A DNA stretch of 64,000 nt from positions 6,262,001 to 6,326,000 of the forward strand of contig NW_024704762.1 in the NCBI RefSeq assembly GCF_018977255.1. The letters run 5' to 3'. The stretch comes from Callorhinchus milii (taxonomy: Eukaryota). The notes beneath the pieces were generated by a model. The model was not told the origin of the DNA. It made no database searches and worked only from the letters and a program-made list of their open reading frames with translations. Shown one piece after another: positions 1 through 64,000 of this stretch (position 1 is the first letter of the stretch; each line of letters opens with the position of its first letter). A program made the position numbers and the translations under genes.

Positions 1-399
1 CGCGATCGCCCACAAATATACAGTCAATTCACTTTACAGTATATTCTGTGAAGCGCTTTGGGACGTCCTCCTGACATGAAAAGCGCTATATCAAATGCAA
101 AGATTATTATTATTATTGTTATCTTTGCAGAATACTTGCCCTAGTGTCCTCCGATCACACCATGAAGAGTGTCCAGGCCTCACCCAGCCTTCCAGGCTAA
201 CCTGTTCCAATCATTATTCTGGGTAAACAAATACGTCCTGGTGTCTGTCCTGAAATTTCCCCTGTGAAACTCTAAACCTGCGTTCTCTTGTTCTAATAAA
301 AACAGTCCTCGCCTTATCATGTTATCGAGACATCTCAAAGTGCTTCACAGGACATACTGTTCTCCTGTCTTGGTGCATCAAGAGAACAGCTTAATATAG

Positions 400-850
400 C
401 TCCAATTCACATTGTCAAAACAGCTCAAAGCGCTCCACAGCATTTACAATAGGGTCCAGTGACCCTGTATTTTATTTTTTAGGTGAACACGGCAGTGAAT
501 TTGCGCACAGCAATGTCCCACAGACAGACATGAAGTGAATGTCCAACTTTGTGTGGGGCATTCAAGCCCTCTGAGACTCTACCCTACGTGAGGGGCGCTA
601 TATAAATGGAACTTGTTGTTGTTGTTGATTGTTGGCCAGGACACCGGGAGAAACACCCTTGTCTTTTCGAATAGCGCCGCGGGTTTTTGGCAAATGAGAG
701 CTCGGTTCAACATCTCATGAGAAGGATGGCATTCAACAGTATCAAAGCTCCCACCAGCACTACACTGGAGCAGCAGCCAAGACTATATGAGTTCAAACTC
801 CTGACGTGGGAGACACAGAGGCGAGAGTGAAAGCTAATGCTGACCGACTG
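400..850 (-). mobile_element. DeuSINE-type SINE interrupted by a short plus-strand L2 tail (563-627)
   Basis: Same core as 5207-5590; the insert is flanked by ATT. Confidence 0.65.
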
Positions 851-1496
851 TCATAAATAGAATAGAGCGTAGTGCTGGATATAAAAAAATTGGCTTCAAG
901 CAAAACACAGAGTAGTTATTAAGGAGAACTTCGGAAGCTTGAGAGAGTTTACAAGTTGGTTAGATCAGAGGTCGTAATGAACTTTTCAACTTAAAGAAAA
1001 GCTTTTTATTGTTAAGAAGCCCATCATATGACCAGCTCTTTAATGACATTTAAAAAAATTAATTGCCATTCCAGCGTTACATTTATTCTTCAGTGCATTT
1101 ACAGTCCTCGTTCTCCTTAGGGCTCCAGAGGAAGACAAGAAAATCCCATTCCCCCCCCCCCCCCCCCGATCTGAACCATTCCTCTGGTGTAAGCACTAAC
1201 AGTAATAATAATTCCCCACATTTGATACAACGTCTTACCAAGGCGTCAAGATGTCTCAAAGAGCTTCACAGGACTTACTGTGACTGGGATTTTGTCGGCA
1301 AACGAGGCACCCAATTTCTACACAGCAACGACCCACAAATATTTATATGACATCTTCAGCACATTTAGATTCTGCCTTGGAAATGTCATAAACTGTCGGT
1401 TCGTTGACATTACATTTGATCCTTGTGAGAGACTGGATTTCTGGCACTTTCATTCTCCCAAACCATATGTCTTACTAAGCCTTCTCGGTAGTCCTT

Positions 1497-1853
1497 GTGG
1501 AGTCCTGCAGCTCAGTGGTTAGGGCACTCGCCCCGCAAGCGAGAGACCTGGGTTCGATTCCCGGCAGGGCGAAACCTCAGGCACGTTTCCTTACTCCACA
1601 CGTCTCTGTTTACCTAGCAGTCAGTTGTTAGTCGATTGGTGGACGGCTTTTCCTGGGGTAATAATTCCTTCAAAAAATAAAAATAAATAATAAGTTGGTC
1701 ACTGCTGTGCACTATTGGCTCCCGCGTTTCGTCCACAAAAAATACAGTCAATTCACTTTACAGTGTATTCTGCGAAGCGTTTTGAGACGTCTCGAAGACG
1801 TGATAAGGCGCTATATCAAATGCCAGGATTATTATTATCATTATTATTATTAT
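1497..1853 (+). mobile_element. Full-length tRNA-headed SINE with L2-type 3' end and (ATT)n tail
   Basis: A box (AGCTCAGTGG), B box (GGTTCGATTCC), anticodon-like stem ctcgc/gcgag, body shared with many copies in the window. Confidence 0.88.
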
Positions 1854-4409
1854 TCTCATTTCACAACTGTTCTCTTTAGCTAAACTGCCCGGAGACTTCG
1901 AAACCAGCAACCCACAAAATAAAGATTTTGCTTTTCCCCTCTCAAAGTAAATTCTCCTCTTATTTTCCTGTTCTGAGAAGACCAGTCATTGGGAGGGGGG
2001 GGGGGCCGGGGGGCAGGGAATCATCCCGCTCAGCTCCGGTTGACGCCGCAAGCCGTAGCCCTAACGGAATCTACGTGCATGTGTCAGACGCCCGAGAGGT
2101 CAACATCAACGTCAAGGCAGAGCGAAAGAAGTCAAACCTCACACAATGTTTCGTTCCGGTAACAAATCAGAGGATCGCAATCTCTCATGATTTTAGGCTT
2201 AAGACCAAATAATAATAATAATAACAATAATAATAATAATAATCCTTGCATTTGATACAGCGGCTTCTCATATCTTCGAGACGTCTCAAAGCCCTGCGCA
2301 GGATATACGGTAAAGTGAATTGACTATATTTTCTCGGCGAAATGGTCTTAACATTAATGGTGACGCAGGGGCCCATTCTGCAAGGTCTAAGAGATTAAGA
2401 ACCGTGAAGTGAATCTCGATCTGATTGGAAATTATCATCATAAATCTTTACTCCGGCCAGACAATGAAGAAGAAATGAAGCTCTCAAGGCAAGAGCACAT
2501 TACAAGGTTTTACAGCAGCTCTTGAAGTGTTTTTTAGGGGTGGAGGGGGGGGGTTCCCCTTTGGAGGAGTGCATTTTGTATTGACTTAATTAGGTATTTC
2601 TTCTGTCACGGGTGGATGATAAAGATCCCATGGCACTATTCGAAAAGAGAAGGGAGTTCCTCTCTGCCAGTGTCCTGGCTTGACAATCCCCCAGATAAAA
2701 TTAGTCATCCACTTCTTGGCTGTTTGCGGGACATTTGATGTGCACGGATTGACTGCTACACACACCTACAAAACGCAGTCGCTGCACTTACACTAGATGC
2801 TGTCAAGCACTTTGAGACGTTGTGCTGTTATATGGGCGTTGTACCAAACGGCAGGTATACTTTTTCTATTGTGTTGAAGCAACGGAAAACAGTTGGGAAT
2901 GTTTGAAATCTGTCAAGGGGGGCAGTCGATCCACAAAAGCCTTGTGTTTGAAGATTGTTTTGTGTTTAGCAATAATTGCTATTGCTATGTTGTCATTTCC
3001 CAGCTGCACATACCTCTGTCCTCTCCTCTCCTCCCTCCACTCAAACCAGATGACAGCCTAATGTTTGCAGTGCGGAGGGAATAATCTTATAAAGGCAATG
3101 TTGTAATTTACAGTGTGCTGCCCTGATGGTGTGGATTCAATGCTATGTTAATCGATTCCAGATGTCCAAATAAACTCGAGTTTCCCATAGATGTTTCAGC
3201 AATATGATCTCAATTAGAGGACAGATTTGGGCCCATATCACTGGAGCAATTGCACATTAAAAATTCGCTTCAATGTGCTCGGAGCACCTTATTAAATTAA
3301 CGACGAAAAGAAAACTAATCCTTGGGTGTGACGTGAAGTATGGGAATAAGAAATGCTTTTTTTTTCTCTCTCTCTCTCTCGCTCGCTCTCCCCATTGTTT
3401 TCAAAGGAATGAAGTGAAAGTAGCTCTGAGGAGAAATAAACACAGCTTCACTCTCGATTCCAAATGATTCCCATCAACTGGAACTGTTTGTGTCAAATCC
3501 ACCCCAGACTTTCGAGTCGAGTTTTAACCCACAAGTTGTGGTAAAGTCTTTCAAACCACCGTGAAACTTTATACCAGAACCATTAAGGTGAAAATAACGT
3601 GGAGATGTAATAATGTCGCGAGACAGAGGCCAGGATTTAGGTTGAGACCAAAGCATGTAGCAAGGAACAACTCTTTGCATCTATTATTAGTAGAAAGATA
3701 TGAGGTTTTTTATTTTCCAACCGTTGATAATCTGCCGTGGTTTCTTTGATAATTTCTCAGTCTCTTTTGGGTTGAATAATGGCAGCGTTGGACAAGCCGA
3801 ATAGTGTAACGCAAAGCAATAGCAGAACTCCAAAGCTGCAGATGGATCATTCCTTTGAAAAAAAATTCTGTTCACATGGCATTTTTCTCGGCACTCGTTT
3901 CGACTGGAGGGTGAACGGGTGATATTAGTCAAAGCCAATGGCCAATCTCTCAGCCCTTAGGGATACATTATAAGATTTGTAAAATTAATTATACCTTTGT
4001 GTTTCTCTCTTCTAAAATAGAAACTTAAATAACAAGCAGGATTTCGATGAGTGCCAGAGGCAAAAGAATTGTAGCAACAAGCAAATTAGCCTTTGATAGA
4101 ATTGCTGTAGCGTAGCATTTAGTCTTGAAATATGAGCGTCCATGTTTTTTTAATGTGACGTATAAAGCCTGGTGCACTTTTCATGTTTGTTTTAACATCG
4201 TTCTCTTCTGACCTTCATTGTTCCCCGATCTCAACCTACATTTTGTTCATTTTCTGAGTGGCAGTGGTTGCTACTGAGGGAGAGGAAAGAGAGAGAGAGA
4301 GAGAGAAAGGAAGAGAAGAAATAATAATAATCCTTGCATTTGACCTAGCGCCTTACCACGTCTTTGAGACGTCTCAAAGCGCTTCGCAGAATACGCTGTA
4401 AGGTGTAGT

Positions 4410-4671
4410 NNNNNNNNNNNNNNNNNNNNNNNNNNNNNNNNNNNNNNNNNNNNNNNNNNNNNNNNNNNNNNNNNNNNNNNNNNNNNNNNNNNNNNNNNNN
4501 NNNNNNNNNNNNNNNNNNNNNNNNNNNNNNNNNNNNNNNNNNNNNNNNNNNNNNNNNNNNNNNNNNNNNNNNNNNNNNNNNNNNNNNNNNNNNNNNNNNN
4601 NNNNNNNNNNNNNNNNNNNNNNNNNNNNNNNNNNNNNNNNNNNNNNNNNNNNNNNNNNNNNNNNNNNNNNN
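4410..4671. other. Assembly gap
   Basis: Run of N. Confidence 1.
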
Positions 4672-5206
4672 GAATCAGTCCTCTTTAATCTTTTGAATTT
4701 TTCTGATTAAATCAGATTTTTTTAAAATGGAATGACGTCAAATTAATAAGGGAGAAGCAAGTTTAATTAAAGGTACTTTTTGCCTTATAACTAATTGATG
4801 TTTGTCGATGGAGTTAATTATTTAGATATTTTAATTATGAATAAATAACAGGCCTTTTGGTTTTCGCAATTAGGTTTTAAGGAGTAATAATTTATTGTGT
4901 TTCTATAATTGATTGGAAAATACATCCATATAAACTCTGGACTGAATAATGACTGAAACTGGGATGTGCTGTAGCACTAGACTCTGAGTTGCTAAAGGGC
5001 CCTTTGGGTTTGGTTTACCTGATGTCTTGGGAGATGGCTTTTGCGGCGTTCTTTGCATTGTACTTAAATTCTCTTCCCATTTGGCTTGGCTGGTAAACAG
5101 CACGTTAATGAAAGATGTGCTCTGTACAGTTATTCAGCGCTCATCTTTCCCATTTAGAAAGGAGACCGGCAGATGTTTACAGTTGGGCTCCCCCTGAAGT
5201 ATCCGA

Positions 5207-5590
5207 TTACTGTAAAGTACGCTGACTCTGTGTATTTGTGCCCAAATGCGGCAACCAGTTTGGGCACAGCAATAGCCCACAAACAGCCATGAAGTGAGTG
5301 ACCAATTTTATTCTGAGGGCTTGTTGGCCTGGACACCGGGAGAAGCTCCCTTCTATTTTCCAATAGTGCCGTGGGATTTTTACCACCCACCTGAACAGGT
5401 ATGCGGCACCTCGATTTAAACATCTCAGCCACAGGACAACACCTCTGTCAAAGCAGCACTCCCTCCCAGCTTTAACCCCAGTACTATACTGGAGCACCAG
5501 CCTAGACTGTGAGCTCACAGTCCCGATGTGGGGCTTGAATCCACAACCATCTAACTCAGAGGTGAGAGTGCTACTTACTGAGCCTGGTTG
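5207..5590 (-). mobile_element. DeuSINE-type SINE
   Basis: Reverse complement of the 50620 family (ggacaccgggagaagctccc...gtgccgtgggatttt...ccacaaccatctaactcagagg). Confidence 0.78.
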
Positions 5591-6288
5591 ACAAACCTGT
5601 ATGTTCACTAACTATCCAGCTATAACATGACAACAACAATAATAATTATAATCCTTGCATTTGCTATAGCGCCTTTCACGTCAGGGGGACTTTACACAAA
5701 GAATAACACTCACCGTAAAGTGGAGTGACTGTGTGCTTTGTGGGTAAACATGGCTAATGCTAAAATGAGGATAAATAGTGATGTTTGAAGTTCGGTTAGT
5801 TGTACCGCGAGTGTATAAAGACTCACTGGGCAGGTGGTTCCTGTAATAAATCTCCAATTTTATTGCTTAATCTCACTGTAAAACGAATAACAACATAGCT
5901 ACCTATCCCTGACGCAGCAGAATTTTCTGGGTAAGTAAACCCAGGCAGTGGGAAAAGAAAGCTCTTGTGCTTTATGTGAAAACGGAACCCATCGCCATGT
6001 TATTCATCGCCAGCTGTGGCAACAGTGGGGTGAAAGGTCTTGCTGATGGCTTTCTGCCAGGATAATATTCCTGGCCTTGCTACGTTTGGCTCCAGCAGCT
6101 GTAAGAATTCAAAAAGTGCAAAGATTTTTATCTTCTCTTCATTTGTAACTAACAAAAACAATTGGCTTGTTCTGTTCTGTGGCAAAGTGGGCAGCCGTAT
6201 TCCCACATACAGCCGCGGAATGAATGGCCAATTCTTATTCCATGGCAATCGTGGGCCAGAGAAACTCCCTTCTCTTTTCAAGCATCCA

Positions 6289-6580
6289 AGTGGAGACTTG
6301 TAGCGAATGGTTGGAGCACTCGCCTCACAAGTGGGACGACCTGGGTTTGATTCCCGGTCAGGCAGGGTGAAACATTAGGCCAATTTCCTTACTCCACACA
6401 TGCCTCTGTTTACCTAACAGTAAGTAGGAAACCAGTTGTTGAATCCAGGGAGCAATAATCCCTTAAAAAAAAATTGGTCACCGGATCCACAACCGTTTGG
6501 GGGATACTGCTGTGCACAATTGGCAGCCGTGTTTCGCTCACAAAATATACAGTCGATTCACTTTACAGTATATTCCGTGG
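6289..6580 (+). mobile_element. tRNA-headed SINE lacking the tail
   Basis: gtggagacttgtagcgaatggttggagcactcgcc...ctgggtttgattccc head plus body of the 1497 family. Confidence 0.8.
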
Positions 6581-7371
6581 ATTGTTGGCCAGGAGTAACT
6601 CCCTCCTCTATTCGACAAAGTGGCAAACCGAATCATTTTTTACTGATCTTTCACTTTCCTCTGATAAATATTTTTCTTGCGCAGCAAAGAGTTTATTTAA
6701 CCCCAATCGACCGTATTTACATTGAAGGCGTATCAGTCTTCAAAGGGCAGCAGCCCTGGGGAGTAATTAATGAGGCAGGCAGTGCCATAGGTGTGCTAGG
6801 CTTGTAAGTTGCTTTCCTGAGGCTTTCCATTCATTCCCTCCTCCTCCCCCACGCCCCGACACTCTCTCTCACTTTCTCTCTCTCTCTCGCTCGCTCTCTC
6901 TCTCTCACTCTCCCTAAATCAATAAGGTATGTACAGTTCAGTTGGCCTCCCAGTTCAGTTCTGGTGTAAACTTACTTTCACCAGCTGTGATTTCAATCTG
7001 ATCCATTTCGATGGGCAAAAACTCCAATGTCTCCTGTCGCTCGCTCATTGCAGGCTGAATCCCAATCAAAATACGCACACAATACAACACAAAATGACAT
7101 TTGCATACGACGCCTTTCACATCGGGAGGACATCTCAAGGCCTCTAGATAGTGGAGGCATTTGCCTTTAATGTCGCGTTTAATTAAAGGGGGAATTGGCC
7201 ATCGGGATGGTGAGAGGCAGTGTAACTTCAAGAGGAAGACTTTTAGACAATTCTTAGCCCAATGTGAACTTCACTTGATCTCCTGGCTCACATTAGAGGC
7301 TGTCACTGAGGGTGTGGAATTCACTGAAGGTCGTCCATGCAGAATGTTTTAGGAACGTTTAAAGGGAAGAT

Positions 7372-7580
7372 AGAATCATAGACTAATAGAATATTGCAGC
7401 ACAGAAAGAGGCCATTCGGCCCATCGTGCTGCCTGCGCTGGCTCTTTGAAAGAGCTACCCAATCAGTCCCACTCCCCCCACTTTTTTCCCATAACCTTCC
7501 AAATTTGTCCTCTTCGAGTACCTATCCAGTTCCCTTTTGAAAGTTGTCACTGAATCTGTTTCCATCACCCTTTCAGATAG
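7372..7580 (-). mobile_element. CR1-clade LINE 3' fragment
   Basis: agaggccattcggcccatcgtg...gctctttgaaagagcta is the reverse complement of a CR1 3' UTR; similar to the 59935 copy. Confidence 0.7.
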
Positions 7581-8484
7581 ATAACAATAATGTAAGATAA
7601 TCCTTGCGTGTGATATAGTGCCTTATTAAGTCGTCGAGACACCAGGAAGTTACCAGGAAGGATGGCTCAAGACATCATAATGGATCATTTCAGAAACAGC
7701 TTGATGCTGTAAGACTGTAAAGCGGGTGTTCGGGAAGGAAGAGAATAGAATTCTTCCTCTAACCCTCTCTAGTAAACTGTTATTCCAGGATCCCTTTGCT
7801 CATCGTATGCTTCCAGTGCTGCAAATATTCCTGAACTCTCCGTCTCAACCAGACATTACCGAAGACAAAACCCCCAGGTGTTTTTTTTTAAAACGGAAAC
7901 AAATCACTTCTTGGCAGTTTGAGAGGAGAAAGCAAAAAATTGGATATTTTCCTCTGTCGATTCGCTTTGCCAAGCAGTAATGTGAGTTCAACAGTGCTTT
8001 GGACATATTTCAGACTAGACAGAGTGGCCAAGGCAATGTTTAGCATGTTAGTCAGCTCAAGAGCTGAACAACCTTGTGACTGGAACTTTGCTGCGAAGAA
8101 ACTTACTGCTCGGAGCCAAGCGCAGCACTGAAATCGCACGAATATTGTCTTGTTGGAAACTATCAATAATAATAATAATAATCCTTGCATTTGATACAAG
8201 GCCTTTCACGTTGGGATGAGGTTCACAAGGCGCTTCACGGAGTTTTAACGTGAAGTGCAGCTACTGTGTTACTTTGTAGGTGTACCAAACACAAAGGCTT
8301 TTCTGAAATCACCCAGGAATTTGAAAGCTTAGCCTGGACTTCAACAGTGTTTTGAACCGTCACAAACAGGTCACCTATCTCGCTGTTACAGTGTCCTGGA
8401 ATTCCTCTGATAGACAGAGAGTGCAGCCGTTAGTTAACCTTGGGCCTGTTGGTGACCTTGAGTGATCTTGTAGTGCAGTGGAAT

Positions 8485-8515
<31 letters not shown>

Positions 8516-8987
8516 GCCCTTGCATTTGATATAGCGCTTTATCAGGACATCTCAAAGCGCTTCACAGTGTATACTCTATACTGTGGATTGACTGTGTATT
8601 TTGTGGATAAATATGAGAATTTGGTGGTCAAATAAGGAGATGATGTTAAGTGATTGTGTGTAGGTGGATGTTTCAGATAACCCCAGTCCTATCCTCACAC
8701 AATGTCTATCAATGGTCATTGTCCAACAGGGAGCAATGGGGAGAGAGATGAGAGCCAGCTGATCTTTTACCTACAAGAGCAGAGGTACTGAAGCTAATTG
8801 TTGTGTGTTTCACACAGACACACACACACACAGCACACACCAATGATCAACGCCAAGGCCGTTCTGGTCCGTAGGACTCAGAACCACACCATTGCGCCAC
8901 ATTGATCCATTGGAGAACCCCAAGAGGGAGTTGGTTCGGAATGGACAAGAGCAATGAGGCAAGAAGGAACCCGTCTAAAGGAGGGAC

Positions 8988-9030
<43 letters not shown>

Positions 9031-11149
9031 AATAGACAGGATGAACTGGATCTCATCTGTCTTTGCCACCTGACGGTTGGATTTCATGGCTATTTGTGGA
9101 ACATCGCTATGTGCAAATTGGCTGTCGCGCTCACCCACAACACACACAGTCGCTACCCTTCGCAGTAAATCCTGTGAAGCGCTTTGAGGCGTCCTCCTGA
9201 TGTGAAAGGCGCCGTCTACGACGAGAAGATTGTTATTACGTTTTATTAATAAAAATAAATGACCCTCGGAGCCCATGAGAAGGAACAAGGGCAGGAAAAA
9301 GTGTGCAGCCTAAAGCCCTTTCTTTATAAGACATTAAACTGTAATCGACACAGCTGAACGGGGTGGAAAATATGAATGGTGAGAAAATAGCACATGTGCA
9401 CAATGGAACATATTTTCCACGAAACTTGTATTTTTTTGGTCCAGAGATGTTTATTTTCTTAAAGGGAAGTAAAGGTCCTCAGGAAGTACTTTGTGTTCTA
9501 AGTGATTTCCACTTCCTCCCCCCCCACCACCATCCGCCCCCCACCTCCCCCCCACCACCACCTCCACCCCCTCACTATTGAAACATCTGACAGGATTTAC
9601 TGTAAAGTGTAGTGACTGTATCTTATGGGTGAACAGAACAGCTAATTTGTGCGTACAGCAACGTCCCAGAAACAGTCACGACAATCTGGGGGATTCTTCT
9701 CGCCCAGCGCCGTGGGATCTTTGAAGTCCGCCTGATCAGGCGCAGACGGGACCTCGGTCTAACGTCTCCTCCAAAGGACAGTGCCTCCGACATTGTAGCA
9801 CTCCGCACCAGCCCCGCTCTGCAGTGTCAGTCTCGGCCGTGCGCCAGGCTGACACTAAACATTGGCGGCCATACTGAAGAAGTCAGTCGCCATTGTATTC
9901 GAGAGAGTTGTGAACAGTATTCGAGTTGGGATATTTTTTTATAACTGAAGCACAAGTCTGGCAAAGGAACGCCTTTCATCACAAACCTCTACTGACCCTT
10001 GCTGGTCATGTCTACTAAGTGCAGGGGGAACTTTGGCAGCCATGGTTGCTGAATGTTTTCTAATGTGACCTGTTCAGTTCCCCCACCCACCCTTGGAGGT
10101 CACAGGATAGCTGAACGACAGCCTCTGCTCAAGTGCGTTGGGAATCCGAATTCCCGTCTCAACAGTCGTTCGAGAAGGATGACGTATTTGCATAACTGGG
10201 AAAGGAAAGAGGAACCAATAACGGTTCTTTTTTTGAAACTGTTTTTGAAATTCTCAACTCTGGCTTCGAGAGGCCAATTTACACGGAATAATGTTAGGGA
10301 GAGATACAGCCACAAACCTGAGAGCACAGGAGCGTTTTTAAGAGAGCTCCTGGTGCAGGGCCTTTTACGATTGAACGGCAAGCAGGGAACAAAGGAAAAC
10401 GGGAGTGCGAGGAGGCCACTCAGCCCATCGAGCCTGTTCCTAGGTGTCCAGTTTAGGTGGCACAACTAGGAGCACTCTTTGCTGTGAGATGTGGGTTGTG
10501 GGTTCCAGACACACACCGGGACCTCATGTAGTCTTGGCTGACACTCCGGTGGAGCACTGCATTGTTGGAGGTGCCGTCCACCTGAACTGGGCGCAGACAG
10601 AACCACATCCGAAGGACGGCACCTCCGACAGTGAGGCGCTTTGTCGTTTGACCAAACCTCTCCTGCTCTGGGGTGTGGCGGAGATTAAGCTTCCCGGCGG
10701 ATCTGTGTCCACACATTCCTCGCAACATCTGCCGAGCAAAGTCTGCGGGCGGGCTCTCCAGCTGCACAGAACGTTCTGTTTCTGAGGTGGGAAAACCAGA
10801 GACCGAAACCGCTAGACGAGTCCCAGTTGGGCCAGCTCCTGACGAGAGGTCCCTCGGTACACAGAGGATGGGAACGGTGGGATTGTTATTTTTGACGTGG
10901 ATAGATCAAATGCTTTGTTGCAGAAAGAGGAGACTTTAGAGGCAGCAGGTCAAAGGGCTCCAGTTCCTAATGATGTTGTCAACGGACGTATCATTGTTGC
11001 AGATGTGCGACTGGGCTGAGAAGTTTGGCTTCAATCCGTCTCGGTCTCGCTCTAAGGACACAGTGTGGGTTTGCTTTGTGCAACACAGCACATCTGTCTC
11101 AGTCAGAGCCAGTCCATGTGCGATGCGCTCATGGTACGTGGAAGCTTAC

Positions 11150-11530
11150 AACGACAATAACAATTTGTGTTTGTATAGCACCCCTCAGGCAGGGTAGTGT
11201 CCCGGAGCGCTCAACAGTGGCGGAGCGCAACTCCGAGGAGGGGGGGAGTGGGGAGTTGACCCTCAGCTACGGTCGAATAGGAAGGTCTTCAGGCGTGACC
11301 TGAAAATGGGGGAAGGAAGGGGCAAGGCGGAGGGATAGAGGAAGAGTGTTCCAGAGTTTTGGGGCTCAAAAGCTCGACCTCCGATGGTGGGGCACAGGGC
11401 GCAAGGGACGAGCAGGAGGCCGGTGCCAGTCGAGCGGAGGTGCCGGGTGGTGGATTGGGGAGTGAGAGGTAGGGAGGTGCCAGGGAGTCAAGGGATTTGA
11501 ACACGAGCGTGAGGATCTTGAAGTCGATCC
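11150..11530 (-). mobile_element. L2 3' fragment
   Basis: Reverse strand reads FKILTLVFKSL..LAPPYLS-like, similar to the end of the 20621 L2; ends in a tail motif and (TTG)n. Confidence 0.7.
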
Positions 11531-12337
11531 CACATTGCTGTCATGCCCACCTTCCTTCTTCCTCATCCGTGCAAGATTGCAAAGCCTTCCTTCTTAATGT
11601 CCTATCGGCGACGTCTTGTGAAGCTATACAAGACTTCTGTATTTACTAACTATTTTAGCCCCGGTAGGAAGGCTGAGATTATCGCCGCATGCCTATGATC
11701 CGTGGATATTCTGGGCCCCGATAATACTAATTATTGATAATAATTAACACTTTACACTTGATGCAGCGTCGTTCGCGTTTTGTAGGCGAATGTGGCAAAT
11801 CAGGCACGTTTAGAATTACGCTGCACTGGGAGACAGGGAAAGGCTGGGCCACAGTCACTCGTGATTAAACCCACCGGAGAAGCTATCTGATGTCTTCCTG
11901 TTACCCGGACTTTGACTTTGACGCGTTCAACAGTAACCAAATCAAGCATTTATTTGTTTATTTGTTTGTTTGCTTGTTTATTTATTTTCTTTCTTTATTT
12001 ATCGATTTATTTATTTCAACCCATTCGGGATGTTGTTACGTCGCAAAAGATTAACAGCGTCGGAAGTAGGTCGTCAACTCCGCCCGTCATCCCCATTAAC
12101 ATCACAGAAAAAAACAATCGAAGCTGAATCATGGACCGTGTTTGGGCTCCTCATTCATTTTTGCAAAAGAGAGAAGGAGGAATCGCCGCAGTCAACCTAC
12201 ACTATTAAGCGTTGCAGCGGAAAAGACTCTACAGTGCTGGACATCCACAGACTTAAATCAGCTCGGAGGGGAACGAACATAGCATCGAAGGTCGGAGAAA
12301 GTGGTGCGGGAGGAGTTGAAGGTGGGAGCGATTTCTC

Positions 12338-15300
12338 TCACAGTGAAGTGGTTTTGTTGCTGTGCATTCCTTCATCCTCGGGACTCATTCCAAAATTCGA
12401 GTTTCCGTACCTGGCATCGGAATCGCAATAACCGTTAGGAAAACGGAATGTCATAATAACAACAACAACAACAACAACACATTACATTTACACGGAGCCT
12501 TTCACGTCGGGAGGATGTCCCAAGGCGCTGGACAGTCAGGGATCCACACCCGAGCTGGTGGTTGGGATCAGGAGGGGTGGAGGGCGGGGAGGGTTTGGGG
12601 TAGGAGGGTGGCTGAGGGCACGGTTGAAGAGGAGGGTCTTGAGATGGGTCTCGAAGGAAACAATAGAGGGAGAGAGGCGGAGGGACTGTGGGATGCAGTA
12701 GAGAGGCTGCTGCACTCTGCCCCTTGAAATGCAATGTTCCACCTTAGTCTGCAACCTCACTGATATGGGATATATTTTCACCAAAACATCCCTCTGTGTC
12801 TTTTCCAGGAGAACTGTGTAAAGCCTCGTGAACAATTAACATAGGGTAAGTAATACAACATTGATATTAATATAGTCTAATTTGCAGTGACGTGAATTGC
12901 ATGCTGTACGTTGAAGGGAACAATAAATGGGGAGAAGGAATTATCAACAGAAGAACTAACAACGGCGAAGACAACTTGCATTTATTTTACCGCCCTTCAC
13001 AATTTGATATTTTTCGCCCACAAAATATACAGTCGGTTCACTTCACAGTATATTCTGTGAAGGGGCTTTGAGACGTCACAATGGGCGTGATAAGGCGCTG
13101 TATCAAATGCAAGGATTATTATTATTATTTCACGTGGAGGGCGTAAATAATAATCTTCGCTTTTGACACATCCCGACCTGGCTCAGTGAGCAGTTTAGTC
13201 CATGACGCCCACTCTGCCCGTTGCTGCTATACAACTGTCCACAAGAGGACGTCACAAGACCAGCTGGAAATTGCTCACGAAAGAGCTGGTCAGATCACAG
13301 ACTCGCTTCAGCATCTCTTTTGTGACCCTGCTGAGATTGGAAACTCAGCGGGCGACATACTGCGGCTTCAAATAAAGTCAAGTGTAGCAAAGTCACACTG
13401 AGTTTTGATAAAGTAAAACAGAACCGCAAACTTGCAGGTGCAATAAGGAGGAGACGAAAATAATGGCAGAATTCTACAACTTGTTTCACACCAGGTTTCC
13501 TTGCAGTCCTGGACTGCAAAGGACAACACAGGTTAGTTGTCAAAGTTATTGGGCTCTCTTAACAGAGCTAAGTATTTTGCCACCGACTTGCTTTACTGTG
13601 GCTCTTCCAAAATCCAATGAACTTGGATCACTTGGATATTAAACTGTTCCAACAATGAATGTCTTTCCTCGAATAATTCAATGAACTGAAGTAAGTGTCG
13701 TGCGTCTGTGCGCGTATTAGCATTGTTCTTACTATATTGTCATACTACTGCTATTTTTACAAGGGAACTGAGATTTTGGAGGCGAAGTTAAGCGACATGT
13801 CTGTGCTGTCATTTCTCTGCTGAGTCTAAAACGTGATGATTTAACGGCTCGTATCGCTGATAAACCGAAAGTTTTTCATTTGTAAGAACTTCTCGGCCTC
13901 AGGCTTTGCCACTGTTAAGTGCTTTGTGATGCCGCTCCTTTTATACAAATGAAAGCTGTTGTTCTTGTTGTTGTATTTTTTTTTAAAAAGAAACGAGTTG
14001 CGGTCCTTAACGTCAGGAAAAAAAAAACCGAGTATTTCGAATCTCAGAAAACGACAATAGTGTCGGGCTCAAGACTAGACGTCTTGTAAATGTTAGTGTA
14101 TAACGACGGAGGAAAACAAACTTACTTTTCGTACACGTTTTCTAGTTCCCCCTTCCTGCAAAAGGAAACTTGGGTAAGTACAGGCCCTGCTGAACTTTCA
14201 TTGATATACGAGCGGAATCTTACTCCACTGGCTTTGGGGTTCTTAGCTGGTTAAACTCCAAGCAGTTACTCCCCCCCCCCCCCCCACCCCACCCCCCCAC
14301 CACCCTAACTCACACCCTGGGGGTCCCGCAGGCCTTGGTTCTCGCCAACCCGCACCCAACACTCTCCGGAATTAGCCACGCATTCCCTCCAGGGGGAGAG
14401 TGCGCATTCCGTGCCAAACGCAGGGAGATTTTCTTGCGCTGGTGACGTACGTATGTGGAACTCTCAGTATGTGGAAACTCTTCAGCACGGTGATGCTCAC
14501 ACTCCCCACCCCCCCCCACCCCCCACACCCACCCAGGTCGTTGTCAGACTCCGCCACTGTGAATCGCTCCGGGACACTAGCCCTAGCCCGCGTGAAGTTT
14601 TACGCGTAACTGTTCAGTGAAGCTGTGAGGTTCAACGACGTCCACTTACTTCTTACAAAGGAGTCTGTTGAGTATCAACATGGAAAAGACAATGAAAATG
14701 AACACGATGACAGCGGTCAGTCCAACGAGCCAGGGCTGCCAGACTGCAACTGTGTCAGCTTTTGCTCCACCTACAACACAAAACAAACTACATAAATATA
14801 TATATACTGTGCGTGTATAACGTGAAAGGGTTTAGGATGATAAGGGTTTAGCTTATTATACTCCCTGATCCCCCACCAACCCACCCGGGAGAGATCATCA
14901 GACTATTAACGTCACTGAGCTAACATTTGATGAGTCTCCACAGTCCTTGCTCCAGTTCAATACGTGTCTGCGCTGATAACAAACAGACAATATTCAGAAT
15001 TTCCTCAGCTATCGCTCAACGTAAACCCACACACACATTTCCTTGAAGCTCCTGTTCATTCCCTTCCTCCCCAGATAAGATATCGGGAGCTAACGATTGG
15101 GGGATATGCCCCTGTTTTCTAACAGACGACTTTCCAGGAGGGGATTGGGGCAGAGCGTGCGAAATCGGCCCCACTTTCTCTCGAGAGACCTTGTGTGGAA
15201 AAACAATCCCATTTTACTGACGCCGAAGCCTGATAAAAGCGTTATTAAATTTGAACCATGCGTTGTAACCTGAGCAAAGGTGAAGAAGAAAAATAAAAAC

Positions 15301-16708
15301 TAAACACAATAAACATGGGATGAGTATTCCCTTGCGATGAAGTGGTCGGGAAACCAATACCATTCCCATTCAACAGCGACATTATCATGTTTCAGGACAG
15401 GCCTGAGTTAGCACAAGAGCCCGTAATTCTAACCCAGGCAGATGGGTCTTGCCCAGCTCCGTGAACTGTCTCCAAGACCTTGTTCCAGATAAAATCCTGC
15501 CCCTCCGTTGGGAATATTTGAGATGACTCAATGACGTGATAAGGCGCCGTATCAAATGCAAGGATTATTATTATTATTATATTGTTGTTTGCATGTGGAG
15601 AGTGTGAAGTCCAAGCAATAAAGTCTCTGTGACTGAGTCAGAGAGAGGGGGAAAAAACACTCTACGCTGTATACCAGTGCTTCCGGCATTGCTTCCATAC
15701 CTGTGCAAACTTTGCTCATTGCATTGCAATCCCTGAGAGAGAGAAAATAGTAATAGTAACGGCCACGGAGTGAGTGGCAAATTTTATTTGGGGCATTGTA
15801 GGCTTTACAGTAGGCTTTAGGGATCTTTAACATCCATCTAAACAGGCGAACGCCTCAGAAAATATCCTTGACATCTTCTGCGTCTTTCAGTAAAATATTC
15901 AAGATATTACGCTTAACTGGAAACACAACATTTCATATTGGAATAGATTCACCCGCACTCGAATCACGCAACTTCACGGTGAAGCGCTTTTGAGATGTCT
16001 GGACGACGCGTTAAGTCGCCGTATCCAACGCAAGAATTGTCACTCTCTGTGTTCTAAACAGCAGGTTTCATCTTAAAAAGAAAATGCGTTGCCGTTGCCT
16101 TGTAAGATCCTGTACGATATATTTTCATAATAATAATAATCCTTTGCATTCGGGATAGCACCGTATCGCGTCGTCGAGACGTCTCAAAGCGCTTCACAGA
16201 GTATACTGTAAAGTGGATTGACTGTATATTTTGTGGGTGAATCGCACACAGCAGTGTCCCACAAACATTCGTGGATTGAGTGACCGAATGATTGTTATAT
16301 TTGTCTTATTTTGAAGAAGTTATTACCCCCGGAAAGCGATCCGCCAATTGACTAATGATTGGGTTCCTGCTCACTGCTAGGTAAACAGAGGCGAGTGGAG
16401 GAAGGAAACTTGGCTAAGGTTTCACCTCGCCCGAGAATCGAACCCAGGTCCTCTTGTTTGCGAGGCGAGTCCTCCAGTGTTACCGATATACGAAAGGACT
16501 CCACGTAGCGGAGTTTCTCCATGAAGGAGCTTACTTTCTCCCCACCGCACCCCCCCCACCCCGCACCCCCTCCCCACCCGCCCCGGCCCCACTACCTTAA
16601 AGTGAAGTAGAAGCTCCAGAATTTCAACAGGGAACAGCACTTACCACTCTGTGCATGCGCTGCACCCAGTAATAGCAGCAAAAGCAAAGCTGGGGACGTA
16701 AAAGCCAT
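12338..16708 (-). CDS. SMIM24: Small integral membrane protein 24 (MAP17/PDZK1IP1 family), 4 coding exons: 16645-16708, 14650-14770, 14126-14155, 12338-12410; 95 aa
   Basis: Not in the ORF track; assembled by hand. All introns GT-AG, phases 1/2/2. Translation MAFTSPALLLLLLLGAAHAQSGGAKADTVAVWQPWLVGLTAVIVFIFIVFSMLILNRLLCKKKGELENVYEKYGNSNFGMSPEDEGMHSNKTTSL: signal peptide, family motif (Q/K)PWLVGLxAV plus TM helix, SNFG motif, C-terminal PDZ-type TSL. Lies next to SMIM44/DOHH as in human. Minus-strand AATAAA motifs at about 11950-12015. Confidence 0.85.
12452..12720 (-). mobile_element. L2 3' fragment in the last SMIM24 intron
   Basis: Minus-strand IPQSLRLSPSIVSFETHLKTLLFNRA resembles the L2 ORF2 C-terminus; L2 tail and (TTG)n at 12452-12535. 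Confidence 0.75.
16128..16470 (-). mobile_element. Near full-length tRNA-headed SINE in SMIM24 intron 1
   Basis: Reverse complement of the 1497 family, from the (ATT)n tail to the B box (gaatcgaaccc at about 16435-16445). Confidence 0.85.
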
Positions 16709-18669
16709 TCTCTTCACTGTCTGTAACACGTAGCGCCCAAGGTAACTGATTTACTACGTGATCGTTTAGGACTGTTCTCGGATCAAGGTACAGAGGGCTT
16801 GCAGGTAATTGCTCAAGTTAATCAGCTGTGAGACTGCTGATAGGTTTCCCCCAAAATATTTACACGTACTGTACTGCGCTACTTAAAGCTGCCTTTTACA
16901 TAATTGGGAGTGGTGTTTGGTATCGCAATGTATTGGAGTGTTAGCCCAGGGCTGTGAGGTCAAAGTCTTGTCGTGGGATCCAAACCCACAACCACAACCT
17001 TCTGACTCAGGGTTCGAGAGCGCTACCATCTGAGCCACGCTGGGAATGTAGGATAGAGAGATATTCCCGCCCCTCCCTCCATCATACACTGAGCTACTGG
17101 GTCAGTTTGGCTGTTTTGCACGATTGCTCAAAAAAGAGTTGACAGAAGATTTACTGTATTTCTTTGAAGTTCTTGTGCCACTGAAACTCCAGTGACTGCC
17201 AAAGTAGCACCGTGCTTTATACAGGCAGAAGTTATTCATGTCACTTGCGCAGTTTAAGAGACTGAAGTTCGGTTGTTCCAAAGTTTTTATTGCCTTCTAA
17301 GATGGAGTTCTAGTCCGCTGAATCACAGGCAGGTATTAAATCTAATAGGATCACATTTTCAATAGAGCTGTGGTTTTGAACAATCTTCCTCAGTGCAATC
17401 TGAACAAATAGATACTTGATCTGAACATAAATAAATAATTCTAGCGTTTTAATGTATTCCTTTTGTGTAGAAATCCTTCCTGGCTATGACATTACCTGGA
17501 CAGCTTCTTTACTGAGGTTTAAACCATGTTGCTTTCAATCTAATGACCTGTTATTTACTTTGTGACAAGCTACAGGGGGGAGTGAGATCCAGGAACAATA
17601 ATATTCTCCAGCCTGGCTTACATAATGGGCGAGCCATCCATATCGGGTAATAAATGGGCAATAAATACTGAACGAAAAATGTGACTGAATCTCTGCCCAC
17701 TTGCAACTTACCCCCGCAACTGTTGCTCATGGTGAAGCTCAGCAAGACCATGTACACGGCAAATAGCTCTCTGCGTGTCACAGGGACATTGAATGTAAGA
17801 ACGAATGTCAAATTTGTACTACATATTGATTTGGCTGCTTGTTATAGAAAGGACATCACCGTGCTGACAACAGGATATCCACCAGCTTGCTACCAGGGAA
17901 GATATAATATAATGTACATTTATATGATATCGCGCCCGAGTGAGGGGTTGGGTGGTTGAAGAGAGTGGGGTAGGGGCTGGAGAGTGATGCACAGCAGTTT
18001 GGTAGGGTAAACAGAGACCCTTTCTGTTGATCGGTAAACATCAGCCGAAGCGATTAAATAAATTAAGAAGCAAAGGGGGGATTGGAAGAAATTTATTTGC
18101 ACAGAGAGCTGTTAAGACCATGGGCTGATAAAGCTGAATCCGTAACAGTGATCTTTTTAAAATATATTTATATACATTATGTGTGTTAAAAGCAAAATAA
18201 CATGTACTCCATCCAATCCCCTATCAATTACAATGTGTTCAGGAGGTTGTGGGCTTGAAGCTCTGTACTTCCCCTTGTTTACATCTCGCTGGCAATGATT
18301 GAGATGAATTCTGTCAGTGTTCAGATTGAAAGTGAAGGGTTTTCCCTTGAGCGGAGGATGTGATTGAAGGATTCAACGCTTTTTTTTGTTACATGTTTCC
18401 TTCCAAGCAGATCTGTAATAATAAACCTTGCGTTTGATACAGAGCCCTTATCACGTCGCTGAGATATCTCAAAGCGCTTCACAAGATGTACTGTGAAGAG
18501 AATTGACTGTGTGTTTTGTGGGCGATATAGATATTGCAACCTGATCACACAGAAATTCGCAGCCTGGGTGGACAATTCCACCCATTAATCTGAAGCAGGT
18601 CAAATAGACAAAATAATAATAATAACAATAATTAATAGTTATGGTCGCATTTTGATCCAGCACCTTGTG

Positions 18670-19080
18670 CTGCCAAAACAACTCACAGCATGATCGAGAC
18701 GTCTTCAAAGGTTTTTTTTTACTAGGAAGTGCAGCTGTATTTTTACTGTGAACTGCAACGACTGTGTATTTTGTAGGCGAGCGCGGCAGCCAATTTGCAC
18801 ACAGCAATGCCCCACAAACAGACCGGGAAGTGAATAACCATTTTCTTATCTGGAGGAAATTATTGAAATAGTGTCATGATATCTTTAACGTCCACCTGAA
18901 CAGGTAGATGGGACCCTTAACAGTTGATCTGGAGGCTGGCATCTCTGACAATGCATTGCTCCTCCAGGGTTGTATTGGAAAATCAGGCAATTAGCCTCGT
19001 CTATTTACTATTAGCTTAAAGTGCTTACAAGGGGCTTGAACCCACAACCTTCTGACACAAAGATGGGAGTTGTACCAATT
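18670..19080 (-). mobile_element. DeuSINE-type SINE
   Basis: gcggcagccaatttgcacacagcaatg...atctttaacgtccacctgaacagg...cttgaacccacaaccttctgac. Confidence 0.72.
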
Positions 19081-19496
19081 ATAGTTAACAGCCAGTCTGA
19101 CACCCAACTCAAGTTGTGGATGGGACCCATGTAAACAAGAATTGCTTTAAATCTTCTCTCTCGTCATTCTGCAGATCAAAAAGACCCTCTTCGGTTCAAA
19201 TTGTAAGCCGTTTTTACCTGAATCACATAAATGATATGAGTAAGAACTTGTCGGTTTTGACTGTGCTTCTCAATGACTTTGCTACAAAATGTTGTTTAAA
19301 AACAGCTACGAAAGTGGAAATGTTTGTTTAAAACCAAAGTAATCCTTTCACTGATTTCAGTCTCTCGCCTCCAGGTCTTATGTTCCATCTTCTGGATTTC
19401 TGTCGGGTGAGGGTGGTGAGTTGTCAGTTACCTAACGAAATCTCAATCTTTTCATTGCGAGTTCTAAATGTGCTCAGCTATCAATCAATGCTGTGT

Positions 19497-22513
<3,017 letters not shown>

Positions 22514-22839
22514 TTAATCCCTGGATCGAAGCCAGTCATTCTTTCCTTTGGCTCTCATAATCCCCTTCTGTTCTTAATCCTTTACTATCCCTATTCCTAT
22601 TTCCTGCAGCTACAATGAATGGATCCGCGGCTAAAACCCTTAAAGTACTCCCAATTATAAATGTAGATGATCATTTGGTAAACCGGTCTATAGTTAATTA
22701 GTATATTTACTAAAAGGTGATCCGATACAAGCGAAAGGAGACAGGCCAGGTGGTCAGGGTCTGTAACTCCGGTTAAAACCTGATAAATATTACTGTCAAA
22801 AGGTCAGAAAATACATTTTTGATAACATGCAGGATATTG

Positions 22840-23047
22840 CTTTCCGGGGTAACAATCCCTTCAAAAAAAAATGTCGTCACTCAATCCACGATTGTTTGTG
22901 GGACGCTGCTGTGCGCAATTGGCTGCCGTGTTTCGCCCACAAAATATAGTCAATTCACTTTACAGTGTGTTCTGTGAAGCGCTTTGGGACGTCCTCCCGA
23001 CGTGAAAAGCGCTATATCAAATGCAAGGATTATTATTATTATTATTA
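22840..23047 (+). mobile_element. 5'-truncated SINE (body and tail)
   Basis: Close match to 51550-51718. Many similar 3' fragments occur, e.g. 1-120, 2207-2340, 4320-4409, 8487-8605, 13010-13128, 21962-22115, 25720-25822, 36585-36750, 48845-49010, 56555-56690. Confidence 0.85.
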
Positions 23048-24994
23048 CTCTCCCATGCAAATACTCTTCCCTCCACACTTAACATAAGAGTGTGTTTTCC
23101 CACAAAATAGTCACTCCATTTTAGCCTGTGCTGTGAATTGAGCTATGGTCACTTCCGCAAGAATGAGAGGCAGTCAGCCACAGTTTTTCGATAACTCCTA
23201 GCAGTTGTTTCAAGGATAGCTTGTTTTTGGCCAGGAAACATGAATTACTGTATATGAAAATGAAATATTCCTGGTACATTTCTGATCTATTTAAAGCTTT
23301 AAGCAATGCACTATAAAAGGGCTGGAAGACACAGTGTGTGTGTGTATGTGTTTGTGGGGTGGGGGCAGAAGAGAAAGCAATTTATTAAGATCAAGCTCAT
23401 TACTTACCAGGGAATTTAACCAAATTAATTGCACTGTTGTATTACCAATTTGATCAATTAAACATCTCAAAATGTATCTGATGTAATGCAACACTTTTTT
23501 TGTACAAAGCATTATTGATTTGCAATCAAACTTGCCTTGTCATTGCGTGTGTCAGATGGGAGTATTTAAGGATTTATATTAAGAAGATTGTGTGTTGGCC
23601 GGAAGAATATTGTACAATGAGCTTGAAAGAGGTCAAGGATAGCGCAAAATAGGCCAAAAATATACATTGTGTGTAACTGGTATTGATTACATTACATTTA
23701 GTATTAAGTTTAATACTAAAGCTCCAGCCCTCAGAAAGAGAAAAACATAATTACATGAGTTTTGTAGATTCTATAAATATATAGTTTAATCAGCTTATGG
23801 CACAAATAAGCAGCTATAAATAAAGAGCTGTTAAAAGTACAACTAGTGTTGCAAATTTGAATAAATAGAACATAATTTGATGCGAGAAAGATTGATAAAT
23901 GATTGATTCATATGAAGTAGAGATGTACCTCTATCTCTAACCTATATTAAACAAAGGTATCAGTGAGTCACTAAATAGAGTCTCTATTGGTGCTCACTGA
24001 TTTTTATAAGATTTCCTTTGAGAAAACCACACAGAACTTTTTCGTCAATTTACTTGGTGAATTTACTGGATGTGGTGGTGTATGCTTGCTCATTATGGGA
24101 TGTTCTCGCACCGCCAACTTCTGCAAATTAATTAAGCAGCAAAGAACGAGGTGTACTGTGCTCACCTGTCAAGTCAGTAAATTTAAACCATCAGAGAATC
24201 AGGCTTAGAGTATCTAAATACAGATCTCATCAGGGAGCACAATAATTCTCGGCAAAACTCTCTGGTTTGCACAGACCAAGTATCGACTGATACGAAGAGA
24301 AAGGACAGGTTTCACACCGACACTACAGTGCTAAACATCGGGGAAATAACAGGAGCAACATCTGTGATCAACAAGAGTCGACACAAAACCCTCCCATTGC
24401 TCGGAGATGTTTATTTTTAAGTGGCATAGTTCAAAATAGGTCGCGTTATGAAATCAAATGGATCTATTGTTTCTTGGTGATCAAGTGTAAACAGGGGCTT
24501 GGATTCTTGGGATATGTTTTCCTACAGCCAGCAAAATTTAACTTAAAACAAATGTAGGTCAGTCAGGTGGCAGAAAGCATTTTGAACACAAATGTGTGTT
24601 TATAAGCCTTTCCGTTTGATTTAGAATCTGATCACGTCGATATGTCTCAAAGTGCTTCGCAGAATATTCTATATAGTAACTGTATTTTCGGGGGGTAACT
24701 GGGTGGCTGACACATGTGGAAACCCATCACCATGTTTAAGAGTATCTGGGAATTCCATGCATCCCATCCACTTGTCGGCAAACTATGAACCTTTCAGATT
24801 AAGCATTGGGTAACACACATTCTTGAACGTTTAAGACGGAAGACTACAGGAAGAACATGTGGCACTGGTGATACACACAGCTTTGTACAGCAAGTTACAG
24901 TCTCAGGGTTTACTGTATTTACAAAGTCTAGTCCTCTTCATCTTTTATTGGAAGATGGTTTTTCAGTAGGTGAACAAAAGAGGTGTACATCTTC

Positions 24995-27900
24995 CTACAA
25001 ATTATTTTTGTTCCATTTAACCAATCCATCTGCATACTGGAACTCCTGATTGTTCTCGTACTCCAACATGTCCAATGCCACCTCACAGCTCTCTTTCACC
25101 ACACGCTCTCCGTCCTGCAGATATTCTTTCAACACCTGAATGCACGGCTCCTTGGCAATTGATCCCAGAGCCTCTGCACATTCGTGTCGGACCATGGGAC
25201 TTTCATCCAGTTTTTTCAACGCTTCGATAAGTTGGGGAACGCTGGCTTCGTGTTGCATCTGACCGAAGACGTAGCCAATTTCGTGTCGGAACAAAGCACT
25301 GCCACACTGTAAGCCTGCGGAGAGGTAGGAAGCACAGAGCTGTCGATAACTTTGTTCAGAAACATTTGACAACTGTATGTGACTGGTCATCGACTGTATG
25401 GTACTCACAGGGTTTTAGAGTGAGTCAGTTATGTTATGTCATGTTATGTTATGGAACGATTATCGACAGAATGGTAACAGGCTGCTGGGCATTACTGACC
25501 CGTACTCTCCATATAAAAATAATGCTAAAAAATATTTTGCTTTAGCCACATCACACAGTGGTGGAAAATATAGAAACTTCCTGCATTAGCAACTGTTACA
25601 GGTGACGGCAGTAGGTATTTGAGCAAAAGGGCAGGAATTTGGTAAAGGGTTTCATTTCTTCGAATATTGCAGAAGTAGAGGGGAAAGTTACTCCCTTATA
25701 TATACATATTATAGTAATATAATAATCCTTGCATTTGATATAGTGCCTTATCACGTTCTTCAATATGTCTCCAAGTGCTCCACAGAATATACTGTAAAGT
25801 GAATTGACTGTACATTGTGTGGGCAGAGCAAAGCTCCCCTGATCAGCCAACAATGTGACAGCACCCTCTACTGTACCTATATGACATTTCCATTTCATTT
25901 CCAAATGATATTAGTCAATATTCGTATATCCATACAGAACTCATTTAAACTTGTGGCTAAATTAATCTCTCTGCATTGCTGGTCACAGAATATCTTCTGT
26001 TTCAAATGGGGTTTTCTCAAATCTTCTCCCTGAAGCTGTCTCCTCTTTCATGCCAAAATGTACTTTTTTTCCCCCTTCCCCAATATCGAATCTGATCTTA
26101 ACTACCGCCCCTGGATTTACTTTATTTTTCAAACCTTGGTGGTAGCTTTCATTCTGGAACTATTGTAGAAAATGTACAATATATAACTGGATGTGGAGAA
26201 AAAAAAAACACATAAAAATAGTTCATCAACTTCACTTTATGAAATGTCATTCCCCCCCCACCCCCACCCACCCCAATTTATTGGACTTGATATAATCACG
26301 AAACAAAAAAAAACTGACAGGACTTACCTTCGCCTAAAGCCAGAACTGCTTCTTCACTTCCAATATTTCGCAGAGCAAAGATAGCTCTGTATCGGTCAAA
26401 CAAAGGAACAGATTCGTCCAGGAGAATGTCCCTCAACTTTTTAATATCTTTTTCTTGGGCTGGGGGAGCAGGGTCCACAGAGTGATATGGGTTTCCAGTT
26501 TGCTCTTTGTTGTTCTGAAGCCATTCAATGCGCTTTACTGCCAGCTGGCAAGTCTCAGCGACCTGTAAATCTCAATACAAAAGCAGTGTTGAAGGGAGCG
26601 TCACATAAGATGACGAGATATCAGAAAGCTTTAAAATTGCATGAGCATTGATCTTCACTACAGAGCAGGAAACAATACAGTACCTTTGATTGTAAAACTC
26701 TTTCTCTCTGTCCCCCTAAAGCCTTATTAAAATATAATGCACTACTAGGAAATAGTGAGGACATTTTTTAATCCCTCACTCTCTATAGTCCTAAAAAGCG
26801 CTGACATTTTGGCTCTGATACCCAAGTTCCAAAAGTTGCTCCCTCGTGTCAACCAGGAGTCATTTGGGAATTATAGGTTTGAGATGCGTGCAGAGCTAAC
26901 GGGAGATCCGAATCCAAGTTCTTTGGGAAATTTGTAGCTTGGAATACCAGCCATTTGGCAACACTAGTTATCTCCAGAGGCAAGTTTGTCTCAGGATGTG
27001 GAAATGACTTTATAGACAACCCCATTGCCTGTATTATCTTACCTCTACTACTGGATCATGTGAGTATTGCTGCAATAATTCAAGGACTTCAGGTTTTCCT
27101 ATGGCTCCCAAAGCTTCACCTGAAATAAAAACACATTGGAGCTTCACAAAAAAAAACTAAAAGTCGAAACAATAAATTGTTGGGCCAGGACACCAGGAGA
27201 GAGAAACTCCCTTCTCGTTTCCAATACTACCTCTGGATCTTTAACGTCCACCTGGAAAGGCAGACAGAACAGGACCTTGGTTTACCGTCTCACCTGAACG
27301 GAGGCAACTTCGACAACGCAGCGCACTGTAGTGGAGCGAGCGTCAGTCAGCCTGGACTGTATGCGAGCTCAAAGTCTGGATGGAGAGCGCAACGTGAAAA
27401 GCTCGATGGTTTGAGCTGGTCAGACGCCAGCAGTACCCACCCCCCAACACCCAACGCACACTCTGGCGTCCCAGAGACTTGGTTCCTCAAGCGCTCCGGG
27501 TCGCTACCCTGCGCGAGGGTCGGGCTACGAATGAAAAGTCATCGTCGCTGCTGTCGTCGTCGTCGTCCCTGCCAACCTGCGCCTCACACTTGCCGGGTAG
27601 CAATTGGGTAAGAAGCAGGACATGTCCCTCCTGGGGTGTGAGAGAGAGAGAGAGAGAGTGGGAGCGTGCATTCCCAATCCAATACACGTTACTTGGGATT
27701 GGCAGGTGTCGGTGGTGGTGGGGGGGCAGTGGTTGTGTGGGCGTGAGGGGGTGGTGTGGGGGGAGGGGTGCAGGGAATTCTCAGGCTGGGGGTTTGGAGA
27801 CTCTCTGAGCCAGCAATAGGTGATGGGGTTTCCAGGTGGGTCAGACACCCCTCAATCAGTCAATCAATCAATCAATCCACCAATCAATCAATACACCAAT

Positions 27901-28114
27901 CAATCAATCAATCCACCAATCAATCAATACACCAATTCATCAATCAATACACCAATCAATCAATACACCCATTCATCAATCAATACACCAATCAATCAAT
28001 ACACCAATTCATCAATCAATCCACCAATCAATCAATACACCAATTCATCAATCAATACACCAATCAATCAATACACCAATTCATCAATCAATACACCAAT
28101 TAATCAATCAATCC

Positions 28115-28149
<35 letters not shown>

Positions 28150-28497
28150 CACCAATCAATCAATACACCAATCAATACACCAATCAACCAGTGACTGACC
28201 GGCTTCATGCCTGACCATGGGCTCCTGGCCGGGGTCCTGCAGCACGTGGCTGAGCACGGGCAGGGCCCGCGGGTCCTGGAGCTGCCCCAGACAGTAGGCC
28301 AACTCGTGCTTGAGCAGCGCCGACCCGTCCCCGAAGCCCCTGGAGATCCAGTCGATGGCCTCGGGCCCCCCGACGTTGCGTAGGGTGAAAAGCGCCCGGA
28401 AGCGCTCCCGCAGCGGCTTGGACGCGTCCAGCAGGGTCGTGCCGACCGACTCCAGCGCCTCGGCGCCCAACACGGCTCCCTGCGCGGCGGCCGGCAT
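24995..28497 (-). CDS. DOHH: Deoxyhypusine hydroxylase, 4 coding exons: 28200-28497, 27043-27119, 26328-26562, 24995-25314; 309 aa
   Basis: HEAT-repeat protein with four His-Glu iron-binding motifs (KHELAY, RHEAGEALG, RHEIGY, RHECAEALG). GT-AG boundaries; exon lengths 298+77+235+320=930 nt in frame. Confidence 0.97.
27175..27420 (-). mobile_element. DeuSINE-type fragment in DOHH intron 1
   Basis: ggccaggacaccaggagagagaaactccc...ggatctttaacgtccacctg core. Confidence 0.65.
27853..28190. repeat. (ATCA)n-derived compound microsatellite/minisatellite beside the DOHH exon 1 donor
   Basis: Repeating caatcaatcaatacac / caattcatcaatcaat units. Confidence 0.95.
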
Positions 28498-28613
28498 CGC
28501 TCGCGGAGCAGTCCTCCAAGCGCCACCAGGTAGTCCTCCAAGAGCCCGGCGTCCTCCGCGCTCGGCCCGACACCTCGCTCCGTTGAGATGGGTGGGCGGG
28601 ATTGGGCTGGTTT

Positions 28614-28753
28614 CACGCCCGTTGGGGGCGGGTTTTGTCGTACTGTGCGTAAAAATACGCCCATTGGGCGGGTTTTGTCGTACTGTGCGTAAAAATACGC
28701 CCAATTGGGCGGGTTTTGTTGTACGGTGCTTGAAAACACGCCCAATTGGGCGG
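28614..28753. repeat. About 3.4 copies of a 40-41 bp tandem repeat upstream of DOHH
   Basis: Unit cgcccaattgggcgggttttgtcgtactgtgcgtaaaaata, starting at 28616, 28658, 28698 and 28739. Confidence 0.9.
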
Positions 28754-29807
28754 ATGCCTAAATTTTTGCACAATTTGAACCTGTAAATCTCCCCCCCCCA
28801 CCCCACCCACCCCCACCATTTAATGAGTTTTTCATACACCGTTTGAAAACTACTAATCTAAATTACCCACTCTGCTACCCATAGTAGGCGACACAATAAT
28901 ATTGGGCTACTTTTGGGCTACTGTTTGGGTTTTCTTTGTGCTACAAGTGTCTTCATTTATTGGCAACCTGGGGAGGGGGGAAGAGAAGGAATGGGTCCCC
29001 CTCCCTCCCCTGAATGATTATTCAAGTTAGTTTGTCATTTTTAACCTTGTACGATGAGGTCTTTGGATTGTACAATTTGGAACTGTGTGTGATTGTGATT
29101 TCCTGGTTGGTTGAGTGACATCTCTGTCCTGCATTTTTTTCCCAAGTACTGTTTATCTTATTTGCCCTATTATTCCTCTTCGTGTTGCCTTTTCAAATGT
29201 ATTCTGTTTGTAATGTACATGCTAAGTGCGCTTTCCTTTGGTGGTATACTTGCGTATTTGTGTTTTGCGGTTATTTTTTCTATCATCATTCCTTCCAAAT
29301 GTTTTTCGCTGTTCATTTCATTCATTTCCATCACCAAATTACTGCATAATTTTCAGACTACTATTTAATAAACTATACTAGAATCCTTCTAAGGAGGGTG
29401 ACTGACAAGCATACTGCCCCTTTATCTCAGAACTGCTGTTCAACTGCATTTGCAGTGAAACTCCCTATAATGTAGAGGAAGATAAAAGTACATTCTTGTA
29501 TCCTTTTAATTATTTTAGGATGCCACCTCATTGTTAACCACAGAAACAGATGAAGGTCATTTGAAGCCCACCGTACCAGTTTGTTAGATCTTTTAATGCC
29601 CCCTTACCGTCATGAAGTATAAAGAGACGTCTCTTTTTTTAAATTAAAAAACAAACAATATGATACAGGCTTTATTGCATCAGTATACAATACCAAGGCA
29701 TTCCTAGTCAGAATAGAGATAAAACCACACTGAAAAATTATCATACATTATTTACAACTTCTGCAAATGCAACATCGAATACAACCTAGAACGCCATAGA
29801 TAGAGAC

Positions 29808-32800
29808 CTAACTATCTTCCGGACCCATAAAGTAAGCAGCCAATACCTGTCGGATTTCTTCTGCTTTGCTATCAATCTGTCTGTCAGATTCTGTTTGGTT
29901 TGGCTGAGGAAATTCCTCCTGCCCAAGCACTCCCAGCCATTCATTATTAAAACCATCATTATGCTTTTCACAAACGTTGTGAAGAATGCAGCAGGCGGTG
30001 ATCATTGTCGGAATCAGTTCAAGGCTACAGTCATTCCTTTTGAGAAGACATTGCCAACGTGCTTTGAGTCTGCTAAAGGCATTGTCTATCACAGTGTGAG
30101 CCTGGTTTAACCTGCAGTTAAACACAACTTGATGCTGTGAGAGCTTTCCTGTTTCCAAATACGGCTTCAGTAACCATTCCTGCAGTGGGTATGAAGAGCT
30201 GCCTATCAACAGGTATCTCACGGGAGTTCCCCTGATGATTCTGGGGCAAGCGGGAAACAACTTTCCTTCAGTAGCCCTCATCCACACATCAGAATTCTTC
30301 AGAATTTTTGTGTCAAGAGTACTCCCAGAAAATCCAGCACAGACGTCCCAGAAATTACCAGTGCCATCAACCACACCTTGCAAGACAACCGAATGCCATC
30401 CCTTTTTGTTTAAATAATCTTTGTGATACTGTGGCGGGGCAATAATGGGTATATGGCAACTATCAATAGTACCAACACATTGGGGAATGTCCCACTTGAT
30501 GCCATACGTCCGATTCATAGTCTCAAATTCCTGATTGGTAGGCAGTCTTAGATACAGAGGCTTTAACAGAGACACAATGGCGTAGCAGACTTCTCTCACA
30601 CATTTACACACAGTTGATCGCCCTATTCCAAACAGATGACTTATTGTTCTATATTCAACATTCGTAGCTAGTCGCCAAAAGGCCACTGCAACTCGCTTTT
30701 CCAGTGGCAGTGCTGGTCGAAGGTGAGTGTTTCGGCGAGACACCATGGGTTTCAGCTTATTACACACGTGAAAAAATGTTTCCTTAGACATTCGGAAATT
30801 TTCCAACCAGTCGTTCGGCTGAAATTCCTTCATGACCACGCGTTCCCACCAGTCCGAACTTCTAGGCTTGCACCAAATTCTTGTTCGACAGTTACACCTA
30901 CTACCTCCACGGGCCATGACCATCTATAAACAATACGAAAAACATTTCGAAGTTCAGGAACTGGAGGCTGGTTTGATGGAGAACTTCACTTTAAGTACAC
31001 AGTGTAAGCTGGATGTTCACATTGATTTAATTACTCGATTTAAAGTTGCACAGAGTAAAATCAAATTAAGACATTTAACACTTGATTGTCAAAGCTTGCT
31101 TAATAGTACAATACTGCATTTCTAAACTCTCCGCTCTCACCTCCAAAATAGCCAGCTCTAAAAACCCAATTAATTTCCCCGCCATTCACCTCAAAGCACT
31201 CCTCTTGCTCCGTTATAATAATAAATTCGCCCACAAAATACACGGTCAATTTACTTCATAGTATGTCATGTGAAGCACTTTGAGACATCTCAAAGGTGAT
31301 AAGGCTATCAGTCACCCCTATGTTTTCAATGCCTGTGTTTAAAATACGTTCTGTAAAGTTTGTGTGTTCACTAAAAGCATAAGCCAGTGTGAGTGTAGTT
31401 AGTAATTACCGATTGCGCTCGGCGAAGCTCAAACATGCTGAAGTTTGGTAGAACTGGTCCATGCGTGTTATTAACTATATTGAGTTGTCCTTTAATTTTT
31501 TTTGTGTATTTAATGGTTTTGATACTTATGGTGCCATCAAGTCTGACTCAGGCATTGACTGCAACAATTTGGTGGGCAACTGACGGCCTATAATTGGCAT
31601 AAGTGGCGAGGAAGGCGCCCGGTTTCCTTATTGGGTCACTTAAACGATGATTTGGATTGGACCATAAGAAAGGCAACAATTACACCAAAAAATAATTGGT
31701 GCAATACAATTACCATTGAGGGCCTTAATTTGGGGTGGGGCTCAAAGCCCATAAAAGAACGAGCGCCAATGCTCTGGGTTGCTATTTTTCCTACCTGATT
31801 ACGGCGAAAAGGTACGTGTTCTGACTATTGATGAGTAGAGGTTGGTTCTTCGTGCACTTTACATTAACTTCATTACAAGTGGCTTCTAACCTGTTTAGTT
31901 TAAGTGTGATTAATGTTTGTTATCTTAAAGTTGCATTTATTGATACTTATTGTGCCGTTAAAGATTTAATACCGAGGGTTGTGCATTTCATCGAACCTAC
32001 AATAAAATTACGTTGAGTTTACTTAGCTGTGCTTTCTCAAACTTTCTGTATAAATCAAAGGAGGACACTCAACACAGGTTGAGTCTACATCACAGTCTGT
32101 TTAGAATAAAAGACTGATGATGGAATTGTCCCAATTTGCTTTAATTTAAATAGTACCTGTCGATGTGGAAGAACTCATTAGTCAACTTACACCTAGTTAT
32201 AGGGACTTGCATTCATTAGTGAGGATTGACCACAGAGGCCACGCAGTACACTCTGCAAGGGGAAGGAAGCCATATCATGGATCGACATATATGGGTAACC
32301 AGATAAGAACCATCTCAAGGCACTATCTCAAATATAAGGATTATTATTAGTATATTATGTAAAGCGCTTTGGGACGCCTCAACGACGTGATAAGGCGCTA
32401 CATCAAATGCAAGGATTACTATTACTATTGTAAGTAATAATCCTTCCATTCGAATCAATGCCTTTCACGTCTCAAAGCACTTCATGTGGCTCGCGGTGAA
32501 GTGCGGCAGCCGCGTGTTAACGCAGGCGAACGCAGCGGCCAAAGTTCACGCACGGTGGGCGACATCCCGCAAACAACCGCGGAGCGAACAGCCTATGTTA
32601 TTTGAAATACGACAAGAGATTTTTGTACCCGGGACACCGACCGAACGGTGATGAGCTGGTTTGGTTTGGGGTTTGGGGTGGGGGGGGGGGGAGAAGGCAA
32701 GGGAACTCCTTCAATAATAATCCTTGCATTTGATGTTGCGCCTTATCAGGTCTTCAAGGCGTCTCAAAGCGCTTCACGGGACTGACCTACCGGTACGTTG

Positions 32801-33294
32801 ACGCGGACTATATTTTGAGGGCAAAAGCAGACAAATGTCTGCAACAGGATAGGGAAAAGCTGGAAATACAGTACAAGGATGGTTTGGGGAAGGTTCCCCC
32901 CCCAACCCCCTCTGTCTTAGGAAGGTCATTCATCTCCTGGCTTTAGAGTTAGTGTCGAGTCGGGGTCGGAGGGAGGAAGGCAGAAGAAGAGAAAGAGGAG
33001 TCAATGAAGGAGAGGGCAGGAACAGTTCAGCCCTTTGTGCGTGACACGAAAAAAAAGGAAAGGGGGGGGGGGAGAGAATTAAAAAAAAGACCTTCCCCCT
33101 CCTCCAAAAAAAAAAATTCTTTTGTTTCCTACCAATATCATCTTCCTCTGTCGCTGCTGGAAGTACTGCCTCATCCTCAGCCGCCTCTGAGCGTCGTTCC
33201 TCCTCTCGAGGTTGGCGCCCTCCACCTCGGCCCGGCGCTTCATCAGCAAGTAGAGGAACAAGAAGAGCAGAGGCAACGCCGCCTCGTCCGCCAT
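29808..33294 (-). CDS. PIF/Harbinger transposase-derived (HARBI1-like, DDE_Tnp_4-type) protein, 2 exons: 33133-33294 and 29808-30923; 425 aa
   Basis: 371-aa ORF with Harbinger motifs ENFRMSKETF, HTH region (YRTISHLFGIGRSTV), GTIDSCHIPI, Y.NKKGWHSVVLQGVVD, YPLQEWLLKPY, AF.RLKARW.CL, ACCILHNVCE. It is preceded directly by an acceptor (tttatag|ATG at 30923) that joins in phase 0 to a 54-codon exon ending TTG|gtagga. Minus-strand AATAAA at 29671-29676. Confidence 0.9.
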
Positions 33295-33501
33295 ACTTGT
33301 TTCTCTCTCTCTCTCTCCTCTCTCTTTCTCCTCCCCTCTCTCTCTCTCTCTCTCTCTCTCCTCTCCCCGTTTGTTTTGGGAGCCGCTTCGAAACCCCGGG
33401 AAGAGCTCCAGCGGCGGCGTCGACCACAGCGAACCCGCCCCCTTCCCTTCCTTGTCACCCCCCCCCCCCCCCTCTTCCCTCCTTTCCCTCTCCTGTTGTC
33501 T

Positions 33502-34110
33502 GAGGAGAGGGGGAAGGGGGGAGAGGGAGAGGGGGGGGGGAGAGAGAGGTAGAGAGACGGACTTGGAAGTGAGATTGATGGAGAGACCGAAAAGAAGGAA
33601 AGGGCAGAGAGAGAGAGAGAGAGAGAGAGGGGTTGAGAAAGGAAGGGGAAGAGAGGAAGGGGGGAGATGGAGAGAGAGAGAGTGAGAGGAGGAGAGAGAT
33701 AGAGGGAAGGGGAGAGAGGGAGGAAGATACGGGAAGGAGGGGGGAGAGAAGACGATCGGAGGAAGGCAGAGAGGGGGAGAGGAAGAAGAGGAAGGGAGGG
33801 AGAGGGAAGAAGAGAGAGGGAGGAAGAAGGGGGGAGAGAGAGAGGGAGGAAGAGGAGGAGGGAGAGTGGGAAGAAGAAAGAGGAGAGGGGTGAAGAAGAG
33901 GAGAGAGGGAGGAAGAAGAGGAAGGAAGATGGAGAGAGAGAGAGAGCGAGAGGAGCAGAGAGATAGAGGGAAGGGGAGAGAGGGAGGAAGGTACAGGAGG
34001 AGGGGGGGGAGAGAAGAAGATCAGAGGAAAGCAGGGAGAGGAAGAAGAGGAGAGGGAGGAAGGAGGGAGTGAGGAGGAGGAAGAAGAGGAGAGTGGGGGG
34101 AGGAGGAAGT
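33502..34110. repeat. About 600 bp polypurine (GA-rich) low-complexity tract
   Basis: Almost only G and A on the + strand. Confidence 0.9.
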
Positions 34111-34129
34111 CTTCAATGGCCTTTTTTCC

Positions 34130-34767
34130 AACGGTCGCTCCAAATCGGGTCCGTCTTCAAATCACACCGGGGGTGAGGGGGGGTCGGGGACCCCGAGCTG
34201 CTGCGCGGACCCGTGGCCTCAATCATTGATCCTTATTACTTGATGATGATTCATAATAATATAAATATAGACACGTTAAAAATAGCCAAAGCTTATTTCA
34301 CGTCAGACGCCCGAGTTCTGAACTCTTTTATTGAGGTGTAATGAAAGCCTTTGGGTTGTGTTGTGCTGCAGGTGAGGAGGGAGGGGGCGGGGCGGGGGGG
34401 GGAGAGCGCGGAGCCGGTCGTCACGGCGACGGTCGCCACGGCAACAGCCGGTCGCCAGGGCGACGACGGACGGCGCCCTTTTTTATTTTGTCCGTTGAGA
34501 TTCAAAACGCCCGCCGACGTCACAAAGGTAACGGTCGCCGGCCCAGCCTGCACCGCGGCGGGTCGCGCGGCCGCCATGTTCTTCTGAGGAGACATAGAAG
34601 CCCGGGGGAGGAAAGCCTTTCGACTCGACATTATGTGGGAAAAAAATACCTAATTTCTACACGCACTCACACGCGTGTATATATATATTTAACACAGATA
34701 TATATATCGTTCGGAAACGACGCCCTCACTCTCCTCCCCGACTGCCTGACAACTCGCACCGCCGAAG
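34130..34767 (+). promoter_or_regulatory. CpG-island promoter and probable non-coding first exon of FZR1 (donor AAG|gtacgc at 34768)
   Basis: CpG-dense stretch with GC boxes (34384-34399), three X-box-like palindromes (34417-34464), a CRE-like GACGTCA (34516), a YY1-like GCCGCCATGTT (34570-34580) and a splice donor; next acceptor at 36984. TSS not determinable. Confidence 0.65.
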
Positions 34768-35172
34768 GTACGCTCGAATTCCTGCCACTCTCCTCCAGCC
34801 TTGTTTTGTGTTCCTTTCTCTCCCTCTCTCCTTCCCTCCCTCCCTCCTTCCTTTTGGGGGGAGGGGGGGTTAACCGGCTCCAGGGAGTCCCGGGCATCCC
34901 TCCTGTCCTTTTCCGAAAGGGATTCGAGTCTTTTGTCTTGAGCTCGAGCGCCTGCAAAGAGGGGTGTTTTTGTTTGTTGCAATGGAACCGGTGTGAGGGG
35001 GTGTGTGGGGGGGGTTTCGCGGTGTGTTTGTGGCCTCACCGGTCAGACGTGTTGCTTTGGGGTTAGAATCGATCATCTTCAAGTCGATAACAGCGTCTCG
35101 AGATGTCTCGGCGCTTCACGGGACTCCGCTCTGCTGCAAAAGTGCAGTGACTTTGTGTATTTTTTTGTGCGC

Positions 35173-35725
35173 AATAATAATAATAATCATCATCATCATC
35201 CTCGCATTTGATGCGATAGCCCTCGTCCCGTCTTCGAGACGGCTCATAAAAGGGCTGCTGGGCAGAGTATACTGTAAAGTGAATTGACTGTATATTTTCT
35301 GGGTGAAACGTGGCAGCCCATTGCGCACAGCTTTGTCCCACAAACAGTCGTGGATTGAAGTGACCACTGTATTATTATTTTTTTTGAAGGAATTATTATT
35401 ACCCCCCGGAAAATCAATCCACCTATCGACTAACAACCGAGTGCCTACTTACTGCTAGATAAACAGAGGCGTGTGGAGTAAGAAAACTTGCCCAGCATTT
35501 CTAGCAGCCGGGAAATGGCCACAAAGTGAATGACCCAATTTTATCTGGGGGATTGTTGGCCAGGACACGGGGAGAAACTCCCTTCAATCTTCAAAGAGTG
35601 CCATGGGATCTTTAATGCATCCACCTGAACAAGCAGAGGGGATCTCAGTTTAATGAATCACCTTAAGGATGGCATCTCTGTCAATGCAGTGCTCCCCCAG
35701 CACAGCATTCAAATGTCAGTTTTGA
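35173..35725 (-). mobile_element. Adjacent SINE copies (1497-type at 35173-35515, DeuSINE-type at 35516-35725) in FZR1 intron 1
   Basis: Reverse-complement matches to both SINE bodies seen elsewhere in the window. Confidence 0.75.
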
Positions 35726-37030
35726 CTTGAGTTTAAACGGGTTATCCGTTGACATTTGTCTCCAGTCCTCATTTGACCCGCAGCCTTTTGACAGTCATTT
35801 GCTCAACAATTCAAGCATAAGAGTTCCTCAGTGTTGATGACTAGGAAGTTGTTAATTAATAATTAGCCTAGATAAAGGCCATCCCTGTTTAATTCAAAAC
35901 ACAGCTAGGGTTAGGGTTATCTGAATATGCTTCTCTTGACCAGAAATTACAAAGGCGATTTAACAAGACATAATCTAATTGTTGTCTTCTCAATTTGTGG
36001 ATTCAGCAAATATTTTAAATTAAACTGTAGGGCTTTTGCTGAAACAGTTGAGAGCTGATGAGTAAGTGGAAAGCAAATACAGTACTTTAAAACTTTACTG
36101 TGTTATGTGATGAAAATGGTATTAAGAGCAAGATTTTGGAGGAAGAATTTGTTTGGAACTTGACTTTTCAGAGATAATTCCAGTGTATACAACAACAACA
36201 ACAACAACAAGATTACATTTGTATAGTGCCTTTCACATCGGGAGGACGTCCCAAGGCGCTGGACAGCAAACAGCATATCGAACCCGAGCTTGGGTCAGGG
36301 TATAAAACGTCATTCACATGAATTGTCAATATGGATTCTGCAGAATGATAGGTAATAAGTCATTGCCATAAAGCTGCTGCTGACAATTCATAAGCGTATG
36401 TATATAAAGGATATATGGTGAGCAGCTGTTTGACATAATTTATATCCCATGTGTTAAGGTTAGTTGTGGAATGTAAAGTTGTTTTCGCAACTGTTCAGTG
36501 TATGGAGAGGATGGTGCTTGCACTGATTCAATACTTGTATGCTATCTTGTCAGCATGCACATTTAAATATTGTTTCACACATCATAATCTTTGCAATTGA
36601 TCTTGGGCCTTATCGCATTGTCGAGTTGTCTCAAAGCGTTTCAAAAGCTATACTGTAAAGTTGATTCACTGGATTTTCTGCATGATCTTATGGGCAAGCC
36701 AGTTTTTGCACAGCAATGTCCCACAAATAGCTATGGAGTGTGTGACCAATTTTATTTGGGTGAATGTTGGTCAGGACCAGAAGAGAGGAACTCCCGATTG
36801 GTGACATTAGTAGGTAAAAGTGACATTTCAGTATTAATAAAAAAAGAATTTGCATCTATATAGCACCTTTCACATAAAAACTAAACTTAGCACTTTTACA
36901 TATTAACTAAGCAGCCACGTGGCAGTTTAATACAAGAGAAGTTTGGATGTTAACTGGAGTGTCAAATTGTTTATCTTCTTTTAGAACTGCCACTCGATTG
37001 AACTTGGTTATAGTTCAAGTCATCATAATT

Positions 37031-40000
37031 ATGGATCAAGACTACAAACGGCGCCTGCTACGACAAATTAATGTTCAGAATGAAAACACAGTCCCTTGTG
37101 TAAGTGCTGTGCACAACAGTGTTCCATGAACAGCCATGAAGTGAATGACCAATTTTATCTTAAATAGTCCTCGCATTTGATGTAGCGCTTTTCACGTCTT
37201 CTAGACGTCTCAAAGCGCTTCACAGAATATACTGTAGAGTGAATTTACTATATCTTGGGGATTCTAGGCCAGAATTCCAGGAGAAGCTAGCTACCTTTTC
37301 TTTTGAGATAATGCAGGATTGTAAAAGTCCACCTGAATAGCTAGGCAGGACCTATCTCATCTGAAGCATGCCACCTCCCAATATGACCTTGCATTGGAGT
37401 ATCAGAGTTCAAAGTGGCCGTTTGAGTCAGAAGCGAGAGTGCTATCAAATGAGTCAAGCTGGCACTTGATTGAATGTGTAAAGTTTACAAATGTGTTCGC
37501 TGTTCGGATACTAAACCTAAGAGGAGACTCCTCCTGAAGCTCGGTAGTGATTTAATAGTGATGTGGGACTGTGTTTTTATCCAGACTCGGATCAATTTTT
37601 TTTATATACGAATGGTCATGGGGAAAATTTCAATAAACCAAATTATTGGTATTTCTAAATTCTATTAACAATTAATAAACCAAAACATTCAATTATCTAC
37701 TATTCAATTAACCAGATTTCACCATGATTTGATTTACGATGACACCCATTGGCTATTTGTTGGTAAATGCATCTTTGGGAATCCAAACGTACTGCTCTGA
37801 AAAACTAGGAAATTCAAATTGGGGAACAAAGCATACCAAGTTGATCCTGAATTGCACTGGACCGAGTGATTTGCTTACCACCATTCTTTTTCTTTGTTTC
37901 TTTAGATAACTGAAGTTAGGAGAACATTGACTCCTACAAATTCACCGGTATCATCACCAAGTAAAAGCGGAGATAGGTTTATACCTTCAAGAGCTGCTGC
38001 AAATTGGAGTATAAACTTCCATAGAATAAATGTACGTTTTCCATGCAATCATTGGTTTGCAAATTCCTTGGAATTTTTCTGAAGGTGATTGTACATGAAG
38101 TCAAAGATGAAATGAACATTGCTTTCATAGATCCTTGTTCTTCAATATAACCCTATTGATGAATTATAGTAATAATAAGTAGTAATAATTATTGTTGAAC
38201 AGTATTGCTGCGCATCTTTTTCTACTGTATTCAAATATTGTGGCTAAAATTGAAACAACCAACAAAGGATTAATGCTCAACAATATAAAAACATGATCTG
38301 CTATCAATATGCTATTCTAAGAAGCTTGCTGTGGGTGTAAAGTGTAGTTTTGTCTCATTTTAGGAAAATGAAAAGTCACCGAGTCAAAATCGAAAGGCAA
38401 AGGATGCTACTTCTGACAATGGCAAAGGTTCAGTACCCACTGACTTCTTATTCACTACTTGTCATACTAGTGCTTATTGTCCAGGTTTTCATATGAATAA
38501 TAGCCACTTGGGCAAAGTACCAGAGGCAGGTTGGTGCTCGTGGAATGATATCCTTGTAGAAGGAAATGCCTGAGAAAGAGGATACATATCCCCACAATTG
38601 CCCCACAATCCCCACAATCCCTGTGCCACTACCTTGTCCTCTACAGAATTTAAAAACAATGTTTTATATTAATGCTGCCTAAACTCTCAATAAAAAGGTG
38701 TTATATCTTTAGCATTCCTGATGAAGTGTTCTTTTTCTAAATCCGTTTCCTCTCGGCTTGTTTGGCAGATGGACTTGCTTATTCAGCTTTGCTTAAGAAT
38801 GAGCTGCTGGGGGCAGGAATTGAAAAAGTTCAGGACCCTCAGACTGAAGACAGACGCTTACAGCCATCAACGCCTGAAAAGAAAAGTTTATTTAAGGTAA
38901 TAGCAGCTGGACTTAAACAGAACAGCTGAATTGGTTTTATATCGTGCTGGGGAAACACAGAACCTGTTAGGTTCTTTGTCAAACAAAACAAAATACTGCA
39001 GATGCTGAAATCTGAAACAAAAACAGAGAGAGCTGGGAAAACTCGTCAGGTTAGGCAGCATTTATGGAGAAAGGAAAGTGAGATGAAGGGTCCAGTTCTG
39101 ATGAAGAGTCATGGACCCAAAACATTGACTCACTTTCTTTTCACCATAGATGCTGCCTGAACTGCTGAGTTTTCCCAGCTCTCTCTGTTTTTGTTTCAGA
39201 TTCTTTATCTAGATGTTCTTTGTTTCTTGTAATGAATGAATTGAGGATTATATTTACAAAACCAGTAAATGACTTTAAAAGTATTCCAATACCGTAACCT
39301 TGATTTGATATTAATTGATGCATGTTTAAACTCTGGGTCAGAACGTTTCTGAATTTGGGTTAATTGACTTAGATTTCCATTTTATGAAAGGCTTTGTCAT
39401 CAGATACTGGGTTAATTGCAAAATTAGTGTAGTGGAAATTATTTACACCCAAGGACTACTGAATGTTACACAAAATGTATCACGTCAACCACAAAAAAGT
39501 ACTTTTCTTAGCAATTACCGAACTTTCCTTTTATTCTTATCGGATGGATAGGTACTTAGTCATTTGTAGTTTGCTTAATTTTGATGTTTTACTAACCCCT
39601 TTCTCTTTTTGCTAACAAAATGTTTTGAGATTACTGAAATGTTTTCACTGCAGAATGTGCATGCTTTATATTAATTTCTTTAATCAGTTTAAAATGTCTT
39701 CTATTCACAGTATTCACTCAGCACTAAGCGTGCAAGTCCCGATGATGGAAATGATATCTCACCGTACTCATTATCTCCAGTTAGTAATAAAAGGTAATCT
39801 TGAACTGGGATTTAAATACATGCAGTATAGTCTTTGCGGTGTTGACGATTGTTCCCAGCGCGTTTGGAACCGATATCAGCAGTGCTTGAACTAAGATTTA
39901 GTGGTGTCATGAAAGTAGTACAGAAGTGTAAGCATCAGTGGTGAGACTTTGTTGGTACTGCTGTGTTACCTTTGCATAACAGCAGGGTTGGTACACTGAG

Positions 40001-43000
40001 CCAGGCACAAAAAAGTAGGTCACGACCTGTATTGTGAAACTTGTACACCAGTAAGAGTTGTGTGCCTCTGATGTTAACTACACAAATATATTCTGTCATA
40101 GCACTTGGCAGTAGAATTACTATTCAGAACCATAATTATGGTTTCCTTTGGTTGTAGAGTCCAATTGGTAAAAATTAGAATGCCCTGTGTTATTGGTTAT
40201 AATCGCTACCAGGGTTAGCCACAAAGATATGTATTTCTTAGAGAAAGTAGCTTGTGAAACCTACCTATGCTTTGCCGTCTTAAACCATCTTATGCTATTT
40301 TGAACGTGACTTTAGGAAAAATCACAAACCAAATAAAATGCAATGATTCCTTTTATAAAAATGCGGTTAACATCTCAGGTCCAAAGAAATGGATCTTTAA
40401 TTTGATCTTTTCTAAGTCTTTTATTTTTGAACTTCATGGTTCTCAAATTGAGGAATATGTGCGTAGAGGAGAACGTTTCTCTTAAAATGCTTTCCATGCA
40501 ATATTAGCAACGGTTATTATTCGACTTGTACGCAGAAAAAAAACTCTGCGTGCAGTTCACCACCACAGTGCTACCAAGCCTCAGAAAAGCTTCCCTATTA
40601 CTCTGCAATAGTGAGTTCTCTTTTCTTGCAACTTGTGGCCTTTCAGGTGTAGAATAACGGACAGTTTTGTACTGTGGTCCACAAGCTCACTAGGAAGTGG
40701 GTTGATTCTGCTAAAAACTGACTTCACATCACATCTTTACAGCCAGAAAATATTGCGAACACTTTAATTCTGTTAGCCTTCACCAAGGTTCATACATTTA
40801 GATTTCAGAAGTTAAAAAGTTTAGTGTTGCAACAAATTATCACCTATACTTCATTATTTTCATCATTCTGTGCTTTTTAAAGGCTGTTAATGTTATCTTA
40901 AGCAATATAATAATGCAATTTCTATATTTAAACTATTTCACTAAGTAACTTTGTTTGAAAGATTAAGTTTGCAATAAACCATAGAAACTATATTAAAGTT
41001 GCAGAGGGAATTATTTGAAACTAAGAGAGATGTTATTGAAATAATTGTTCTAGGATCATTATTAGGGTTAAAGGCGCTATACAAATGTAAAGTTGTTGTT
41101 GTATTAATTTAACTTATTTCTTGTACAGTCAAAAATTATTGCGATCACCGAGAAAACCCACTCGAAAAATATCAAAGATTCCATTTAAAGTTCTCGACGC
41201 GCCAGAATTGCAGGATGATTTTTACTTGAATCTGGTTGACTGGTCTTCCTTAAATGTATTGAGTGTTGGACTTGGTACCTGTGTATACCTCTGGAGCGCT
41301 TGTACTAGCCAGGTAAGATTCAACAGAAACATCTGCAGTCTATATAAATATTAGGTCTGTTACAATATGCAGCTTAATTGTTTTGGTTTGCCCACAAAAC
41401 ACAATCGCTCCACTTTACAGTATATCCTGTGAATCGCTTTGAGATGTCTTCCTGAAATGTAGCAAATGTAAGGATTATTATTTATTATTGTAAATTGAAG
41501 TTATGAGGTGTAGTGATAGTGTGTTTTTAAGAGAGCCAGTAAACTTTTTTTTTAGAAAATGCAATACACGTGTTTTATTCAAATTGATATTCAATTTTTT
41601 TTCTTTTGTAAGTTGTGTAAATTACCCAAAATGAAAATAGCAGTTTTTACAATAAATATTTATCTCCTAATTAAATATAATTATTTTCATGTATGCCTTG
41701 TTTTCATTTTTTCTGCCTCACAGGTGACTCGACTGTGTGATCTATCTATAGATGGAGATTCTGTTACATCGGTCGGCTGGTCAGAAAGGGTAAATATCAT
41801 TTTTGGCATAAATAAAACTCAGCATAATCATCTGCTTACGATTTTTGTTTTGCAAATCACTTTTTAATGTGGGGAAGTTTGCATTGATCAGGATACAGTT
41901 CCTTTTACTCATCAAACATTTTAAACAATTATGTTCATAATACACTCACGGTAAATTCAACTATGTTAGTATGTCATGCTGTTTTGTGTATTGCTGCATT
42001 ATTCATAACTGACATAAATTGGTAATGATATCAGTGAAAGACAAGACTCATTACTTGAAGTAAGACTAGGTATGTTTACTCCCATTGGAAGATGTTCTGT
42101 TTTGAAGAGTGAAGGTAGCTAGTATCATTTAAATTACTGATGCTTTGGGTTATTTGTTTAACTTGAATCTAGGGAAATTTAGTAGCTGTTGGAACACACA
42201 AAGGGTATGTTCAGATCTGGGATGCAGCTGCAGGGAAGAAACTGTCTACACTCGAGGGTCACTCAGCAAGAGTGGGTAAGTTTCTCATCATCACAAGCTT
42301 AATTTTCCTAGTTCTGGATCGTAGGAAACGTCCTTGGGACATTCTCCTGAGGTGAAAGGCGCTATACAAATATAATTTGTTGTTGTTTGTGTAGATTCTA
42401 GGATTGTAATTCAACCAAGAGCACTCACTGACTATTCCAACTGTATTGTTGAAATGTATTCATCAGAGAAAATTGTAATTAAATGGTGACTATTACAATG
42501 GATGTTGAAACAAAAACAACTCTAATTTCTCATTGTTTATTGGACTTTGCAGTACACTACCCATTTCAGTGTGATATTGGGACAAAAAGAATGCTCAGTG
42601 TCATTCTACAAGCTCCTTAGATGAGACAAATTTATGGGCGTGTTTTGTTTTATTTAAAAAAAACTAAATGCACCATGGGTTATATTGAAAATCAATTTCT
42701 TATGGGTTCAGTAATTGAGAAATACTAATATGTGGTCCATAGGTTTTTCCATTGAAGTTTTGGTAGTTATATTTTCATGCTTTTTCAGAACAGTTAAATA
42801 TGTATAGTTTCAAGAATGCAGGCATTTGACATGGATGGATTATTCCCTTAGGTGCTCTTGCATGGAACGCTGATCAGTTATCGTCAGGAAGTCGAGACCG
42901 ACTTATTCTCCAGCGAGATATCCGAACCCCACCACTACAATCTGAGCGGCGACTTCAAGGTCACAGGCAAGAGGTCTGTGGCTTGAAATGGTCCACAGAC

Positions 43001-45949
43001 CATCAGCTTCTCGCTTCTGGTGGAAATGACAACAAGGTGAGATTCATAGGAAATAAAGAATCCGGGTAAAATTAAGCCAAACACTGACATCAGTTTTGAT
43101 GTTCACATCATCCGAAGTGGGAGACCGGCACTCCATTATTTAGAATCACATGAACATCAGCCGCCTTTGTTGATCTCGTCCTGGTATAATTAAAAATTAG
43201 AACCCATTAAAATGGGTGCGGCAGCTCCATCAGCGCCTCAAAGTCCTGACTGGTAACAACAACTTGTATTTATACAGCGCCCATCATGCAGGGTGGCGTG
43301 AAACTCTGAAAACTCCCTTTTTTTTAATCCCTCGCGCCTTGCCCCTTCCTTCCCCATTTTCGGGCCATGCGAACGGTCACCTCCCCTCCCCCCAGCTCGG
43401 AGTCATGCTCCGCCAATGTCAAGCGAGCTAGGATGCTACTCTGCGTGAGGGGAGCTGTATAAATGCAAGCTGTTGTTGTTGGCGTCCCGGAACACTCACC
43501 CTGGGAAGCCGAAGCAGCTGGCTAACTTGCTCGGACGTGACTTCATGCGACTGCACAGTGAATGGGAATGCACTGACTGGCTGTCACTCAGTTTATAGCA
43601 GTGGTTGGGATTTTATGGACCCCTAAATAACATTATTACTGGGTTCTACTATAATATATATTTAATCGCTGACAGTTTGGGAAATTGGTTTCTTTGAGAG
43701 TTTGTTTTTGTCTTGGGTTGGGTTTTTGTTTGTAAAACTGGTGTTAATTCAAAATGGGCTGTATTTTATTATGAAATTGACTCAAGTGTGATTTTTCTTT
43801 TTTTCCAAGCTTCTGGTGTGGAACAACTCTAGTTCAGGTCCAGTGCAACAGTACACAGAACACCTCGCAGCTGTGAAAGCCATTGCCTGGTCTCCCCATC
43901 AACATGGGCTTCTTGCGTCGGGAGGTGGAACTGCTGACCGCTGCATCCGTTTCTGGAACACTCTCACCTCTCAGCCATTACAGTGTATAGATACAGGTTC
44001 ACAAGTGTGTAACCTTGCCTGGTCCAAACATGCAAACGAGCTGGTGAGTCCAAAGCAGTTTTTCCTTGGTGCATTTATGAGCTGAATTGCACAGCTCTAC
44101 AATCTGACTGTCACCTTGAGGATATAGTTTTTTCCCTGTGTTCGCCTCACTTACCTATCTTTGCTTCACAACCATTTGAAGCAATCTAGAACTCTGCAGG
44201 GGCTTAAATTGCTTGGACCACATTAAACTTTTGTACTACATAGTGGATCTTGGACCTACATTTTTTTGATAGTCATGAAATAGATCATGTTCTTCTCTGC
44301 AGTAATGAAAATAATGTGGCAATAGTTGCATTGTTATCATTACTGGCAGAGCAGCATGTAATAATAGTGGCAGTAGTTGCATTGAAGGCAACATTAATGC
44401 TTACCAACACAAATGATGTCTTAACCATGTTATCTTTGTACTTGTAGGTGAGCACTCATGGATATTCACAAAATCAGATCCTGGTGTGGAAATATCCATC
44501 ACTAACACAAGTAGCCAAATTGACTGGACATTCCTATAGAGTTTTATACTTGGTGAGTACCGCATGCTTTAATTTTCCTTCTGATTTTTCTCTCCTGAAG
44601 ACTGCCTGCTTGAGGTGGTCTATGGTGTTTTGAGCTAAGACGTATAGGTACACCTCTCACCATGAAGTGGCATCAGTCTTGTCCTCCCTGGACATCCACA
44701 TTAGTGTCAATTGGCAGCATGGTAATGGCCCTAGTATAGAAGTTGGGCTGCTCTGCTCAATGAATAGTAGGGCTTGTGCATCTCAAGCAATCAGTTGGTG
44801 ACTGAGAATGGCTGAAGCATAGGTGGGTGGGGTAAATGTCTGGCATTTGCTATCTGCAGGGTAATATGATGATGTAAGATGTGTGGAGAACATCGGCGGG
44901 GAAGGAAACCGATTTTATAATATAATTTTTTTTAATAAAAGTACTACCTTGTTAGTGTATGGTTATAAATTCTCTTGAATCCTCTTTTTGACCCAAAGGC
45001 CATGTCACCAGATGGAGAAGCTATAGTGACTGGAGCTGGCGATGAAACACTTCGATTCTGGAATGTGTTTAGTAAAACCCGTTCAACTAAGGTATGTGGT
45101 GCTCTAGGTAATGAGCTTCACTGTACGAAAAGTTGGGTTTCAACTGAAGAATGAATTTATCCCGTATTTTTAAACAAATGTGATTATACCATATTGCTTC
45201 ACAAGAGTTGCCTGTCTATTTTAATTATCCTAAAACTGGTAGGCTTTTCACTGAGTGCAAATACATGTATAACATGTTTGCACACAGTTGTCCACATTGA
45301 TTCCTGAACCCATCAGATTGTTTTAGAAGACAAGCTGAAGGGAGGTGCTTATTTTTAATATTTCAAGTGAAATCATCGAGTTAATAGTGCAGCAGAAACA
45401 AAAGCAGGTTATGTGATTAACTTCTTGGTTAGCTAAAATGTGATTTTGACTGGAAGAGGAAATTAAGTGGGCGGTAGGGATGTAGAAACTTGTTTTATTC
45501 TCGTTGCTACTAAATTAGATAAAGGCAGTGACGTCAAAATTGTAAAGTTAGGTGCTTCTAAGTTTTCAAATTGCCCAAACCTGTCTGATACTTGCTGACG
45601 GTAACAATATACTGACTTGATAGTTATTGCACAGTCAATTCACTTTATAATATATTCTGTGACGAGCTTTGAGACGTCTTGAAGAGGTGACAAGACACTA
45701 TATGAAATGCAAGGATTATTATTAAATGAAAATTGATATTCCTACCAATTTCATCCGAAATTCCTGCATCAGCTGATGTGCAAATTGTCATATTTTGGAA
45801 GGCACAAGCAGGACATATGCTAATAGTGCAGTAGTAAGAGTGAACAATTAGTTAAAGAGGAATTTTCAGAGTTCAAGAGATGCATTTACTTTTGCATTAA
45901 ATTACAGGAATCCATATCTGTGCTGAATCTCTTCACAAGGATTCGATAA
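37031..45949 (+). CDS. FZR1: Fizzy-related protein 1 (Cdh1, APC/C coactivator), 13 coding exons: 37031-37099, 37906-38031, 38364-38427, 38769-38896, 39711-39793, 41129-41312, 41724-41789, 42173-42275, 42852-43036, 43810-44043, 44448-44552, 44999-45091, 45908-45949; 493 aa
   Basis: N-terminus [14 protein letters not shown]-box [29 protein letters not shown]40 repeats, C-terminal IR tail (LFTRIR*). All introns GT-AG; total 1482 nt in frame. Confidence 0.98.
38983..39202. mobile_element. Inverted-repeat hairpin element, probably derived from Penelope-like terminal repeats, in an FZR1 intron
   Basis: Arms 39009-39082 and 39129-39202; the outer 36 bp are a perfect inverted repeat. The spacer contains CTGATGA...GACCCAAAAC. 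Confidence 0.7.
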
Positions 45950-48900
45950 CATCTGCAAGGAAAATGGAACCTAATTCTTGTGTTAAACGAAGACCGTGCC
46001 ACCAATGCCATAAACGTGCAAGGAACTGTTTCATTTTTTAGCACTGTTATTGCTTAATTTGGATAAATCTGCAAAAGAGAATTTGAAGGCATTTGCTGCT
46101 CATTCCAAACAGCTCACATTTTTGAAAAGTTCATTTTGAATTATGTTTGTTTACAAAGAACTGTTTTGAAGAAAAAAAAACTGCCAAAGGTTTTGAATTA
46201 AGATAAGAGAAGTGTGGATCCAATTTTCTTGTACACTTTATACAACCAGCCAGCTAGACCTTACTGTCAACTAAAATGGAGTGCTGGAGAGGAATCCAAT
46301 GCACAAATTTGTCTTTAATATTGCTTGTAAATATTGAATCTGTTGGTTTTGGGGAAATGTACATTGAATATAAAGTACTGTAGAAATGCAACCAGATAAT
46401 GGATAAAGCAAGCTAACCAGATTACTGACATAAGAAGCAGGCATAATGTTTAAAAAAAACTTGAAACTCTCCTGTGTGCCATTATATAAAATATATATTT
46501 TGCAATTGTATTACAATGGGTTTTCAAAATATTAAGCAGGAAGATTTCTATTTGTTAACACAAGTATTTTGTTACTGAAATGTTGGGCTCTTGGAGGTTG
46601 ACATCATGTTATAGAACACCACAAAGCTTATATTAATTGGAGTTATGATTTGGCTAATGTTCAAATATCCCTAAATGTAACCGCTCAATGAAACATAAAT
46701 CTTTTTTTAAAAAGATTGGAAAGATTAAAAGGTCTTGCTGCTTATAATGTTGAAAAATGTTTTTGTCAAAAAAAGCACTTGATTTTTTTAAAACCTTTTC
46801 ACCTGCCACCATTACCAAATAATGTTACTTTATACATTTCACCTGATGCTGTATTTTATACCACTGTGTCTTTTCATTCAGCTGTAAACCTGCTTTTTGT
46901 GTGGTATGTTCTGTCATGTATGAGTGAATGTGTTTCAAATTTGTGAGTGAACCTTGTGCTTGCAGGCATACTGAGAGCCAAGAAAGTGACATTTCTGCTG
47001 AAAATGTACAGTGGTGTTCTGACTGTTTTGAACGTTCATATCTATGTCTAGTATTGTATGACAAGGCTAGCATTCTGTTATTCAACACAATTCCAAAGTA
47101 GCATAATCACAAATTTATAAAAGGACTGCTATAATTAAAACTGGAAAGACTTCTAACAAATCCTGCTTTGAATTGTTTTTTTGCAGGAATTTTAGTAACT
47201 TTCAATTCGTTGTCCTCTGCTGCAATTGTGTATTGGTGAAATAACAAAACTGCTTGAAATTGAATAGAGCCCAGAGAGAGGAGCCTGTTTTAAATTATTT
47301 ACTCTTGCTTTAACTTACAGCAAGTCAATTGTCATAGGAGATAAAGGGCCAAGTCTGGAACTTGTGTTCACGCTCCCCATCTGTTAAATCAACAACTTTT
47401 GTGAATAGTCAATTTTATTCCCAGCAAACATGACTTCTCATTCTGGTGAGATCTTGCACAAGATGGGGAATGATTGCTGTATACAATTGACTGCTGTATT
47501 TCGCCCACAAAATATACAGTCAGTTCACTTTACAGTTTATTCAACATTGTCTCTAATTGTGAGACATTCTCAAAGAATGTAGGAGCTGACAAATTATAGT
47601 ACTGTCAGTTACCAGAGGGTCTTAGTGGTTTAAACTGACACGCACACATTCTGTTCCAAAGGTGAGGAGAGGGGGAAGAGGAGAATAGTTAAGAGTAACT
47701 GAACTTGGGATTTGCACTCCTTTGTTCCTGGTTCTGCTTTCAACTTCTTGAATAATGAAAGAGTTACATTATCCTTTCGGTTTGTCACCACTCAGATTTT
47801 TAGCAAGGATTCAATCAGCTTGTGTTATTGCCAGGTTTTCCAACTCCTTCCCTCCAACAACGTCTGTGTTCCATGTACAAAGACTTGTTTGTGAAAAATT
47901 TGTCCCATGTTCCGTTAATGAGGCTCGGAGGCCAAATGTCCCTTCTTAAAAGTTCTGAATAGCTTTTGTTTAGCCAGCTGCTGCCCATCGCTTATGGTGT
48001 TCCAAATCCAAACATCCCTGTCGGGCACTCATCAACGAGAGACAAAGTTGGCTTACTTACTCAGGCGTAAATTCAACAATTTCTTTGGAATGATATGCTT
48101 GTTCAGACACATATTTTGAAAAATATTCTAGTTGGGGAAGACATTTAGGAGGCACTATCGAATTTTTTTTGTTAAATATTCAGTGGGTCACCCAAATACC
48201 TCATTGTAGTTCTCCTGGATTGACATGGTTAAAATCAACTGCTTGACATTGTTTTATTAAATTCAAGAAATTTTTTATACTGTCATTATGCTATTTTTTA
48301 AAATAACCGGTAGAGTATTTAAATAACAGGTTACAATAACCTGTGTTCGAGGTTTTACGTTGACCGAGTTGCAAGGAGTAAAGGGGTATGCTACATGAAA
48401 GAATCTTATGAGAAGTACACAAACAACACCAACAACAAAATTACATTTGTACAGCGCCTTTCACGTCAGGAGGACGTCACAAGGCGCTGGACAGTCAGTG
48501 TTTCGGACCCAAGCTGGGGGATCAGATGATGTGCGAAAAAGTCTTTATTTGATGTTTCCCGTGGCTGATCTCAAAAGAAATGATGAGGTAAGAGTACATC
48601 AAGGGGTTGGTCCGTTTACTCAAATGATGTTCTGACTCAAAAGGGAGGTGTTAAATAGCCAGTTGCTTAATCCACAGGAAGGAAGAAGTAAGCATCGGTT
48701 TGAGACACTCGAAACCGCTATAAACGGGGTGTGTTCTAGGGAGAGCTCGCTTGCTCCAGTCCAGACAAAAATTTCCATGCATCTAAGTGACGTGCATCTG
48801 TGGAATCGCTTTCGGGGGGCAATGATCCCTCCAAAAAAAATGTATTCACTCAACCCACAACTGTTTGTGGTGTGGGACACTGCTGTGCGCAATTAGCTGC

Positions 48901-49419
48901 TGAATTTCGCCCACAACATACACAATCAATCCACTTTACAATATATCTTGTGAAGTGCTTTGAGACGTCTCAAACGACGTGATAAGCAACTTGCATCAAG
49001 TGGAATGATTATTATTATTCACCTGATAGTCGTTCATGGGGCGTGGACAATTTGTGCACACAATTGGCCGCGGAGATCGCCCCAAAGCATCGAGAGCCTC
49101 GCCACGCTTCGCAGCGAGACCCTGCAAAGCGCTTGGAGAAGTCCCTCCTGAAATGATAAGGCGCCGCATCAGTGTGAAGGTCCCTCTGTAACTGCACGTT
49201 ACAGTTACAATAATAATAATAATAACAGAAGAAGCATCCTTGCAATTGACATAAACCCCTTTACCACGCCTTCGAGACGTTGTCGTCGTGACAGGATTTT
49301 GATAAGGCGCTATAGCAAATGCCAGGACTGTTATTATCAATAATAATAATAATAATTATTGTGATCCATCATCATCACCATCATGATTGTTGTTGCTCGC
49401 AAATGAAATGTTGGGTGTT

Positions 49420-49639
49420 TGGGGACGGTCCCTAACGCGCCTCTTTTGTGTTTGCCGTTGGGGGACGGTCCCTAATTGGCTCCTCCCCCTCCCCCTCCTC
49501 CTCCTCCCCCCCCGCCCTTCCGGTCCCGGCGCCTGCGCAGTGCCGCTCGCCTGCACCTCAGGCACGAGCCGGTGGGTCGAACGAACGAACGGACGACGGA
49601 CGGACGGACGGCGACGGGAGTCGGCGTCTCGCGGCCGCG
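49420..49639 (+). promoter_or_regulatory. CpG-island promoter and probable non-coding first exon of MOB3A (donor GCG|gtgagt at 49640)
   Basis: CpG-rich with GC box, ETS-type CTTCCGG (about 49517), NRF1-type GCGCCTGCGCA (49529-49539) and a strong donor. The coding exon acceptor is at 55155. Confidence 0.65.
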
Positions 49640-49805
49640 GTGAGTCTCCAGCCCCGGGGAGGAGGGAGGGAGGGAGAGATTTAATTAACGGTCGCGTAAA
49701 CGCGGCCCCCAATCAAAGGAAAAGAAAGGCCGCCGAGAGCGGGGGCTTTGGGGGGTGAGTTTTGGGCGGGAAAGCCGCGGCGCGAGGGAGGGTGAGGCCT
49801 TCCCC

Positions 49806-49950
49806 NNNNNNNNNNNNNNNNNNNNNNNNNNNNNNNNNNNNNNNNNNNNNNNNNNNNNNNNNNNNNNNNNNNNNNNNNNNNNNNNNNNNNNNNNNNNNNN
49901 NNNNNNNNNNNNNNNNNNNNNNNNNNNNNNNNNNNNNNNNNNNNNNNNNN
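49806..49950. other. Assembly gap
   Basis: Run of N. Confidence 1.
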
Positions 49951-50333
49951 CTCTCTCCCTCACTCCCCCTCTCCCTCCCTCTCTCTCTCTCCCTCCCTCC
50001 CCCTCTCCCTCTCTCACTCCCTCATTCCCTCTCCCTCCCTCACTCCCCCTCTCCCTCACTCCCCGTCTCTCTCCCTCATTCCCTCTCCCTCCCTCCCTCC
50101 CTCTCTCCATCCCTCCCTCTCTCTCTCTCCCTCACTCCCTCTCCTTCACTCCCTCCCCCTTTCTCTCTCCCTCACTCCCCCTCTCTCTCCCTCCCTCCCT
50201 CCCTCTCTCCATCACTCCCTCTCTCTCTCTCCCTCACTCCCTCTCCTTCACTCCCTCCCCCTTTCTCTCTCCCTCACTCCCCCTCTCTCTCCCTCACTCC
50301 CTCTCTCTCTCCCTCACTCCCTCTCTCTCTCTC
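49951..50333. repeat. Polypyrimidine (CT-rich) tract next to the assembly gap
   Basis: ctccctcactccct / ctctct units with an internal duplication of about 96 bp. Confidence 0.9.
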
Positions 50334-50619
50334 GCTGCTCAGCATCTTCTTCTCCTTCTTCTCGGTGCCGTTTGTTAAGCGAGTCGATGGCAGATAGAGA
50401 GAGAGTCACTGATGGAGGAGGGAGGAGGGGAAGGAGTGAGTGAGTGAATAGACGACACCCGCCCCTGTGAGCGGTTACTTCTAATATCATCGTAGGAAAG
50501 TTTTTTCTCTCTGTTTTCGGGCAACTTTCGCTGCTTTTTTAAAAATATATATTTTTAAAAAGTAGATATATATATATAAATATATATATGTTTTATATAT
50601 GCGAATATATGTTTGTCAG

Positions 50620-51090
50620 CCCGGCGCAATTGGTCAGCATTCTCGCCTCTTGAGTCAGAAGGTTGTGGGTTCCAAAGCCCCGCCACGTCTGGACTTGGGA
50701 CTCGCGTAGTCTAAGCTGACACTCCAGTGTGGGGGGTGGGGGGGGAGGTTGTGTTGTCGGAGGTGCCGTCCCTCGGATGGGATGTCAAATCCGAGGGTCC
50801 AGTCTGCCTGCTCGGGCGGACGTTAAAAAGCTCCCGCGGCGCTATTCGGAAAGGGGAAGGGAGTTTCTCTCTTTCTCCCGGTGCCCTGGCCGACAGCCCT
50901 CCAAGTAAAGTCGGTCGCGCGCTCCGTGGCCGTCCGTGGGCTGTGTGCGACTCACCGCCGAGTTTCACCCGCGAGTCACACACACACACACTGTCCCTCC
51001 ACTTTGCAGTATATCCGGTGAAGCGCTTTGAGATATCTCAACGGTGTGATGAGGCCCTATATCACATGCAAGGATCATTATTATTATTTA
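50620..51090 (+). mobile_element. Full-length DeuSINE-type SINE (SacSINE1/AmnSINE1-like core)
   Basis: ctcgcctcttgagtcagaaggttgtgggttc head; gctgacactccagtg...tgtcggaggtgccgtc...ggatg...aaaagctcccgcggc...ggagtttctc...ggtgccctggcc core; L2-type tail. Family assignment is from memory of shark DeuSINEs. Confidence 0.75.
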
Positions 51091-51393
51091 ATTTATTTTT
51101 ATCTTCTATTTTGCTTTCTTGCAAGAAACCGGAAGGGGTCTCCTCACCAACTGTGTGGGGACCTTAAACCTGTCTCCTGTCTGCCTGTTAAAGGTGCCCA
51201 TGGTCTTCTCGTCTTTTCATTTTTTTAAAAAAGATAGTTTCTCTTCTTTTTCCTCTCTCTCTCTCCGTGTGATTCACATGACTTACTGTAAAATATAGTG
51301 ATTGTGTATTTTTCAAGCGAACTTTGGGCCGGCATACGTGAGTAAAGCCCTTATCTTTTTGAGCAGCCACATGAGATCTTTAAGCAAGGCTTT

Positions 51394-51718
51394 GTGGAGT
51401 CCTGTGGCTCAGTGGTTAGAGCACTCGCTTTGCAAGTGAGAGACCTGAGTTCATTCCCAGGCAGAGGGCGAAACCTCGGGCAAGTTTCCTTACTCCACAC
51501 AGAGCCTAATAATAATCCCTCCAAAACCAAAAACAATAATAAATTGGTCATTTTCAATCCACGACTGTTTGTGGGACATTGCTGTGCGCAATTGGCTGCC
51601 GCGTTCGCCCACAAATATACAGTCAATTCACTTTACAGTATATTCTGTGAAGCGCTTTGGGACGTCCTCCCGACGTGAAAAGCGCTATATCAAATGCAAG
51701 GATTATTATTTTATTATT
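51394..51718 (+). mobile_element. Full-length tRNA-headed SINE (short subfamily), MOB3A intron 1
   Basis: tRNA head, body, L2-type tail and ATT repeats; near-identical to 58306-58630. Confidence 0.9.
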
Positions 51719-54700
51719 AAGGCAGGTGGGTGCTCGGTTTAAGGTCTCCCCAAGTTTGCGATGAGGATGCTTTAAGTCCTGAAAAAGAATGAATTGGGCT
51801 GGAAGACAGACAGTGATTTCAACGCGCACCTCGGTGTAAGAGAACAATCAAGGAAAGTTGTGAAACGATTGCAGCAGTATTAGCTGGAATAAATTACCCA
51901 CAGGTTACAGGGGAAATTGCGGTGTTAATAGAACATTGTTTTATCACAATGGTTTCTTCTCCTTCTGTGCTACAAGGTTCCCTTTCTCATCCACTGATTT
52001 CAATTGTATTTCTTTAATGGAAGAATCTGCATGGAGACTCTTTTGCATGTCTTACAAGATTGCCACTCCCAGAGTTCTTTGCATTGGAGAGAGTTTCACA
52101 AGTTGACATTATTGTACACCTGGAATGGTTAATTAAGGAATCCCATTTGAATGTATATTGGGAAGCCCCAATTTAAATAATGCTTGCATTTAGTGCATCA
52201 TTTTGGCACGTCAATGTATTTCATACAATGAGTTGCTCTGAGTTGTAGTGACTATTGCAAAGGCAAATGTGGAAACTAATCATTGTGTGAAATTGTTGAC
52301 AATTGGAAGCTAATTGGCAGCATTAATGTCCCACATACCACTTCTTGGTGAATGATCAATGAATCTATTTACTGAATTACTTTAATTGCTTTGCCTCAAA
52401 GATTCCAGCAGATTTTGAGGCATGACCTATATTGAATGCTGCTGTACTTTTTAGGTGAGCATTGAAAGCTTCCTTTATAATACTCTCGAGTATATTTTCC
52501 ACCTCAGGCTAGTTGGTGTTTAATGTCCAGGTTCATGTTTAATTCAATTTTCGAACATATTTGCAAACCATCTGGACCTCATACCGAGACCCAGTATTAT
52601 CGAGTTCCTTAAAATAGTAACCAGAGCCTCCTTTTTTTTGTTTTTGCTCAAAGATTCTATGTCCAAAATTAGATGGAAAAATTCCAGTTACTTTTTTCTC
52701 ATAAATGATGCAAGAAAATATCTAGAAATTGTCTTCAGTTAGAATATCCCAAGGAATTCCCCTGGCAGCAAGCTACCAAATTGATTACTCATAATTATAT
52801 GCAAAAATTGTTGCTGTATATAAAGAACGACGAAAGCAAAAGCAAAATACTGTTCGGACACAGTTGTTTGGAGTATCAACTGATTTAACGCATTTGTGTA
52901 CTTTTTAAGTTGGTTCCAATTTTTTTTAAACAAAACTAAAGGGTCATGGCTATGAGGAAGAATCTTTCAAATTAAAAGACACTGCTTATAGGAAGTGTTC
53001 CAAGGTTGAGGGTTTTCTAAGTAAAAAGGTAAGTGAATGCCCTACAGTATTTCCAACTTGGGAGGATCTGTATCTCCTAAACTGCTATGAAGAAATATTT
53101 TTGTTTTTGGATGATAGAAAGCCTGGATGGTACAGTAAAAATGATACGGCAGTTCATAACACAGGTGTGAAATCAGAAGTGGTGAGAGTAGAACTGATCA
53201 GCTCTCTGGGAGCTGGTTAAAGCTGTTAACCAGTTTTGTTTGTTTGTAAGGTATGTTGCACTTCTAATACTTGTTATGAAAACAATGGCTGGTTATTTTT
53301 TAAAAGCTCCTTATGGGAATTCAAAGGAAACAATTGTAGTAAACAGATGTGTAATTGTGTTATTGCTGCTGAATATTGAAGCGTCTGAGGCATTAACCTG
53401 CATGAGGGACGCTATATAAATGCAAGTTCTTGGTGGTGGTGTTAATGCTGCTGCTACTCCAGAACAGTTCAAAATTACTGCACATTGGAGTCCAATATCA
53501 AGTGTGAAAGGTAAATTTTAGTTTGTTTTTTCATTGCTCTGCCCCCTGGTGACACCAGTTTCACTGACCTAAAGAAAAAAACCTTTTGAAGGGGTCACTC
53601 TGTAATTCTAGTAGATGTTCATAAGCCATCTATCAATTTACTGATGGTAGTGACTGAGAATCATAAATATGCTAAAAATTGAATAGTTCTGGCAGCAACC
53701 ATAGACGTGTAGAATCTACCTACTTGTGTTAACATGATTACTTTGTAAAGACATGTCTTTACAGAATGATGTTTGAAGAGGTACACAAAACACGCAGCTC
53801 AAACAGCAAAGGAGTTCAAGTCTAACGTATATCTCTTAAAAAGACCAGGATCATGAAGCTTTTAATCTTCCTTTGTTTTTCTTTTAAATTAAAAGGTTGT
53901 TCGCTTGCATGCAGTTTGATCATTGAACACAACAAAATTACATTTGTAGAACCCCTTTCACGTCAGGAGGACGTCCCAAGGCGCTGATTTAGTATTAAAG
54001 GACCACATCATACGGAGTGTGGCTGGAATTGGGAGTGAATGAGAATTTGTAGGCAGTATGGAAGGTAACATCAGAATAACTGCAACTTGTGTGACTTGTT
54101 TAGGTGAATCAATTGGCTGGAAGCTGTTAGGAAAGTGAACATCAGAAGAGGTTTTCACGACTAGCAACGTGACTCATGAAGTGTTTAATAATCTATGTCC
54201 TGTGCCACTCCAGATTTGAGTAGCTTTGGTCTATTTTATTGGGGCTATTTAACAACTTGAATTTTAGTTTGCTCCATCATTGCATGACTCATGCTTCTCA
54301 CATCATGTGGTTTCCCAGCCTGGGCCAAAATCTTCAAATACAGTTCTGTTGAGTAGATTCCATCGCCCAAGTAAATGCAGATATCTCTACACCCTAATTT
54401 CATATGGTCATTGGTAGAAATTTACAATGATTTAAAAACCGTACAGGCAGTTTTCTTCCTTTTCAATGACTATTTGGGTGTGTGGAATAACAACAACAAC
54501 TTGTACTTATATAGTGCCCTCCTTGCAGGTTAGGGTCTCAGAGTGCTTAGGTTTGAATGCAAGTTAATGTCTAAAGGATACTTAGGGTCACATAAGTTTA
54601 TTCATAAAGAATTGCCGTTTCTGTGAGGTATCATACCCCAGCAAGCCTCGGGCGAGGGAATAACCCAACAGTTCAACTTGGTGACATCATGTTTAAATGT

Positions 54701-55302
54701 CATGTTAGATCATCTGCCTTCGTGTTGCTTGACTTTTTAATGATCTGTATTATCGGAAACCACCTGGGAGACGATAAGCCAAATTGGAAATCCCCAGCAG
54801 CTCATTTATAAAGTGCAAAACCTTCCGTTTGTTTCCTGATTCTGACTTGACTACGAAAATGAAACTAGCTTTGGCTTACTTTCAAGAAACCCTGCCATCA
54901 AAATATTACAGCTATGGTACTACAAAATAAATCGTTGCTATCAAAAAGGTCAAATCTTCCCAATGAGGGTCGACTACTGCAGGTCAAACATTTTTGTAGC
55001 CTTTCTCAAAAGCCAAAGCAAATCTCTTTGTTAAGCTGAACGGCAGAAATTGTGCCTTTGAGGTGTCTCTCTGATTGGGCTGGATGAAATTTTGCAAATA
55101 GAGAAAAATTAAGTATTTTTGACTGTTTGATTTTTTTTCCCCACATTTTCTACAGATCTCGAAGCTTACTGAGCGTGGGAACCTTGCAGTGCAAACGATA
55201 TTCAAGGTGTAAAGACAAATCAAAGTGTGTCTCGGGTGCATCTGGCTTGTTGCGAAGACTTAATTTTTCCTGCTTCTCATGGACAGTCACATAGGTTCAA
55301 AT

Positions 55303-58300
55303 ATGGCAGTGGCCTTGAAGCAGGTTTTCAACAAAGACAAGACATTTCGTCCCAAGCGCAAATTTGAGCAAGGCACCCAGAGGTTTGAGTTGCACAAGAA
55401 GGCACAGGCATCGCTGAACGCAGGTCTAGATTTGAAACTAGCAGTGCAACTCCCTTCAAATGAGGATCTCAATGACTGGGTAGCGGTCCATGTGGTGGAC
55501 TTCTTCAACCGCATCAATCTGATCTACGGGACTGTGTCTGAATTCTGCACTGCCTCCACCTGCCCTATAATGTCAGGAGGACCCAAGTACGAATACAGAT
55601 GGCAAGACGAAAGCAAGTACAGAAAACCCACCGCACTATCTGCTCCAAAGTACATGAGTCTCCTTATGGATTGGATTGAAACCCAAGTGAACAATGAAAA
55701 CATATTCCCAACTAATGTTGGTGAGTCGTAAAACCTTCTTTGAACATCTTCTTGCACTTTGTTGTTCAAATTGTTGTTTTCTTTGTAACAAAACCTCTCG
55801 ATAAAGCAATTATTGTAGCAGAGAGTTTATGAATGACTGCATTACTGCCTTGGGGCTGACCCTGTTATAAAGTGCCTGGTATAGCATTGCACTATAATGG
55901 TATGGCCTACACTTGGATTCTATTAAATTACTATACTTATCTAGCCAACTTGAAAGTGATTCCACTCAAATGTATTTGGGGGGTGGGAAAGGTTAAAGAG
56001 TCTGGATAGGAATGTAAACATACTAATTTAGAATTGCTGCAATAATAGTTAACCAGAAGGTAGTACTAAATTTCATTGGTATTTGTTTCTTTATAATAGT
56101 TTCAATATTGATCAGTTTGGGCGTAAGCCGTCTCGGCTTCATGTAAATAAAAGAAAATCACCTGTCTTACATGAATGGTAGCATTATCTATTGTTCTGAT
56201 CTGAAGTAACTTGGCCCATTAATTTTTTTATATATCATTTCTCTCAGGTACTCCTTTTCCAAAGAACTTCCAGCAAGTTTGCAAGAAGATCCTCTCCCGG
56301 CTTTTCCGTGTTTTTGTCCACGTCTACATCCACCACTTCGACCAAATTGGCAATATGGGAGCAGAGGCACACGTTAATACCTGTTATAAGCATTTTTACT
56401 ATTTTGTGACGGGATTCAACTTGATAGACAACAAAGAGTTAGAACCACTGGTATGTTACAGCAATATTTACTCGAACATTTAATTGATATAATTTAGTTT
56501 ATCCATAGAACGATAGTTTTTTAAATGTATGTGGAATAAGTACAACACTGCTGTGGCAATTGGCTGCCGCGTTTCGCCCACAAATATACGGTCAATTCAC
56601 TTTACAGTCTATTCTGTGAAGCACTTTGAGACGGCGAGAAGAGGTGAAAAAGCACTATATCAAATGCAAGGATTATTATTTTTATTATTAATTTTGTAAA
56701 GAGGTTGAAACCGTTGCAGTTCTGCCCCTCGGCTTAATTTAGGTTACAGGAAATGTGATGGAGAAACATTCAAGGCAGTTGAACTTCTTCTAGCATCGGT
56801 ATTGTACCCTACCTAGTGTTATAAAGCTCCAATGCTCTCTCTAAGTGCTATCTTACTTTGGAAGTGCACAATCTGTAACTATACTATTGGGTACTTTTGA
56901 CTCAATTGAATTGGACAAAATCTGATAAATTCTCGTTCATACCAATCTGTTAAACTAACATTTAGTGGGTAAATGTTTGCAGTGCAGTCGTTTGAGAATT
57001 ACATGCAGCGAAGATTCTAGTTGCACTAAAATTCTAGTAGCTGAACAACATATGGAATTTGAAGACTATTGTGGGCTTGGCGAAGAGGACGGTGTAGTTG
57101 GAAATCTCAGTCCTTTAGTACTCAATACTGTTTGTACCCATACAAATATATTTTTCTTATGGCTACCTTCCATTGTAAGCATTTAACAGTGAACTTTCTG
57201 AGGGATATTCAATGAGCTTCTCATCACAAGTATTCCTTGCAGCCTTTTAAGGCTTAGCTTATTTTGGGTTAATGTCCAATATATTCTCCTGAAGCCAGAT
57301 GAAGAATACTGATTTGTTCAGACATTTTTGTTTTGTTTTTGAGATACTAGATTTTGGCGTCACTTTATGACATAACCTCTTTATCTTGCCTCTATCTGTC
57401 TGTCTAACCTAACCTTAATTCTCTTATCTCATGTCAGCTTTTCTAAATCGTATATGTACCCGTCTGTTTTCTTTCTTGCAGTCTGATTCTGTCTTTCTGG
57501 CGATAGCTGCATAGGTCTTTGATCGTATTATCCGTTGCTCTGTTCTGCTCCTCTTATCTGGTGACCTCTCTTCCTCCGTGGTTTATGACAGTCTTACTCT
57601 CTGAAGCACTGTACATATTCTTGTGATGATCCTGCTATGTTCTGAGGTATATATTTTCATTATAATTATAATAAGAAGAATCCTTGCACTTATACAACAA
57701 CAACTTGCATTTATATAGCGCCCCTCATGCAGGGTAGCATCCCAGAGTAGCACCTTTCGCGTCATGAGGACATTTCAAAGCACTTCGCAGGATTTACAGT
57801 CAAATTTGCAATTTGTCTATCAAACCGTTGAGTGGAACAAAGTTTGTTGCTAAACTCTGGATAGGTTGAAATCTTTTGTGTGGTGAGTTTTCTCAGTCCT
57901 TAGTTGGGCCACACGGCAGCATACTGCCCATCTTGGCAAACCAGCACTAGAAACAATATTAGCATTCCACCGATCTTACCTTCTTTCAATGAATCATGCA
58001 GTGCTATTGACAGGATCAAAACAGGAACCTGTGAGGTGCTGGAGGTGAAACTATATCCCAGCATGCAATTACAAACTATCAAAAGAGCAAAGTACAGGGT
58101 TGAAGGATGTATGTCTGAATGTGCTGGGTTCAAATATACAGTGAATTGAATTGCTAATTCATACGCTGAATTGCTGCTTACCTCTTATTGGGTTAAAATG
58201 AGTATCAAAGCTCTGTCTCTGAATATCCCTGTTGCATATGATCGCATTAACCACAAAGCAATATCATTCAGGAAACAAAAAGCATCCCATACTGTTCTTA

Positions 58301-58763
58301 AATTTTGGAGTCCTGTGGCTCAGTGGTTAGAGCACTCACTTTGCAAGCAAGAGACCTGAGTTCAATTCCAGGCAGAGGGCGAAACCTTGGGCAAGTTTCC
58401 TTACTCCACACAGAGCCTAATAATAATCCCTCCAAAACCAAAAACAATAATAAATTGGTCATTTTCAATCTACGACTGTTTGTGGGACATTGCTGTGCGC
58501 AATTGGCTGCCGCGTTTGCCCACAAATATACAGTCAATTCACTTTACAGTGTATTCTGTGAAGTGCTTTGGGACGTCCTCCCGACGTGAAAAGCACTATA
58601 TCAAATGCAAGGATTATTGTTGTTATTATTAAATAATTGAGAAATGCTAAATGTTGTTTATTTTTCCAGAGAGTTTCAAATTTGTGGTTGTTAGCCACTA
58701 AAGTACTGTTTTTTCCTATTGTTTTCTTAACAGAAGGAGATGACCATGAGAATATGCCATTGA
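55303..58763 (+). CDS. MOB3A: MOB kinase activator 3A, 3 coding exons: 55303-55720, 56248-56450, 58734-58763; 216 aa (in-frame upstream ATG at 55279)
   Basis: [18 protein letters not shown]...[13 protein letters not shown]...FPTNVG|TPFPKNF...[12 protein letters not shown]...KELEPL|[16 protein letters not shown] and FPTNVG fit the 3A paralogue. GT-AG boundaries, 651 nt. Confidence 0.93.
58306..58630 (+). mobile_element. Full-length tRNA-headed SINE (short subfamily), last MOB3A intron
   Basis: Near-identical to 51394-51718. Confidence 0.9.
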
Positions 58764-59934
58764 AAGACTCGTGAGCGACCTGATGTTGGAAAAGGCTGAA
58801 TTAGTGTTTCTTCTCCATTGTTGATATACTTTTTTTCATCATCTTAACCAATTAAGATAAAAGCAGTTTGACTTCATTTGAACGTTATTTGCTGATATCG
58901 AGATCTGAAAGAGATAGGTGTCCAATGTGGAATTTTGCATGGACACAGACAGCAGTGGAGGTTTGCAGAAAAATCCCTTGACCGCTAACAGTTTACTGGG
59001 GCAACCCATTGTGTAAATGTCACCACTATAAATGACACAGTTCGGCGGCTGGCTGGTTCACGATAGGAATAAGAATCTGATGCTGGATTGACTTGTAGTT
59101 TTTCTGTAATGCCCTGTAGAGGGAAATATTCTGCTTGGCAAAGATTTCACTGGTTTGTATATTTTATTCAGGAAATTAATACTTCAGTACGTTCACATGA
59201 GTTTGAAATTAGCTGATGTCCAGCTAAGGTTGCTTAAGTGCTGAAAGCCCTGAGACAGTGTTTGACAATATTCTCATTATTCTTCTTGTGATCTAATAAT
59301 TATTGCACTTGGTTGAAGCGATTGTCACATTAGGAGTTTGTCTCAAAGCGCTTTAATTACGGGATTAACTAAAGTGTCGTGACTGTGTATTTTCTCAACG
59401 AATATAGGTTCTTATAAAATTGTGAAAATCAGCAAATTTAAAATACTTTGCCCAGCTCGAGTTTTCAGAGAAATTAAATCTACGTCCTTGATGGTACATA
59501 GAATATTTGTTTATATGCTTGTTCCAACTGAACAGAAAATACTAGTTCATGATTTTTTTTAAAAAAAGGTATTTAAAATGAACGATATACTTTTGTATTC
59601 TTCAATTCTTGTTTAAAACTAGTGTTATCGAATGTTATCATTCAAGGGAGTTTTGCATTCTTTGCAAAGACAACTGTGGTACAATGAAATCCTTTTGCAT
59701 TTTATACATTTTATGCTTTACCTCTCCAGCTTTGTACAGCATTGCTGTACTCTGACCTGTTGTCCAGATGGTTTCACGTCATCTTTCTTGCGTTTGGTTT
59801 TGTGACTGGGTTTTCTGACTACGTGATTATGCCGTAATGACATTAAAAAATTTAGATGTTTTCATTTGTGGTGTGATATTTTCCCCCCCTCCCCCCGAAT
59901 TCTCAGATTCGTTCAGATTTGTGTAACACCCTTC

Positions 59935-60330
59935 CACAGAACCACAGAAATTTACAGCACAGAAGAAGGCTATACGTCCCATCATGTTTAGACTAGCTTC
60001 TTTTAAGAGCAATCCTATCAGTCCCATTTACCTGATCTTATCCCGTACCCTTATAGTTTATTCCTTTTAAGATATTAATCTAGTTCCCTTTTGACAGCTA
60101 ATATGGATTCTGCCTCAACAACCACTCCCGGCAGGACATTCCATATCCTAATTACTGAAAAAATAAATTCCAACTTTGTCCATTTCCTAACTATCTTAAA
60201 TTGATGCCCTCTAAGTCACCGACTCACTGACCAGTGGAAATAATTTCTTCCTGTTGAATTCTTTCCAAACACTGCATAATTTTCAAGATATCTTATTGGG
60301 TCACCCCTCAACCTTCTTTGTCCAGGACTA
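59935..60330 (-). mobile_element. CR1-clade LINE 3' fragment
   Basis: cagcacagaagaaggctatacgtcccatcatg...tagttcccttttga...aggacattccatatcc; homologous to 7372-7580. Confidence 0.7.
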
Positions 60331-60664
60331 AGGCTGCAAGAGGCCAGTCTTTTCGATTTAAAGTATAGCCAAGAGCGAAGATTAGGATTACAACCGGTGA
60401 GGTGACTGAACTCGAGAAAATTAGGACCCAGTGACTCAAGTCGAGAAGGTAGAAGGGGGTTTTAAAACAAAATCTTCTGCCTTGGAGCATCAGAAAATGA
60501 ATGTGCATTTGTTCCACTCTTCTGCGATGGTGTTGAGCAGCCAGCAGGTAGGCTGAGACACAAGTACCTGTATTTTTATATCATAATAATAATCCTTGCA
60601 TTTGCTACAGCGCCTTATCACATCTTCGAGACGTGTTAAAACGTTTGACAGGATACACTGTAAA

Positions 60665-61216
60665 TTACGGTTACAGGAACTCCCTCCTCATCGGCCTTCC
60701 CAACTCTTCCCTTCTCGTGTACTCGTGTACTCTCGTGCACCAGGCTCTGTGACCCCATCACTCCCACCCTCGCCCAACTCCACTGGCTCCCCATCCCCCA
60801 GAGGATGGAGTTAAAGATCCTCGTCCTCACTTTCAAAGCCATCCATGGCCTTGCCCCCTCTACCTACCTTTCTGGCCTGCTGACTCCCTACCAACCTGCC
60901 AGTTCCCTCCATTCAGCGGGCTCCTGTCTGCTCCATGTCTCCCATCTGACCCGTCCTACCATCGGTGGCTGAGCTTTCAACCTCTCTGCCCCCACACTCT
61001 GGAACTCCATTCCACATTCATTTCACCTCGCTTCCTCCCTTGCCTCCTTCAAGGCCGGTCTCAAAGACCCTTCTCTTTGGTCGCCCTCCCACCTCTCTGG
61101 CTTCCCTCACCCCTACACTACCCCTCCCCATGCCCGGGCCCCGACACCTCACTGTTCAGCGCTTTGGGACGTCCCCCCGAAGTGAAAGGCGCTCTATAAA
61201 TGTAATTTTGTTGTTA
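60665..61216 (+). mobile_element. Degenerate L2 3' fragment nested inside a minus-strand SINE
   Basis: Clearly similar to 21270-21900 (ctccactggctccccatcccccagagg...ttcaaggccggtctcaa); same 3' stem-loop and TTG tail; TAAA on both sides. Confidence 0.85.
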
Positions 61217-63828
61217 TAAAGTGAATTGACTGCATTTTGTGGGCGAAACGCGGCAGCCAATTACGCTCAGCAATGTCAAAGACACCTAGCTTTAGCTTGT
61301 TGCCTCTCAAGATAACGTATCTAGAGGTGATTTCCAGTATATATATATATAATATATATAGATACAGTAACCTGTGCCATCACAGCATAAGGAAGTTGGT
61401 GGCCCAGAAAAGTCCGGCAAAGGGTTTTTATTGCTTTATGACACTGCGATTCAATGTAATTATTTTAATCTATCCAAAACAGCTTTGCACCACTGCCCTC
61501 CTGAAACCTTCCCAGAATGTGTTGTAATTGAAGTTGCATAAGAATGTCGGTAACAAGTGCCTGCCAGCTAAAAGCTGCCTCCGCCCAGTATCTTTTCTCC
61601 AATGTTCCTGTGCTATTGTGGGAGAAAAATAAACGACATTGGAAACTGTGATGAGGTTTGGTAATTTCCAAAGCTGAATTGTGATCAATTCCACCCACCC
61701 CATTTCTAAATGTACCGAAAACTAAGCACATGCGACAGTAAATTACATTTGGATAGCGCCTTTCACGTCAAGAGGATTGGCGATAAATATGCGATGTTTG
61801 AAGCACAGACAGCATCGCAATAGAACAATAATGTGGAACTCAATTTATTTGGGGTCCTTTGTAGAGTTGACGTGTAGAAAGTACACAAAATCTGCTCAAG
61901 ATTTTTATTGCAACCTCTTATTAGTGCAGAACTGTCCCTTTATCTATGTTTAACCAGCAGATGGCATATGGAGCCTACTGGAAGGTGCTCTCACAAGAGG
62001 TGAAGCCTGTTTGGGTGGTCACCATTAATACGCTTGCCAATATATCTAACCTATTAAAAGAGAAATATGATATATGGTTTAACTTTACAGCCATGTCTCT
62101 TTGTCAACAACAATTTAATGAGTGGACTGTATAGGGTGAGTATTGTGGAAGGAATGAGATCAAATGGGGAATCTGCCAACTATTAAATTCCACAGACTCA
62201 ATTTCTCCACGGGTGTTTTGGGTAAAACAGTGTCTGCTAAACCTTTACAAATCCACCTCCTTTCCGTTCCAACTGTTTCTGAACCTTTCTTTTTCATCCC
62301 AAATTCTCTCCTGAAGTTGGTTTGTAACTCATACTCCGTGGCCACTTGGAACCCTTAAATACCCATTTAATTTCCCCTGTTCTTGTCTGGGGGAAAAAAA
62401 ACCTCTTTGACCATAATTTTGGTCATCCCCTCCTTCCCCACCCCCACCCCCTCAGATGCCCTTCCAGCATTGTCAAGCACTTTGAGACGTCTTCCTGAGC
62501 TGAAAGCCATCATATAAATGTAAACTCCATTGCATTTGTGTAAGCTTTGATTGGGGGAAGCCAACAAGGGGAGGTTTTGCAACTACGTCTGAGTCTGATC
62601 TCGTCTTCAACCACTATGCGTACTTTCCAGCAGCAATCCTGATTATTTTCCCCGAGTCTAGCTTAACTGGGGTATTGGAGCCCAACTAGGAATTGAACAT
62701 TCTGAATAATTACATTCTGTACTGGGCGAGTTTGAATGCAACTTTCAATTTATTATTGTTATCTCAACCAATGCATGTTTACACATTGACAAATATGCTT
62801 AGACTTTAGCCAAAGTATTCCTCGCGGAAACAGCAGGCTGTCTCACCAATCCACTGCTCTCTCCGGTGTCCTGATCAACAATTCCTCGGATTCATTGGCT
62901 GCGCCTGTGCAAATTGGCTGCACTGGTTGCCTTTAACTGTGAGGTGCCTTGAGATATTTCAGTGTTATTGGAGCTACATGAACGGCAAAGATTATTCTGC
63001 TCATGGTAACCTTCTCGGTGCAGATGAGAGCATGAGTTCACCACATGTTAACTTGCAGGCGTGAACCTGCCACCAAATGTTGACACCCACCATTTACCAC
63101 ATGTGCCAACGTGCTGCTGCCTTGCCTTTCCAAGCCTTTCTGTAATCCAGCCGATTTATAAATGCAGCCGTGAATCCAATGCAACTTCAAGGCTTGCGCT
63201 CACTGCAGAGGTAACAGCAAAGGGAGGCTGCTGCTTTTGCGAAGGCTTTACAGAGCTCAAAATGACCCGAGCTGCAGAAATTCAAGTTTTTGAGCAAAGT
63301 GGCACAAACAAGCACGCAAAACAGTACATTCCCGAAGCTAAGCTTTGTGAGGAATGTGGTTTGGAAGTCAGTCCGTGGCCTGTGAAAGCTGTACAAGCAC
63401 TTCCTTTGTGATGTTTTGCGCTCTGTGTTCTATTGAGAGGTTATTTCCACGGTTCAAACCACATGTGTAGAGAAGAGGAAGGGGCTCACATCTTGATCAC
63501 ATCTCTGATGTCAAAATACTGCAAAGCGCTTTACAGTTCAGTACTTACTGTTAACTGTGTGAAGTTTTTTGTAGGCAAACTCAGGGGACCAATTTGCACA
63601 CAGCAAAGTCAATCACCAACCTATCTACCTACATCATGACTGTTTTTTGTGGGAATTAATCTGGAGGATTGGTGGACACCGAGAGAAACTGCCTTCTCTG
63701 TCCCCCCTCCTCAATGAAATGTCACCTGAGAAGATGACTTCAATTTGATTACAAGCCCTGGATATATTTTGATATCCACATCACAGACTAAATAATAGAT
63801 GCCACAAATTAAGCGCTTGTCTGTCAAC

Positions 63829-64000
63829 TCTGGCTCAGTTGCTAGCACTCTCGTCTCTGGGTAAGAAGGTTGTGGGACTTGGAATCACATCGTGTAAGCT
63901 GACACGCCAATGCCTTGCCAGGGAGGTGCTGCCCTTCGGATGAGACGTTAAACCGATAATCCTGTCTGCCTCTTCAGGTGGACATTAATGATCCCACGGC
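63829..64000 (+). mobile_element. 5' part of a DeuSINE-type SINE, running off the window
   Basis: tggctcagttgctagcactctcg...gaaggttgtggg...cggatgagacgttaaaccg...caggtggacattaatgatccc. Confidence 0.78.

Follow-up and report, generated by a model that had tools for sequence, protein, structure and literature searches.

A domesticated Harbinger transposase gene beside DOHH in jawed vertebrates, with a catalytic triad altered in some lineages

The locus analysed here raises a simple question: is a transposase-like reading frame in the genome of Callorhinchus milii, with an active site that departs from the usual one, a mobile element, a working nuclease of the host, or a host protein that has given up cutting? 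The window, by which we mean the whole stretch of 64,000 nucleotides (contig NW_024704762.1, positions 6,262,001 to 6,326,000), was the subject of an earlier note made from its letters alone. That note described a 371-amino-acid open reading frame related to PIF/Harbinger transposases, in which two of four presumed metal-binding residues were kept and two replaced, and proposed that cutting had been lost or altered while the fold was retained, as expected for a scaffold or chromatin role.

The 371-residue frame is exon 2 only. A stop codon stands immediately 5' of its methionine and relatives are about 425 residues long; tblastn with these relatives located a first exon of 54 codons upstream, followed directly by GT, with AG before position 30923. 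The splice joint 30923/33133 was found in three of three RNA-like sequencing runs from two studies and is missing from the DNA-like run, the RNA label of the runs being a guess and not a matter of record. Splicing exon 1 to the reading frame therefore gives a full protein of 425 residues, in which the four residues become D208, D258, S296 and D334. We keep the earlier numbering, which is sound within exon 2; only the view of this frame as the whole protein has to be given up, because exon 1 had been missed. The two exons are identical letter for letter to XP_007896889.1 of Callorhinchus milii (P0123), a protein that carries automatic names alone, ALP1-like or putative nuclease HARBI1.

All four codons read as first described: GAT for D154, GAC for D204 (30312-30314), AGC for S242 where an acidic residue would be expected, and GAC for D280 in place of the final Glu (Table 1). 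Both altered codons, for one of which (AGC) an assembly error had been named as a possible source, are covered by contigs of four of four independent runs with no other letter, and therefore neither is such an error; Ser at 242 also recurs in all 29 cartilaginous-fish proteins. At position 30508 one run has a different letter, which replaces Thr by Met at exon 2 codon 139; this is a plain polymorphism as far as seen.

Table 1. Features of the Harbinger-derived gene and its neighbours in the window (residue numbers are those of exon 2 unless stated)
Feature	Position	Strand	Evidence or remark
Coding exon 1, 54 codons, long N-terminal helix in model	33133..33294	-	tblastn, GT donor, spliced joint
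Intron, 2209 bases, GT..AG, phase 0, contains high-copy repeat fragments	30924..33132	-	
Coding exon 2, stop included	29808..30923	-	matches XP_007896889.1
Helix-turn-helix region, best-conserved part of the protein	30588..30713	-	Pfam HTH_Tnp_4 E 2.5e-05, under curated cut-off
DDE_Tnp_4 (RNase H-like) domain	29976..30467	-	Pfam E 6.4e-28, profile 1-158
First triad residue, Asp kept, D154 (D208 in full protein)	30462..30464	-	next conserved Gly is Ser
His-Asp motif, His to Leu (L203), Asp kept (D204)	30312..30317	-	
Second triad residue, Asp to Ser, S242 (S296 in full protein)	30198..30200	-	AGC
Third triad residue, Glu to Asp, D280 (D334 in full protein)	30084..30086	-	GAC
DOHH, downstream neighbour, same strand, synteny marker	24995..28497	-	tblastn with pigeon DOHH, 68-71% over four exons; HEAT_PBS
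CDC20/Fizzy-family gene exons, upstream neighbour, head-to-head	37906..45946	+	Pfam WD40_CDC20-Fz on three exons

We asked whether the gene behaves as a transposon copy. It belongs to the PIF/Harbinger transposase family: in the profile comparison that had been suggested as a check, residues 153-316 of the frame span the whole of DDE_Tnp_4, with a score of 97.8 bits against a curated cut-off of 24.8. A search of the genome returned one full match, the next being 27% identical, and the remaining DDE_Tnp_4 matches comprise one further intact frame and nine fragments that are short or interrupted by stops. Intronic repeat fragments and simple repeats aside, no terminal inverted repeats of 25-50 bp bracket the gene among the 25 longest pairs per search, and none of 15 genome matches to PF13837 and PF13873, counts that are lower bounds, places a Myb/SANT gene on the contig of the window. 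Against an autonomous Harbinger element, then, the locus shows D-S-D instead of D-D-E, no terminal repeat pair, no linked Myb frame that we could find, one copy and a conserved position; with a domesticated transposase it shares the single copy, the open frame, the spliced transcript, the orthologous position and a host-like gene tree. Over exon 2 the protein is 79-88% identical to shark and ray proteins (73% for one partial sequence), which points the same way, toward a dN/dS that would lie well below 1.

Another explanation is that the locus holds a Harbinger copy that is recent or still mobile, a transposon in decay, or an error of assembly. This would fit with the many decayed Harbinger-like fragments in this genome and with the database names of relatives, which are called putative nuclease HARBI1 or ALP1-like. 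Single copy, open frame, splicing and identical codons in independent runs speak against it, and the conserved locus next to DOHH and the host-like tree, described below, refute it; we regard it as extremely improbable.

The best matches to the protein come as one or two proteins per species, from sharks, rays, coelacanth, sturgeons, gar, bowfin, teleosts, caecilians, salamanders, turtles, gharial and birds. In our reference tree, a finished careful tree under LG+G4 (the larger trees were made with a quick method), these orthologues form one clade with support of 100/100 and a stem of 0.35, and their branching order is like that of the species. Two teleost copies appear in the quick tree, as the teleost genome duplication predicts, and the nearest relatives outside the clade are multi-copy teleost proteins with D-D-E intact. 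An index-free profile search added fast-evolving frog members: its best 150 matches held seven new members of the clade, namely three from frogs, one teleost-like and three fragments closest to medaka. No mammal occurs among the named matches listed (the best 120 and the best 150, one list extending to plant proteins at 33-37% identity), and no lepidosaur or lungfish among the matches listed. The gene may thus be absent from mammals and lepidosaurs by loss; one search missed many known teleost members, and absence from such lists falls short of proving it.

The position of the gene is shared as well. We compared by eye the scaffold lengths recorded for the protein and for DOHH; the comparison covers lobe-finned vertebrates (coelacanth, a caecilian, turtles, gharial and birds), and the DOHH matches listed did not extend to ray-finned fishes. 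The lengths agree in 16 of the 18 species present in both lists, including scaffolds of 13,003, 57,700 and 153,754 bases, the misses being Lagopus leucura (two contigs of less than 9 kb) and Caretta. Moreover, a tinamou gene model is a fusion of the Harbinger-derived protein, DOHH and the next gene, with order and strand as in the window. We take the Fizzy-family neighbour to be FZR1, and in the human genome DOHH and FZR1 are presumably direct neighbours. We conclude that this domesticated Harbinger transposase is a real, old and widely shared host gene. The best reading of its origin is from a PIF/Harbinger source in the ancestor of jawed vertebrates, a step included in the joint figure given with the mechanism below.

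Some candidates were tried and rejected. Squamate proteins from Euleptes and Varanus were considered as fast-evolving orthologues, and a simple model rejected their placement with turtle, crocodilian and bird (p-AU 2e-53) as well as with the whole clade (p-AU 0.01); in the LG+G4 tree they group instead with other amphibian proteins. A hagfish protein was similarly rejected as an orthologue (p-AU 0.002). DOHH and GNA11 proteins inside the search clusters are unrelated sequences, and the GNA11 found there was not counted as evidence.

To follow the active site across the family we used an alignment in which 318 of 475 proteins spanned residues 200-345, 227 of them in the orthologue clade; its rows include isoforms and repeat assemblies as separate entries, and sampling is uneven, heavy in birds and teleosts. 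We take the triad to be residues 154, 242 and 280, an assignment that draws on these alignments. In intact-triad relatives outside the clade, these columns are near-invariant D/D/E, which bears out three of the four catalytic-metal residues first proposed; D204, the fourth, is in our reading not a triad member.

Among the 29 cartilaginous-fish sequences, 27 have the triad D-S-D, one D-S-H and one D-S-E; the horn shark has His at 280. D154 and D204 are present in all 29, and residue 280 is acidic in 28. Elsewhere the picture is mixed. D-D-E is kept in coelacanth, gar, bowfin and 12 of 12 sturgeons, and in all 57 sequences from turtles, crocodilians and birds. Caecilians have G-D-E, and three of four salamanders D-D-E. 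In teleosts, the otocephalan first copy is intact in none of 24 sequences and the euteleost copy in none of 61, the second teleost copy in 12 of 32. The 227 clade sequences of the alignment hold 88 intact, 137 broken and 2 gapped triads, and require at least nine changes of triad state from an intact root; the frog sequences are broken as well, with G-N-E and A-D-E. These states, taken lineage by lineage, lead us to conclude that domestication most likely took in an intact triad, which has since been worn away several times over by different changes. When every clade is given the same weight, the triad columns rank 216, 165 and 229 of 350 in conservation, and the flanking residues H211, G295, Y299, R343, W344, H369 and N370 are 97-100% kept.

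The proposal that cutting was lost or altered therefore has to be divided. For cartilaginous fishes it stands: because the change from Asp to Ser is found in 29 of 29 sequences, normal cutting has very probably been lost in this group. A single triad mutation lowers Ping excision about 150-fold (PMC2836001). Conservation of the substitutions across orthologues likewise holds for S242 within cartilaginous fishes. Loss of cutting as a trait of the whole gene is not supported, since 88 sequences keep D-D-E. The constancy of S242 is itself unremarkable, because 124 of 181 columns are invariant in cartilaginous fishes.

The intact sequences also count against any reading in which the protein never cuts, and they define the main rival explanation. 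The gene may have begun as a working host nuclease that still cuts or nicks nucleic acid wherever D-D-E is present (birds, turtles, crocodilians, coelacanth, gar and sturgeons), those with broken triads keeping only a second, non-catalytic role. The triad is invariant in the turtles, crocodilians and birds and in the sturgeons counted above. In the first three groups invariance is shared by only 6 of the 15 other acidic columns, so that some selection on the triad there is possible; in the plant protein ALP1 the triad is likewise intact in early-branching lineages (PMC4671723). Invariance is common in these three groups, however (110 of 181 columns), so that three invariant triad residues are weak evidence. 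Four residues typical of the intact-triad outgroup are also missing from the D-D-E lineages: the His-Asp motif His, the Gly next to the first Asp, the FGRLK Gly and the RWR Arg. Turtles, crocodilians and birds have Asn in place of D204. This pattern extends through the orthologues: nearly all clade members, including those with D-D-E, are without the His of the His-Asp motif (about 2% retain it, clade-weighted, versus at least 95% of the intact-triad outgroup) and the Arg of RWR, and most are without the FGRLK Gly. These three residues are present in at least 95% of 43 intact-triad outgroup sequences, and are commoner than in the clade, if less strict, in 77 more distant ones. We consider retained nuclease activity unlikely.

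An alternative confined to cartilaginous fishes is that their site is remodelled and not dead, with D154, D204 and D280 binding a metal or a nucleic-acid end in an altered chemistry. The retention of D154 and D204 throughout the group and of an acidic residue at 280 in all but one sequence could reflect such an altered metal site, and in that respect tells against a non-cutting protein. The His of the horn shark at 280 argues otherwise, and constancy is expected where so many columns are invariant; this possibility seems to us quite improbable, well below that of a retained nuclease.

Loss of the triad has not meant loss of the fold, as had been anticipated. In the structure model (mean pLDDT 87.2) exon 1 forms a long N-terminal helix, the helix-turn-helix region is helical and the RNase H-like core is intact. 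Its top five structural matches are DDE transposases with modest Z scores of 9.3 to 6.8 (rmsd 4.6-5.7, 209-247 residues aligned), among them the piggyBac and Tn5 transposases at 9.3 and 8.7. Foldseek gave nothing at E 0.001, its best match being piggyBac at 2.7e-03; a sequence search of solved structures gave no match at E 1, and the ESM Atlas returned DDE_Tnp_4 clusters only, with no useful taxa. In the helix-turn-helix region, residues 119-180 are 98% identical in horn shark, 90% in coelacanth and 83% in zebrafish; frogs, salamanders and the second teleost copy show drift of the helix-turn-helix, which counts against the reading proposed below.

These observations are consistent with a model in which the spliced, single-copy, PIF/Harbinger-derived gene of jawed vertebrates encodes a non-cutting adaptor, which is predicted to have a Myb/SANT DNA-binding protein as partner and would influence chromatin or transcription. 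We give this reading a probability of roughly 0.6. A transposase with its triad intact would have been domesticated in the jawed-vertebrate ancestor, and the His-Asp motif His, the Gly following the first Asp and the RWR Arg would have changed on the stem branch. Catalysis being no longer needed, the triad residues would then have eroded lineage by lineage, and the helix-turn-helix and the core would have been held under constraint. By analogy with the pairs HARBI1-NAIF1 and ALP1-ALP2, the protein would bind a Myb/SANT DNA-binding partner, and the complex would be targeted, again by analogy, to chromatin or transcription. Harbinger transposases rely on a Myb-like partner, contacted through their N-terminal end, to enter the nucleus and to be targeted to DNA, and HARBI1 binds NAIF1 as these transposases bind their Myb partners (PMC9392472). 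The need for such a partner, the effect of triad mutation in Ping and the precedent of ALP1 together lead to the non-cutting, Myb/SANT-paired adaptor. Three unlinked single Myb/SANT exons of the Harbinger type (L014, L015 and L016, at G000:C17, C9 and C519) are candidate partners. The chromatin step, taken by itself, has in our judgement slightly less than an even chance; for the scaffold or chromatin role proposed in the earlier note, the argument is the analogy with plant ALP1. This Polycomb analogy need not carry over, because human HARBI1 fails to rescue Arabidopsis alp1 (PMC9129072).

Arabidopsis ALP1 and rice PANDA resemble the gene: these too are single-copy Harbinger domesticates whose triad is intact in certain lineages and broken elsewhere, with a single intron close to the 5' end and a retained helix-turn-helix (PMC4671723, PMC9129072). 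ALP1 has DGA for DDE and joins PRC2 as an accessory, two triad residues having been lost in angiosperms and the triad being intact in basal land plants (PMC4671723). In our alignment the plant homologues have Gly at the second triad column, which agrees with that DGA triad. They differ in being of independent plant origin, about 35% identical and outside the clade, and in that PRC2 binding has been demonstrated for ALP1 and PANDA (PMC4671723, PMC9129072), whereas for the DOHH-linked gene it is a matter of analogy. The ALP1-like combination of a broken triad and a retained fold holds in cartilaginous fishes, caecilians, frogs and most teleosts, and the broken triad is not found in birds, turtles, crocodilians, coelacanth, gar, bowfin or sturgeons.

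Other relatives stand further away. HARBI1 is shorter than the DOHH-linked gene and lies at another locus; we recognised it nowhere in the Callorhinchus milii genome by exon-wise profile matches, which are lower bounds. The papers covered name HARBI1 as the vertebrate gene derived from a Harbinger transposase, present in mammals too (PMC9392472, PMC9710019, PMC5753468, PMC3424704). It is kept from fish to mammals, while the gene described here adjoins DOHH and has no mammal among the named matches listed; the two are apparently distinct. Active Harbinger transposons of fish are of the same transposase family (PMC9179366), but the DOHH-linked gene is single copy at a fixed locus, with no terminal repeats or linked Myb frame found. 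Insect DPLG genes offer a parallel for repeated domestication of PIF/Harbinger transposases, often with a Myb/MADF partner (PMC9710019); they are separate insect events, and the Myb partner of the DOHH-linked gene is predicted.

The literature covered, including the text of Frith 2022 and its one supplement, yielded no description of this gene, which is apparently undescribed; subscription journals, theses, Repbase notes and other supplements lay outside that scope. The 2022 screen for domesticates started from human proteins (PMC9392472), and a gene lost in mammals would therefore be missed. The frog members, a tinamou model that preserves gene order and the counts of triad states are new here. 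The gene is kept from chimaera to birds, and its zebrafish and galliform orthologues make knockout and tagging feasible. Its natural series of intact and broken triads would allow a direct test of the need for catalysis in domesticated transposases, and also of whether animals repeated the path by which plant ALP1 entered chromatin regulation. In its furthest form, which we put forward tentatively and as somewhat less probable than the chromatin step alone, the gene would be a second, undescribed chromatin regulator of jawed vertebrates derived from a Harbinger transposase. It would be an animal counterpart of ALP1 that had been domesticated together with a Myb/SANT partner of its own and had disappeared from mammals and lepidosaurs, and one of several non-mammalian domesticates missed by human-centred screens.

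Several further Harbinger-derived sequences came to light. A second intact, single-exon Harbinger-like frame in the same genome (L002:1375-2592, G000:C19) encodes 405 residues, is 27% identical to the DOHH-linked protein and has a dead-looking triad of E, G and G; lying amid many decayed relatives, it is probably another domesticate. P0425, P0427, P0484, P0498 and P0507, from a gecko, the Komodo dragon, a caecilian and two frogs, form a separate clade with 100/100 support and broken triads, likely another tetrapod Harbinger domesticate. Further conserved proteins of this kind are P0104, P0383 and P0619, and P0088 and P0230; one occurs in sturgeons, paddlefish and bowfin, the triad being D-D-E in sturgeon but T-D-L in bowfin, and the other is common to two hagfishes and reads D-G-E in Myxine.

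The window itself holds some minor features. Just upstream of DOHH, at 28630-28750, lie about three near-copies of a 40-45-base unit rich in CCGCCC and CCAAT-like words, which have the look of a DOHH promoter. An exon of a small membrane-protein gene at 22160-22402, without a Pfam match and also found after DOHH in tinamou, belongs to what we take to be SMIM44. At 20817-21764 a 315-residue frame is the 3' part of an ordinary LINE reverse transcriptase (RVT_1 E 4.6e-06), and a Mob1/phocein-family exon occupies 55279-55731.

What the first reader, a model, noticed from the sequence alone, without database searches (positions are those of the whole stretch)
29808..33294. Candidate domesticated Harbinger transposase gene between DOHH and FZR1, distinct from canonical HARBI1
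Seen: an intact 425-aa two-exon ORF with canonical splice sites and a polyA signal, no terminal inverted repeats, and no Myb/SANT ORF in the window. Its intron holds several decayed SINE fragments (about 31225-31310, 32355-32580, 32713-32820) while the CDS has no stops or frameshifts. Known: autonomous Harbingers encode a DDE transposase plus a Myb/SANT protein; domesticated versions include HARBI1/NAIF1 in vertebrates and ALP1/ALP2 and HDP1/HDP2 in plants, where they act in chromatin complexes. Human DOHH and FZR1 are neighbours without such a gene, and HARBI1 is elsewhere. Inference: an old host gene under purifying selection, possibly retained in fishes and lost in mammals. From memory it resembles the uncharacterised zebrafish zgc:113227, which needs checking.
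Basis: partly seen in the sequence, partly recalled or inferred. Interest (0 to 1): 0.85.

Follow-up and report, generated by a model that had tools for sequence, protein, structure and literature searches.

The report
Second domesticated Harbinger transposase gene
A jumping-gene enzyme has been kept for over 400 million years as an ordinary, expressed host gene next to DOHH in sharks, bony fishes, salamanders, turtles and birds but apparently not mammals, giving vertebrates a second, unstudied Harbinger-derived gene besides HARBI1.

Summary
A two-exon, 425-codon gene lies on the minus strand (exon 1 33294-33133, GT..AG intron of 2209 nt, exon 2 30923-29808, AATAAA at 29676-29671). It sits between DOHH and FZR1.

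- **Identity:** both exons match Callorhinchus milii XP_007896889.1 / V9KTY0 at 100%, so the gene is already annotated, though only with similarity names.
- **Expression:** contigs from three separate studies carry exactly the 33133/30923 junction; a DNA-like run does not.
- **Not a mobile copy:** it is single-copy by depth, with no TIRs and no Myb ORF.
- **Vertical descent:** its relatives form a strongly supported clade that follows the jawed-vertebrate species tree. No mammal or frog appears, and squamates appear only at non-orthologous identity.
- **Synteny:** a chimeric bird gene model strings this gene, DOHH and the next gene together in the window's order.
- **Active site:** the DDE triad is intact only in slowly evolving lineages and decayed elsewhere; chimaera and sharks have D-D-D/H.

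I read it as an ancient domesticated Harbinger transposase, distinct from HARBI1, acting mainly without catalysis. The searched literature does not describe it. It is a new member of a known kind.

The parts
33295..33420 (-). 5' UTR and transcription-start region; extent uncertain
   Evidence: X1 contig 2 runs 27 nt beyond 33290, and X1 contig 7 covers 33373-33420. GA/CT low complexity starts here.
33133..33294 (-). Coding exon 1: 54 codons for a hydrophobic-then-basic N-terminal helix
   Evidence: ATG at 33294 and GT donor at 33132-33131. 54/54 identical to residues 1-54 of XP_007896889.1, and 38-43 of 54 identical in the six shark and skate models that keep this exon. AF2 predicts one helix over residues 6-59.
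30924..33132 (-). Intron, 2209 nt, GT..AG
   Evidence: The joint 30923->33133 'skips 2209, CT..AC' on the + strand, in X1, X3 and X6 contigs; sequence.
31225..31310 (.). Interspersed-repeat fragment in the intron (SINE-like)
   Evidence: 13 blastn hits in the window. Depth 4835 in X11 against 8-12 over exon 2.
32355..32580 (.). Interspersed-repeat fragment in the intron (SINE-like)
   Evidence: 26 blastn hits in the window. Depth 177,623 in X11. Forms inverted pair I1 with 32713-32777.
32713..32820 (.). Interspersed-repeat fragment in the intron (SINE-like), inverted relative to the previous one
   Evidence: 28 blastn hits; depth 9,479-14,558 in X11; pair I1.
29808..30923 (-). Coding exon 2: 371 codons plus TAG. 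Its first codon is an ATG, and it equals the annotated 371-aa 'isoform X2' of other species
   Evidence: ORF. 371/371 identical to XP_007896889.1 residues 55-425. 371-aa isoforms are listed for Stegostoma, Chiloscyllium, Rhincodon and gar.
30588..30713 (-). HTH_Tnp_4-like helix-turn-helix (exon 2 residues 71-112)
   Evidence: Pfam 2.5e-5, 24.2 bits, below the 27-bit cut-off. The block 121-165 of the full protein is among the best conserved, 0.82-0.86.
29976..30467 (-). DDE_Tnp_4 (RNase H-like transposase) domain
   Evidence: Pfam 6.4e-28, exon 2 residues 153-316. The model matches piggyBac at Z 9.2, Tn5 at 8.3 and ISCth4 at 7.8.
30084..30464 (-). Span of the catalytic positions: D208 (30464-30462), D258 (30314-30312), S296 in place of the 'GD' Asp (30200-30198), D334 in place of Glu (30086-30084)
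   Evidence: Sequence; column states.
29666..29807 (-). 3' UTR with AATAAA at 29676-29671
   Evidence: Sequence. X3 contig 17 ends at 29666.
25058..28407 (-). Neighbour DOHH, same strand, immediately downstream. The CpG-rich 28.0-29.0 kb is its likely promoter
   Evidence: PDB 4d4z at 4.1e-57; HEAT_2 in ORF 28159-28857; tblastn segments; CpG o/e 0.80-0.93.
41091..45151 (+). Neighbour FZR1, opposite strand (WD40 exons). N-terminal coding exons are read at about 37.05 and 38.4 kb. The CpG island at 34.0-35.5 kb is its inferred promoter
   Evidence: PDB 4ui9 at 1.2e-57 for 43792-44082; ORF translations; CpG o/e 0.95-0.97. The head-to-head arrangement is inferred, not shown by reads.
22160..22309 (-). 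Next gene downstream of DOHH: a small membrane-protein ORF. 'SMIM24-like' is from recall only
   Evidence: ORF 21932-22513; no Pfam hit; 64% identical to residues 435-484 of the Tinamus chimeric model.

Best explanation
This is an ancient host gene made from the transposase of a PIF/Harbinger transposon.

Shown: it was fixed no later than the common ancestor of jawed vertebrates. It has lost everything needed to move (terminal repeats, multiple copies, the Myb-like partner gene). It has been inherited vertically next to DOHH and is transcribed and spliced in the elephant shark.

Inferred mechanism: the protein keeps the folded transposase body, its helix-turn-helix and a long N-terminal helix, but no longer needs DNA cleavage. 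It most likely works as a DNA- and protein-binding adaptor. It would be recruited by, or recruit, a Myb/SANT-like partner (NAIF1 or an MSANTD protein) to chromatin. That is how HARBI1-NAIF1 and plant ALP1-ALP2 are thought to work.

Gene status, expression, age and decay of the active site are shown. The partner and the chromatin role are inferred.
For: Gene model and expression:
- 100% identity of both exons to XP_007896889.1 / V9KTY0.
- The exact splice junction stands in contigs of three studies and not in the DNA-like run.

Not mobile:
- X11 depth is 8-12 over exon 2, like the unique flank, against thousands on the intron repeats.
- Each exon hits only itself in the window.
- No flanking inverted repeats and no Myb/SANT hit in 10 ORFs.

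Vertical descent:
- 101 of the 120 listed homologues plus the window form one clade (FastTree 100). IQ-TREE gives SH-aLRT 100 for 27 of 48 rows.
- Its internal order is chondrichthyans, then coelacanth, then amphibians plus sauropsids, then sturgeon, holosteans and teleosts, with a nested second teleost copy.
- Exon 2 identity falls with distance: 80-88% in sharks and rays, 66% coelacanth, 61-64% gar, bowfin and sturgeon, 53-56% sauropsids.

Synteny: the Tinamus 'deoxyhypusine hydroxylase' model (558 aa) carries DDE_Tnp_4 plus HEAT repeats. It maps colinearly on the minus strand to exon 2, three DOHH exons and the next ORF.

Catalysis dispensable:
- In 84 orthologues the three catalytic columns keep D in 27/84, D in 20/84 and E in 49/84. 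Neighbouring residues such as H211, G254 and W246 are invariant.
- All 19 rows of the sister clade keep D-D-E.
- All 8 chondrichthyans have GS instead of GD, and D (7 of 8) or H (1 of 8) instead of E.

Conserved non-catalytic parts: blocks 76-105, 121-165 (HTH) and 346-375 score 0.82-0.87. Exon 1 is conserved from shark to teleost and predicted as one helix over residues 6-59.

Partner precedent: Myb-like proteins bind the N-terminal end of the Harbinger transposase, and HARBI1 binds NAIF1 (passages of PMC9392472).
Against: - No partner, localisation or binding was tested. The adaptor role is by analogy only.
- The triad is complete in coelacanth, gar, bowfin, sturgeon, tarpon and eels. The elephant-shark D-D-D could still bind metal, as DDD transposases exist (from general knowledge). 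A nuclease role in some lineages is therefore not excluded.
- HTH_Tnp_4 is below Pfam's cut-off.
- dN/dS was not computed because no orthologous coding DNA could be fetched.
- Synteny outside the window rests on one chimeric bird gene model. The FZR1 side is untested in other species.
- The runs are labelled RNA only as a guess.
- Absence from mammals, frogs and squamates rests on protein collections, not on genome searches.
Confidence: 0.7

Rival explanations
1. The protein is still a working nuclease or recombinase of the host, as has been proposed for HARBI1. In this reading the D-D-D (elephant shark) or D-D-E (gar, coelacanth) site cuts DNA, and the decayed forms in other lineages are secondary specialisations.
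For: D208 and D258 are kept in all 8 chondrichthyans, and position 334 is D in 7 of 8. The full D-D-E is kept in coelacanth, sturgeon, bowfin, gar, Megalops and three eels. The predicted fold is that of DDE transposases, with piggyBac at Z 9.2 over 242 residues. piggyBac and mariner use DDD triads (general knowledge).
Against: Heterodontus has H at position 334. The Asp of the 'GD' motif is S in all 8 chondrichthyans. All tetrapod orthologues have N at the second Asp, and most teleosts lack the first two Asp. Yet the rest of the protein stays conserved. A function shared by the whole clade therefore cannot need this site.
Confidence: 0.2
2. It is a transcribed relic with an open frame kept by chance or by recent insertion: a decaying transposon copy or pseudogene with no protein function.
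For: It derives from a transposase, its names in databases are only similarity names, and the searches run found no literature on it.
Against: Intact orthologues of 411-457 aa occur across jawed vertebrates, with a species-tree topology. Both exons are conserved, linkage to DOHH is shared with a bird, and 36 columns are invariant in 84 sequences. These do not fit neutral decay over such distances.
Confidence: 0.02
3. It is a live or recently active autonomous Harbinger element that happens to lie between two genes.
For: The DDE_Tnp_4 domain is full length. A fossil PIF/Harbinger transposase was noted elsewhere in this genome (note s1-906127; untested).
Against: No TIRs, no Myb-like ORF and single-copy depth. 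It has a spliced two-exon structure with an intron full of older repeats. It also shows orthology and synteny over more than 400 My.
Confidence: 0.01

Closest known systems
HARBI1 (vertebrate Harbinger-transposase-derived gene)
   Same: A single-copy host gene derived from a PIF/Harbinger DDE transposase. [quoted passage not shown] Many members of the present clade are even auto-named 'putative nuclease HARBI1'.
   Different: - HARBI1 is reported from cartilaginous fishes to mammals. This clade has no mammalian member among 81 hits at E <= 1e-60 or among the 120 listed.
- It lies next to DOHH and FZR1.
- It has an extra N-terminal exon encoding a 54-residue helix.
- Its catalytic triad is decayed in most lineages.

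A bona fide HARBI1 sequence was not retrieved, so no direct alignment or tree was made. HARBI1's length and human locus are recalled only.
zgc:113227 clade (teleosts, hagfishes)
   Same: The nearest named relatives, at 43-46% identity, with the same domain layout.
   Different: A separate clade in both trees. It keeps canonical GAIDGSH / GSVHDAR / GDPAYP / VVENAF motifs in all 19 rows. It includes hagfish proteins. The Sardina member lacks the exon 1-like N-terminus.
ALP1 / HDP1 / HHP1 (Arabidopsis domesticated Harbinger transposases)
   Same: Transposase-derived proteins that work in chromatin complexes with Myb-like partners (ALP2, HDP2, SANT1-4), per passages of PMC9392472. This is the functional analogy adopted here. 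[quoted passage not shown]
   Different: The name reflects similarity, not orthology. All 20 named nearest clusters are animal proteins. Plant clusters appear only as more distant look-alikes. No chromatin role has been shown for the vertebrate gene.
Autonomous Harbinger elements (for example reconstructed Harbinger3_DR)
   Same: DDE_Tnp_4 core plus an HTH. The N-terminal end of the transposase is the site bound by the Myb-like protein (passage of PMC9392472 citing Sinzelle 2008).
   Different: No TIRs, no TSD, no second ORF, single copy, and fixed synteny.
Drosophila PIF-like domesticated genes (DPLGs)
   Same: Repeated domestication of PIF/Harbinger transposases into host genes (titles and abstract of PMC9710019, and the Casola 2007 entry in a reference list; search listing).
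   Different: Independent events in insects; no orthology. Only listings were seen, not the papers' text.

Membership tests
PIF/Harbinger transposase superfamily (by descent) | DDE_Tnp_4 / Plant_tran catalytic-core domain | tested here: met
   PF13359 at 6.4e-28 (97.8 bits, cut-off 24.8) and PF04827 at 3.1e-8 (33.9 bits, cut-off 22). The fold is nearest to DDE transposases.
PIF/Harbinger transposase superfamily (by descent) | N-terminal helix-turn-helix (HTH_Tnp_4) | tested here: inconclusive
   24.2 bits against a cut-off of 27; 25.8 bits in the Heterodontus orthologue. The region is highly conserved.
Autonomous (mobile) Harbinger element | Terminal inverted repeats and a 3-bp target duplication flanking the unit | tested here: not met
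   Searches found only a 12-nt low-complexity inverted match between the two flanks.
Autonomous (mobile) Harbinger element | Second ORF for a Myb/SANT-like DNA-binding protein | tested here: not met
   No such Pfam hit in the 10 ORFs scanned. No other long ORF lies beside the gene.
Autonomous (mobile) Harbinger element | Multiple similar copies in the genome | tested here: not met
   X11 depth over exon 2 is 8-12, like the unique flank. Exons are unique in the window. The whole assembly was not searched.
Domesticated transposase (host gene) | Orthologues whose tree follows the species tree | tested here: met
   Clade of 102 of 121 rows with support 100; 27 of 48 rows with SH-aLRT 100.
Domesticated transposase (host gene) | Conserved genomic position | tested here: inconclusive
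   One bird chimeric model links the gene to DOHH and the next gene in the same order and strand. The FZR1 side and other species are untested.
Domesticated transposase (host gene) | Transcription with a proper gene structure | tested here: met
   Spliced contigs in 3 runs of 3 studies, with the junction exact.
Domesticated transposase (host gene) | Purifying selection (dN/dS well below 1) | not testable with these tools
   Only proteins of orthologues were available. The indirect evidence is 36 invariant columns in 84 sequences and intact reading frames across the clade.
HARBI1 orthogroup | Presence in mammals and grouping with mammalian HARBI1 | tested here: not met
   No mammalian protein among 81 hits at E <= 1e-60 to the turtle orthologue or among the 120 listed. 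No HARBI1 sequence was aligned directly.
zgc:113227 orthogroup | Falls inside the clade that holds proteins named zgc:113227 | tested here: not met
   Separate clades; 45-46% identity.
Plant ALP1 family | Orthology with Arabidopsis ALP1 | not tested
   The name is automatic. The nearest named relatives are all animal proteins. No plant sequence was put in a tree.

The most novel reading that the evidence does not exclude
This gene may be the missing second transposase-derived partner of the Myb-like NAIF1/MSANTD family. In non-mammalian vertebrates it would form a Harbinger-derived chromatin complex through its conserved N-terminal helix and HTH, without cutting DNA. It may be co-regulated with the cell-cycle gene FZR1 from a shared head-to-head promoter. 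Its loss in mammals, frogs and squamates would then mark a rewiring of that partnership onto HARBI1.
Probability: 0.25. Interest if true: 0.75.

Novelty: new member of a known kind. Interest (0 to 1): 0.55.

Why it matters
The most recent survey of Harbinger-derived vertebrate genes that I could read lists five Myb-like-derived genes (NAIF1, MSANTD1-4) but only one transposase-derived gene, HARBI1 (PMC9392472, passages).

A second transposase-derived gene of the same age changes that picture. It is conserved from chimaeras to birds but missing in mammals. It offers another candidate partner for the Myb-like proteins, some of which are linked to neurodevelopment.

It is also a natural experiment. 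The same domesticated enzyme has kept its full catalytic triad in slowly evolving lineages and lost it several times elsewhere. It further explains a set of misleading automatic names ('HARBI1', 'ALP1-like') in fish, reptile and bird annotations.

It is testable in zebrafish and chicken.

Tried and rejected
- **Direct synteny look-up.** I replaced it with a search for chimeric gene models. Long bird, quail, Danio aesculapii, Cirrhinus, Conger and Cetorhinus forms carried no neighbour domain. Only the Tinamus model did.
- **Tree with true HARBI1.** No bona fide HARBI1 was among the sequences returned. One search listed 120 of 451 hits. The best 150 of 19,517 stop at E of about 1e-53. I did not type one from memory, so this check was left out.
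- **dN/dS.** No orthologous coding DNA was obtainable.
- **Solved structures.** No sequence relative in the PDB. Foldseek gave nothing at E <= 1e-3. VIA-align gave only generic DDE-transposase matches at Z 7.8-9.2, and generic coiled coils for the N-terminal helix.
- **ESM Atlas.** It returned only DDE_Tnp_4 clusters.
- **A transmembrane anchor at residues 5-18.** Considered and rejected. The hydrophobic run is 14 residues here but shorter and interrupted in zebrafish, turtle and birds. AF2 draws one continuous helix over 6-59.
- **Rfam on 29000-35500.** It gave 36 sub-threshold hits. All but one pile on the G/C-run hairpin at about 33.43-33.57 kb on both strands, and none reaches a gathering score. 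I take them as artefacts. There are no tRNAs.
- **Literature.** 'zgc 113227' gave 0 papers and 'ch211-133l5.8' gave 0. 'ch211-133l5' gave 1, about the neighbouring clone gene si:ch211-133l5.7. 'HARBI1-like / ALP1-like / DDE Tnp4' gave 42 papers, and all 30 listed are non-vertebrate (plants, one insect genome). 'HARBI2 / HARBI1L ...' gave 18 papers, none of the 15 listed being on this gene. 'ddetnp4 + domesticated' gave 11 papers, none of the 9 listed being on vertebrates.
- **Papers not seen.** Sinzelle 2008 was not held. Kapitonov and Jurka 2004 was not seen. The supplements of PMC9392472 could list further Harbinger-like hits that I could not see.


Full report
**What is in the window**

On the minus strand a 371-codon ORF runs from 30923 to 29808. 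It begins with ATG directly after an AG at 30925-30924. Upstream, an ATG at 33294 opens 54 codons that end at 33133, followed by GT.

Pfam finds a full-length DDE_Tnp_4 domain (6.4e-28) and Plant_tran (3.1e-8) in exon 2. HTH_Tnp_4 matches just under its cut-off (24.2 against 27 bits). Exon 1 matches nothing. AATAAA lies at 29676-29671.

They were searched apart. For whole-protein work I used a database record that a tool returned (P0138).

**Whose gene it is**

P0138 is XP_007896889.1 / UniProt V9KTY0 of Callorhinchus milii, 425 aa. It is identical to exon 1 (54/54) and exon 2 (371/371). The window is therefore elephant-shark DNA and the gene model is already in RefSeq and UniProt. [quoted passage not shown]

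**Expression**

Fourteen public runs hold exon 2. Ten are small contig sets guessed to be RNA. I laid four runs on 29600-33500.

- The joint 30923->33133 (2209 nt skipped, GT..AG on the minus strand) is present in one contig each of X1, X3 and X6, which belong to three studies.
- X3's contig covers 29666-30923 plus 33133-33272. X1's covers 29823-30923 plus 33133-33290 and 27 nt more.
- The large run X11 has no such joint. Its contig runs unbroken from 29600 to 31095, across the acceptor, as genomic DNA would.
- Caveats: the RNA label is a guess, and contigs cannot give expression levels.
- One exonic variant (33181 C>G in X3) falls on a third codon position and leaves Arg38 unchanged, by my reading.

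**Not a mobile element**

- X11 depth over exon 2 is 8-12, like the unique 3' flank. The intron repeats reach 4,835 to 177,623.
- The 25 longest of 209 inverted pairs in 27-36 kb do not flank the gene. A direct search of the two flanks found only a 12-nt C/T-rich match.
- None of 10 ORFs scanned has a Myb/SANT domain.

**Neighbours**

- DOHH lies immediately downstream on the same strand (PDB 4d4z 4.1e-57; HEAT repeats in the ORF at 28159-28857).
- FZR1 lies upstream on the opposite strand (PDB 4ui9 1.2e-57). Its N-terminal coding exons are read at about 37.05 and 38.4 kb.
- CpG-rich stretches sit at 28.0-29.0 kb and 34.0-35.5 kb.
- The gene thus appears to be head-to-head with FZR1, 1-2 kb apart, and about 1 kb upstream of DOHH. 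The shared-promoter idea is inference.

**Relatives**

Exon 2 found 451 proteins at E <= 1e-3 among 1,247 candidates; 120 were listed. In a FastTree of these 120 plus the window, 102 rows form a clade with support 100. Its order is:

- chondrichthyans;
- then coelacanth;
- then caecilians plus salamanders with crocodilian, turtles and birds;
- then sturgeon, bowfin, gar and teleosts.

An IQ-TREE of 48 chosen rows, out of all those fetched, gives the same clade (27 rows, SH-aLRT 100). It adds a second teleost copy nested among teleosts.

Exon 2 identity falls with distance:

| Group | Identity to exon 2 |
|---|---|
| Sharks and rays | 80-88% |
| Coelacanth | 66% |
| Sturgeon, bowfin, gar | 61-64% |
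| Zebrafish | 57% |
| Turtle, gharial, bird | 53-56% |

Exon 1 is recognisably conserved from sharks to teleosts and, more weakly, in sauropsids and amphibians.

The other 19 rows form the sister group: 18 'B' rows plus hagfish, including proteins named zgc:113227. The hagfish proteins belong there, not in the orthogroup. The zebrafish orthologue is XP_021324076.1, and the gar orthologue bears the name si:ch211-133l5.8.

Scoring against 1.84 billion representatives gave 19,517 relatives at E <= 1e-3 and 838 at E <= 1e-30. The nearest named outsiders are fish, caecilian, sea-urchin, Lingula and sea-spider proteins at 38-47% identity.

**Who lacks it**

A search with the turtle orthologue returned 81 proteins at E <= 1e-60 among 7,791 candidates.

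- Present: turtles, gharial and birds at 70-94% identity, coelacanth, holosteans, sturgeon, teleosts, caecilians, two salamanders and sharks.
- No mammal and no frog appears.
- Squamates appear only at 40-41%, and they group elsewhere.

This indicates loss, or at least absence from annotated proteomes, in mammals, frogs and squamates. It also shows that mammalian HARBI1 is not a member. Genome-level absence was not tested. The human DOHH-FZR1 arrangement is recalled only.

**Synteny**

However, one search returned a 558-aa Tinamus guttatus protein named 'deoxyhypusine hydroxylase'. It has DDE_Tnp_4 at residues 3-138 and HEAT repeats at 275-345.

tblastn against the window maps it colinearly on the minus strand:

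| Tinamus residues | Window coordinates | Feature | Identity |
|---|---|---|---|
| 1-171 | 30389-29877 | exon 2 | 51% |
| 250-322 | 28407-28189 | DOHH | 73% |
| 318-345 | 27123-27040 | DOHH | 75% |
| 343-424 | 26568-26326 | DOHH | 63% |
| 435-484 | 22309-22160 | next ORF | 64% |

Two further, weaker hits (residues 269-358 to 25327-25058 and 393-417 to 28431-28357) lie out of this order. They fall in the repeated HEAT motifs of DOHH. A gene predictor has evidently run three neighbouring bird genes together. This shows the same order and strand as in the chimaera. It is one species and an indirect proof.

**The active site**

In the sister clade all 19 rows keep the canonical motifs and D-D-E. 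In the orthogroup the picture differs by lineage:

| Lineage | State of the triad |
|---|---|
| Coelacanth, sturgeon, bowfin, gar, Megalops, three eels | D-D-E complete |
| All 8 chondrichthyans | D, D, then D (7 of 8) or H (Heterodontus); GS for the 'GD' motif |
| All tetrapod members | N at the second Asp |
| Caecilians | additionally G at the first Asp |
| Otophysans and euteleosts | first two Asp lost |

Over 84 orthologues, D is kept in 27/84 and 20/84, and E in 49/84. Meanwhile 36 other columns are invariant. This agrees with the earlier scan note s1-904250 ('remodelled DDE active site'). I add one nuance: the ancestral protein had an intact triad, and it was lost several times independently.

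The best-conserved blocks are residues 76-105 (DWWERVV...FRMSKETF), 121-165 (HTH), 241-255 and 346-375.

**Structure**

AlphaFold2 on the 84-row alignment gives pLDDT 81.2 and pTM 0.75. It shows a single helix over residues 6-59, which is almost exactly exon 1. A disordered linker follows at 60-77, then a helical HTH region and an alpha/beta core.

The nearest solved folds are DDE transposases: piggyBac Z 9.2 (242 residues aligned), Tn4430 TnpA 8.4, Tn5 8.3 and ISCth4 7.8. Foldseek had nothing at E <= 1e-3, and no PDB chain is related by sequence.

**How it most likely works**

Shown: it is an expressed, single-copy, vertically inherited gene whose catalytic residues are dispensable in most lineages.

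Inferred: it acts as a DNA- and protein-binding adaptor. According to passages of PMC9392472:

- Harbinger Myb-like proteins bind the N-terminal end of the transposase and import it into the nucleus.
- HARBI1 binds NAIF1.
- Plant ALP1/HDP1/HHP1 work with Myb-like partners in chromatin complexes.

The conserved N-terminal helix and HTH fit such a role. A residual nuclease role in lineages with D-D-E or D-D-D is the main rival.

**Novelty**

The same paper states that HARBI1 and NAIF1 were the known Harbinger-derived vertebrate genes and adds MSANTD1-4. It mentions neither DOHH nor FZR1 (passages only, supplements closed). Six further searches found nothing on this gene.

It is annotated but undescribed: a new member of a known kind. 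Interest is moderate, not the 0.85 first given. Domesticated transposases are common and the mechanism is untested. Still, the gene fills a visible gap in a recently surveyed family.

**Not done**

dN/dS, a tree with true HARBI1, synteny beyond one bird model, a whole-genome copy search, and any partner or activity test.

Noticed in passing
proteins P0088, P0150, P0151, P0111, P0325 (not in the window): The zgc:113227 clade includes hagfish proteins and keeps a fully canonical DDE triad in all 19 rows. It may be a further, even older domesticated Harbinger gene, or a long-lived transposon lineage. Which of the two was not examined.
   Followed up: partly
proteins P0179, P0351, P0357 (not in the window): A second teleost copy of the gene nests inside the teleost part of the orthogroup (SH-aLRT 97-99). 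This is compatible with retention after the teleost genome duplication.
   Followed up: partly
window 28600-28800: Overlapping palindromic or tandem units of about 47 nt carry ATTGGGCGGG-like motifs just upstream of the first DOHH coding exon (pair I18; repeated peptide in the ORF translations). They may be a repeated promoter element.
   Followed up: no
window 33300-34100: A long GA/CT-rich low-complexity tract lies between the 5' end of the gene and the CpG island at 34.0-35.5 kb. A G/C-run hairpin at about 33.43-33.57 kb draws many sub-threshold miRNA-model hits on both strands, which I take as artefacts.
   Followed up: partly
window 20607-21761 (+): A 385-aa open frame has a reverse-transcriptase domain (RVT_1, 9.3e-18). 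It is a LINE-type retrotransposon fragment between DOHH and the small membrane-protein gene.
   Followed up: partly
window 21932-22513 (-): A 194-aa ORF with a hydrophobic segment and no Pfam hit. It is 64% identical to the tail of the Tinamus chimeric model. By recall it resembles SMIM24, the human neighbour of DOHH. Zebrafish si:ch211-133l5.7, from the same clone as the orthologue's symbol, is reported as intestine-specific (PMC9600436, one passage).
   Followed up: partly
window 55264-55728 (+): An exon of a MOB kinase-activator family gene (Mob1_phocein, 6e-43).
   Followed up: no
whole window: One short interspersed repeat family is scattered through the window, with 26-28 blastn hits for two intron fragments. 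It reaches contig depths above 100,000 in the DNA-like run.
   Followed up: partly
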